Assembly: GCF_030028105.1 (NCBI RefSeq)
Contig: NC_092380.1
Span: 55,177,717-55,241,716, forward strand
Direction: 5' to 3'
Source of the DNA: Mobula birostris
Taxonomy: Eukaryota
DNA: 64,000 bases
In this document: in pieces, positions 1 to 64,000 of the stretch
Layout of the letters: each line of letters opens with the position of its first letter
How positions within the stretch are numbered: position 1 is the first letter of the stretch
Translations under genes and position numbers: made by a program
Notes under the pieces: model-generated
What the model saw: only the letters and a program-made list of their open reading frames with translations
Told to the model about the DNA's origin: nothing
The model's database searches: none

Positions 1-580
1 TTTTCCGCTTGAAAAATGCATGCAAGAAAGCAATTCTTCGAGTATTCTTGCAATATGAGATGCTAAGCTGTAAGAATCCTTTATATTTGATAAGCCAATT
101 ACTCATATCTTCCATTCATACCATTTCATTTGCATCCAACCATGGTGCAGGAATAGGCTATGATTAATATGTATATCATGTGTCTCACAGTAGGACATTC
201 ATTTAGTTAGAATCCATAAATAACATAAGACAGTGAGTATTTAATGCCAATATGTTATTAGATTGTTGAACAAAACAACTTTGAATTGATTTTATTTTAC
301 AAAACAGTTACCTAGAACAAAATAAACAACTATAATGCAAGCTTGGATTCCAGTGAGGTTCCTCAGCAGTCAAGGCCATGGGCATTAGGCTTAGAGCATG
401 TTCTAATTCTTCATTAGAGACCTTGTAATCTCACTACTTACTGTAGATTAAATCATAATCAACAGATTGATAGTAATATTGTGAGGAATCCCAGCAGTGC
501 CCATGACAGCAATGTGGCGGAAGTATTCTATAGATTCACATATATCATACACTGAAGGGGTAGGGCACATATATCAAATG

Positions 581-680
581 AAGCAAAAGACTGCAGAAGC
601 AGAAAACCTGAAACAAAATCAGAGTCTGCTGGAAGTGCTCAGTATCAGTAGGATGAGAATCTTAGTCATCATCTGACTTA
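581..680 (-). mobile_element. Degenerate Penelope-like pseudo-LTR fragment
   Basis: aaaagactgcagaagcag...tctgctggaagtgctcag resembles the better-preserved copy at 2762-2945. Confidence 0.4.
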
Positions 681-724
681 TTGTTAAAGTGGAATTCAGA
701 ACTGACCTCCCAACTGAAGGAAGC

Positions 725-1400
725 CGCAGGCAAATGTGCAAACTAATTTATGCACAACAAGCATGCACAAAGAGAAGTGAGATAACAGATTCTTCAATTT
801 GCTTTCTAGTGATTATCATCGAAATGAAATGCTGACAGTGAATGCAGGAAGACTTTCCAGTTCTTCTTCATTCTGCTACAGCCACCTAAGAAAGCAAGTT
901 AGTGGCTTCAGTTTCATATCCCTTTCAATGTAATGGTTTCTCCCTCAGTGTAACATGAAAGCATCACTTTCAGCTACAATATCTCCATCATTAAATTCTC
1001 ACCTTTATCTTTAAATCTCCCTTGGACCTTGGCCCTTTCTAATCTCTGCACTCATATCCAATTCTTGCCTTTTAAACATCCTGTGTTTTGTTCACTTCTT
1101 CGTAAGCACCCTTGCCTTGGAATTTCCAAACTCTGGCTTTTCATCTCAACCACCTCCTGAAATCCTATCTCCTTGACCAAGGTCCCGGCCATCATCCTAT
1201 CAGCTCCACGTGCGACTTGCTGTCAGAATTTATTTGACAAGCAAACCTGTTAAGTGCCTTGGGAATGTTCTATCACGTTAAAGGCACGAAACAAATCCAG
1301 CTGACGTATGGATAATATGCTCAAATCCCCAGAGTAGGGTTTCAACCCATAATCTCCTGACACACAGGCAAGATTGCTGCCAGCTAAGACAAAGGTGACG
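725..1400 (-). mobile_element. Deu-domain tRNA SINE (SacSINE1-like), split by an L2 fragment
   Basis: 725-975 resembles the reverse complement of the Deu body seen at 63440-63775. 1310-1400 (ctcaaatccccagagtagggtttcaacccataatctcctgacac) resembles the reversed tRNA-like head. Confidence 0.55.
976..1305 (+). mobile_element. L2 LINE 3' end fragment
   Basis: Ends in aagtgccttgggaatgttctatcacgttaaaggcac, the typical L2 3' tail. Confidence 0.55.
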
Positions 1401-2662
1401 CCACATTCAAAGGGTTAAATGTCAGGTGGGAGCAACATGCTGAATTCAGGACACAGAATACATTTGCAGCAGCTTTCCATTGGAGCTGTCAGCTGTGAAC
1501 ACTGAGTGGTTGGAATGGGTACACTGCTGCCAGATTAACTGTGCAAACACTTATAGTGTAACAAAGCTTGACGAAGTAGGTGAGATCAAAACCCAGTACA
1601 ACTCCCTAATAAAAGTATGAGTTTATTTTACAAACTACACTGCTGGGGTAAATAAAAAAAAGTAATCATTAGTGAGATCAGAAATGATACATAAAATTCT
1701 ATTTCTATATCACAAAGACAAAAGAACTACTAGTAGGAGAAACAGAAGGATCTTTGAATACAGGGAAATTTGTGAACATTTTGTGACATACCAGTGATAT
1801 TGACCTTGGTTCTGATTCCTAGAGCCACACAAGTTTTAATTTTATTCAAATACAAACACTAAATAAAGTCAATTCTGTTCTATTTTTTGTAACCATGTAA
1901 ACCAGCAAGAAATGTCTTGTTCATGAATAAACATTCTTCTTCATTGAAACTGGAAAACCAGGGCTTAAAATCTGTGCTCTGGCTCCAACCTAAAAATCTT
2001 TCCTTGTCACTTATCTGAAATGACTAGTATGAAGCAGCAGAGCGAATATCAGGAATGTTTCACAGAGAGTTTAAGTTTGTTTATAATCTCCTTTCAGCTT
2101 CGTCCAAGTCAGCTGCAACACCCTGTCCAACTCTTCAATGCAGCAGAGCCAGACACACTCAGCTGGGAGTAAAATATCATGAAACTGTTGAGGAAGATCA
2201 GGAAATTCTTCCCAACAGTACTCCAACCAACATCTAGCTACTTATCTTTTCAACTGGAATTTCAAGATATTCACAGCGCAGTTACCTGACACATGTGGCC
2301 ATTGATGCCAATCTAACTGAGCCTTTTCCCTCTCTTTGCATCTCTTCCTATTTGCTTATCCTTCACTTCAGTCCAATTAGTCCTTGTGGTAATAAGTTAC
2401 ACATTCTAACCACCCTCCCTGAGCGCAGAGTTCCCTATTGGATTTACTTGCTGCTGTACTACACTGCAAGTAAAACCATCTCTACTTCAGACTGCCCAAT
2501 TTTCTCAGGACCTATCATGCTACTTACCTTTGTGTCCTTTCCAAGAGAAAATACTTCCTCTTCTCAATATTTCCTAATCAATATCTCAGTTCTGATCACA
2601 GTTTATTGGTCCTTTCCTATTTTATAATATGGAGATCAGAACTGCAAATATGATCTAAAAAA

Positions 2663-2760
2663 TATAGAACATAGAACGCAGAAATTTAGAGCACATTAGA
2701 GGCCCTTTGGCCCATAATGTTCTGCCGACCATGTAACCTACAATGAGACTTCATACATTT
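2663..2760 (-). mobile_element. CR1 LINE 3' tail
   Basis: atagaacatagaac is the reversed (TTCTATG)n tail, followed by ggccctttggccc, the reversed terminal stem. Confidence 0.65.
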
Positions 2761-2761
2761 A

Positions 2762-2945
2762 TAAACAAGAGAAAATCTGCAGATGCTGGAAATCCAAATT
2801 GCACACACTAAATGCTGGAGGAACCCAGCAGACCAGGCAGCATCTATGGAAAAAAGTACAACTGGCGTTTCAGGCCGAGGCCCTTCAGCAGACTGGAGAA
2901 AAAAAAGGTATGGAGTAGATTTAAAAGGTGGGGGGAGGGGATGGA
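2762..2945 (-). mobile_element. Penelope-like pseudo-LTR with degenerate hammerhead ribozyme core
   Basis: Minus strand reads cagt-CTGCTGA-agggcctcggcct-GAAA-cgcc-agttg, then the gatgctgcc...cagcatt...ctgcag tail shared with four other copies. Confidence 0.72.
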
Positions 2946-4067
2946 GAAACACAGGATGGTCTATGGTAGGGATGCCTACCCTGAAGAAGTTTAAATCTTC
3001 CCTTCAATGAGAGTTCAGTGAAACTCTGTCTCAGCACTCCCCCTCTTGTGATCTCTGTGTCCCTCCAACTCTTCGGCCACGCGCATATCCAGACCCATTA
3101 TCACAGATCATACATTTATCATTGTTTTTTGCTAATCTCTTCCATTTAGAAATGAAACCCAAGCTTTTTAATCTGCATCACAGATTCCCAACCTTTTTTA
3201 TGCTGTGCACCAATACCATTAAGCAAGGAGTCCATAAACCCCAGGCTGGAAACTCCTGATCTACATTACGATTGATAGTTTATCTTCCATCCCAGCACTT
3301 CAATTCAACAAATTTTCTAGACAGCATGCCCCTTGCAAAATATACCACCTTACTGTCATCTTGTTGAAATTTAAAATGGGTTGTCTTGCCTCTGAATTTG
3401 TGATTGCATTTCTAGAATGTATCTTGTGGGTTGTACAGAAATGTAGTGTGTCCTTTTGTCATGAAAAGTACAACATAAATAGATGCCTTTCCTTTTTTTT
3501 AATCCTATTTCTCCTAACTCAATCCAATCTTGTAGCCTTTATCTAACTCTACTAAACCTAGCATTTTCTTTCTAATATCCAGTTCAAATCTGTGCACGTA
3601 TAACAGGAGAAATAACAGAAGGACAGGTTCCCGATGAAATCCCACTATAATTGGACTCTGCTGTGTGACTCTGTGCAGGGGTCCATGACATCATGGAGTA
3701 ATAGATGTGCCATCACCCACCATGCAACATGGCGCTGCACTGATGTTACTCTGAGCAGAGCCTGACACTTCCTGAACTAAAAATGGACGAATGCTGCTGG
3801 TTTCCTTTGGAATTTCACAGCTCAGTAAACTTTCAATTTCACTAAATCCTAGTGAATCTTACTTAACTCTGCATCCTCTTTCAACCAGCCTAAAGCCACT
3901 TTCAACTAAATTCCTCTGAAAGTTATTCTGTTGTCGACTGTTTCCTTGATCTGCGGTGCTCATCAACTCAGCAGGCTAGGTAATGATAGAAAAAGAAAGG
4001 GAAAAGCTGAGCCGAAATGATGGCAGACAAAAGTGGCCAGTTCTGAAAATTTTTTAGAAAGACCGAG

Positions 4068-4280
4068 TTATCTGAAGTTGGAGTAATGGATATTATGTTC
4101 ACAAGGCTGTAATAAGCTCAGTCTGAAAATGACGTGCTGTTCCTCAAACCTTAGGCCTCATTGTAACAGTGCAGAGGCCACAGGCGGAAAGGTCAGAGTG
4201 GGATCAGGATGGTGAATTAAAGTGGCCGGCAGCTGGAAGGGCAGTGTCACCCCTGTGGACTGAATGCGAATGCTCTTTTC
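4068..4280 (-). mobile_element. Penelope-like element, GIY-YIG endonuclease C-terminal remnant
   Basis: Minus-strand translation gives PAAGHFNSPS*SHSDLS and EEQHVIFRLSLLQPCEHNIHYSNFR*, matching the PLE pattern HFN...EExHLIFRLxxLQPxGxN. Confidence 0.75.
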
Positions 4281-7249
4281 CACACTAACCACATCTTTGG
4301 GAATTGAACGCCAGTGCACTAAGTGATATGCTTGGAGGAAAGATTCTTAGGAAATCACTCAGGGTAGTTGCAGACTGTTCCATTGGGAGGAGTTATGTAG
4401 TTTAAGATGGCATTCTTTAAAGAAAAATACTTATTTTTTGCAAATTGCCACTATCAGGAAGCTAAAATCCTTTGTTTATGCACTGAATATGTTTGGTTTT
4501 GGGAAATGTTGGCAGGTATCAAAGTGTTTATGCTTTTTAAGTTGTTTTCCCATTCTGCTCCCCCGCTCCATCAAAACGAATAATCTTACAGACTTTTGCA
4601 AATTACTGCAAATAAGAAGAAGCCAAAATTATTTCTCCCAAATGTGTTTTGTCTGCAGCTCAGTCACAATCCTTTGAAGTGAATTCCACATTTTGGGCAT
4701 GATCTTCATTTAATCCAGCACATTGATTTAACAAGATTTTACATCCATCAGTAAGTTGTATTTGAAAGAAATAATTGATTTCCATAGATTTCATGATCTG
4801 TTATTTCACAATTCTAGGCTTGCTTTTCGTAAATATTTAATCTGATCATTGTTGTAGGTTTTCCCCTTGAAATTGTTTTTTTGTGTTTTCCATGGATCTT
4901 CCTTTGCTTTCTTTTTCATTAACTTCTTGATCTTATAAATGTTGGATTTAAATTTGCTTTACATCTTACCGGAGTCTCGCCCCATCAGTCAAAAGTTTGG
5001 AGGGGAAATCTGAGCAAGTAAAGCTGACATTCTAGAGCCGAACTTGTTTCAAGATATGGATTCTGCATCCACTTGCTACTTGCCTTGTAGATAACTATGG
5101 CTGCAATGTGCAGTACATGGGTAACAGACAATTCCACTTTGCTCCCAGACTGTTCTGTCGGGTAAACCATTGGTGGCCATTAACTGATATTTGGCTTGCA
5201 GAGGAGATCACTTAAAAGGCAAACATTTGCTGATGGCATGATGTCCTTCTTCTTATGCACACCCTTTGCAGTCAAAGATGATTTGCTTTCACTAATGTAA
5301 TGGGCAGAGGGAACATGTGATTTTTCTGATGGAGGGGTGATTGGCAGTTGCAGATCAGCTCCCATAGAGACTTCACCAAGGGTGGGTTTGGTCCAACAGC
5401 AACAAGGCTCAAGACAATTGGTGACCATGTTCTGATGAATGGGCACACACAACCTAGAGACCTCACATCTGGTTAAGTCACTCACAAACACTCTAACCAC
5501 ATCCAGTTCCGGTTTCACGCAGCAGTGGCACTCTCATCCGCCTCCAAACCCCTCCCCTCATCTATATCTGGTCTATCTGCCCTTTACCTTTCCCCTGCAG
5601 TCCTTGTTCTCAGGAGATGCAGTCTGACAACACAGACACCTGCTCCTGCTCTGAGCACTAATATGGAAAGGTACAAGTACATACATTTGGGAGAACAGGG
5701 AATGGGGGAGGAGACAGTTTCTTTCAAGTCATGAGTGATTAACATGGAAATCATTTGTGCCCCACTTTTGAGATGGTGTAAACTCATTTCCATCTGTTAC
5801 CCTCAACGATAATGCTCCTGAGAAAGGTTATCATAGTTTCACCGATCAATCATTTGGGAGGAAGTGGAAATTCAAAACAAGTGAAGAAATATTATGGCCT
5901 TGTTGGCTGATACTTCAAATGCACAATGTTTGCAAAGTTCACCCATGAAACTGACTACCTCTCGCCAGGAGTTCCAGACTGAGCCCGAGACCCTGACAAT
6001 GCCCAATGTTTTAATCAGTTGTACCCACAAAGCTTTGAGGAACTGGGCTTTTGGAGGGTGGGGACCATTAGCCATTGGAAAGTCTGTGTGATTCAGCGAG
6101 AGACTAACCATGTTGGTGGGCAGCTGGCCGAAAGGTGGTCAACTCAGTAACCTGCAAACCCCTCTGCCAATCACAACACCTCCCACTTGACAACAGTTCT
6201 CTTAACTGCTGGTGTGTGGATATACAGCCCTTTGCATTCTAATCTATTCTTTACAAAGAATTGTGCAAAAGCTAGGCTTTTTTTGTTGTTCAATCCAACA
6301 TTCATTCTTTAACTAAAACCACCCAGAAGACGTTATCTCATCTCATTGGGTGGAACTTCTATTTTGAAGTTGCACCACACCTCACTCTGTGTTGCTTCGA
6401 GTTGGCCTGAAAATGTGCTAAGCACTGTATTAATGCAAATTATTTGTCTTTCATTTCCTCATCATATGTTTCCCCCGATTGTCAATTTACCCATTCTCCT
6501 TCATTCAGTCTCTTTCTGCCATGACTGAATCAGTGAAGGCTAGAGCTGGCAGTCCAAACCCAAGACCTTTTGGCAGCACTGTCAAGAGACTTACCACAGG
6601 TCTTGGCAGCAGATGAAATATTTGTCAAACCTTTGGCAGTGACAAGGTGAATTCTTTTCCAGGAATTTTGACATTGATTTTACACATTACAGAATTCACC
6701 AGGAACATTACAAAGTGCCCTAAATCATAATGTAAATTAATTCTGCAAATGGGATTTTCTTCACTGTAAAACTGGGGTGGGGGCCAAAATGTAGCTTCCT
6801 GGAATGTACGTAATGCAAAGAGAGTGTCCGGGGCAGACAGCAATTGCCCCTCTGGTTGCCCCTTATTATGGTTCTCTGGAAAACGAACAAACACCAACAG
6901 CCTGACGCGAACTTTGCTCTGCTGCTTGCAAAGATACAAGGATTCCGATTATACAGGGTGACTGTCTGAGCTCTGTCCTGGCACCAATTCGCTTTAATCA
7001 GTCTGATATTTTCACCTCAAGAGGATACGTCTGGTTCGTGAATAAAATGTGCACTACTGTGGTTCACTTCAAAAGGAGCTGGGTGGTATTTAATGCAGGA
7101 GTAGATATTTCATCTTCTTACATTATGCAGTTAAATAATATATAATCACATGTGCTGTATTATAGATTAGGGTGAATGGAGGGAAATTACATTGCAGGAT
7201 CAATTAGATATTAAATTCACCAGCCATATACATCAATTATTTGTCTTTG

Positions 7250-7560
7250 AGAAACCAAGGACCGTTGCTCTTTGTGATTTTGATATGTGACTCGAATGAG
7301 GAAGGGGAAGGATGGATTACTAACTTTGCTGATGATACAATGATTTGAGGAACTGTGGATAGTGTGGATGGCTGTTGAAGGTTGTGGTGGAACATTGACA
7401 AGATGCAGAGCTTGGCTGAGAAGCAGCAAATAGATTTCAACCTGGAAAAGTGTGAAGTGATTCACTTAGGAAAGTTGAATTTGAAGGCAGAATATAGGGT
7501 TAGTGTCAGGATTCTTGGCAGTTTGGAGGAACAGAGGGTTCTTGGGGTCCGTGTGTCCAG
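7250..7560 (+). mobile_element. CR1 LINE RT fragment
   Basis: FADD codons at ~7325; ORF 7382-7612 has QIDFNLEKCEVIHLG. Confidence 0.8.
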
Positions 7561-8214
7561 CAGATGCAATCTCACTGGCTCTCCATTTGGCATTAGATCA
7601 TCTGAACAATAGCAATACTTATGTCAGACATACTGCTCCCTCTAAGCTGCATGGGTGTGCGGCCGCACAGCGACTGAAATGATCCTGTGCTCATAGCCTT
7701 TGTTACCATGCAGTTTCTATAATTTTCAAATTATGCCATAATAATTTTGAAATCTGTTCATATAATTGCGAAATACCATGTAATTAACTATGCGTTAATA
7801 AATATAATCCACAAAATTTCACAATAATAAATGTACCATAACCTTTACTTTGAAACATTTTGGTGCTTCAGTATACTTCCATTGTCAGTGTTTAAAGTTA
7901 CAACACTGTTACAAATTGTAACAACAAACATTGTATGGAAGTTTTGTGGTAGCTCATTGTTAGTAAACTGCTAACCTACTGAATGATGAAGCCGTCTAGT
8001 CAAAACATTTTACTTTTTTCATTATGTCTGTCAATTGTTTTGACATCATTTACTTGAGTTATGAATTGTAGTTTGTGATTGATGTGAAAAAATTTATATT
8101 CTGACTTTCTTGGTAAGTAAACTTTCAAAAATCATATTTTAATAAGAATTCTTAAAATAAAATTGTGTTAGAACAAGGTAAGAATTCATTTTTATAAAAT
8201 TGTTTGCATGACTG

Positions 8215-9752
8215 CTTAAGGAAGTAGCCCAAGAAATAGTGGATGCATTAGTGATAATTTTTCAAAACTCATTAGATTCTGGACTAGTCCCTGAGGATTG
8301 GAGGCTGGCTAATGTAACCCCACTTTTTAAAAAAGGAGGGAGAGAGAAACCAGGGAATTATAGACCGGTTGCCAAACGTCGGTGGTGGGGAAACTGCTGG
8401 AGTCAGTTATCAAAGATGTGATAACAGCACATTTGGAAAGCGGTGAAATCATCGGACAAAGTCAGCATGGATTTGTGAAAGGAAAATCATGTCTGACGAA
8501 CCTCATAGAATTTTTTGAGGATGTAACTAGTGGAGTGGATAGGGGAGAACCAGTGGATGTGGTATATTTGGATTTTCAAAAGGCTTTTGACAAGGTCCCA
8601 CACAGGAGATTAGTGTGTAAACTTAAAGCACACGGTATTGGGGGTAAGGTATTGATGTGGATAGAGAATTGGTTAGCAGGCAGGAAGCAAAGAGTGGGAA
8701 TAAACGGGACCTTTTCAGAATGGCAGGCAGCGACTAGTGGGGTACCGCAAGGCTCAGTGCTGGGACCCTAGTTGTTTACAATACATATTAATGACTTGGA
8801 TGAGGGAATTAAATGCAGCATCTCCAAGTTTGCGGATGACACGAAGCTGGGCGGCAGTGTTAGCTGTGAGAAGGATGCTAAGAGAATGCAGGATGTCTTG
8901 GATAGGTTGGGTGAGTGGGCAAATTCATGGCAGATGCAATTTAATGTGGATAAATGTGAAGTTATCCACTTTGGTGGCAAAAATAGGAAAACAGATTATT
9001 ATCTGAATGGTGGCCGATTAGGAAAAGGGGAGGTGCAACGAGACCTGGGTGTCATTATACACCAGTCATTGAAAGTGGGCATGCAGGTACAGCAGGCGGT
9101 GAAAAAGGCGAATGGTATGCTGGCATTTATAGCGAGAGGATTTGAGTACAGGAGCAGGGAGGTACTACTGCAGTTGTACAAGGCCTTGGTGAGACCACAC
9201 CTGGAGTATTGTGTGCAGTTTTGGTCCCCTAGACTAAGGAAAGACATCCTTGCCATAGAGGGAGTACAAAGAAGGTTCACCAGATTGATTCCTGGGATGG
9301 CAGGACTTTCATATGAAGAAAGACTGGATGAACTGGGCTTGTACTTGTTGGAATTTAGAAGATTGAGGGGGGATCTGATTGAAACGTATAAAATCCTAAA
9401 GGGATTGGACAGGCTAGATGCAGGAAGATTGTTCCCGATGTTGGGGAAGTCCAGAACGAGGGGTCACAGTTTGAGGATAAAGGGGAAGCCTTTTAGGACT
9501 GAGATTAGGAAAAACTTCTTCACACAGACAGTCGTGAATCTGTGGAATTCTCTGCCACAGGAAACAGTTGAGGCTGGTTCATTGGCTATATTTAAGAGGG
9601 AGTTAGATATGGCCCTTGTGGCTATGGGGATCAGGGGGTATGGAGGGAAGGCTGGTGCAGGGTTCTGAGTTGGATGATCAGCCATGATCATAATAAATGG
9701 TGGTGCAGGCTCGAAGGGCCGAATGGCCTACTCCTGCACCTATTTTTTTTCT
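8215..9752 (+). mobile_element. CR1 LINE, 5'-truncated, near-intact ORF2 reverse transcriptase
   Basis: ORFs 8239, 8382 and 8772 give [49 protein letters not shown]. One frameshift (~8370) and one TAG (8769). Flanked by ATGACTG at 8208-8214 and 9753-9759. Confidence 0.95.
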
Positions 9753-10316
9753 ATGACTGTGGTTATTTTATTAAAATATAAAATTTTCAACTACCTTGTT
9801 ATTTTTTCAAATAATTATTATTATTTTTAGTATACTAAGGATGTTGAAAAGAAAAGCAGAAGAGTTAAATGCTTTGAAGAACAAAGTTTGTATAAACTTT
9901 AAGGTACAATGCCTTTTGCAACTCATAAATGTGAACTACTGTCTTTGCATCAAACACAAAAAAAAATTAAAAATTGGCAAAATTTTTACATATCAAGATA
10001 TTGGCGATGTTGTATGTACTATTTATGCAGAAGCAAAAATTGAGGGCGAGATCAGTAGTAAAAAAAATTGGAAGAATGGAAGTTACAATACTTAAACCAA
10101 CATTTTAATCAGATAATTCATATAGATTCAAAACTACCAAATTGTGCATCCAGAAGAGAAGTGGAATTTTGCACGTGAACTGAAACTCCAAGAGTGTGAA
10201 GCAAGAATGAAAAAAGACACATGAAAGAAGTCTAGCTCTGGTATGGTCAAAGTAGTAATTGACAACATTATCTTTGCAATTAAAGTTAACATTTCTCTGC
10301 AGTCCATGCAAGAAAT

Positions 10317-12778
10317 TCAGAATCAGAATTAGAATTAGGATTAATATCACCGCCATTTTGTACCGGCAGCAATACAACGCAATACATGATAACATAAGGA
10401 AAAAAGGTAAATGAATTACAGTGAGTATATATACACACACACACACATATGTATAATAAATAGTTAAATGAAAAATAGTGCAAAAACAGAAATAATATAT
10501 ATTTAAAAAGTGAGGTAGTGTTCATGGGTTCAATATCCATTTAGGAATCGGATGGCAGAGGGGAAGAAGCTGTTCCTGAATCGCTGAGTGTGTGCCTTCA
10601 GGCTTCTGTACCTCCTACCTGATGGTAACAGTGAGAAGAGGGTATGTCCTTGGTGATGGGAATTCTTAGTAATGGATGCTGCCTTTCTGAGGCACCGCTC
10701 CTTGAAGATATCTTGGATACTATGAAGGCTAGTACCTAAGATGGCGCTGACTAATGTGACAACTCCCTGTAGCTTCTTTCGTTCCTGTAGAGTAGCCGCC
10801 GCTGCATCCCCCCCTCCCCAATACCAGACAGTGACGCAGTCTGTCAGAATACTCCCCATGGTACATCCATAGAAGTTTTTGAGTGTTTTATGTGACAAAC
10901 CAAATCTCCTCAAATACCTAACAAAATACATCCACTGTCATCATTGATATGTTGGTACCAGCTTAGATCCTCAGAGATGTTGACTCCCAGGAACCTGAAA
11001 CTGCTCACTCTCTCCACTTCTGATTCCTCTATGAGGATTGGTTCGTGTTCCCTTGTCCTTCCCTTTCTGAAGTCCACAATCAGCCCGTACTGACATTGAG
11101 GGCAAGGTTGTTGCTGTGACACCACTCAACTAGCTGGTATATCTCACTCCAGTATGCCCCCCTCATCTCCATCTGAGATTCTGCCAATAATGGTTGTATC
11201 ACCAGCAAATTATTTGAGCTAAATCTTGTCACAGTCATGGGTGCAGAGAGTAGAGCAGTGGGCTAGAACACATCCCTGATTGTTAGCAAGGAGGAAATAT
11301 TATCATCGATCTGTACAGGTTGTGGTCTTCTGGTTAGGAAGTCAAGAATCCAATCGCAAAGGGAGGCACAGAGGCCCAGGATTTGTAGCTTATCAATCAG
11401 GTCTGTGGGAATGATGATGTTAAACACTGAGCTACAGTCAACGAACAGCATCCTGACATAGGTGATTGTATTGTCCAGGTGATCTAAGGCCGTGTGAAGA
11501 GCCATTGAGATTGCGTCTGCCATAGACCTATTGTGGCAATAGGTAAATTGCAGCGGATTTAGGTCCTTGCTGAAACAGGAGTTGATTCTAGCTATGACCA
11601 ACCTCTCAAAGCATTTCATCACCATAGATGTGAGTGCTACTAGATGTTAATCATTAAGGCAGCTCACACTGATAAGGCCCTTGTGGCTATGGAGAGAGGG
11701 CAGGTACAGGGTTCTGAGTTGGATGATCAGCCATGATCATACTGAGTGGCGGTGCAGACTCGAAGGGCCGAATGGACTACTCCTGCACCTATTTTGTATG
11801 TTTCTATGTTTACTCTTCTTAGGCACTGGTATAATTATTGCCCTTTTGAAACAGGTGGGAACTTCGGACGGTAACAGTGAGAGGTTAAAAATGTCCACAT
11901 GCCAGTTGGTTGGCACAAGATTTCAGAGACTTACCAGGTACTCCATCGGGGCCTTCTGCCTTGCAAGGGCTCACCCTCCTGAAAGACAGACTGACACTGG
12001 CCTCTGAGACAGAGGCCACAGGGACACTGGTGTGGTTCGGATCTTCACAGCTGTAGTTATATCCTCCCTTTCAAAGTGGGCATAAAAGGTGTTGAGCACA
12101 CCTGGTAGTGAAGCATCGCTGCCATTCATGCTAATGGGTTTCGTTTTGTAGGAAGTAATGTCTTGCAAACCCTGCCAGAGTTGATGTGCATCCGATGTTG
12201 CCTCTAGCCTCACTCGGAATTGTTTCTTTGCTCTTGAAATAGCCCTCCACATGTCATACCTGTTTTTCGTGAACAGACCTGGGTCACCAGACTTAAATGC
12301 CACAGATCTAGTCCTCAGCAGATGACGAATCTCCTGGTTCATCCACAGCTTATGGTTTGGGAATGTACAGCAAGTTTTCGTAGGCACACACTCATCCACA
12401 CAGATTTCAATGAAGTCGGTAACAACTGTGGCATACTCATCCATATTTGAAGAGGAATCTCTGAATACGGTCCAGTCCATCGATCCAAAGCAGTCCTGTA
12501 AGCGCTCCTGTGATTCCCTAGTCCAAACCTTCTTGGTCCTCACTACTGGCGCTGCAGTCTTCAGTCTCTGCCTATACTCAGGGAGAAGTACAACCAGATG
12601 ATCAGACATTCCAAAGTGTGGGTGTCGAATAGCACAGTAGGCATTCTTGATGGTGGTGTAACAGTGGTCCAGTGTGTTGTTTCCACTAGTATTGCAAGTG
12701 ATTTGTTGATGAAAATTATTTAGCAATCTTTTAATGCTGGCCTGGTTAAAATCCCCTAAAATGATGGTGAAGGCATCA
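10317..12778 (-). mobile_element. Rex1/Babar LINE, 5'-truncated and decayed
   Basis: APE motifs ILGDFN, TLDHCY, SDH; RT motifs [26 protein letters not shown]; C-terminal LLPSGRRYRS...FFPSAIR; (TTCTGA)n tail at 10317-10340. Confidence 0.9.
11671..11810 (+). mobile_element. CR1 3' terminal fragment nested in Rex1
   Basis: Closely similar to 9605-9752 and ends in tatgtttctatgttt. Confidence 0.85.
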
Positions 12779-15361
12779 TGCACATGTGCCCAAATATGTA
12801 AATATACCAGAGAGTTGGTGCAGCAAGAATGATAGATTTGATTTTGTTCAGTGCATCCGCTTTGTGCTTCTAAAATTGATACTGGAAGAACTGCGGAAAT
12901 CTGCTTTACATACACTAATTGCTGACAAAAGTACAGATATTTCTGTACTGAAAATGATAATTTCATATTTTAAGTTTTGACCTGAAAATGAAGCTTCCTA
13001 TAAGACCGGGTGATCGCATATTTTGAAACTGGATGTGAGAGTATCACTACTATTGAAGCATTAAAAAATATTTATCAACAACAATCTTGATATTCAAAAG
13101 AAGTTGATGTTTATGTCAGATGGGGCAAATGTTATGCTGGTAAAGAATAATGGTGTGGCAGCAATTCTTTGATAAGTAAAGCATCTTGCTGAGCAACATT
13201 GCATTGCACACAGAGAAGACCTGGGATTAGATGACACATGGAAAATGTTTCAGTTGTGCAGGATATAGAAACACTGCTTGAACAGTTTGTACAATGTTCT
13301 TCAGATTGTTAGTTAAAAAAGGAAAGCTCAAAGAATTAACTAATGTCACAGAATCTAATGCTGTGTCATTTAGAGCACTAAATGAAGTAAGATGGCTGTC
13401 AATATATTTTTTCGTAACTGCTTTAATGAGCAATTACAAACTTTTGATCCACTATTGCAAAGAGCAAGTTAATGTATGTAACGATCCAATCTGCAACTAC
13501 AGCCTGTAGATTTTGACTGATCCGCAATATCGAGTAGCATTATCTGATCTTACTGATGTTTTAGAAGAATCTGGCATCTCTTTGTAAATATCTTCAAAAA
13601 AGCTGCTTGAATGCAATCGAAGCACTGCAGTATGCAGAGGTAAAAATTAACAAGTTACACGCTAGCATTTATTGCAACGACAAAGTGAATGATCTACTTG
13701 CACCTTTAGGTTCTGACATTGATACTGTGCCTTCATTGTGTGTGTTATCACTTGGATAATGGATATCCTGATGATGAGCTAGAGAATGGAAAGCTTTTGA
13801 TCCTGTTGCTATTGCAAAATGCAATCCATTTTAAATTTGGAAATGAGAATGTTGTACGAATGACAAAAAAAACTCAGCTACTACTACGAGCTATGATGAA
13901 AGCATTGCTTCAAAAATATCACAGCAATATAGTCATTTCAAATTTGTTGTTTTCTGAGAAAATTAAGTGGTGTAATTAAGAAGTTCACTGATATGTTGAA
14001 GTATGTGCTTTAGAAACAAAGAATTTGAAGAACTGTCAATTCTTGTTGACACTGTTGGAACATTTCAGGCTTCTAGTTATGACTGCAAATTTGGATTCAG
14101 TCTTATAAATTCGATCAAGTATCTTCAATACAGGAACAGACTAGAAGTAGAATATTTGGATAGTCAAATAAGGATTAAGACGAATCTTTAATCTGGATAG
14201 TGTTTATAGAAAATGGATTTGTAATAAAACAGATGAGAAAAATCTTATGAAATGCGGAAGATTTTCTTTGTTGTACTGTATTTTATTACATCCTGAATAA
14301 AAGAAATCAAAAGTATGTGATTTTTCAATTTTCTTTCTAAATATTCAAAGTATCTATATTACAAAAACAACAGTTAAAATGTGCACATTTTTCAGGCCAT
14401 ATGAAGATTTCCTGTTCAGAGCAATCGTTGGTCCAAACAAATGCAAAAAAAATTGTTGGTCAGGCTGCTGTTTATTGACTATAGTTCACCGTTTAACAAT
14501 ATCATACCCTCAGTACCAATCAACAGGCTCCAGATCCTGGGCCTCCGTACCTCCCTCTACAACTGGATCCTGGCCTTCCTTATCTGGAGACTATAGTCAG
14601 AGCAGATTGGAAATAACATCTCCTACTTGTTGATGATCAGCACCGGAGCAGCTCATGTTTAGCCCACTGCTCTACTCTCTACACCCATGACTGTGTGGCT
14701 AGGCACAGCTCAAACACCATACGTAAATCTGCCAATGACACTACTGTTGGCAGAATTTCAGATGGTGACGAGGAGGCATACAGCAGTGAGATTGTTCAGC
14801 TGGTTGAATAGTATCACAACAACAACCTTGCACTCAACATCAGTACCATCAAGTGATTATTTGTGGACTTCAGGAAGAAAAAGTCGAGGGAACACACTCC
14901 AGTCCACATTGATGAATCAACAGTGGGCAGTTTCAAGTTCCGGGGTGTCAGCATCTCTGAAGATCTATCCTAGGTCCAACATATTGATGCAATTAGAAAG
15001 AAGGCACAACTGGCTATATTTCATTAGGAGTTTGAGGAGTATTGGTATGTCAACAAACACTCTCGCAAATTTCTACATATGTACTATGGAGAGCATTGTA
15101 ACTGTTTGCATCAACATCTGGTATATGGGGTGGTTGATGGGGGGGGGCAACAATTGCACAGGATCGCAAAAACCTGCAGAAAGTTGCAAACTCTGCCATG
15201 ATGGGCACCAGACTCCCCAGCATTGAGGACATCTTCAAACAACTGTATCCATCAATAAGGACACCCATTACCTAGGACCAGTCCTCTTCTCATTGCTACC
15301 ATCAAGGAGGAGATACAAGAGCCAGAAGACACACACACACACAACATTTTAGGAAGAGGTT

Positions 15362-15852
15362 TGTCAGGACACTGAAGCAGGGACCCAATCGCAGAGCAAG
15401 TATTGTGCACACTGTGATAGTTCTTGAGTAACAAAGTCGGCATCAAAGTTCAGGCAGGGATTAAAAGTTCCAGAGAAATCCAAAAAACCAGAATCAGAAA
15501 AAGGCGATGTTCAGATGGACAGAATTCAGATACAAGTGCTGGAAAGGCTCAGGAAAACTCACTGGCACAATCTAACAACAAACAGATGAGAACACAGGAC
15601 TAAAACACACTGAGCAATAAACAGAGGCAAATAATACGTGAAGTACAATGAGACACAGGTGCAGCAATACAGGTAATAATGAGAAACAGGTGAGAGGCAG
15701 AGTACTCAGTAATACAGGGGCTGGAGTAGAGCAGCAAAGGGGACGGGAGCACATGGGGCATGAAAACAAACAAGAGCACATGGCAATACAAAACCACAGA
15801 CTGACGGCTGGGGGAAACACACAAAAAGACAATTCAACTGGAGGTACTGACA
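15362..15852 (-). mobile_element. Solo LTR (Gypsy-like), 491 bp
   Basis: TGTCAG...CTGACA termini; 5 bp TSD AGGTT/AGCTT; interrupts Rex1 at aggaa-agctt-cttt. Confidence 0.72.
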
Positions 15853-15975
15853 AGCTTCTTTCCAACAGTCAGCAGATTACTGAATGGACAATGAATCCGT
15901 GTAAAATTCCTCACTATTTTTTTCATACTTTTGTTCACTTTTTGCGCAACTTATTTCATTTATTCAATACATACA

Positions 15976-16797
15976 CAGTGGATTCCAGTTAGTTGGGACA
16001 CGTTGGGACCAGTAAAATTTGACCCAATTAAGCAGCTCCCCCAAATAGCTGAAGTTTCAGGGAAATAGTTAAAAAGTACAAACAAGACAAACTACCATTT
16101 AACTGAGTAACAAACAATGCATTTAAAAGAAATACAGAACAAATTAGAACACTGTCAATAACACTAAGATACTATAAAACTGTTTATTAGTTCCTAATAG
16201 TTATCAACAGAGGAATTCATCCAGTGTATGCTGTGTGTTCTTTTGATTCACTGTAGGTGGAAAAAAAACACATCAGCACAGACACCTAGTGCAGATAACT
16301 TCAGGCAAGGATTTAGACAATTGTATTATCCGAATTTTCATTTTCATTATATCATTCAAGATAGTTGTCGATGCCTTCAAATTCTTTGTAGGTCCTAACT
16401 TGTCGAAATAGTGAAATCATTTCATTTTCACTCCTGGCCATTTTTGCATCTCCAAGCCCGAATGCCTGAAACCACAGTGACAGAACAGTTCTGAATTGTC
16501 TTTCTGCTTATTTCTCACCAACCGTCAGTGATAAAAAAAAATCACTGCTTTTTGTACACAAACACGCAATTGGTGCTATGTAAAAACTGTTCGCTCTAAG
16601 TGTCCAATAGCCAGGCAAGTGCTGACGTTAGTTAGAAATTGTTCAGCAACCATCTCCTGTACCATTTAAGCTGCATGGCATCCCAAGTGTACAGAGGTAT
16701 CTCAACTATTTTCTCGATCAGTTTTTGTTCTTTAGCAGTTGTTCCTAATAAGCAGCTGTCCCAATTAAATGATGGCCCAATTAATTGGAATCAACTG
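15976..16797. mobile_element. Non-autonomous Tc1/mariner (Tigger-like) TIR element
   Basis: TIRs cagtggattccagttagttggg and cccaattaattggaatcaactg; subterminal cccaattaa repeats; Rex1 tail resumes after it. Confidence 0.7.
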
Positions 16798-16884
16798 TTT
16801 ATATGTTCTTATTGTAATGAATAGTTTTATTTATTATTATGCATTGCAATGTACCGCTGCTGCAAGACAACAAATTTCACGATA

Positions 16885-17365
16885 GAACGTGGAAGATTTA
16901 GAGAGGGTGCACAGGAGATTCACTGGGATCCTGACTAGATTAGAGGGCATGTCTTATGAAGATAGATTGAGAGAGCTAGGGCTTTTCTCTTTGGAGTGAA
17001 GGAAGATGCAGCAGACTTGATAGAGTTTGCAAGATGATAAGAAGCATAGATAGAGACGTTTTCCCAGGACAGAAATGGCTAATACAACGGGTCATAATCT
17101 TAAGGTGTTTGGAGGGAAGTATATCAGAGATATGTTCTTCATACAGAGAGTGGTGGCTGTGTGGAACACCCTTCTAGGGGTAGTGGTAGAGGAAAATACA
17201 TTAGGGACATTTAAGAAACTCTTAGAAAGGCACGTGGATGAGAGAAGAATGGAGGCTATGTAGGAGAAGAATTAAATTGATTTTAGTGTAGGTTAAAAGA
17301 GTGGCACAACATTGTGAGCCAAAGGGCCTGCACTAGGCTGTAACGTTCTATGTTCTTTGTTCTAT
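16885..17365 (+). mobile_element. CR1 LINE 3' fragment
   Basis: GHNLKV and FFIQRVVAVWNTL; tail ttctatgttctttgttctatg. Confidence 0.85.
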
Positions 17366-17479
17366 GAAAAGGAGAGCCTGACCAATGGATTATCAGGCCA
17401 ACATCTTAATCCATTCAGCTGTTCACCTGTGCAGGTTGCTCTTCTCAAAGCAAGATGGATATGCTTTTTTTCTAAAAGG

Positions 17480-17940
17480 TTTGCATCAGTGGGAAATGCC
17501 CTCACCCCGAGACAGAAGGACGTAGGCTGGAGTGAGTTAGGAGCACAATGACAGAATGATACCCATGGACATTTCTGAGAGAGCTGAACTAATAGTGGCC
17601 ATTTGTGATGGGGCAGCATTGTGACACAGCAGGTAAAATTCTGAGTCCCTTTCAGATTGATATAAGCCATCTTCGACCCATTGGAAACGTGCACATCAAC
17701 ATCCTGCTAATTTTTATTCCCCAACTGATACCATGAACACAATCATCTACTTATGACCACTTTGCTGGTTGCATGTTATTCCTAACCTTCAGCATCTTGT
17801 ATTGTTAACTGTAGACTTCACTGCATGCAGACTGGTGCCTTGCTTCCCCAGATCACGTCAATAATTTCACTTCAAAAGCTTATTTTAATGTCTACAGAAT
17901 GATTTGAGATATCCTGAGAGAGGCTAAATGAAAACTTCTG
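17480..17940 (+). mobile_element. Highly diverged Deu-type SINE
   Basis: Weak similarity to 63440-63775, including cacttcaaaag and an L2-like tail. Confidence 0.35.
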
Positions 17941-18577
17941 CTCTCTCCTGTTTGCAATGCAGTGTACAAGTGTCAGCAAGGATGGATTTGCATTCAGCTA
18001 CTATGAGTGTAGGGGCTTTCTGTGGCAAGGATGTATAAGATGCCATTACTCATGGTAGGGATGGCTACATAAGCTCATCAAATGATCAGATAAAGGTTCA
18101 CTGTGAGACTGGGGGGTGGGGAGGAAGAGACCAGCTATCAGGCTAAAAGTCAGTGTTCACATGCCTTCCCATTAGCTTTGCTGAAGTGGTCAAATCTAAT
18201 GACATGATTGCCTTAACAAATGAGACAGGCATTCATGGTGACTAATGGTTCTAAGATCAGCATGAATGTGAAGTGGTGAACTGTCATATCATCTAATGCA
18301 GAGGGCAACAACAAAGGTAGAAATCATTCACCGCTTCCTAACACACGTCTAAGCCTACATGTGACTCTTCCACAGAGTACTGAGTGTTTGGGCAACACTT
18401 TGCCAGCGGACACCCAACACCAACTCCTTCAATATCATAATAAGTGAATTGGATTCAAACACGCTTCCAAATGGATCGGTGATCACCCGTAAAGATATCC
18501 CTTTCCCATCATCAACAATACGATTTCAACTACTTGAGTGTTCACTGGAACTGATTAACTTGGAACGCAACATTTCC

Positions 18578-18810
18578 AACATAACAACATAAGAAATAGG
18601 AGCAGCAGTAGGCCACCTGGCCCATCAAGTCTGCTGCACCATTCAATAAGATCATGGCTGATCTGGCCATGGACTCATCTCCACCTACCTGCCTTTTCCC
18701 CATAACCCTTAATTCCCCTACTATGTGAAAATCTATCCCTACCTTGTCTTAAATATATCTACTGATGTAGCTTCCACTACTTCACTGGGCAGAGAATTTC
18801 ATAGATTCAG
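18578..18810 (-). mobile_element. CR1 LINE 3' end
   Basis: aacataagaaataggagcagcagtaggcc...gatcatggctgatc is the reverse of the CR1 3' UTR at 9670-9750. Confidence 0.85.
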
Positions 18811-19180
18811 AGAACACACTAGCTTGTCCTGTAATGATTGCACTGTTGTTAGCACAGCATACTGAAGAGTGTCCATTTATTATGCAGTTTTGGACTCGCA
18901 AATGGGCCAGAATTTATTGACAATGGATAATTGCCCCTAAGATGAGTGGCCTTCTAGACCATTTTGGCTCAAAGTCATCTGTATTGCTGTGTGTCCAGTT
19001 ACATACAGTGCATGTCAGATTGTGTAAGGATGGCGGAACAAAGATGTATTTAGGGAAGAAGAAGTTAGATATTAGTGAACTAAGTATGTTTTTAATCACA
19101 GCCACCAGTACTGAGATTGATATTTTATATATTTTATTAAATACGTTGAGTCAGCAGTTGGATAAGGAGCAGTTTGCTAC

Positions 19181-19420
19181 TGTTATGTTCTGTAACTCCA
19201 GAACTTAATTGAAAGAAAACGGAAGAGAGCCCAGGACAGCATATACTTTGTTTTTTCTTCTAGCGAGGTGCATACTTAGACGCGGTGGCACAATGACGTG
19301 TGCTATTCACATACTTTTACATAAAACCCTTAATGAACTACTTAAACAATAAAGAATGCTTAATTGAACAATATATTTACAACATTACTCAAATGTTACT
19401 GAAATGTTAAATACACAACA
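19181..19420 (-). mobile_element. Solo LTR of the Gypsy family at 41005-45821
   Basis: TG...CA termini; TSD GCTAC/GCTAT; reverse complement aligns with 45572-45821. Confidence 0.85.
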
Positions 19421-20729
19421 GCTATGGATTATTGAATCAGGATAAGTGTTGTAATAGGATTACAGGGTCCACATTAAAATCTTAAACATCAATAAAACTA
19501 ATGCATAAAATAAAATGTTCTCAAAAATAAACCAATAATAACACTGCTGGTAAAATAGTTATATGAATCCAGCTCCTTTCTTGCTACTTTAACAGTGTTG
19601 TAAATTTTACTGACACCTAAAGGCTTCAATAAAAACCTGATTTCATAAAGGTTTGGGCCGATTGCACACAAACAATCTGTCACCTTGTTTGCTTAAGCTG
19701 CTGTTATGAAAACAGCCTCTGACTGGGCACTCAGCTCTGTGTCGATAAACGTTACTAGTTTTCCATCTGAGGTTGGCTCTGGGGAATTCCCGACATGCTC
19801 CGCCACACAGCTGCAACAACAGTAAGTGAAACCAACCCTCGTGGTCCAGCACTTAACAGTTCTCAAAGGAGCAAAGTTTTGTTGGCAGCTCGAGTTGGCA
19901 GAAATGTTCAACCCCTGTGCGTGATTAGTGTTTGCACTCGATATGCCCCCTGGCCCTGCCAATCTGCGGCTGGAGTTAAAGATTCTTTAATGACATACAC
20001 AGGAAGCCACCATCATTAGGGAAAAGACAGGATCTCCAAGTCAGCCATTCCACACTAGATATTGCGTGGATTTAAGGAAAAGCTAATGCAATTTTAATCA
20101 GCAAGACATTTACAGGAAGCAAACAACTTTTCCAGAAATACTGTTAGGGCCTGCTGGCCGTGCAGGACTTCTGGATTATACACCACTGACTAAAGATGAC
20201 GTGTAAAAATTCTTGAATATTTTGCTTCTTTTTTCAATTTTCCACTTATTTTTCCATATTTCAATTTTATCTGTTTTCCCTATAGGCCATTGGAGTTAAC
20301 TTCTTACTGGGATACAAGTCATACCATGACCATGATTTATATGCATGACTTTAGCCTGCACCATTCACGGTTTATCTAATGACAGAGAACACAGAACATA
20401 GGACTTGAGTCATCTCTCACAGCAAGGGGTAATCCCTGCGTGAACTCCATTTTCACTCCAGTAACAATAGACTGTCATGAAAATTTCAATTGATCCATCG
20501 TCAGGAGCTAGTTCTAGGAAATAGCTCCAGATTTTCATTACCAGTTTTGAGACTGAGTCATTTTGTACCAGCTGCCTGCAAGAAACAGTTTCACTTTCAA
20601 AGTTCTAACTGAATTCATGAGCTTCAGTTCAGTCACCCTCAACACATTTCTCTTGATGAGACTGCAAGGCAAGGCTATGGAACACATCTTCATTGTTTAA
20701 TGATCTAGAATAGAGTTTCACAGTCTTTA

Positions 20730-20978
20730 AAATCTCAGTCCTTCCAGATGCAATGTGTGGTGCCTTCACTCAGAAAATAAAGAATCCTTGGAATTTACCA
20801 CCAAGGGTACTCTGAATGCTCATTTGCCAAGTATATTCAGGACAGATCGAGAAACCTTTAGACAGTTAAGGATATGAGTTAGTGCATAAAAGTGGCTGAT
20901 CTTATTGAATGGCAGAGCATGCATAGGTGGTCAAATTGCCTCTTCTTGCTTCCACTTATTATATTTCATGTTCTTAAT
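20730..20978 (+). mobile_element. Old CR1 3' fragment
   Basis: ttcactcagaaa...tggaattt and gatcttattgaatggcagagc match the CR1 3' end. Confidence 0.55.
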
Positions 20979-21039
20979 CATCTAGGATGCATATATTTAA
21001 AGTTTCAACCCTGTCCTCTTCCAATGCCTGGATGTCACT

Positions 21040-21640
21040 GAGTCATAGAGAACAGAACCAGCCCTTCAATGCATCAAGAATGCTCTGACCATCAAGTGAC
21101 AATCCACGCTAATCCCCATTTTATTCTCTCCACATTCCTATCATCTCCTCTCAGTTTCTAAAATCCACCCACACAATTTTCCCAGTTGCTATATATATAA
21201 GGCATCCGTTAGTCCTGCGAGACCATGGATCTCATTTCCTCATCTCATCTCATGGAGACATGGAAAGTCTTCACTCTCCAGAGCACAGGCCTGGGCAAGG
21301 GTGTATGGAAGACCAGCAGTTGCCCATGCTGCAAGTCTCCCCTCTCCACGACACCAATGTTGTCCAAGGGAAGGGCATTAGGACCCATACAGCTTGGCAC
21401 CAGTGTCATTGCAGAGCAATGTGTGATTAAGTGCCTTGCTCAAGGACACAACACATTGCCTTGGCTGGGGCTCAAATTCACGGCCTTCAGGTCGCTAGTC
21501 CCATGCCTTAACCACTTGGCCAAGTGCCCACACCACAGTTGCTAATTAACCTACTAACACACGTATAGTACCTTAGGGATATGGAAGGGAAAGAACATAG
21601 TCAGAGTACCAGCTGAGCCATTGTGCCACTTATTTCTAGT
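21040..21640 (-). mobile_element. HE1/V-type SINE, interrupted by a younger SINE
   Basis: ccattttattctctccacattcc and aattaacctactaac motifs, also seen at 39430, 40800 and 54862. Confidence 0.55.
21192..21533 (-). mobile_element. tRNA-derived SINE with RTE-type 3' end
   Basis: Minus strand: box A TGGCCAAGTGG, degenerate box B ATTTGAGCCC, gtgtccttgagcaaggcactt core, 3' ccatggtctcgcaggactaacggatgcc plus (TA)n; TSD CAGTTGCTA on both sides. Confidence 0.78.
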
Positions 21641-24116
21641 TGTGGGAAAACAGGAGGTTCTTAAATTGGAGGCCAAAACTCTGAGATCAAACATACTCAG
21701 GAGCTTTATTGGAGTTTACTGAAAACAAAACAAGTTATGGCAGATTAACTATCAGGGCAGGTGGTGGTTAGAGATGGAGGTCCTTTGTGTCGAACCCTGT
21801 TAGCAAACAAGTCCAATAGTTTCTGTGTAAGGCAGAGATTGGTATACCTGAACACTACATAAGGCATGAGCTGTCTGAATGACATGTAAATATTTTTCAC
21901 TGTATCTTGGTATGTATAACAATATTTAACCAATACCAATAATAAACATGTTCAGTCATGGGATTCACAATGTTGAATGGTGCTTCGATAATCTCCACAT
22001 GGTAAGGGCAAGTAAAATATAAATGAGAGATACCCTGTGAGGCCATCCGTGTCATCTTACAGGTCATCATCATAGGTTTGAGGGCAGAACAGCAGAATTA
22101 CAATGGAGAGGGGAGAAAATGGAGGGAAAGTGATGTTCCTATTTACTCGCTAATGACTCCAAAGGCGGATATTCAGTTCACCGCTACCATAACAGCATTA
22201 GTTCAATTCCAACTCCTTATTTCCCTGTATTCCAGCAGTTTATTTTCTCTCACAGATAAATTCATAAAGATTAGGACTTTTCAAACCCTTTAGTGCAATT
22301 TATATCTGATACCATTAACATGAGGAACTAGGGCACAATTACGAATGACAGAAATAAAGATGGAACGTAGGCATTCACATTAACAGACTTAAAAACAGAC
22401 TCGTGATATCTTATTGAAACAATGTAATAAATTTTATTTAGATGAATAGGAGCCAAATGTTTTTTTTTGCAGTGAAATAGAAATGCATAATGGATCTTGT
22501 TGCCTCTAATTCTAACAAGCTTGAAGGCATCAATGTCAGCTCATGTCATGTACAGTGTCAAACCAGGTACTAAGTTACATTTGACATAAACCATGCACTG
22601 TTGGAAATCAGGCCAGAGTGCCATATAATGGAAAGAAGGCAACATCTTGTCAATCAAGCACCCTTAAACTGTAGGGAAAATTGCTTTAACTCTTTCACTA
22701 TTACACTAACTTGCACTCTCATTAGTTTCACATTAACGACCAACATCTGCCCAGCATGAACAATTCAGCATCCACTCAGATATTATGTTGGGCTGCACAT
22801 GTGCCCCTTAGCATTCCTGTCAAACGAACAGAAATTAAAATCAACTTGTTCCTGTCAATCACTGCACAATAAGAAAACTCCATGAAGATCACTTGTGACT
22901 TGGAGCAAGGTGGGAAGTAAAACAGCCAGCTAGAAACTGAGGAAGATTAGTTAAAGAGAAAAAGACAGATTCCGAAACCTCGGAGAATATCAGACAATGG
23001 CTGGGAGATTAAAGGGCTTTGCTTACTGGAGAATAAACAACTAAAACTGCATATTAAAACTGTGGAGCTAGTTAACAGGAATTAAGGTACTAAAAATGCA
23101 CAGACTACATCTCCTCTTTCCAGATGTAAGGTAGGCTATCAGGTTGGACTGAGTCATAGTATTCCTGTAGGATTTGAACTGGCATTGACTAGTCTGAGGC
23201 ACCACCAACTGAAAAATCAGAGTGAAAATAGATCATGGGCTTCTCAAGCAGGTCATTGCCTTAAGAAGATGATCCATATTTGATGCCAAACAGCAATCTG
23301 TAATCAACACAGTGATTTACAGAATTTGTTTACCCTTCAGAATCAATTCACTCATACCAACCAAATACCATTCCATACAATAGTCAACTTTATTAGCAGC
23401 TCCTGAGCCCCTTCTGTGCTGTACATTATGTATATTTGATATTATAGTTGGTAAAAATAACGAGGATCATAAATTATCCCAGGGAAAGGAAAAAGGAGGG
23501 GTTAATTCTTTGCATATTATAGCCTCTGTAACGACCAATATCTGCGCCTGCAGTGGGACCAAAGGGCAGGTTTAAAACCAATTGACCAAAGGGCAATTCA
23601 GGAAGTCTTCATTGAAGGGAGACTTGAAGTCTCTAAATATTACAATAATCAATCACATAGATTCAACTCACAGATATTCTCAAGGCGCTTCTTTTTAGAA
23701 AACTTCCAACCACTTCTCCTCTCACCAAACTGGCCTCTTCCACACGGCAAGGAAAATGATCCAATTTTACTTTTTGCTTCAACTTCCACAATGAATTATG
23801 AAGGACCTCAGATTTTTCTTGCTGATCTCAGCCCATATCCAACGTGCCTTTACAGCAACATTACATGAGCAGGGGTCACTTTGTCCAGTATCTAGCAATG
23901 TCTGACAATCATCAATTTGACATTGAACGGATTATGTTTCTCTGACTTGGATAAAATATAAATTTTACCATGGGTATACCTCTTTACACAGTGGTAAGAA
24001 ATATGTTGGAGAAGCTTGTACGTTAAGTATATGGCTAATATTAACCTTTGCACTTAATATAATAGGGTTGAAAAATGCTTCCATTTTTCCCATAACAGAG
24101 TTAATCGTACTACTAT

Positions 24117-25029
24117 TCGAGGAGTGATTGATAAGTTCGTGGCCTAGGGTCAGTCAGTTAGTCAGTGGGTGCTGTCCCGAATCCGCGGTTGGCGGCTATG
24201 CAACTCCATCTTCTTTGATCTTGCGACAGCACCGAGTACAGCCTCTCCTCCAGTTTGTTCTCGCTGGCCACCTTGGCACGGCCGCCCCTGCCAAACTCGA
24301 GCCCGAGGCCGTGTTGGCCTCCAGCCGTGGCCACTTCTTCAAGCTCAGCCCTTCCTCAGACGGAGGCCCTGGGCAGGTCCAGGCACACGGTGCAGCACCC
24401 AAGTTCATCGTATCTCTTCTAACTGGTGCCTAGCACACGATTCGTAGATACGTGGTGAGGCTTTAATCTCTTCCATGGAAGATGGCTGTTGGCTCACAAG
24501 GAGCTCATCCGCCCTTTGCCAGGTGTTTTTTTTAGTCCTGCTGGGTGTCCTCACACCCTCCTCACCAGATTAAATCCGGTGGAGGAGCCGGCCCAAGTCG
24601 CCGACCATTCGACCATGGACCATGGCCGAATGCCGGGTGCCCGCCCCTTGTCGAATCCCTCCCAGCGTTCAGTTAATTAACTTATCAGTTAATAACTCAT
24701 CAGGGGTGATTGATTAGTTCGTGGCCTAAGGTAGAAAGAGATGAGTTATTAACTTCAAACTTTCTGCGTACTCGTTCAAAGAGTTGACCTGCATGTGCAT
24801 GTAACGAGAGCTGTATAACTCAACTCCTTCTACCTTAGGCCACAAACTTGTCAATCACACATCTGTGGATCTGTGGACACTTTCTGGAGGTCCAAGATCC
24901 GTATGCTCCACGACCGCTGGACTAAGTGTGTAAATGTAGGAGGGGACTATGTTGAAAAAGACATGTGCTAGGTTTTCTAAAATTGACTCCTTCTACCTTA
25001 GGTCACGAACTTATCAACCACCCCTCGTA
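24117..25029. mobile_element. Mariner-type MITE with internal TIR copies
   Basis: cgaggagtgattgataagttcgtggccta at left; taggtcacgaacttatcaaccacccctcg-TA at right; two further TIR copies inside. Confidence 0.75.
24150..24670 (-). mobile_element. Young CpG-rich non-autonomous retroposon, probably RTE-related
   Basis: (TGAC)n tail; 3' end translates SQDQRRWSCIAAN, like the RTE C-terminal AQDRxxW; abrupt GC and CpG rise. Confidence 0.5.
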
Positions 25030-26419
25030 TTTACTCTGATAAACGTGGTGATATCCTAGTTTGACAATTTGCATATAAAATTGGCAAAACAAGTTCAGAG
25101 CCTATTATATAAGCCATATGATTCTTATTTTAATTTCCATTAAACAGAAGATGGAAAATGCCTGGTTTCCATAATGGTGGGTGATCCTCAATGCCAGTTT
25201 TCCACAATGGTGACAGGTTTAAACTCTACCCCATTTTGCCACATGACAAGGCAGCAGCTCATAAATTGCTGTTAAAGCAAGAACAAAGACAACAGCGCTT
25301 ATGAATGCTAGTGCAAATTCCACAGCAGCTCAGAGCACGGGCAGAGAAGTGATTAAACACAGAACTCTAGAAGCTGCTGTGAAAAATATGCCTCCGGCTT
25401 TTTGAAAGTAACATTTTGCTAACTGCATCCCAAGTCATTTGTGCTGAGTAGTGTGCACTTACTCAGCTTACACAGTATATGTAGAGGTAGCTTGCAATGG
25501 ATTGCCAAATCTCTGTGTACTACTTCTTTATTCACCTGAAAATTTTCTAAAGGGGCAAGAGAGTATTCTCCAAGTGTCATAAAGTCAGACTGCACAGAAA
25601 TAGACTCCTTGGTTTACCATGTCCATGCTAGCCATGAAGTACTCATCTCTACTAATCCCCACTCCATAGTGTTCATCCCTACTACTCAACCTCTCTGGGA
25701 TGCATATTAACAATTATAATTGTGGAGTTATATTTCTTTAAACCAGCATGGAGGACTTTTCATAATTTATAGTTTTTAAAGCTCCTTTTCTCCTCCTCCT
25801 AAACTTTTCCTTACTTCTGTTTCTGCACAAACTCACAACCTCATGTCCAGGAAGAGAAGAACATTCCAGGTGTATATTGAGCCACCATATATGTGATCAT
25901 CTTTGAAGAAAGGAGACAAATCCAATTGCACTGAATGCAGAAGGGATCTACTTGCTTTCTGCTGCAAAGAATGACATTGGCAGATCCTTCTTGTTCTTCC
26001 AAAGAAAGACTCTCTGAATGCAGATTCCAGTCATCCAGCAATACAATGGACAAAACCCTTATTATGCCATATCAAACAGGTTCAGCCACTGTACACAGCC
26101 TTTAGTCGTCACATAGAATCTTTAATCAATCAAAAGGGACTCCTCAAGTTTGGCTCCACTGGAAATCTATCTCCATCTTGCATCTGCAAGCTATGATTTT
26201 AATCAGTTGGTCCACAATAGATCCAGTCTCAGTGCGGACCGATACCAAGCAAAGGATGTGTCATCGCCCAACAATTTTTCTCAGTCCTTCCCACTGCAAC
26301 TGAGGCTGGCTAATGATAAAGCAAAGGTGGTGCTCAACTGCAGTCTCCAGAGGTTATGGCTCACACCTAGTTAGTATTTAGGGTTTTTGTAGGTTTATAA
26401 AAATGATTTTGGGGACAGA

Positions 26420-27212
26420 GGGGGAGGTTGGGGTGAGGTGAGGGACAGGGATGCGGTGAAATTGGAAGACAGACTAGAGTCTAAGTCTAAGTCTAAGCAT
26501 TCGCCCTGTGTTCAAAGCAAAGCAGTAAGGGCACGGTCGGATGTTGGACTGACAGACCAGCGAGGCATTTGGGGTCCTGTCAATGGTAGTTTTGAAGCCT
26601 AGCTTTCAGGATCTCGTGATCAGCAAGTCCAGCATTCAAGGCCTGGAGTTTGGGCCATCAGGGTCCTCATACAGCATCATCTTCAAATCCTGAGTCAGTA
26701 CCGAAGATAGAAGCCTGAAGGTTGATCAGAGGTCTGGATCGAAACCCAAAGGCCATTTGGAGGTCCACAGCAAAGCCCAAAGGCCTATTGAAGGTCCAGA
26801 ATTCGAGGCCTGATGACCTGAGCTCCAAGCCTGCATATCTCTATGAGCCCGCTGCAGAAGCAATGGCCCTGTGTCTGCAAATCCATGTGTCTGCAGCAGG
26901 ATGACGATGGCCTGCCCTGGGGTTGGCGGATCGTGAATGTGCATGGATGGATGGATGTGGTGCAGTTGGGGGGGGGGGGGGTGGTTGCTGTTGCTTTGTT
27001 GCTTGGTATGTATAGTTTTTCTCTGTTCTGTGTTGTCCTATTGAGCATTGTGGGCATGCCATGTTGGCGCCGGACTACGTGGCGACACTTGCAAGCTGCC
27101 CCCGGCGCGTCCATGGGTGGGTTAATTATTTAAGCAAATGACACATTTCACCGTAAGTTTCGATGTACACGTGACAAATAATCTGAATCTGATTCAGATC
27201 TGAGTCTGAATC
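26420..27212 (+). mobile_element. Non-autonomous retroposon with LINE-like tail
   Basis: 3' end gtttcgatgtacacgtgacaaataa followed by (TCTGAA)-like repeats; no coding motif; 5' boundary uncertain. Confidence 0.45.
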
Positions 27213-28764
27213 AATGCTGCACCACAAACAAGCTTCTCCTAAGAATGCAGCCAGTTTTCAAGACCAAAGGTAAACTACACTCTCTGTCTCCAGCCCAGAA
27301 CCAAAGTCACTTGCTGAGCCGCAGCATGCAGGTGACGCTGGCACATGCACGTGTCAGAAGGCCAAGCTCCTTCACTTAATCACATGGGAGAATGGAACTG
27401 AAAGATTGTATTTTAGATGACTATCATCTGCAATGTGTTTTTGCTTTACACACGCAGTGCTGTCTGCGATATGGGTGTGAGGGCTTATTTCTGTCTAGGC
27501 ATGAATGAGGACATTGGGCAGAGAAGAAAAGAACCCTGCACCTGCTGGGAATCTGAATCCACGGGGGATTTTGGAAATGCCCAATGGTCTGGGCAACATC
27601 TGGGGAGGGGAGAGTGGAGGAGGTGGCTGAACATGAGGAGAATGCTACCTGCGCTCAGGGTGGGGGAGAGGGGAATGAGAGCATGTATATGGGAAGTGGA
27701 GCAAACACCCGATCAGAATTATGGCCTGCATTGGGTATTGGATTATTACAAGCAGGAAACTTTGCTCAAATGTTTACACACCATTTGAGAATCATAGTGC
27801 GAGGCAGGCAGACTGTATTCCTATTCTGGCCTGGAACAAAATTCGTTAATCGCACGAAGTGTAATCTCCATTATGTGGCACGCAGAAGCACCGTATCCTG
27901 TGATGGAATTTTTAAGGACCTTCTTGCTGAAGACTGCTATTCAGTGAATATTCACGACATGAGAATTTGTGATGCTCCTACTGTCAGATAGTCATCTCAT
28001 ATATAGAAAGTGCTCATGGACAAATGTAACTCGGGTAATAGCTCCAGTTCTAGGATTTACTGAAATGTGTTCTGGGGGTGGCGAGGGAGAGGGTACAGAG
28101 ATGTAATAATTTACAAAGTGACCTTCCCCTGACAAAAATGGCCTAAGCACGATCTGAAAGGTCACTGTGCACCAGATTTTAAATTAAAAAAACGTGGCCA
28201 TCAATGAGTTTTGGGAAAACAAAACATAAGGAAAAGGGCAAATACGGTAGCTGACTAGAGACGGGCAAGCTGGTGATTGCTAAACCATCCAAGTTAATGA
28301 CATGTTTGGAAGGATCTGTCTCCTAGGAGGCAGTGAAATGAATAGGGCACATTCTAGGCTCATAAATCTCTTGGTCAAGGAGCAGACTGGAACATGGGCA
28401 CCTGTTGATTTGACCAGAAAAACAAATTAGCAGCACTGTGGCTTTACATAAACCCATTGCTTCTGGCGCCTTCTTTACTTTTCTTATCTGTTCTGCAGTG
28501 CCGGGTGCATCGAAGGTACAGGCAGGAGAGCGGTGAGGAGATTAATGTTACTCAGGGGGGATGAGACACCATTGTTATCCTTGTCTGCTGGAGGTACTGC
28601 ATACTCCTTTTTATTACCCTTTTGCACTCCAAAGTAAACTTAAACCTGTGACCCCCTGAAAACTGAAAGCTTAAGGCTGTTAAATTTCCTTGGCAAACTC
28701 TCAATCTAAAGATGATCTCTTTTGTTATTTTCTGCAGGGGTGGGGTGAAGTTACATCAACTTGA

Positions 28765-28920
28765 CTCTTTCTATGCAGCCGTAGTTCTAAAGCGTGTCCT
28801 ATCAAAGTCATAAATAACGTCCGGTGTTCCTGTGAGAATGATAGCCTGTCCTCCTGTGACCTGCCCATGGCCTTTGACATTGTTGACTGCATTATCATCT
28901 TCCAATGTCTCTCCACTGTC
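28765..28920 (+). mobile_element. L2 LINE RT fragment
   Basis: Translates IKVINNV...DLPMAFDIVD, compare L2 KVTNDI...DLSAAFDTVD. Confidence 0.5.
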
Positions 28921-29729
28921 TTTTCCACTGAGGCCAACACATTTGCAGAAGAATGCCTCATATTCCACTGCAGCTTTTCATAGTCTGTGCTGAATTCTTC
29001 AAAGGTAGACCATTCTCTCTGTATCAGAAATGGCCCTTTTTTTCCAGTCTTCCATCTGCGATTTTGGCTCAGATTTCCTCTCTCCTCAAGTACACCTTGA
29101 TCTGCTAGGCATGCTTCAGAGCTTTGCTATTAGCAACTGATATCATGGACGGCTATTGAAGATAAAATGGGAAAAGCAAATTCTTCCACTCTTGGGAAAG
29201 GTGAAGACCAGCAGGGCAGATGGATAGGCAGCTTGTGGTGGGATATGCTCCTAACACAAGATGTCTGTGAATTCCTGATGCATTATCCTTAATATTACCC
29301 TGGATGCCCCTTCCCAACTTTGATCTGCCTGGAGCTACAGTTTCCCAGGAGTTGATGGGGATGCCATCCTTCTTCAGGAAAGACTTGAGCGCAAGAAACT
29401 TTTCCTTTGGATTCCTGAAAGTCACCTTCCTTGACGAAGCCTGGATTTGAGCGTCTGTTTTGGGAGTCTGGTGTCAGCTAACCGGGCCAGCATAACTATC
29501 GGGAATGCTTGCCTGATGTCGGTTCCTTTCCTTCCAGTGAAGTTAGAAGATTATGTGGAAATTGCTATGGTGGCATTTTTCCAGTGTTTAGGATGCCCAC
29601 TGTAGGTAGTTCAGGTGTTAGAATAACACACAATGGCAAGGGTCACTGCTGCCTGGTTGATTGCGAGTTTTGCATCAGCTCTGAGTTGCTAATCCTTAAC
29701 ACAATTTTCCTCCATTGGCCAAAGACTGT

Positions 29730-30602
29730 GCTGGCACATTGAAGGTGATGGGGCTTTTGATGAGGAGTGGTTCAATTATCGATTGCAAAGAGACATTGAT
29801 AGGGTGCAGAAGTGGGCTGAGAAGTGGCAGATGGAGTTCAACCCGGAGAAGTGTGAGGTGGTACACTTTGAAAGGACAAACTCCAAGACAGAGTACAAAG
29901 TAAATGGCAGGATACTTGGTAGTGTGGAGGAGCAGAGGGATCTGGGGGTACATGTCCACAGATCCCTGAAAGTAGCCTCACAGGTGGATAGGGTAGTTAA
30001 GAAAGCTTATGGGGTGTTAGCTTTCATAAATCGAGGAATAGAGTTTAAGAGTCGCGAGGTAATGATACAGCTCTATAAAACTCTGGTTAGGCCACACTTG
30101 GAGTACTGTGTCCATTTCTGGTCGCCTCACTATAGGAAGGATGTGGAAGCATTGGAAAGGGTACAGAGGAGATTTACCAGGATGCTGCCTGGTTTAGAGA
30201 GTATGGATTATGATCAGAGATTAAGGGAGCTAGGGCTTTATTCTTTGGAGAGAAGGAGGATGAGAGGAGACATGATAGAGGTGTACAAGATATTAAGAGG
30301 AATAGATAGAGCGGATAGCCAGTGCCTCTTCCCCAGGGCACCACTGCTCAATACAAGAGGACATGGCTTTAAGGTAAGGGGTGGGAAGTTCAAGGGGGAT
30401 ATTAGAATGTGGTTGGTGTGTGGAATGCACTGCCTGAGTCAGTGGTGGAGGCAAATACACTAGTGAAATTTAAGAGACCACTAGACAGGTATAAGGAAGA
30501 ATTTAGTGTGGGGGGTTATATGGGAGACAGGGTTTGAGGGTCGGCACAACATTGTGGGCCAAAGGGCCTGTACTGTGCTGTACTATTCTATGTTCTATGT
30601 TA
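29730..30602 (+). mobile_element. CR1 LINE 3' part
   Basis: 226 aa ORF with WQMEFNPEKCEV, RPHLEYCVHFWSP, RGDMIEVYKI; tail tattctatgttctatgt. Confidence 0.95.
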
Positions 30603-30659
30603 TTCAAGGTCTCATTTATAAATTTTGTTGCAATGAGATGCATCTGGGGCATGTTGGTA

Positions 30660-30935
30660 GAAGGTGAGGCATAATTTCAAGGTGATTGGAAGAAAATATA
30701 AGGGAAATGTCAGAGGTAAGAGTCTTACACAGAGAACGGTGGGTGCAAGGAATGTCGTCCCAGGTTGGTAGTAGAGGCAGATGCATTAGGATCATTTAAG
30801 AAACTCTTAGGAACATGGGTAGTAGAAAACTGGAGGGCATGCAGGAGGAAAGGGTTAGATTGATCTCAGAATCGGGTAAAAGTTCAGCACAACATCATCG
30901 GCTGTGGTGTGCTGTAGTGTACTATATTCTACAAC
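30660..30935 (+). mobile_element. Older CR1 3' fragment
   Basis: Similar to 17085-17365. Confidence 0.72.
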
Positions 30936-31636
30936 AATGTTTTTGGGGATGTTGAGTGTAAGCCCCATCTTCGCATTTACTTCAGTGAACAAGTCAACTA
31001 TTTCTTGGAGCTGAGTGTCTGAGTATGCACAATGGCAAGAGTCATCTGTTCCCTGCACCTCCAGAACTGAGATGTGGGTGACGTTGGCGTGAGAGTGCAA
31101 TATTATAATTGAGAAAAATGTTGGGGCGTTGACAGAGCCTGGTTTGACACACTAATTTTCACTGATGGGTATTGTGGCACGCATGTCATTGTGGAACAAA
31201 CTAAGATGGGACAGATTTCCGTGGGCAGCAAAATTTGAGAAGCGTGTTCCACAGTCCCTCCGAAAAGATGAAGGCCAAGTGAAAAATACTTCACCGGGGT
31301 ACCGCATCACTACATTGCTTTAGATCACAGAGGCGATGAACCAGTACTAGTGAATAATGAGGGGTCACCAGAGCAATGCATTACATCACAATGGACCACA
31401 AGTACAAAGCTACAAGACTCCTGCTGGTTCAATGCACCTGTGAATCACGGCAGAACATAAATGCTCTTCAGCACTGTGCCAGTGACAGAGATAACATAAT
31501 AACAAAGCTTTCTGGTGTTGAAGGAGCAAGGGAACAAGCATGAGAAACAAATGTAAACCAGATACCAACCTTGTTGGCATCATAAGAGTGCCAATGGTTT
31601 TATTTTCTGAGTCTCACACACAGTTATCTTTATAAG

Positions 31637-33225
31637 CAACATTTCCTCTATTTTTTTTTACAGCTGCACAGACCAACCTTTGCACTGAGCAGGAAATTTT
31701 TACACAGCCTGAAAACTGCACAGCTCTTCTGAAATTTTTTTAGTAATATGCATACTATGAATAGTTGAAGGGTGTAATGAAATTACAGTGCAACAAGGAA
31801 TATCTTTCATGTTTCATGAACTTTTTCTCGTCTGTCTTTATTACAAATCCATTGTCTATGAACACTGTCCAGATTAATTTTGCACCCTGATGAAAGATAA
31901 AGTACATCTAAATCCACATAAGATCATCCAATTGTCCCACTTCTAGTCTGCTTCTGAATTTACATTTGATTGAATTCATAAGACTGAATCCATGTCCGCA
32001 GTCAGCACTAGAAATTTGAAACGTTCCAACAATGTCGACAAGCATTAACAGTTCTTCAAATTCTTTGTTTCTAAGCATGTTTATTGTTACATTTGTAAGT
32101 GTTGTAACTTGAAACAGTCACAATAAAAATAGAAGCTCTAAAATGTTTCAAAGTAGAGGTAGTGAAAATTTTGAAGATTTATGGATTATATTCATTAACA
32201 CAATTAATTACTGGGTATTTCACAATTACACACTCAGACCCTGCATAATGCTACCCAGCATAGTACTGATTCGTCACAATGTGGTTATTCATTACTTTAT
32301 TAAAATGTTTTAAACTGACAAATATTCATTCTAAATAACACTTAAAACTTCTCAAGACAGGCCACCATTTCAGTAAACAGTCAATCAGCCAATGAGAGCA
32401 CTTTACATACGCTCTGAGCCAATCACATATTAGTTCACACTGCCTCTCCCGCGTGTGTAATGTTTTTGCTCCCTCGCCAATTTATTCCATTTGCTTCACC
32501 CATAACGTCTGGAAAATGGCCTGCAACTTCCAGTGAGGGTAGCACATCTAAGATGTCCAGGAAAAGCATTAGCATGGATGTGAAACTATAAAGGATACAG
32601 CGTTTGGATGCTGGTGAGAGTTAGGTTGATGTTTGCGTCTCTTTGAAATTTGCAATGTTCATCGATGATGACCCAGACTGGGAGCGAAGCAATAAGGCAA
32701 AGAGAGGTGATCTCGACATGATTTCCTGCTACCGAGAGCTGCTTTATGAGAGGAAATTTAAGAAAAGGTGATCAAATCTCGACGCCTACTTGAAGAAGAA
32801 ACCAAAGTTAGAGGGACCCACACCTTGGCCCCTCCTCTAAGTCGTAACCACTCCCGCTTTCCTCCACTGCTGCTGCCATGTGTTGCTGCTCCACTGATTT
32901 ACAGGTTAGGCTTGTTTGCATGTTCGTTATTCTACAGATTATTGTGTGTACAGAAAATAATACATCATATATCTCAGGTCTGATTTTTAAAAAATCAGGC
33001 ACACATGTTCATTCATGTAATTATAATGACCCCGCATAGTGCTGATTTACATAGCACTCCGCCTCCAAGGAATGCATCCTCAGCATTAAGTGGGGTCTGA
33101 GTGTAATAACATAGATTTCAAAAATATATTAACAGTGTATAAAAGAAAATTCCAGCTGGGCAGCAACAAAGGCTATATGCGTGGGAGCATTTCGGTTACT
33201 GAGCAGCCACGCATCCGCACAGCTG
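31637..33225 (-). mobile_element. Internally deleted hAT element (same family as 7631-14470), interrupted by Tigger
   Basis: Minus strand MLRNKEFEELLMLVDIVGTFQISSADCGHGFSLMNSIK matches 14003-14190. 32080-32230 and 33105-33225 match 7640-7930. TIR-like caacatttcctcta. Confidence 0.82.
32231..33103 (+). mobile_element. Internally deleted Tigger/pogo element
   Basis: TIRs cactcagaccctgcataatgct and agcattaagtggggtctgagtg-TA; N-terminal RKSISMDVKL*RIQRLDAGE fused to C-terminal DDDPDWERSNKAKRG...CYRELLYERK. Confidence 0.8.
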
Positions 33226-33304
33226 AGTGTTTGTAGGGTTGTGATTAGACAGCAAGGTGGCTCAGCTCTCTTTCCCATCCACTGACAGCTCCACAAACTA
33301 AACA

Positions 33305-33795
33305 AAGAATCAGAATCAGGTTCACTGTCATGACAAGTCATGAAATTTGTTGTTTTCTGGCAGCAGTAGAGTGCAAGCCATCAAAAAATTACTATCATTT
33401 TAAAATAAGAAATAAAATAAATAAATGGTGCTGAAGACGAGTACTGAGGTAGTGTTCATGCGCTCGTGGACCATTCAGATATTTACTGCCAGATCTAAAA
33501 TGCTACAGTAAGTGTGTGATTTCAGGCTCTTATACCTCCTCCCTGATGGTAGTAATGAGAAGAGAGCACGTCCCAGTTAATGGTGGTGAGTGTCATTAAT
33601 GATGGACGCTGCCTTCTTGAGGCACTGCCTTTTGGAGACGTGCTGGAAAGTGTGGGGTGTTGTGGCTATGATGGAGCTGTCTGAGTCTACAACCCTCCAG
33701 AGCTTCTCTTGATCCTGCGCATTGCCAACTCCAAACCAGGCGGTGATGCAACCCGTTGGAATCCGGGAGGTTCATGACAAGCCCTAACTGTCTGC
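33305..33795 (-). mobile_element. Rex1/Babar 3' fragment
   Basis: gaatcagaatcagg reversed tail; ctccctgatggtag (LPSGR) motif. Confidence 0.8.
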
Positions 33796-33806
33796 AGAAC
33801 TTTATA

Positions 33807-34566
33807 CTGTTACATATCCCGTGAGCACGATGTAATGGCCTCATGCCATTGGAATGATGTAATGGCCTTGTGATAACGGGGTGATGTGATGTCACGTGAT
33901 GGCATGGTATAAAAAAAGCCCGCCATGGTGACGCAGTTCTCTTTTTTATTTTTAGTGTAACGTTGTTGCCGGCAGTTTCGCCAATCGCTGCCAGTTTTTG
34001 TTTGTTGCACATTTGTTTTACTTTTGCAGTCTAGTATTGGAGAGTGAAGACATTAGCAGAGTTATCCGAGCAAAGGATTGGGTAAAGTTGATGTCGTTCA
34101 GCTTCTTGGGAATGAGCGACCGTTTTCATCTTTGTTCGGGAATGTAGCACGCACATTTGAGTACAACGCCTGCAAGATTGGGAAGGTTTGTGCAGCGACC
34201 ATCCTCCAGTCAAAAGGTCAGTTCCTTTATATCTTAGTGATTCCTTCAGACAAGGCATCTCTGGGCTGAGATCGACAGATTCATCATTACTTCGAAGAAA
34301 TCGTTGTTTCAGGGAAGTCTCTCCTTAATGACTGTATAAATCACATGGACTTTTGAATTTACCACTTTAAGTCTGTGCTTAGATGCGAAATCATTAAGAA
34401 CAGTTTATAAGTTTAACTGTTTGTTCGATATGGTCGCCTAACTTTAACTTCTGGTTAAGTTAGTCCTTCGTTTACTTTTCGATGTTTTGAGCAAAGGTTA
34501 ATAAATATCGTTGTTTGTTTATAAACCCTGACTCATTTCATATCCATTGCTGCTGGACACGTGACA
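33807..34566 (+). mobile_element. Solo LTR, 760 bp
   Basis: TGTTAC...GTGACA termini; 4 bp TSD ATAC; TATAAAA at 33908; AATAAA at ~34500; CpG retained. Confidence 0.72.
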
Positions 34567-36616
34567 ATACCCTGGGCTACAAATGTCGTTTTGCTTAAAT
34601 GGCAACATTCTCTGAGGAAAGACTTGCCTCGCATTGTTTCAGGAAACCAGTTAACTTAAACTTGAACAGAAAGATGGACAGCAAATGAGGTAAAGAAAAA
34701 CAAATTAAAGGAGGCTTTATACTTGATCCTAACATTGCCAACTTCGGAATGAATGAGGTGAGGAGGGGTGAGTTACTACGCTTATAAAGCTGCAGGTGGT
34801 AACCAGAAAAGAAATTAAGAAGAGTTGAAACCCTGGATATCGCGGTATCACTTCTGTCAATAATCTAATAAGGTATAATGCACCATGAAGTGCGTGAAGA
34901 GGTAGGTATGCATTGATAAAGCAGATACCATGTTGTTTATAGTAAGCTACATATTCGCAAATCTTTAAAATATCTGTTGCATTGCCTGTGATTTCAATAG
35001 GTTTGCTATCCAGCCTATTATTAATAACTCATCAGAATAGATAAAGCAAAGGAGCAGATAAGTGAAAATATCAACAGAATCATTTTCATAATAGAAATGA
35101 ATTAAAGTGGAACTCCACTTGGAAACATCTCTTCAAAGTCATGGAAAATGCTTGCTGCCTGATACTCTTAATGGAAGGCATTTGGAAAATAGAATGGCAG
35201 AAAATTAAGGTGGAGAAGATGGTCATTGTTAAATAGTTAGTAGGGGAGAGGAAAAGGATTCTAGAAATATATTGAATACTGAAGATTTATTTATACATCA
35301 AAGACTTGTCATTGCATTTTACGCAATGTTATCTGGGTTATCTGAAAATGAATACTGAGCAGACATGTTTACCATGTTCAGGGGAAAATAAAGATGTAAG
35401 CTATCTTCTGGGAACACTTGCATACTGATGTATATAATAATGAAGCAACATCCATTATTAACTTGGCTTTGAGGCAAAGTTAACAGTTATCATCAGCTGA
35501 CTATAACAGGGTCAGAACACTTCTAATTACTTATGCACATACAGCTAGTGTATGAACTGTGAATGAAAGCAGTCCCGAAAACAGGGGCTAAGCAAATGTT
35601 TCAATTGGTTTGGCAGGAAATTAAGGCGAAACTGTGAAAAAAACAAGTAAAATTTTGACATGAAGGCACTCAACAGTAGGTTAAGTATACAAAGCCACAG
35701 TATATATGCATCACGAGATGGCAGTTTATTTGCAAAACTGAACACTTAACGAAATTTACAGACATTAAGTCTTTAAGCTCCTGTTACAGACTGACTGTCT
35801 GTGACATTGTTACAAAGCAGACACATATGAGCCGCCTGTCCAATCAAGAGCATAGTGTGAACACATAATTAAAGACAGCAAGAACAGCACATCAGTGCTT
35901 TGTACTACACCAAACACCCCCCCCCCACCTCTACTTGTTAAAGGAAAGGTTATTTTTTCTATCCTTTGAATATCGGTGCTCTGATTTTTGCCTGAGCATT
36001 CACTGTAATGTCCTCATTGACTGCACTTGGTGTGCAGACATTGCAACAGAACATCAGGGAAGGCATTCTGCTTATAAACTCTCTGTATGTCCCTTTAAGG
36101 TTTCAAAAGCCTGACTTCAATATGCACAGCGAACAAGAGTCTGGCAGGATAAATTTGCCTTTTGCTGCAAGGTTACAGCATCCTCTGCTACCTGGGAACT
36201 TGATTTAAGATTGCATTTCTGACTTGTGAAAGAAAATAGGAATAAACATCTGACAGGAACAAAACTCTGCTGTAACCTGCGGAGGACATGTGTTTGATTG
36301 TAGCGCAAAAGAAGGATTGCCCATCCATCTTTGAATTCTGAGTACATTCAGTTATTTAGGACATAACATTGCCAGTGATGATGAACAATCTGTTATTATC
36401 ATAGGAGCAATGTGCCATGTAAACACTGATATAATTTCTTCCATGCAAACACTTTTTTAAATGCTTTCTTCTCAATGTGTGCACAGCTGTACGTGCTCCT
36501 CTTGCATATAATCCACCACGTGGTTTATTGCCTGATGGTTTAGAATGAGTTGGCAAGAAATCAGCTGGGCAAAAGGCCTATTTCCATGTTGTATCCCTCT
36601 ATATGGTAACTTAAAG

Positions 36617-37301
36617 CAGACATCCCACCCTGCAAAAACTCATTCCAGGGAGGTAGCACACCTGCCTCCCCGAAACCACATATCTGCTCCCCCGCCCCAC
36701 CCCACCCCCCGCCGGTCGACCTCTAAAGGTGTATGTAATACTTTGTTTAGTGATTTTGTCTAATCTGTAAGCCAAGTTGGGTATATGCAGAAAATGTGAC
36801 ATTAAAATATGTACTTACATTATATTATCATGTTTATTCTATTACAACTTTAAGCAAGTCTACAGGGAGTTCGGCCTCATCACGTAGGACATCAATTGAG
36901 TAGTTCCTTAGCAGCTAGTCAGCTAGTTTAAATAACGTTAGCTACGCTAATGAATGAATGACACCTGTTAAACTCACCTCAACATGTCTTTTACATTTTA
37001 ACCTACCATGGGCAATAGAAAAGTCACTGTTGCAAACAGTGCAGCAGGCAACACTGTCGTTATTTTTGAGGTTGACTGTAAAGCCCTCCCACAGAGAAAA
37101 CTGATAGGTCTACTTAGCACGAAGAGAGACTATTCAGGATGCTCCCTCCACTCTCGCTCTTCCTCTTCCTCGCCCTCTCCCTCTCCCTCTCCCTCTCAAA
37201 AAATACGATTTCCAGGATATTGTATATAATTTGCGGGCGTCACGGAGTGGCCATCAATATGCAGGAGACTCCCAGAACTTCCGGCAGAGGTGGGATGTCT
37301 G
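36617..37301. mobile_element. Non-autonomous TIR DNA transposon, hAT-like
   Basis: TIR cagacatcccacc and ggtgggatgtctg; flanked by TTAAAG on both sides. Confidence 0.75.
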
Positions 37302-39429
37302 TTAAAGCATCATGTGCCGACTTCAACTTCGATATCATCTGGTAAAGGAATGTAGAGAGTTCCACTTGCTGGAATTTTCTTTCATTCTTCATAATCATAT
37401 TGTTTCTCCTTGCTCCATTTGACTATTTTTTCAACAGGGGATGCAATGGTGTAAGCACCATCAAAATATCAGCGCGCAATCAAATGTAAAAATCTCCAGT
37501 TACAGCCTCAGCTCCTCCTTCAGTGCTGTCTTCTGGGCACTGGCAGTAACCTTCAAGCCACCTTTTGCAGCAAGTGCACAAAATTGTTATGTGTTAACTT
37601 CACATTGTATTGATGTAGTCTCCTGAACACACCCTCCAAGATCAACAGGTTTTCTCCTATGCCATGGCAACTGACAGATCATCATAGTTACCCAGGAAGC
37701 ATTCTATTGCTAGCAAGGCTATATCTGCTGAGGACTTGGAAAATCCGAGTGAAGATTTGACCCCATATCTTGAGAGTGGATATAGACCTTAGAGTCTTTT
37801 GTGTGGAAGGTGGCACAATATGTAGCAACAGCCCAACTGCTTCAGCAACCAATCTCGATCCGCCTAACCTGTGCCATCTATTGGAGGTCATAGATGGTGT
37901 TGGTTTCTACAATCCTGATCCAGGTGAAAGAATGCTGTTAGTAGGTAACTAAACAACCACCAACGAATGACCCACTAGATTTTTCTAAGTACCACTTTTT
38001 GTTCTACCCTATACATTTCCTCCTCAACTTGACATTGGAACGTGTAGATCAGCCTGGGTTTGTGAAATGATCATCTAGTCCGATATGAATATGTTGATTG
38101 CACACTTTTATCTCACTGAAAATGTTTTTAAACATAACTTCATTCACTTCTAACACAATGCCATGATGTGACTTTGAAATGTCACTATTGGAAAAATTAG
38201 CAGGAGTTGTTTCAGCCAGTCCTTCCCCTTTAAAAATGATCTATTTTCATGGTATTTTACAGTGATGGGCAGCTGCACTCACTGTCCATTATGTTGTGCT
38301 GCCAGTTCCATTTACCATAATGTCCACCGAATCTCTCTAGTGTAGGACTTTACTATGACACAAATTTACAACTATGGTACCTTCCTGAACTTGCTTGATT
38401 TGTATCTTGGTTCACGGACAGTAGGAGTACAATTGTGCATGTCATTGGGAACATCTTTATTTGAAATTCTATCCACTGCCATTACCATTTTCAGCACAGA
38501 TACTGTACAATCACAGCTCCATGTTGTCCGAGTGAACCTCCAAACTGTGAAGTTCTCTTTCCTGTTGTCATTTTAAATGACCTCTGAATTGTTTGTCCTC
38601 GTATTGGACCTATTGGTTGTTGAAATATGATTTTTTTTACACCAATTCAAACACTTGGCCTTTATGAATTGATAATACTGAGGAAAATGAATAAATTAAA
38701 GTGGTAACGGCTGACTAAGTTGGTCTCAGAGCCTTGCTCTGACTCCATAACTGTGGATGGTAGATTTGCTGGTTGCTTGCGGACAATAAAGTTTTCTGGT
38801 ATTCTTGGAAGCTATTTCCACTGACCAATTAGTTTTAATGCAAGTATGAATTCTCAACAGCTTTTATTGAATATATTCATGTACCAGTTTAAACATTACT
38901 TAAGGGATGATCAAAAATGAATGAAAATGTAAGGCTATATTCTTTCCTGAAACAATGCACTCTCTAATTATCTTGCCCTCGTCCCAACTGAATAGTATTC
39001 AGCTATTTCTACAGGCTTCAGCTTAAAATACTCTTATAGTTTTTGTATATTTTTAAACAAGGCACGTTGAATGATGTGAGAAGATTCCTTTGCATGCCTT
39101 TGGCTTCTGACTTAGTCTACAACAAGCATATTGCTTTATTAAGGATTATGATTTGACATAATAAAGGATAAAATCCTTTATTATGTCAAGGATCTCCACA
39201 TAGTTGATTAAGACAGTGCTATCTTTGGTATGTGCAGAAGTCCAATGGTATGTTAATGCCTGTGTGTGTAGTCACTGTCATTTGTTGTGGTATGCACACT
39301 CAATGTTTCATATAGACAAAGACAAAAATAGAATTATGTCAAATCATAATTCCATGAGAGTGATCACAGAAAAGTATTATGAAATATCAGTTCCGTCCTG
39401 CAAACTCACATAAGACTGCTTTGAAAAGT

Positions 39430-39630
39430 CATGTGTATCAGCAGGTTAATTGCTTCCTGTAATTGCCCTCAGTGTGTAGGTGATTGGTAGAATGTGGAGG
39501 CGGGGGGAGCCCTTAGGAATGTGGAAGGAATAAAACTGGATTTGTGTCACATTGGTTGAAATGGGTTCTTCATGGTTGACATAGACTCAATGGGCTAAAA
39601 GATTATTTTTGTGGTCCACAAATCTATGGC
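39430..39630 (+). mobile_element. HE1/V-type SINE fragment
   Basis: ggttaattg...tgtaattgccctcagtgtgtaggtga V-domain-like motif. Confidence 0.55.
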
Positions 39631-40799
39631 TTGCCAAGTGAGAGTTATCAGTATCCTTGAAAATTCCTAAGAAAAATTTCCACATTTGTTGCCAGTTTAG
39701 ACTTTCATCACACATGAAGCAGGACATATATACAAGTTAATTTGCAAAGTAGACTATCTAATATCTTTAATTTCTTGCCACAGACTTTCCGCAAGTACAA
39801 AGACAGTCGCGCCTGTTCAGGATTACTGTGTGAAGAGAAAACAGCATGTCCAGGCTGAAATTTGTAGTGCAGAAATCTACCGTTTGATTATTCAGATATG
39901 TTTGAGGGGAATTAATTGAATGAAAGAATCCCACAACGTGAATGAAGTCCAAACATAAGGAAACAAATATTACATAACTTGATCATATAACCTAATCCAT
40001 ACAATTTGAATATTGGTTGCACTATAATTTATATCGGTACAATGAGAATCATATTGTGCATATATTGCAACTCTTACAGTACATGTCCAGAGGATGTGAG
40101 AAACAAATAAAGTAGAACTAGATTCTGTATGTAGCATTTGTGTTCTTGAACCACTGTACAAGTATTCAAGCAATAGAATAAAGATTGGAATTTAAAAGCG
40201 AACTTCACCATTTTAGGTTTTTAATCTCCTGTCTCTGCAACATAAGACTTTATTTTTCCTTCCCCTTCTTGGGATTTTAGCAGGTGGTCTACTGTGATTT
40301 TAAGAACATCAGCAATCGCCAATAACAGTCCTTAGCAAAGTGAAAGAATGCAAGCAAAGTCACAGACAGGAACTTATAGGAAGTGATCAAACCCACAATT
40401 TTCACCATCACTTTTGGAAACCTTTGTCTAACCTAATGGAGAAACCCCTAAAATACCAGCAAAATTCGCAAAATTCTCTGCTGGGATATTAGAGTTTCTG
40501 AATTTCAGTCTAAATTTTAGCATGGTTCTGCTTTCACGGTTTGCCCACAATAACGCAGAGTTAAATGAAACCCACAGCACAGGAACAGGCTATTGAACCC
40601 AACATGTCTGTGATGGCATAAACACTCAATATACTATATGCCCCTTCTACAGCCTAGTGGAAGATAATCAGAAGGTCTTCCATAAGGAATTATTAGTTAG
40701 GCAAAGATAAAATAAACACAGTTCATAGGAGTAGAATGTGAAGAAGAAGTAAGGATCAGGACTAAACAAATCTTTGTGTTAGACTACGATTAAATTCTA

Positions 40800-41004
40800 A
40801 AAATGTGCTTCCTCTGCATGGTCCAGATTTCTCCACATCCCAATGATATGTGGATCTGTACGTTTGCCAGCCAGTGTGAATTGCCCCGGCTTCTCAGATA
40901 GAATCTGGGGAGAGTTGAAGAAAATAAGGGGAGAATAAAATGGGATTATTGTCAGATTGGTGTAAATGTGTGTTTCACATTTGGCATTGATTCTGTGAAC
41001 TGAA
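40800..41004 (+). mobile_element. HE1/V-type SINE, target of the Gypsy insertion
   Basis: tttctccacatcccaatga...tgtgaattgcccc; its tail resumes at 45822 (ctgaaggatatattttcatgct). Confidence 0.55.
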
Positions 41005-44000
41005 TATTGGCTATTTAAAATCTCAGTAATATTTGAGTAATAGTTTGATTAAGCATTCTTTGGTGTTTACATAATTAATTACAGGTTATATTTAAAAGTA
41101 CAAGAATGGCATACATCATCACACCACCATGTCAAGTGTGTGTGTTTCACTTTGAGTAAAAGCGAAACCAAGACACGCATCTCTCGGTATCCCTTGCTTT
41201 TCTTGCAATTAGTTTTACCTTTTGGAATAACAAAATATTATTGTGACAGCAGCGATGAGGAAGTTTTACACAAATCCAAGACACCCAACTGCCAACTGAA
41301 ATGCAATTAGACATTTGAGTTTTAAAAAAAAGTGCAGCACATGCTTCTTCAGCAGGGGACAGAAAAGAAGGAATTAAGAAAAGGGCAGAAAATGGACAAA
41401 ATTCACAGCTTCATGAACAGTGAAAATAGGTGATAAAATCATAAATAAAAAAATGTAAAAGTAGCTGGCTACATTGGAAAGATAGACAAGGTTGATTGAA
41501 CAAGAGATAACTGAATATTGTATACTGAGCAAATTGAGCAGAATTTTGAAGCAAATGAAATAGCCAATGAAAAACCGAGGGCCAATTTTGCTGAGTGCAT
41601 TGGATTTAGAGGCATACAGTTTGCTTAGGGCTTGACAGCTCCAAGCAAGTTAGATAAGATGAACTTTGCTGATATTGTGAAAGTAACGCTTGGACATTTA
41701 GAGCCAAAACCATTGTTGATTGCAGAAAGCATTAGGTTTCATAAGCAGAATCAAAAGGAAGGAGAGTATATTTCAACACAGGTGGCTGAACTGAACTTTC
41801 TTGAGCATTGTCAGTTCTGTCATGGGGTTAACGATGCACTGAGAGATCACTTAGTTTGTGGGATCTTATAAGAAAGCATTCAAAAATGGCTCCTAACTGA
41901 AGCACAATTCAGATTTAAAAGTGTAGTTGAAATAGCTGTTTCAGTGGAAACAACAGACAGAGATGCAATTGAGTTGCAGTCAGAACTGAAAGTGAGCATG
42001 AACAAAATTGCAACACTTAAATAGAAATTGGCCTGGCTAAACAAATTCTGTTATAGCTGTGGCAGGGGCTCAGACCAATTCAGGTTTAAAGGTGAAACTA
42101 GCAGAAAATGCAACAATGTGGAACACATATAAAGAACATGTCAGGCAGACAAAAATAAATGAACTACACAGTGAAAAGTAAAAGATACAATCAAGTTGCA
42201 GTTTTAAAAAGAGCATGCATCTCCATGCTGTTGATGAAAAATCTGATAATGATGAAAATGGCATAGCACTGATTAGCCTGGAGATTTACAATGTTAAGAC
42301 TAACAATAGACATGCAATATGGCTTTCACCAGAAGTGAAGAGCAAATTAATTAAAATGGAATTGGACACTAGCTCGGCTGTTTCAGTCATTCCACAAAAT
42401 GAGTTAAATGGCTTTTCAAAGATACTGAACTGAAAGCTGCAGATCTCCAGTGAAAAGACAGCTCCTGTCGGAATGACATTCGTAACAGTGAAATACAACA
42501 ACTAACCAGCCACATAGGGTTTGCATGTAGTAAAAACAGGAGGGCCAGTATTGTGGCATCGTGAGTGATTGAGATTAGCACATCTTGACTGGAGGTCCAT
42601 CCACCATTTGCATGCCACATCCGCTGTAAAAGAGTCAACTGAAAGCGAATTAAGAAACGTACTGGATGATGGCACGGGAAGGATGGCACTGGAAAACTCA
42701 ACCATATCAAGGATAAAATAATGTTAAGTGAAAATGCCACACCCAAGTTTTACTAAACCTTTCCGGTCCGTTATACCATCCATGACAAAGTATCCAATGC
42801 ACATGGAGACTGAAGGATTCCTTTTCAAGGTTGAATGGAGTCTGTGGGCAACACCAGTTGTCCCAGTAGCCAAGGAGAATAGATCTTTCAGTATCTGTGG
42901 TGATTTTAAGGTCACCATCAACCCAATACTAAAAGTAGATCAATACCCTCTGCCCAGGATAGAGGATATCTTTGCCTGCCTACAGATGGAGGTGGAAGCA
43001 GAATCCAAAGAGTTTCTCACTAGAAACACTCAAAGAGAATTTTATCACTATAATAAGCTTATTTTTGGAGTAGCATCTACACCTGCACTCTGGCAGAAAA
43101 CTATGGACAAGGTTCTGCAAGGCTACCCAGGCATGCAGTGTTATGTGGATGACTTCATTGTTACCGGTAAGGATAAAAAGGAATATCTCCAAAATCTCAA
43201 GACAGTATTAAAGAGATTAGAAGATTATGGGCTCAGAGCACGGTGCAATAAGTGTGAATTCTTTAAACCATACTGCGGGGTCACACCGTTGATGCACAAG
43301 GATTACACAAGTGTACTGAGAAAATGCAAGCAGTGGTGGATGCCCCGAGGCCAAAGGACGAGTCACAGTTGCAGTTCTTTTTAGGATTTGTTATTTGTCA
43401 ATTACTATAGCAGGTTCTTGTCAAACCTGGCTGCTGTGCTTCATCCCATGAACTCATTACTACAGAGCGTAAGAAATGACAATGGAGAAAGAAGTGTGAG
43501 GTGACTTTCAAAGTGGTAAAGGATATTGTGATGACAGACACTGTTCTCACATGTTATGATCCACATTGTCTAGTGAAACTTGTTCATGACACCTCAACTT
43601 ATTGTATAGATGCAGTCATGTCACATCTTATGAGTTATGGAAGTGAACACCCCATAGCTTTTACATCATGTTCCCTTATCACTGCAGAGAAAAATTATGC
43701 GCAGATGGACAGAGTCTGGGGTAAAACATTTCAACTCGTACCTGACTGGAAGGGGGTTTACCCTCATTACTGATTATCAACCACCAGTGTCCATTTTCAA
43801 TCCAGAGAAGCTGTTCCACTAACAGGAGCAGATCGAATGCAGAGATGGGCTGTTTCTTAGAGGACACAAGTACAAGATCAAATTCAAGAGAACAACTAAT
43901 CCATGCAGATGGATTGCCTGTTTACCATTGGAAAAGGAAATACTTGAAAAATTTACAAAGTAGGACACACCTCTTGTCATATTCTCTCTAATGCAAGTTG

Positions 44001-45821
44001 AACATCTCCCTATTATGGAAGGGATGATACAAAGGGAAACCAGAAAAGACCCACCCTCCACTGTCTCAGGTCCACATGGCAACCAAAAATAGCTGGAATG
44101 TGTATCGTTTTGCCATTTTTACCAGTGCCAGGTTGAACTTGTTTTGGATGGGGTTTGCATTATGTGGGGATTGAGAGCTGTTGTACCTTCCAACCTGAGG
44201 GATATTGTATTGAAGGAGCCACATATGGTCACCTAGGCATGGTCAAAATGAAAGCGTTGGCTCAAAGCTTTGCCTGGTGACTCGGGACAGATCAGCAGAT
44301 CGAGCAGCTTGTCATGCACTGTTTGGGATGCCAACACATCCAAATGAAAGTTGTCCTGAGCTGTCAGAGCTACTTCCTACTGTCCCATGGTCAACTGCTA
44401 CAACCACCATGGAATAGGCTCCAGAACCTGAGGTTATTTCACAGCCACAAGTCTCACCTGCTAAGCAGAGTGTCCACTCTCGTCAGGAAAGATGTTATGT
44501 CAGTTAGTTTTGAGAAGTAGAGAGGCTCCAGAAGGACATACAGATTAGGAGAATGGGCAAAGAAGTGGCAGGTGGAATACAGTGTCAGGAAGTATATGGC
44601 CATGAACTTTAGTAGAAGAAATAAAAGGGTAGACAATTTTCTAAATTGAGAGAAAATTTTAAAATCTCAGGTGCAAATGAACTTGGGAGTCCTTGTGCAG
44701 GATTCTCGAAACATTAATTTGCAATTTGAGTCTGTGGCGACGAAGGCAAATACTATGTTAGCATTCATTTCAAGAGGACTAGAATATCAAAGCAAGGATA
44801 TAATGCTGAGGTTTTATAAAGCACCAGTGAGGCGTAACTGGGAGTATTGTGAGCAGTTTTGGGCCCCTCACCTAAGAAAGGATTTGCTGACAGTGAAGAG
44901 CATTCAAAGCAGGTTCACAAAAATGATTCTGGGATTGAGAGATTTGGTGTCTCGGAGCATTTGATGGCTCTGGGCCTCTACTCACTGGAATTCAGAAGAA
45001 TAAGAGGAGACCTCATTGAAACCTGTTGAATGTTGAAAAACCTCGAGAGAGTGGATATGGAGAGGATGTTTCCTGTGGTGGAGGAATCTAAGACCAAAGA
45101 TCACCGCCTCAGGATCAAATGTGTCTTTTTATAACAGAGTTGAGGAGGAATTTCTTTAGCCAGAGTGCTGATTGTGTGGAATTTGTTGTCACAGGCGGCT
45201 GTGAGGAAGCCAAGCCATTTGATATTTTTAAGGCAGAGGTTAATAGATTCTTGATAAGTCAGAGGATGAAGGGATACAGGCAGGGAGAAGACAGAAATTT
45301 AGGGCTGAGAAGAAAAATTGATCAGCCATGATGAATTGGCAGAGCAGACTTGATGGGCCAAATGGCCAATTCTCTTCTTCTATCTTATGGTCTTGTCCCA
45401 CAGGAGTAAGAAATTGTCCACAGTGATTAAATCTTTATGCCTGAATAAGACAATTTAAAATTCACATATATGGTGGATGTCTATTTAGTGGATGTATTAT
45501 ATAGATATAAAAGTTGAGATGCATTCTATCATTCTATATTGAGTTAAACTTTTTAGCTACCCAGGAAGGAGTGTTGTGCATTTAATATTTCAGTAATATT
45601 TGCATAATTTGTAAAAATATTGTTTAATTAAGCATTTGTTGTTGTTTACACAATTCATAACGGGTTATATGTAAAATTACATGAATGGCATACATCATCA
45701 CTCCACTTTGTCATATGTGCACATCTCACTTAAAGCAGAAATTATACTAAGACACACATCTCTTGGGCTCTCTTGTTTTACTTGCAATTATTTTTCTGCT
45801 TTGGATTTACAAAATATAACA
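41005..45821 (+). mobile_element. Gypsy/Ty3 LTR retrotransposon, both LTRs present, decayed gag-pol
   Basis: LTRs ~41005-41245 and 45572-45821; TSD CTGAA; purine tract before 3' LTR; gag EPKPLLIAESIRF, protease MELDTSSAVS, RT WATPVVPV/ICGDFKVTIN/YVDD, RNase H HPIAF...AEKNYAQ, integrase zinc finger CLGCQ. Confidence 0.92.
44499..45396 (+). mobile_element. CR1 3' fragment nested in Gypsy
   Basis: KANTMLAFISRGLEY and WEYCEQFWAPHL; removing it rejoins Gypsy ERCY|PTGVRN. Confidence 0.9.
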
Positions 45822-46961
45822 CTGAAGGATATATTTTCATGCTATGAATGAACAACCTCCCAAAATCCAACCTAAATATTATTTAAATACTAGCTAACTA
45901 AGAGCATTTTACCAATTTTTGTTCTTTTTTAACTGAGCATCTTTTTATTCTGTGCTACGACACTAACAGCAGGTAACTACTCTATTCTAATGAAATCACT
46001 GATAACCCTTAACCTATGAAAGCACTAGCACTGCCACCATCTCACTTCTATTCGTCATCACACAGTTAAATCCCAGCCAAGAGATTCCATAGCCAGTCTT
46101 GGATGAAATTAAGTGATTCCTTTGGGGAATGGCTTCACTGACCAGATGTCTCTAGCCAGGTCTGGGGAGAGACGTTGGGCCAAGCAGAGGAGGGGAGTGG
46201 TGGGAGTTGGGGGGGGGGGGTTTGCGGGGGAAGCAGCTGCAATGCCTTCCTGGTTGTCGTGGACACCAGCTTTCCCATCCATCCTGCAGCAGTGAAGAGG
46301 GGAGTAGCTGCCAGCTGTTGTCACTGTGCCACCGGGATAATAAACAAGTGGGAGGCTTGTGCTTGGCCAGCTCACAGGCCTCCAAACAAAAAGGCAAAAG
46401 AGAAATCTCCTGTGCCACAAAGCCGCCTGTGTGGCTGCTTGCTTCTGTCCAATTCCTGAAAGCGAGTATTCCTTCCTTCATTCCCGAAACTTCAGATGCC
46501 ATCTGCAGCAGCAGGGGATGCGGTGATGAATCTGTTTGACGATCTGATGATGCAGGTTCATTTAATTGGAAATGCTTCCCCGCCCCCCACCAGCCTTACT
46601 TATTGAGAAGTTAAATGGTTTTACGAGCTTAATCCTTGACTTTCAGAGCTTGTTTTCTTGGACTGGTTTGCCAGTTTCAGTCTCATTCCATCATTTCAAC
46701 AAAGCTTAATTAAACTCCCCTGCAAAGATAAACTAATAGGACACGGTTTAACCCTTGCAGTAAAGTTCATCTCCTTCCCCACCCCCCTACCATGCCCCAC
46801 CATCCCTTCACTATTAATAAGAGTTGATCTAGATAGCTATCTCCCCAGTACCCCCACCCATCTCTTTGCTCAAAGTTTTAAATGTCTAATTATAGCTTTG
46901 CTGAGCTAATGATCAATACATCAGAGACCTCAGGATAACTTTGAAGTCAGAATACACTAGG

Positions 46962-46965
<4 letters not shown>

Positions 46966-47039
<74 letters not shown>
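46966..47039. repeat. Perfect (GA)n microsatellite, ~37 units
   Basis: Direct reading. Confidence 0.98.
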
Positions 47040-47042
<3 letters not shown>

Positions 47043-47829
47043 AGTTTTCAGAGGTTGGGGGCTTAGGGGTGAAGATGGGGCTGGAGGAAGTGAGAGATGG
47101 AAAGGAAGGAGATAATAAATAATGTTCTTCCCCCACCCCCACTCTCCCACCCCACCTGCAGACTTCACCAACTCAACATACATAGAGTGGTGACTCTTAT
47201 GGTAAAACTATATAAATAGGCTCCATGCAGACAGTTGGGGCTTTCGTTCAGAGCCGCATCTCTACCTCAGGCTAACAAATGGCAGCACACTCGTTCAGCC
47301 CTTTATCATTAAAAAAGTTTCAAACTTCGTGTTCCATTGTGCGTCTCCTTCATCCAGCCCTTTTCACTTTCTAAGCTGGCTAATTACTACCATATATAGC
47401 CTGTCACTCTGCTGAGAATATAAATATGATTAGCTCCCCCTCCAACCGCCGCCTTTGTCTCCTTCCTCTGTTCCAGCTACCTTACACTTTCCACGTGACA
47501 GGAAATGTTATAACACTTCAAACGTTATTTTTACTTCTCTTACTCCCACCCTCACCTTCCCAAACAACTATCCCATCCCCACCAATAAACCCCAGACTGT
47601 CCCTCCTCCTCTCTTCGTTTTTTCATTAAAAGCACATACACTCAGCCTTCTGAACTCCCCCAACTTGTCGCCATGGGATGGCCTGGCCAGGATGTTCAAA
47701 TGAAACAATCAGTGTCTTTCCTGCCCCAGGCTAGTCCGGGGCTGTTAATGAAAGACTGTAATGAAAGTCCCCCACTGAGAGAAGAAGCACAGAGAGAGAG
47801 GAAGAGAAACTCAAAAGAAGCTCAACTCC

Positions 47830-47972
47830 CACAAAATACTGGAGAAACTCAGCAGGCCAGGCAGCATCTATGGAAAAATGTACAGTCCATAGATACTCCC
47901 TGGACTGCTGAGTTTTCCAGCATTTTTTGTGCGTTGCTTGGATTTCCAGCATCTGCAGATTTTCTCTTGTTT
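47830..47972. mobile_element. Fold-back Penelope pseudo-LTR insertion
   Basis: Inverted arms around a short spacer; TSD GAAGCTCAACTCC (47817-47829) and GAAGTTCAACTCC (47973-47985). Confidence 0.8.
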
Positions 47973-48151
47973 GAAGTTCAACTCCAAACAAGTAGGTGGG
48001 GCATTTATGGAAACTACCGGAAAATGATAACCATACTGCAGAAACATTACGCGCAAGGTTAATCTGCGTTCCTGATAAGACTATATGGAACGAATTTTAG
48101 CTGATCTCAAACACCTGGGACCAAAGGGACCAAATACCACGATACAGTGAA

Positions 48152-48415
48152 GAGCAACACACATAAAATGCCGGTGGAACGCAGCAGGCCAGGCAGCATC
48201 AATAGGAAGAAGTACGGTCAATGTTTCCGGTCAAGACCATTCGTCAGGACTAACGGAAAAAAGAGATAGTAAGAGATTTGAAAGTGGGAGGGGGAGGGGG
48301 AGGAACCCGAAGCATCAACTGTACTTCTTCCTATAGATGCTTGGCCTGCTGCGTTCCACCAGCATTTTGTGTGTGTTGCTTGAATTTCCAGTATCTGCAG
48401 ATTTTCTCATGTTTA
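48152..48415. mobile_element. Fold-back Penelope pseudo-LTR insertion with hammerhead core
   Basis: Inverted arms gcaacacacataaaatgc and gcattttgtgtgtgttgc; minus-strand CTGACGA...GAAA at 48215-48252. Confidence 0.8.
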
Positions 48416-48419
48416 CATT

Positions 48420-49228
48420 TTTAACTACAGTGAATCGGCTGTCTTGCACACTGTTCATACAGATCAGATCACTACACGGTGCATTGAGGTAGAACAAGGT
48501 AAAGTAATAGCAGAAAGCAGAATAAAGTGTAACAGCTACAAAGTAAGTGCAGGTTAGGCAAAAATAAGGTACAAGATCATAGACTGTGAAGTTAAGAATT
48601 CAACTTATACTAAGGAGCCTTTTAATAGTCTTATAATAATGGGGTTTTAGCTGTCCTTAAATCTGCTGGTACAGGTTTTCAAGCTTTTGTATCTGTCTGA
48701 TGGGAGAGGTCTGGGGTGGATGGGATCTTTGATTATGTTGCTACTTTACTGAGGCTGTGATAAGTATTGAGAGTCCATGGAGGGGAGGCTGGCTTCTGTG
48801 ATATACTGAGCTGTGTCAATAACTCTCTGCAAACCCATGTCATACCAAGCTGTTATGCATTCAGATAGAATAGTTTCTATGACAGATTAATAAAAATTGG
48901 TAAGGGTTGATGGGAACATATCAAATTTCTTTAGCCTCCTGAAGAGGTGGGGCATTGACTGGTGAGCCTTCTTGGCAATGATGTCTACGTGGTTGGACCA
49001 GGACAAGCTATCTGTGATGTTCACTCCTAGGAACATAAAGCTTCCAACCCTCTCAATCTCTACAGCATTGATGTAGACAGGAGCTTGAGCACTGCCCCCC
49101 CCTTCCTAAAGTCAATGACCAGCCAACATTGAGGGAAAGTTATTGTCATTTCACCATGTTACTAAGCTCTCCGGCTCATAGTTATTTGAGATATGGCCCA
49201 CTATGGTAGTACCGTCTACAAGTTTGCA
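48420..49228 (-). mobile_element. Rex1/Babar-like LINE 3' fragment
   Basis: KLVDGTTIVGHISN (decayed FADD region); homology to 10900-11220. Confidence 0.68.
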
Positions 49229-49234
49229 TATTAA

Positions 49235-50570
49235 TTCATTCAATTACTGTGTACATACATCTATTGATGCCTCTGGACACATCTTCAGTGATGTTCCTGG
49301 AATCATCGGGTGTTTTGGGTCTTTCAATATCATACAACCTCCTCCAGGTGACCCAGCCGGGGTTGATCAGACCGCAGCTTGTGTCCAGATGGCTAGCTAC
49401 TTATCACTCCATGGCTCCCCTCTTTTGAGCCACAGCCATCTTGAGGCCCTCTCTGCTGCATCGGTGGTACTGTGGATGGCTCTCCTCTTCCTCTCTCCCT
49501 CGATGCCCAAAATGCTGAAGGCTCTAACTAAAGAATGGGCTACGAATCCCCTACAACCAACCTCCACTAGAAGACACCTCGCTCTCCATCCAGCCTGCTG
49601 ACAGTTGCTGACCAGTCCTGCGTACTTGAAGAGCTTCCTTTCAAAGGCCTCCTCCAAGCTATCTTCTCATGGGACTGTCAGCTCCAGCAGCACCACTTGC
49701 TTAGTCGACTCAGACACTAGGACAATGTCTGGTCGCAGGGTGGTGGCTGCAATATGGTTGGGAAACTTCAGCTGCCCTTCGAGGTCCACCAACAGCTGCC
49801 AGTCCCTTGCAGAGGTCAGAATGCCTGCAGATGTTCTTTTGGCAGGTACTGGCTGCTCCCCAGCTCTGACAAAGGCAATGGTCTGCTTGGAGGGTCGGGA
49901 CCGCTTTGCCCACTCAACTCCTGCGCTGACGGCTTCAGCGGTGGTCTTCAGGACCTGATCATGCTTCCACCTGTACCGTCCCTCACCAAGTGCCCTTGCA
50001 CAGCCGCTGAGGATGTGCTCCAGGGTTCCTCGCTTGGAGCACAGTGGGCACGCAGATGACTCTGCCTTGCCCCATGTGTGCAGGTTTGATGGGCTTGGAA
50101 GCACATCGTACACTGCCTGGATGAGAAATTGGATGTGGTGTGGTTCGGCTTTCCAAAGTTCAGGCCAGGTCACTTTCCTCTCAACCGCATTCTCCCATCT
50201 TGACCAAGCTCCCTGTTGCTTCATTCCCACCAACTTGCAGACTCTCATCTCCTCCACTACTGCTCTCACCTCCTCCCGAACTAGATGACGCCTTTCCTTC
50301 CCTCTGGTGTCCATTTGGGGAGTTGGAAAGGATCCTAGCCCAGCTCGGCCTCGTGTGACCACTCCCACCAGCCTCCTGTGACGCAGCCTCACCTCTGCCT
50401 CCTGAACAGCTTCCTCTGCCCTCCACTTTCTGCCAGTACTTACTTGGATCCCTGCTCTAGCCACCTTTGGGTCACTTGAGTCCCTATATTGTAGCTCTTC
50501 TCTGGCCCTTGTTACCTTGAATTCTTCCTCCAAGGATTTGAAGGGCAGTTGCAGTTTGTTGTGGTGTCAT
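49235..50570 (-). mobile_element. HERO-type (R2 group) non-LTR retrotransposon 3' part with restriction-like endonuclease
   Basis: CPLC-x7-H-x4-C knuckle, KHDQVL, LRPDIVL, LLELTVP*E, ERKLFKY; ORFs 49667-50533 and 49397-49657 share one frame separated by one TGA. Confidence 0.87.
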
Positions 50571-51329
50571 TAATTAAGCGTGGACTATCAGTAAGGTTGA
50601 TATTCATGATCTATCCCCGGCTGCCGCTGAGAAATTGCTCCATGAACATCAGGAGTTTGTGTAGAGAAAGTGATTAACCAGCCAATTCAGGGCTGGGACC
50701 CGACAGTGATGTTGCAATTAGCATTATGTTCCTGAGTTCAGATGTTACATGGCTGCCTCACTATCCAGAACGCCCAGACCTACTTGCCTTGTACTGTTTT
50801 GGGTTACGCACTGCTTTCATTTCATTGGCTTGCTATCTGCACCAATTATATGAAGCTTACAGATTGCTGATGTTATCTTCAGATGCTTAACAACCTCACT
50901 TTGCCTGGTTTCCTGGTGCTTGGAGTTGACTAAGGCTAACTATATCCTGTCATTACAGTAACTGGTTTTAACCCTTAACCTGACTGTAGCCTAGGATTTG
51001 GCACTAACGTAGCTGAGAGGGTCTGTGTGATGTATGCTCCTTAAATACAAGAGTATCAAAGGTGTTACTGATTTAAACCAAACACTAAAAGAGGGTCCAG
51101 TAAAAGCATTTGAAATTCAATTGCCATAGGTAACATTACATTTACCTGTTACACTCTTCATCAATCTTCAATAAGTCTCTCATCTACCTGTACTTGATCC
51201 CCATATTTCCCTATGGCACAGGAAGGCTTTTGGCCTCTAGTCTATGCCACCTCACAGAATAATTCCATCTCCCAATAATTTAACGGGTAGCCTATTCTCC
51301 TTACATTCCCATCAACATGCTTCACTATT

Positions 51330-51845
51330 GAAACATCCTTTGTGGAAAGTATGCTGCCATATTCCTTTCACCCCATCCATCCATAATCCTCTTTAACTTT
51401 CTACCATCAGGCAAGAGACTCCAATGCACAAAGACGAGAACGATCAGGATGGGAAACACCTTCTTCCCCCAGGCTGTTAGGCTTCCGAACTCCCTGCCAC
51501 ATTGCAAATCACTGGGTAATTGTCTATACCCTACAATATTTAATTTCTGCACTTTGCTTTGTTTATTTATGGATAATTAATTTATAAATTTTATTCTTAT
51601 TTTCCTAAGTTATTTTGTGTTATATTTGTGTTATGTGTACTACTGTGCTTTACACCCTGGTCCGGAGAAACAATGTCTCATCTGATGGTATACAATTATA
51701 TAGTTAAATGACAATTAACTTGACTTGACTTAGTGCACTGTTTTTCTTTGTAATTTATAGATTTTTATATATTTGTACTGTACTGCTGCCATAGAACAAC
51801 AAATTTCACACCATACGTCACTGATGATAAATCTGATTCCGAGAA
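51330..51845 (+). mobile_element. Rex1/Babar 3' fragments (two tails)
   Basis: FLPSGKRL...FFPQAVRL; tails ttgacttgactt and ataaatctgattc. Confidence 0.7.
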
Positions 51846-52289
51846 CTCTTACACACTGAGCTTCAGTTATAGCAGCAAATTTTAAATTAACTCCTATGTT
51901 CTTTGCAATGGAGTTCTAGTTATCCTTATTACAGGGTCAAAGATCAAAATTGCAATTGAACGATGGTGGAATAATATATCCACTGCCCTCACAGTGTGTA
52001 TATACAAAGTTGTGCAGCCAGTTAAACACTTTCTCAAGAATTACCCGAGACGGAAGCTTCCTTCAGGGTTCTTAATGAGAATGCTTACTTGGGAAACTGC
52101 AGAAAGTTAAGTAAAATAAGTATTAAATTCAATACAGAATCATTGCATGCCAGTTATTCTAACAACCAGGGGTAACCAAAGTAACACAACACACATATGC
52201 AATTTCTTAACTACGTCGTGTAAACAAGTGTAAACTTGTGGTACAATGACAAACTTAAACCTAATCCTTCCTTCAAAAGTTACCTACTA

Positions 52290-53912
52290 CAGGAGTCCCC
52301 CGCTTTTCGAACATTCGCTTTACGAAACCTCACTGTTACAAAAGACCTACATTAGTTACCCGTTTTCGCTAACAGAAGGTGTTTTCACTGTTATGAAAAA
52401 AGAGAACGTGCGAAAAAAAATCAGCGCGCGAGAAAAAAGCAGCCGCCGCGCGCCCCGAACAGCCGCTCTCCCCTGGATTCGGAATGGCATTCTCGCCGGC
52501 ATTGCTTAAACATGTGCCTGTGAGCAGCCGTTAGCAAGGTGAGTTCTAAGGTATCAGAAAAGCCTAAAAGAGCTAGTAAGGGTGTTACACTTAGCGTAAA
52601 ACTAGACATAATTAAGCCTTTCGATCGTGGTGAACAAGTAAGGATAAAGTGAGTTTGGCTTGTGGAAGTTGACGAAGATGATGTTGAAGAGGTTTTGGCA
52701 TCCCATGACCAAGAACTGATAGATGAAGAGCTGATGCAATTGGAAGAGGAAAGGATAACAATTGAAACCGAATGCAGTAGCGAAAGTGAAGTCGTCCAGG
52801 AACTGAACATGAAGCAACTGCGTGAGGTTTTCGCTGCAATGACAAAGTACAACTTCAATTTTGAAAGGGTACGTCGGTTTAGGGCATATTTGCAGGATGG
52901 TTTGAGTCCTTACAAAGAACTGTATGATAGAAAAATGCGCGAGGCTAAGCAGTCAAGCAAGCCTTCCACATCAGCCACAGAAGACAACGAACCTCGACCT
53001 ACGCCATCGAGGCAGGCAGACATAGAAGAAGATGACCTGCCTGCCCTGATCGACGATGAGGTGAAACCCCAGTGTCTCACCACCCCAACCCCTGAGCCTC
53101 GGACAGATACCGATTCGCGGAGAATGCAGCGTAGCTGGAATGCACTCAGCACATCTTTAAGAAAAAAAGCCGAAATAAACATGCAAATTAGTTAGGTGCC
53201 GCCCGGCATGTAAATGTCAACCCAGATCAGAGGCGATTGCAGATTGCGTCGCCTCTGATCTGGGCCAACACGTACGTGCCGGGCGGCACCTAATTAATTA
53301 GCTTGTTTATTTCGGATTTTCTTAAAGATGTGCTGGGTGTGTCCCGGCTACCGCTGTACCCTGCATGCTTCGTGGATCGGTATCAGTCGGTGGCCTGGAG
53401 GGTGGGGGCCACTGCACCACCCCAGACTCCGACCACTCAGCCTAACACACCATCATCAGTGTGCTCGATGTCTTCACGATTCCCGTAAATGATACTACAC
53501 TGTACATACATTATTTCTGCTTTATATAGGCTGTGTATTTTTACGTGTTATTTGGTGTGATTTCGCAGCTTCATAGCTTAAAGGTTACTGTAGAGCGCTT
53601 GCGCCGTGTTTCTGCCGAGAGCGCCTGCGTGAGATTTTCGCTACGGAGAACAGTGCGCAATGATTGTGGAAAAGTATTTCTACTTTATATAGGCTGTGTA
53701 TTCATCATATCATTCCTGCTTTTACTATATGTTACTGTTATTTTAGGCTTTATGTGTTATTTGGCATGATTTGGTAGGTTATCTTTGGGTCTGCCAACGC
53801 TCACAAATTTTTCCCATATAAATTAATGGTAATTGCTTCTTCGCTTTACGACATTCCAACTTACGAACCATTTCATAGGAACGCCCTACCTTCGGATGGC
53901 GGGGGAAACCTG
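52290..53912 (+). mobile_element. Internally deleted Tigger element with internal palindrome
   Basis: TA-caggagtcccccgc...gcgggggaaacctg-TA; N-terminal KGVTLSVKLDIIKPFDRGE and C-terminal EVDEDDVEEVLASHDQEL...PYKELY; no DDD domain. Confidence 0.88.
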
Positions 53913-54249
53913 TATATGTTTACTAATATTGGCAATAACTTAAAACTCAGAGATATTGCTGTTTCAAGGGCAAACAAAGAGTGAATGGAGATGGAGGTCT
54001 TTCTACTGTGTGTTTCAAATTGAATTAAGCTAACCTGCGCAGGAAATGGTATATAAAATGACTTCATATAGGAAATGATATTTGTACAAAATGAACTGTG
54101 CCTTTAGAGCAAGAACTTTTCCCGTCTAACATGCACAGTTTGTTAAACTGAACTACTGAAACTAAAAGTCAAGTGATCACTTCACTAGGCCTTTAGCGAA
54201 AGAAGGACAGTCTCAAAGACTGGTCTTGAAAACAGTCTTAGAACTCAGT

Positions 54250-55835
54250 CTTCAACCGTTCTCTCTTTGAAAATACCGGCTTTGATGACGTACTTGCTCA
54301 TGGTAATGTCTAATGAGCAGAGAGTTGATAAGATACTCACCCTGAATGATGATTGGGTGGAGGTACCTTTGAAGTGAGCAGTGCCTTCTTTGCCCATCCT
54401 CCAACTCACAGTAGCCCCTCAGAGTCAAGAAAGGGACAGAGTTTACTAAGGGTCTTTGTTTAGGGAGAGGTTCCTGCTTTGAGATGCACTGCACTTCCTC
54501 TGCATAAACCTGGCTTTGATCAAAGATTCTAACCTTTGCCCGATTCAGACGCTCTGTGTTGCGAGGTTGCTTACAAACGTGCCAACCATTGCAAAGGCTG
54601 TCATTGGTTACTCCTGTAAAGGAATGAGCAATATCCGAGAATTGGGCAATTGCTCTGGGAAGCTCAGAGTGCGCACTGCCAAGTTGGAGCAGTGTCGGTC
54701 GACGCTCGCGGACCTCGTGGTCCGCTAAGTTGAAAGTTCCCTACTGACTATGTTCCTATTGCAGGTCAGCAAGAAATTCTGGGCCAGTTATCCATGAGGA
54801 GATGGTGTGCTGATTCTCTTGCAGCCCTCTTGTGGAAAGATCAGATGGGTTGAGATCGGTATTTATTTATTTAACGATATATCATGGAGTAAGCCCTTCA
54901 TATTGCAACCCCTTGAGCTCCATTAACCCTAACCTAATCACAGGTCAATTTACAATGAGCAATTAACCTACCTAGTACGTCTTTGGATTGTGGGTTCTAG
55001 ACCCTTCAAGAGCACGTTGTTCAGTGATGTGCATTTGAACTGTGCACTTGAATCAAAGACAATTCGTATTTGTGTTTGTTTCTTGGGGTGGTAAACACCC
55101 CAAAGTGGGCGAATGCCAGTTTTTCTGTTTGGATCTGGTGAGGGAACTAGCTGAGCCTGATTGTCCCTGAAGTGTCTGTCGACGAACTCCATCATTTCTG
55201 GTTTCCTTCTCAATGGGCGACTGAGCCACATGATTAACTAAAGGCTTGTTCTTTTTATTGGAGTCGTCATGGAAAGCAGAAAGGAAGGGGAGCTACCCAA
55301 CTGTTCAACTCATCTTTACTAAGCCCCTTGTTTATGATTCGAAGGAAGACTTCATCTTCGATGGAAGATGCTAGCTTATAGTTATCTTCTGAGTAAGAGA
55401 AGACCAGCTTGCATAAAGCAAAAGTTGAGTTAAGTATGTCAGAGTGCGTGGTTTGCTTACCTACAATCTTCCTTTCATGGCAGATTCTACCCTGAACTGA
55501 CTTGGGCGCCCATTCTCCAGGAAATTAGTCTTAAATGTGCTGATGGTCCTTTCAGGTAGATGTTGACTAGACATATTTTCAAGCAGGATTTGCCTTCAAT
55601 GCCTTTTCAGCATATGTCTGTACATTAGGAAGTAGCTGCAGCTGATGGATGCTCAGCTGGCTTCCTGCTGTGCTCTGATACAGGTGTGCTGGAACTAGTC
55701 CCAGTCCAAGGTGCTAGCCCTGAATGAAGTGCTGATATGTACTCTTCACTGTTGCACTCAGTGCAGTGTATAATAGCTTAACAGTTTTTTGTTTGGTGTA
55801 CTGTTGAAGCACAACATTTGAAGCATATTGAGTGC
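54250..55835 (-). mobile_element. BEL/Pao LTR retrotransposon internal remnant, heavily deleted
   Basis: gag CFKCC knuckle (~55825); RT GVYHPKK...IRIVFDSSA...SLNNVLLKG; NPSDLSTRG, WITGPEFL; integrase HPIII...LLIRHYHEQVRHQ. Confidence 0.8.
54862..55000 (-). mobile_element. HE1/V-type SINE 3' fragment nested in BEL
   Basis: (TTTA)n reversed tail, then caatttacaatgagcaattaacctacctagtacgtctttgga. Confidence 0.65.
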
Positions 55836-56489
55836 TACTTTGGAAAGTGTCACCAGTCTACAGTGTGTTAGAGCATATTCTGGAGTTATGGTATACAACA
55901 ATTAGTAATTTCAACAGCAACCAGTCTTCAGACTTGAACATGGATTGTAGATTGAGTTTAAAATGCAGCTCAGAACAATGGTGTTCCTGGAGCTGCAGCT
56001 TGGGATCGATTGCAAATCAAGAAATACCCCATTGACCTGAGATGTCTGCTTATGCATGAATGCAGCCCAGAGAGAATGGTGATTGACATGCTGGGTGTCT
56101 GGAGTGTTGATGTGAAGATCTAGGTGTTTGAAAATTATGTGTAATTCAAAGGAAGCATTGTGGATACATTGCAGCTATAGAATTATCCTGATGTTACCTT
56201 TGATCTTAAGTACATAAAGATGTCATGTAATATTGGGTCAGGAATCCTCTACCGGGAGTGTCTCCATTGGCGCCTGCCTGTTTTGCTGAATAAAGACTGC
56301 TACAGCTTCAGTGTCTTTCCAGCGACTTTGTTCACGGTCACAATAGCAAATTTTCTTATGGACAGGGTACTGTCTATTGAAGTTCATGATAGATATTTCT
56401 ACTTCAGTTGTAATTAGACAGATTAGACAGGAGAAAGGCTTGACTGGTTTAAGCTGACAGGAAGGTAACAGCAACTCTAATAATCACAG

Positions 56490-56640
56490 GTTACAACAGC
56501 GGTGTGCAGACGAGCATCTCTGACTGGACATCATGTCGAACCTTGAAGTACATGGGTTACAGCAGCAGAACACCACAAGCCTACACTCAGTGGCCACTCT
56601 TTATTTACAGGACATACCTAAGAAAATGGTCATTGAGTGA
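56490..56640 (+). mobile_element. Tc1-like fragment
   Basis: YNSGVQTSISDWTSCRTLKYMGYSSR (Tc1 second HTH); TIR-like tacactcagtggccac and gtcattgagtg. Confidence 0.6.
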
Positions 56641-56814
56641 ATTTCCATAATATTACTAGATCCATGCCTTTGTAGTGCGAGCACGTTCTGTATACCAAGC
56701 ACCCAATGCCATTCCTTTTGACTCCTACGATAATACAAACTTTGTGTGTTTCAGAGGCTTCAACAAAAGGCTTAGCCCCTTGATGTCTAGTAGTATAAAG
56801 ACTCTAAACAGCAG

Positions 56815-57335
56815 TCCTTTCTGGTCGCCTCACTACAGGAAGGATGTGGAAGCCATAGAAAGGGTGCAGAGGAAATTTACAAGAATGTTTCCTGGATTGG
56901 GGAGCATGTCTTATGAAAACAGGTTGAGTGAACTCAGCCTTTTCTCCTTGGAGTGACGGAGGATGAGAGGTGACCTGATAGGTGTGTATAAGAGGATGAG
57001 AGGCATTGATTGTGTGGATAGTCAGAGGCTTTTTCCCAGAGCTGAAGTGGTTGCCACAGGAGGATGCAGGTTTAAAGTGCTGGGGAGTAGGTACAGAGGA
57101 GATGCCAGGGGTAAGTTTTTCACTCAGAATGGTGAGTGTATGGAATGGCTGCCGGCAATAGTGGTGGAGGTGGATATGATAGGGTCTTTTAAGAGACTTT
57201 TGGATAGGTACATGGAGCTTAGAAAAATAGAGGGCTATAGGGAAGCCTAGTAATTTCTAAGATAGGGACATGTTTGGCACAACTTTGCGGGCTGAAGGGC
57301 CTGTATTGTGCTTAGGTTTTCTATGTTTCTATGTT
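56815..57335 (+). mobile_element. CR1 LINE 3' fragment
   Basis: FWSPHYRKDVEAIERVQR and RGDLIGVYK; tail tttctatgtttctatg. Confidence 0.9.
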
Positions 57336-57339
57336 TCCC

Positions 57340-57740
57340 CACAAGGCCTTTATGTTGCCTTCACCAAGCTTCAGTGCATCACTCAGCATGTACTCCTGCA
57401 GCCTGCACTGTGCAAGTGAGCAGAATTCCCTTATGGGTATCACAACAAGTTTAGGACAGACCAAAGTGCCTCTTTCACTGAGCAGATGATTTTCAAACAG
57501 CATTTGATACTTGTCACATGCGTGAGCCTGGGAGCAACCTGCAGATCAGAAAGTCCTCTATTACACAGCAGCTCACGACGAACAGCGACAAGATCTCTTG
57601 CATCCTTTCCCAGAACTTTGCACATCCAACACTTGGCCAATTGGCTCATCCCCAAGGCAGCCGTCCCAAAGTCAGCCTGCATTGCGGATGAGATACCAAT
57701 TGTGTAGGGAGGATCGTGTGCGGAGGGCACCTCTCACTAG
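57340..57740 (-). mobile_element. Tx1/L1-clade ORF2 C-terminal remnant
   Basis: IICSVKEALWSVLNLL and LQEYMLSDALKLG...KALWG resemble the Tx1-type C-terminus. Confidence 0.62.
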
Positions 57741-58584
57741 CAGCCACGCATATTGTCACAATTCAACAGCTGCTTTTAAGAAGCCTAAGAATTTAAATAC
57801 AAGACTACACAGAGAATCAGCTGTGTTCCTGTAACACCAATCATATCACATACATTGTGCAATTTAAATTGGGCCTCGAGGGCAATCTGATCTCCTTCCG
57901 CCCTCCACTTTCCAAAAGATAAGAGTAATTGAGGAGGAAACAGACGGGCAGTGACTACCTTGAGATTAGGCTGATCAAACTGAATGCCCAGAATACAATG
58001 TGTTCTGGGAAGAGCAGTAGGGTGTGCACTAGGTTGCTCTGTTTGGCAGTGATTCAGCCATTGACAGATAAAATTCATCAGTGTATCTTTAACACAGAAC
58101 CTCATCACACAGAGGAGCCCACGTTGTCCAGTGCACTTGTGACAGTTTCTAGACGATTGATTTGCGTTTATGTAGGATGCATATTTAGGATTTCTTACAT
58201 CCCTTTCTCAATATTTCAAGAGACTTTCTGTAATTTGCCAAAATCCTGTAAATGATTTTTTTCTGAAGGTTTATTCACTTCTGAATTATTGAATCTCTTT
58301 TCAGTGATTCTGCTTGTCTATAATCATAAAAAGGTGCAAAAAGAAAAGATTATTCTTGTCTTATTCAGTTATTTTAAATTCCTGTCCTTTTGTTCAAAGT
58401 TCAAAGTCCAAAGTAAAATTTATTATCAGAGTACATGTCACCACATACAACCCTGAGATTATTTTTCTGCAGGCATACTTAGAATTCGGTTATTAATTCT
58501 CTTGCCAGTGGAATAGTTCCTTCTGAGAAGCCGTATCAGCTTGCAACAATGGTTCCACATTAGCATGGCCACTTCACCGAAGCC

Positions 58585-58765
58585 AAAAGTGAATTGCTGG
58601 AGGAGTTCAGCAGGTCGAGCAGCATCCTTGGGGGTCGGGGTTGGGGCTGGAAGAAGTGCCAGCATTTCTCAACCCTTTCCCTTCACAAATACTGACAGAC
58701 CCACTGAGTTCATCCAGTAGTTTGTTTTGTTTTGCTCCAGATTCCAGAATCTGCAGTCTTTTCTG
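58585..58765. mobile_element. Fold-back Penelope pseudo-LTR, diverged
   Basis: tgctggaggagttcagcaggtc is inverted against gacccactgagttcatccagta; same tail ccagattccagaatctgcagtc. Confidence 0.65.
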
Positions 58766-59562
58766 CCACAACTTATATATGGTTTTCCTTCATGCTGGTG
58801 GCTATAAAAGGAATGGATTTCCTCATTAGCAGGAAAAGCTTTTACTCACAATTCCTCCATCACACATTGCAAACAGTAGCAGCTAATTGCACACTTGACC
58901 TGTCTTTGAATTCCAACATGGTGATATGAAAAGAAGGCAAAAGCAATGGTTGTTCTTATTTTCAAGTTATAACTCAAACATTCAATGTACAATAATGAAT
59001 CAGGGTTAAAATTCCATGTGTGTGACTGTGAAACTAGGGTAGAGAGAGAGTGAGAGGCTTGAGAGAGTGGGTCTGAAAGAGTATGAGAAAAGAAAGAGAA
59101 CATGTGTGAGCACATGAACTTATTTTTGGAGAATATTCAAGAAGCTAATCAGTGACATTCTTTTTTTTGTCAGAGCGGTAACAAGAGCAAGTGGCTTTAA
59201 TATTGTGCAAGATGGATTGCTCATTTGTACAACAATCAGCTGTTTCTTTCCATGGCACCTTTGAAGAAAGTTTAATTCCTTCCTGTGGAGGTGCTAGAGA
59301 TCAGAGGCACTTCCATATCTCCCTCCTCACAAGTCTCACAGAGAACAGGGCAGGATGACCTCACAGAAACAGGCCCTGCCCTCACCATAGTTCACAAAGA
59401 AACAAAGGCCTACTGCACAGGCGGCCATCATTCAATCTCTCACATCCACATTAGCTGAAATAAATAGCTATCAGGATTAATTTCCAGGTCCATAACATTG
59501 TTAATTCCCCTATAACAAGTGCAAATTCAGATATTTTTGAAATGAACTGAGGGCTTCCACAA

Positions 59563-59746
59563 GATGCTGGAAATGAGGGAGTGGGGCTCAATGGTTCGGG
59601 CAGCACCTTGTGGTGGGAAATGGCCAGTTGACGTTTCAGGGAAGTTGACCCAAAACCCTTCACAGATGCTGTCTAACCTGCTGAGTACCTCCAACATCAT
59701 TTGTTTTGCTCCAGATTCCAATATCTGTAGTCTCTTGTATCTCCAA
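59563..59746. mobile_element. Fold-back Penelope pseudo-LTR insertion
   Basis: Perfect 14 bp TSD GAGGGCTTCCACAA (59549-59562 and 59747-59760); minus-strand GAAACGTC. Confidence 0.78.
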
Positions 59747-60068
59747 GAGGGCTTCCACAACCATCACCAAGTCAGTGACTTCTGGGACCCTTCACTCATT
59801 GGGCAAAAGAAAATGTCCTCAGTTGTCCTCTAAATTTTCAATCTGTTTTCTTTAGCTGGTGACCCATACACTGAGGAAAATAGGTTGTTGCTGTTCAACA
59901 TACTTAAATCCCTGATAAATTCACACATCTCAATTGAATTATCACTTTTTCCAATCTTTGCTCATAATTGAATGTCTGTAGCCCAGGCAATGTCATCAAA
60001 TCTAATCTTTATCCTATTCATACTTTCACTTCCTTCTTGTACTGCAGTGGCCACAAGTGTACACAGTA

Positions 60069-61168
60069 TGGGAGGCATGGGATCCAAGGGGACATTGCTT
60101 TGTGGATCCAGAACTGGCTTGCCCACAGAAGGCAAAGGGTGGTTGTAGACGGGTCGTATTCTGTATGGAGGTCGGTGACCAGTGGAGTGCCTCAGGGATC
60201 TGTTCTGGGACCCCTACTCTTTATGATTTTTATAAATGACCTGGATGAGGATGTGGAGGGATGGGTTAGTAATTTGCTGATGACACAAAGGTTGGGGGTG
60301 TTGTGGATAGTGTGGAGGGCTGTCAGAGGTTATAGCGGGATATTGATAGGATGCAAAACTGGGCTGAGAAGTGGCAGATGGAGTTCAACCCAGATAAGTG
60401 TGAGGTGGTTCATTTTGGTAGGTCAAATATGATAGCAGAATATGGTATTAATGGTAAGACTCTTGGCAGTGTGGAGGATCAGAGGGATCTTGGGGTCCGA
60501 GTCCATAGGACACTCAAAGCTACAAGCAGGTTGACTCTGTGGTTAAGAAAGCATACGGTACATTGTCCTCCATCAATCGTGGGATTGAGTTTAGGAGCCG
60601 AGAGGTAATCTTGCAGCTATATAGGACCTTGGTCAGACCCCAGTTGGAGTACTGTGCTCAGTTCTGGTTGCCTCACTACAGGAAGGATGTAGAGACCATA
60701 GAAAGGTGGCAGAGGAGTTTTACGAGGATGCTGCCTAGATTGGGGAGTATGCCTTATGAGAATAGGTTGAGTGAACTCGACGGAGGATGAGAGCTGACCG
60801 GATAGAGGTGTCTAAGATGATGAAAGGCATTGATCATATTGGATAGTCAGAGGCTTTTTCCCAGGGCTGAAATGGCTAGCATAAGGGGGCACGATTTTAA
60901 GGTGCTTGGAAGTAGGTACAGAGGAGATGAAATGTTAGGGGTAAGTTTTTTACGTAGAGAGTGGTGAGTGCGTGGAATGGGCTGCTGGCGACGATAGTGA
61001 AGGCGGATACGATAGAGTCTTTTAGGAGACTCCTGGGCAGGTACATGGACCTCAGAAAAATAGAGGACTATGGGTAACCCTAAGTAATTTCTGAGGTAAG
61101 GGCAAGTTCGGCACAGCATTGTGGGCTAAAGGGCTTGTACTGTGCTGTAGGTTTTCTGTCTTTCTATG
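60069..61168 (+). mobile_element. CR1 LINE 3' part, frameshifted RT
   Basis: [45 protein letters not shown]; CR1 tail. Confidence 0.92.
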
Positions 61169-61919
61169 ATAGCTGCAGTCATCTCGGGCTATATAAAGTT
61201 TTCGGATGAGTTCTGTGTTCTTCGTCCATCAGGCAGTGATCAGCATGAGGTGCCCTGAAGACATTGTGGGACAGCAATTTCTGATGCTTCCCTGAGCCAA
61301 TTGCCAAGTCATCTTCAGAATACCTCATTGTCGGCAAGCACCAAGACCTCGATTAGCTGGTGGCGAGAGGAGCCATCTTAATCAGATTCTTCCAGAACCA
61401 ACGAAGTATTATCCCCAAAACATGCTGCCCTTGAAATGGTCACTCATCTCTTTTCAGAAGGTCAATTTGCTAACGGGTGTGACAGGTGTGGAGAAGGATA
61501 CATGGGACCACAAACCAATTCATCGCAAATAGCTGTGTAACGGAGGATTCTCAGATCTGTGGACTGTTCCCAGGATCACACATTGAGACAGACCGGAAAA
61601 TAGTCGAATCAGTGAGGGGCATTCTTTAACCCTCCTGACACTTGTCGGTTTTCAAGTAGAGTGAGATGTCTAGAAGGGAGCAGAGGAGTATGTGCTGAGG
61701 GATGAACTAGAGCTCGGTGCAGCCAATGCAACTAGTTTATGGAAAATGACCAGAGACCAGTTTCCTTCCCATGTTACACATGGAGGGGAGGAGCCAGGCG
61801 AAGAGGTCTCTCAGACATTGAAAGGTTGCATCACTCCAGGGGACCACATACGTGGCAATGGTGTTATGATTTAAAAATGAGTTAACACTACTGAATAAGA
61901 CACCATTGAGTGTTAGCAA

Positions 61920-62447
61920 AGACATTCACATATTTCTACAGATATACCATGGAGAGCATTCTAACTGGCTGCATCACTGTCTGGTATGGGGGGGGCACAG
62001 GAGTTGGGTAAATCTACTTTATAGGATCAAAATAAACTGCTGATTTGTAAACATAGTTAGCTCCATCATAGGCACTAGCCTCCATAGTATCCAGGACACC
62101 TTCAAAGAGCGATGCCTCATAAAGGCGGCATCCTTCATTAAGGACTCCCATCATCCAGATCATGCCTTGTTCCCAATGTCACCATCAGGAAGGAGGTACG
62201 GAAGCCTGAAGGCACACAGGAATAGCTTCTTCCCCTCTGCTATTCAATTTCTGAATGGAGATCAAACTCATGAACATCACATCATAACTTTTTGTTCCTA
62301 TTTTTATAATACTTTTTAAATGCAACTATTATATATATATATATACTTACTCTAATTCAGTTTTTTTCCTATTATTATGTATTGCATTGTACTGCTGCTG
62401 CAAAGGCAAATACCGTTTGTAAAATTCACGACATATGTTTCTGATTC
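61920..62447 (+). mobile_element. Rex1/Babar 3' fragment
   Basis: Reverse-complement homology to 10317-10880; ends tttctgattc. Confidence 0.8.
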
Positions 62448-62829
62448 GGTACTGACCATGAATGTAAAATGACTTGCATTGTTCATTCTTTTGTAAACAT
62501 ATTTTTATTGTGAACAGAGTTTACTTCTGAAACAAAGCAAAATCTATCATTCAGCCGACAAACACTTTATGCCTTTTAACCATACTACCAAACTTCAGGG
62601 ATTTCTGTGCCTTCCTGTTTCACAGCATCATATTATTCACAATAAATTCTCCTGCCTTGTTTGCCCTCCCCATCATTCTTTGACTGAATTCCTATTGCTG
62701 TTTTTAACCCATTTAACCATTTCATTATCTTCCTGCAGTCTTTACCTTTCTTCTTCACTATTGACCACACTGTAAATATTTGAATCATTTGAAAACTTCA
62801 AAATTAAACTACTTATATTTAAATCAAAA

Positions 62830-63010
62830 TCACTGATGTATATTACATGCTGACACAACTGTATTTCTGTTATATTGACTGTCCTGTTGTACATACTATT
62901 TATTATAAATTACTATAAATTTCACATTATACATTTAGACTGAGATATAATGTAAAGATTTTTACTCCTCATGTATGTGAAGGATGTAAAATTAATTCAA
63001 TTCAATTCAA
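62830..63010 (+). mobile_element. LINE 3' tail with (TTCAA)n
   Basis: AT-rich UTR-like stretch ending aattcaattcaattcaa. Confidence 0.45.
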
Positions 63011-63439
63011 ATATGAAGTGGTGAAACCTGTAGGAATACTTTTCCATACAGTCTTCTAATCGCCTTTCAGCTTTAACATTTTACTTCTAACCGTTGAGCT
63101 AATTTTGAATGGGACCTGATGTTTTCCCTCACGTCCCAATAACTTTTATTTTTGTGTGGAATTTTGTCAAATATCACGCTATAATGCAGACAACAAATAA
63201 CGTGCTACACTAATTAAGCCTTCTTGTTACTTCCTTAGAAAATCAATTGTTGGCACTTCCTTAGCACTACACAGGGAAGTCAGCCTCATTTACCTGCTTG
63301 AGTCTCTGTAATGGGACTGGAATGTACAGCCTATTGGCTGGCACAAGTGGGCCAGTGTACTGCCAAAGCCAGGGAATCTCCATATACAATCCTGTCTCAG
63401 AACGTTACACTGCAACCTGGCACCACAGCAGTTTGTCCA

Positions 63440-63775
63440 AGGGTCAAATACCTCACTCTGTCATGCTGAGGAAGTGCTTCAAGTGGACCCTGTTTGCAGT
63501 GATTTATCAAACTAGGTAAGATCCCTTCCATCTTCTCGGATAAATTTCAAAGTTCCTCAAACTTCATTCAAAGTGTTGGTGGAAACCCTGCCTGATGTCC
63601 AGGCATTAGGTATCCAATAAACAACCTCCCATCACTAAAACAGATTATTACTCACCACCAAGATACAATCTGTGGAGCTTGTTGTGTGCAAATTGCCTGC
63701 CTACCCATTTTCCCTCATGCACACGGTGACTACATTTCAAATCTTCAGCCGTTATGAAAGGTGCCGATATAAACA
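63440..63775 (+). mobile_element. Deu-domain SINE (SacSINE1-like) with L2 tail
   Basis: taagatccc...catcactaaaacagattat...gtggagcttgttgtgtgcaaattgcctgcc...gtgactacatttcaa...tgaaaggtgccgatataaa. Confidence 0.65.
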
Positions 63776-64000
63776 TGGGGAGATGGGCATCTTCGCACGT
63801 GGAGAGAGAAGACTCCTAAGCTACTAGAGATCTGCATCTGTACTTTAAAAGGACATTTGGAAGAAAATCTGAAAAAAACAGAAAAGCTTTGTGAATAACC
63901 ACAACAGCCGTTTTTCCCCTCTAGCACTGAATGGCGGTCCGGTCTACGTCAGAGTGAAATGAGTGAAATCTGTCAGACACCTGGTGACAGAGGTAGGGAA

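What the first reader, a model, noticed from the sequence alone, without database searches (positions are those of the whole stretch)
48215..48252. Minimal hammerhead ribozyme core in a Penelope-like pseudo-LTR
Seen: the minus strand reads agtc-CTGACGA-a-tggtcttgaccg-GAAA-catt-gacc, i.e. CUGANGA, stem II, GAAA and a short stem I (gtc/gac). The copy at 2855-2897 has CTGCTGA...GAAAcgcc and the copy at ~59630 keeps GAAACGTC. Together they imply a family consensus near cagtc-CTGANGA-stem II-GAAACGTC-gactg, with a palindromic ACGU stem III. Established: Penelope-like elements carry minimal hammerheads thought to cleave as dimers. Inference: these copies are inactivated, partly by CpG decay (CGTC to CATT), but the parent family self-cleaves.
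Basis: partly seen in the sequence, partly recalled or inferred. Interest (0 to 1): 0.7.

Follow-up and report, generated by a model that had tools for sequence, protein, structure and literature searches.

The report
Decayed hammerhead in Neptune-type retrotransposon stub
This is a broken copy of a known miniature self-cutting RNA motif carried by a very abundant jumping gene; across the genome many copies begin at the motif's first bases rather than at its predicted cut, and rare doubled copies are often joined at the predicted cut, which likely means the element's RNA starts with the motif, is mostly copied uncut and may sometimes be cut in cells.

Summary
The motif is real: a decayed minimal type I hammerhead at 48215-48251 (-), in a 274-bp inverted-arm stub with a 9-bp target duplication. 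The parent is a Penelope-like element with RT, CX4CxxC linker and GIY-YIG endonuclease (Neptune-type by motif). An intact 34-nt core occurs 6,497 times in the genome, a young tail motif 55,330 times. This copy has six changes in the ribozyme (G10.1-C11.1 to U-G, ACGU to ACAU) and is likely dead. Hammerheads in PLE pseudo-LTRs are published (PMC4209133). Beyond that: 26 of 174 sampled copies begin 30-33 nt before the predicted cut, at helix I's first bases (1.0 expected), only 2 at the cut; likely the RNA start. Of 93 head-to-tail doubled hammerheads, 18 join exactly at the cut, the commonest single position and a possible trace of cleavage in cells, but +2 and +5/+6 are also favoured. A cap-G signature failed its controls. 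No cleavage was tested. The scan reported this family, the start pile-up and cut-site joints before on other DNA of this genome.

The parts
48215..48251 (-). Decayed minimal type I hammerhead: helix I 5' strand 48251-48248, CUGACGA 48247-48241, extra A 48240, helix II 48239-48228, GAAA 48227-48224, decayed helix III/C17 48223-48220, predicted cut between 48220 and 48219, helix I 3' strand 48219-48216
48153..48302 (-). Forward arm of the PLE stub, element positions -83 to +67 relative to the predicted cut (end of 3' UTR, hammerhead, short tail end)
   Evidence: 84% to the young element
48306..48425 (+). Inverted arm, from position -11 (inside helix II) through the long tail end
48143..48151 (.). 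Target-site duplication, one copy (9 bp)
48426..48434 (.). Target-site duplication, other copy (9 bp, identical); overlaps a stretch that also aligns weakly to the element
47823..47984 (.). Separate older palindromic stub of a related family without the hammerhead core; its forward arm (47887-47823, minus) begins at the predicted cut, sharing 2 nt with the inverted arm
2763..2947 (-). Older related pLTR copy with a broken core (CTGCTGA; hammerhead about 2859-2894)
2971..3115 (+). 5' start of a PLE ORF, beside the inverted pLTR at 2763-2947
   Evidence: 72% to the young element's ORF start
4068..4239 (-). Fragment from the 3' (endonuclease) end of a PLE ORF
58592..58756 (.). Old palindromic tail remnant of a related family
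59560..59730 (.). Old palindromic remnant with GAAACGTC on the minus strand near 59630; no CUGANGA core

Best explanation
The stretch is a decayed, likely inactive copy of the minimal hammerhead in the pseudo-LTR of a very abundant Penelope-like retrotransposon (Neptune-type by motif), whose RNA likely starts at the ribozyme's first base and was likely copied into DNA mostly uncut. Shown: the element's anatomy, the intact family motif, the six changes in this copy, the two preferred 3' ends about 65-70 and 100-107 nt past the predicted cut, and the pile-up of 5' ends at -30 to -33. Inferred: a promoter in the upstream pLTR starts the RNA at about the A at -32; the RT-endonuclease protein starts cDNA internally at the two tail sites on one or both nicked target strands and runs off the RNA's 5' end, leaving 100-135-bp stubs and head-to-head palindromes; longer copies such as this one (-83) come from the downstream pLTR of read-through RNA. 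The parent hammerhead would cleave only weakly, as a dimer through ACGU/ACGU or with help from the protein.
For: Parent ORF: RVT_1 E 7e-7, GIY-YIG E 0.0075, YIDD, CX4CxxC linker, two Cys between GIY and YIG. Direct pLTR-ORF tandems in about 13 of 30 loci holding the ORF start, ATG 138 nt past the cut. 6,497 intact cores; 33 of 70 young and 6 of 49 older copies that span the motif keep all its features. Three families keep -32..+4 and differ outside it (F20 against F16: 32 of 37 inside, 11 of 20 upstream, 4 of 11 downstream). 5' ends: 26 of 174 at -33..-30 against 1.0 expected, 2 at -1..+1 against 1.0; 9 against 1.0 in copies without an inverted arm, several with the target duplication abutting. 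Double-hammerhead energy -16.1 and -10.9 kcal/mol for intact copies, -0.2 for this copy. The anole Poseidon element starts cDNA internally and uses unprocessed RNA (PMC11167929).
Against: No raw RNA reads were available, so the RNA start is inferred from DNA copy ends only. The extra-G (cap) signature did not pass controls: G 707 against A 441 at -33, but G 23: A 18 among 100 listed rows at -34 (not different, p 0.52), no excess at -37 (G 25: A 27 of 100 rows), and in at least 8 of 30 inspected G copies the G comes from the inverted arm. The same boundary looks like a 3' splice acceptor in all three families. In the 172-nt leader helices I and II have pairing probability of at most 0.01. The youngest subfamily has U at 11.1 (44 of 57) instead of the conserved C. 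No tree was built for the clade call.
Confidence: 0.7

Rival explanations
1. Addition to the best reading: the parent hammerhead did cut in cells. RT that reached the RNA's 5' end sometimes jumped onto the 3' end of a released 32- or 36-nt 5' cleavage fragment, leaving head-to-tail doubled hammerheads joined at the cut.
For: Of 93 genome-wide doubled-hammerhead joints (tallied by hand), 18 end unambiguously at C17 (-1), 10 of them joined bluntly to the A at -32 with no shared bases; 11 end at -2, 6 are ambiguous at -1..+1, none end at +3 or +4. 18 of 93 against a uniform 1 in 17 gives p 7e-6. In the joint loci printed, almost all continue into a single tail and then flank, so they are 5' additions and not insertions into older copies; where the added piece ends at -1 it was not seen to extend upstream of about -36.
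Against: Other positions are favoured too (+2: 11 of 93; +5/+6: 23 of 93), so a uniform null is too generous and internal re-priming at structure-defined sites explains all peaks without cleavage. Rows are not all independent (several arrays). The joints are rare (93 against tens of thousands of copies). Copies that begin at the cut are scarce: of 30 inspected from 707 with a purine at -1, 18 were read-through point mutants and most of the other 12 share bases with the inverted arm or target.
Confidence: 0.4
2. The -30..-33 boundary is a spliceosomal 3' splice site (pyrimidine tract, AG at -32/-31), as in Drosophila virilis Penelope where the intron ends at helix I, and the pile-up reflects a splicing-linked RNA end or RT stop, not a transcription start.
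For: All three families have a pyrimidine tract and AG at this place; the young family has a branch-point-like heptamer about 15 nt upstream (consensus recalled). PMC4209133 reports the intron end at the 5' end of helix I in D. virilis; donor-like GT sites lie at -633 to -728.
Against: None of the sampled copies starting at -26..-40 carries upstream element exon sequence in the sense direction other than a doubled hammerhead; several have the target duplication directly abutting. No GT..AG joint to this site among the joints shown for four contig sets (160 further joints were not shown).
Confidence: 0.2
3. The pile-up is a joining effect: the self-complementary hammerhead DNA offers microhomology between the two cDNAs of inverted insertions, with no special RNA end.
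For: Inverted joints crowd into the motif (19 at -33..-29 and 16 at -28..-18 of 55) and one recurrent microhomology joint made 8 of 30 inspected G copies.
Against: Copies without an inverted arm show the -33..-29 peak as well (9 against 1.0, p 1e-6) but hardly the -28..-18 plateau (6 against 2.6).
Confidence: 0.12
4. The motif no longer works as a ribozyme in the young family and is kept as a protein-binding or promoter element.
For: G-U at 10.1-11.1 in the youngest subfamily; hammerhead fold not favoured in the leader; ribozyme mutants of the anole element still insert in vitro (PMC11167929); 8 of 9 Xenopus retrozyme dimers did not cleave (10.64898/2026.07.22.740005).
Against: All catalytic-core bases, the ACGU palindrome and the GUC triplet are kept across three families whose flanks have diverged.
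Confidence: 0.2

Closest known systems
Minimal hammerheads (min-HHR) in pLTRs of metazoan PLEs, incl. Xena, Poseidon and Neptune of fishes (Cervera and De la Pena 2014, PMC4209133; read: abstract, results, discussion, part of methods)
   Same: Type I core, extra base between A9 and 10.1, G10.1-C11.1 in the older subfamilies, palindromic 15.2-16.2, short helix I, most copies dispersed as single truncated motifs, some as opposed pairs.
   Different: Helix II is 4 bp with a tetraloop (their Schistosoma examples have 7-8 bp); exact intact cores alone number 6,497, comparable to the 4,000-9,000 total motifs they counted in coelacanth and Xenopus; youngest subfamily has U11.1. The parts read do not map copy ends against the ribozyme.
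Poseidon of Anolis carolinensis, PAc (Frangieh et al. 2024, PMC11167929; read: abstract, main text, part of methods)
   Same: Two preferred 3' ends about 35 nt apart (the tail) some 65-105 nt past the cut; both strands extended; unprocessed RNA is the main template.
   Different: PAc is Penelope/Poseidon clade and its ORF starts inside helix II; here the ATG is 138 nt past the cut and a CX4CxxC linker is present. They found no RNA reads ending at the cut; here doubled genomic copies join at it more often than at any other single base.
Neptune clade of EN+ PLEs (Craig et al. 2021, PMC8557442; read: passages)
   Same: C-terminal GIY-YIG with CCHH-type residues, CX2-5CxxC linker, partial tandems, inverted 5' copies, 30-40-bp tail, hammerhead in the pLTR.
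   Different: No microsatellite targeting noticed in the flanks printed (not tested formally); clade not confirmed by a tree.
Animal non-LTR retrozymes (bioRxiv 10.64898/2026.07.22.740005; read: passages and one part with results end and discussion)
   Same: Hammerhead-bearing derivatives of PLE pLTRs; one chondrichthyan genome had them.
   Different: Here the copies are dispersed stubs with target duplications; tandem hammerhead units are rare (93 joints), 28-40 nt long and at most about six units, not satellite arrays of 50-970-bp monomers.

Membership tests
Type I hammerhead ribozyme (family majority sequence) | CUGANGA and GAAA core | tested here: met
Type I hammerhead ribozyme (family majority sequence) | Helices I and II can form | tested here: met
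   Both in the minimum-energy fold of the 37-nt motif; not in the 172-nt leader. Subfamily variants keep pairing (U-A/U-G, G-C/G-U), one-sided changes only.
Type I hammerhead ribozyme (family majority sequence) | A15.1-U16.1 pair and NUH triplet | tested here: met
   ACGU then C17, GUC triplet; NUH rule recalled
Type I hammerhead ribozyme (family majority sequence) | Self-cleavage after C17 | not testable with these tools
   Indirect only: 18 of 93 doubled joints at -1
Type I hammerhead ribozyme (Rfam models) | Match to an Rfam hammerhead model | tested here: not met
   No match up to E 5 in the window or E 10 on intact copy L032; a motif without loop III need not fit those models
Metazoan PLE min-HHR | Extra nucleotide between 9 and 10.1; palindromic 15.2-16.2; location in a pLTR | tested here: met
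Metazoan PLE min-HHR | G10.1-C11.1 pair | tested here: inconclusive
   Met in older subfamilies (30 of 40 C); youngest has U11.1 (44 of 57); this copy has U10.1-G11.1
Active hammerhead (this copy, 48215-48251) | Palindromic helix III and intact closing pairs | tested here: not met
   ACAU, U10.1-G11.1, A-C at the end of helix I; double-hammerhead energy -0.2 kcal/mol
EN+ Penelope-like element | RT followed by C-terminal GIY-YIG endonuclease | tested here: met
   (both Pfam hits at or below the curated cut-offs: 29.5 of 29.6 and 17 of 22.6 bits)
EN+ Penelope-like element | Direct or inverted pLTRs, 5' truncation, 30-40-bp optional tail | tested here: met
Neptune clade | CX2-5CxxC linker and CCHH residues | tested here: met
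   Read from P0001 against the definitions in PMC8557442
Neptune clade | Placement in an RT phylogeny | not tested
   No reference sequences were held

The most novel reading that the evidence does not exclude
The genome holds a fossil record of this ribozyme's life cycle: the element's RNA begins with the hammerhead's helix I, the ribozyme cuts 32 nt from the start in cells, and the RT template-jumps onto the released fragment, writing 32-nt hammerhead tandems into DNA. That would be in vivo evidence for cleavage by a metazoan PLE minimal hammerhead, with a role in removing the RNA's capped end rather than in cutting monomers out of multimers.
Probability: 0.3. Interest if true: 0.7.

Novelty: new member of a known kind. 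Interest (0 to 1): 0.4.

Why it matters
The copy itself is an ordinary relic. The family matters because the role of PLE hammerheads is stated to be unclear (PMC8557442) and the one biochemical study found no RNA ends at the cut (PMC11167929). Tens of thousands of young copies give a base-resolution record of RNA ends: they argue against routine copying of cleaved or circular monomers as the only route, point to an RNA start at helix I, and give precise predictions (starts at -32/-36, cyclic-phosphate ends at -1) that one CAGE and one cyclic-phosphate sequencing run can test.

Tried and rejected
Pile-up of 5' ends at the cut (my first idea, from the 47823-47887 copy): rejected, 2 of 174 at -1..+1; the genome-wide purine test was dominated by point mutants and microhomology and had no neighbouring-position control. 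Cap-derived G at -33: 8 of 9 in the sample but inconclusive after controls; C and T at -33 were not counted genome-wide. Nested DNA insertion as the source of doubled hammerheads: not seen apart from a few older complex loci. Spliced copies: none found. Rfam: nothing. RNA: no run on record as RNA holds the stretch; the contig sets laid cannot show starts, ends or strand, and showed no host exon in 40000-59000, which is no evidence either way. In one search the printed identity rows for the young family used a one-member group by mistake; only the F20/F16 row is used. One search opened an unrelated paper from a wrong id. Searches gave no data on G-U at 10.1-11.1, so its effect is left open. Literature searches for copy ends mapped on PLE hammerheads listed nothing that reports this by title or abstract; subscription papers (e.g. 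the Penelope promoter and Terminon papers cited in PMC8557442) were not seen, and no supplements were read, which may hold shark or ray examples.

Full report
Numbering. Position 0 is the G after the predicted cut (GUC|GAC); -32 is the A that opens helix I. The window lies in a 4.0-Gb genome; that it is a ray or other cartilaginous fish is my recollection of similar repeats and the guess of earlier notes, not tested.

Observation. A bare core descriptor is not rare (6 hits in the window) and Rfam gives no hammerhead here or on an intact copy, so the case rests on the family. A DNA search found 3,896 candidates, 40 scored; the 30 loci fetched align to AGTC CTGACGA A GGGT CTCG ACCC GAAAC(G)TC GACTG. 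An intact 34-nt core has 6,497 exact matches and its reversed control none. Tail motifs have 55,330 matches for the young subfamily and 2,631 for the older one that includes this copy. These are exact-match lower bounds.

The parent element. L061 is a near full-length copy with a 0.74-kb inverted pLTR. [quoted passage not shown] By the definitions in PMC8557442 (passages) that is Neptune-type; no tree was built. Of 30 loci holding the ORF start at 97-100% identity, about 13 have a direct pLTR in front, whose tail runs on into the ORF; the ATG lies 138 nt past the cut. The hammerhead therefore sits at the pLTR's end, in front of the ORF in tandem copies.

This copy. It is a 274-bp insertion (48152-48425) between two identical 9-bp flanks: a forward arm from -83 to +67 and an inverted arm from -11 to beyond +100. 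Against its subfamily it has six changes in the ribozyme: G10.1 to U, C11.1 to G, a loop C to U, G16.2 to A, C17 to U and the last helix I base. G16.2 is the parental state: 7 of 10 tail-sampled copies of the same subfamily have it; its excess of A among the hits reflects selection by similarity to the query. The double-hammerhead fold scores -0.2 kcal/mol here against -16.1 and -10.9 for two intact copies. Inactivity is inferred.

Conservation. Three families with different tails keep -32..+4 and diverge on both sides (F20, 14 copies, against F16, 9 copies: 32 of 37 inside, 11 of 20 upstream, 4 of 11 downstream). Contigs of related organisms show loose ends near the same two boundaries. Variants keep pairing by one-sided changes only, so there is no true covariation. 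Against activity: the youngest subfamily has U at 11.1 (44 of 57, far above the 5-14% decay at its other CpG bases), and in the 172-nt leader both helices have probability at most 0.01. Of copies spanning the motif, 33 of 70 young and 6 of 49 older ones keep every feature.

Where copies end. I took the first 100 of 55,330 young and the first 74 of 2,631 older tail matches, all on contig C1, anchored 19 nt past the cut, and extended them against one young copy (2 edge duplicates dropped). 3' ends are bimodal, about +64..+72 and +100..+107, like the tail explained by two internal RT starts in PMC11167929 (main text read). 5' ends: 26 of 174 at -33..-30 (1.0 expected from the -41..-200 rate), 24 at -29..-18 (3.6), 2 at -1..+1 (1.0); 74 run past -200. 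Split by context, the -33..-29 peak holds in copies without an inverted arm (9 of 45; 1.0 expected) and in inverted ones (19 of 55), while the -28..-18 plateau is mainly inverted. End calls are blurred by 1-3 nt through chance matches. The sequence around -32 fits the initiator consensus YYANWYY (recalled), but equally a 3' splice acceptor, which is where the D. virilis intron ends (PMC4209133). No exon-joined copy was found, which favours a real RNA end. The cap test failed to decide: G 707 against A 441 at -33, yet G 23: A 18 at -34 and G 25: A 27 at -37 among 100 listed rows each (counted by hand), and inverted-arm microhomology supplies the G in at least 8 of 30 loci.

Doubled hammerheads. 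A pattern that fixes helix II upstream and the core downstream with 0-18 free bases found 93 joints. By hand: upstream copy ends at -1 in 18, ambiguous -1..+1 in 6, -2 in 11 (6 of these followed by G), shared GTC in 3, +2 in 11, +5/+6 in 23, -3..-10 in 14, other 7; none at +3 or +4. -1 is the commonest single position (p 7e-6 against uniform) and 10 joints are blunt -1 to -32 with no shared base. The loci printed show one tail and then flank in almost all cases, so these are additions at the 5' side. A jump from the RNA's 5' end to the 3' end of a cleaved fragment fits; so does re-priming at preferred internal sites, since +2 and +5/+6 are unexplained. I give cleavage in cells 0.4. The complementary product, copies starting at 0, is at most a small class.

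Mechanism, committed. RNA starts at about -32 (inferred); the protein starts cDNA at the tail sites on one or both nicked strands (inferred from PAc and from the bimodal ends); most cDNAs pass the cut site, so the template was uncut or rejoined (shown for the copies, inferred for the RNA); run-off gives stubs, paired run-offs give palindromes; cleavage is weak and occasional (untested).

Novelty. Hammerheads in fish PLE pLTRs, Neptune included, are in print (PMC4209133). My searches (listings only, except the papers named) showed no paper mapping copy ends onto the ribozyme, but subscription papers and supplements were not seen. The scan had already noted this family, the start pile-up and joints near the cut on other DNA of this genome; I had reached both readings before that look-up (note), and those notes are unchecked, so they are not counted as support. 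Verdict: new member of a known kind, interest 0.4.

Noticed in passing
G000:C4:178772326-178772531 (L306-L308): About six tandem 40-nt hammerhead units (-32..+6 plus one base) inside one insertion; a miniature retrozyme-like array. Similar 32- and 36-nt triplets in L282/L283, L286/L287 and L273/L274.
   Followed up: partly
Young subfamily, position -9 (e.g. L073): The most abundant young subfamily has G-U instead of the conserved G10.1-C11.1 pair, and most joints at the cut belong to it.
   Followed up: partly
L075, L076, L082, L085, L086, L091, L100: 7 of 30 loci with the ORF start carry a second copy of about 208 bp of the 5' ORF region (reference 503-710), i.e. two length variants of the N-terminal part.
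   Followed up: no
L220 and L185: Two of 174 copies begin at -46, one base 3' of the branch-point-like A; noticed after the fact and not significant alone.
   Followed up: no
window 2763-4239: Inverted pLTR, ORF start on the plus strand and an endonuclease fragment on the minus strand may be remains of one rearranged older PLE.
   Followed up: partly
window 53162-53323 and 24706-24858: Other short inverted repeats (75-nt arms, 12 nt apart; 44-nt arms, 65 nt apart) not of this family.
   Followed up: no
window 7325-9334, 16884-17339, 29726-30579, 56818-57312, 60273-61146: Several truncated copies of another repeat family, probably LINE 3' ends (class recalled, not tested).
   Followed up: no
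window about 46967-47040: (AG)n microsatellite.
   Followed up: no
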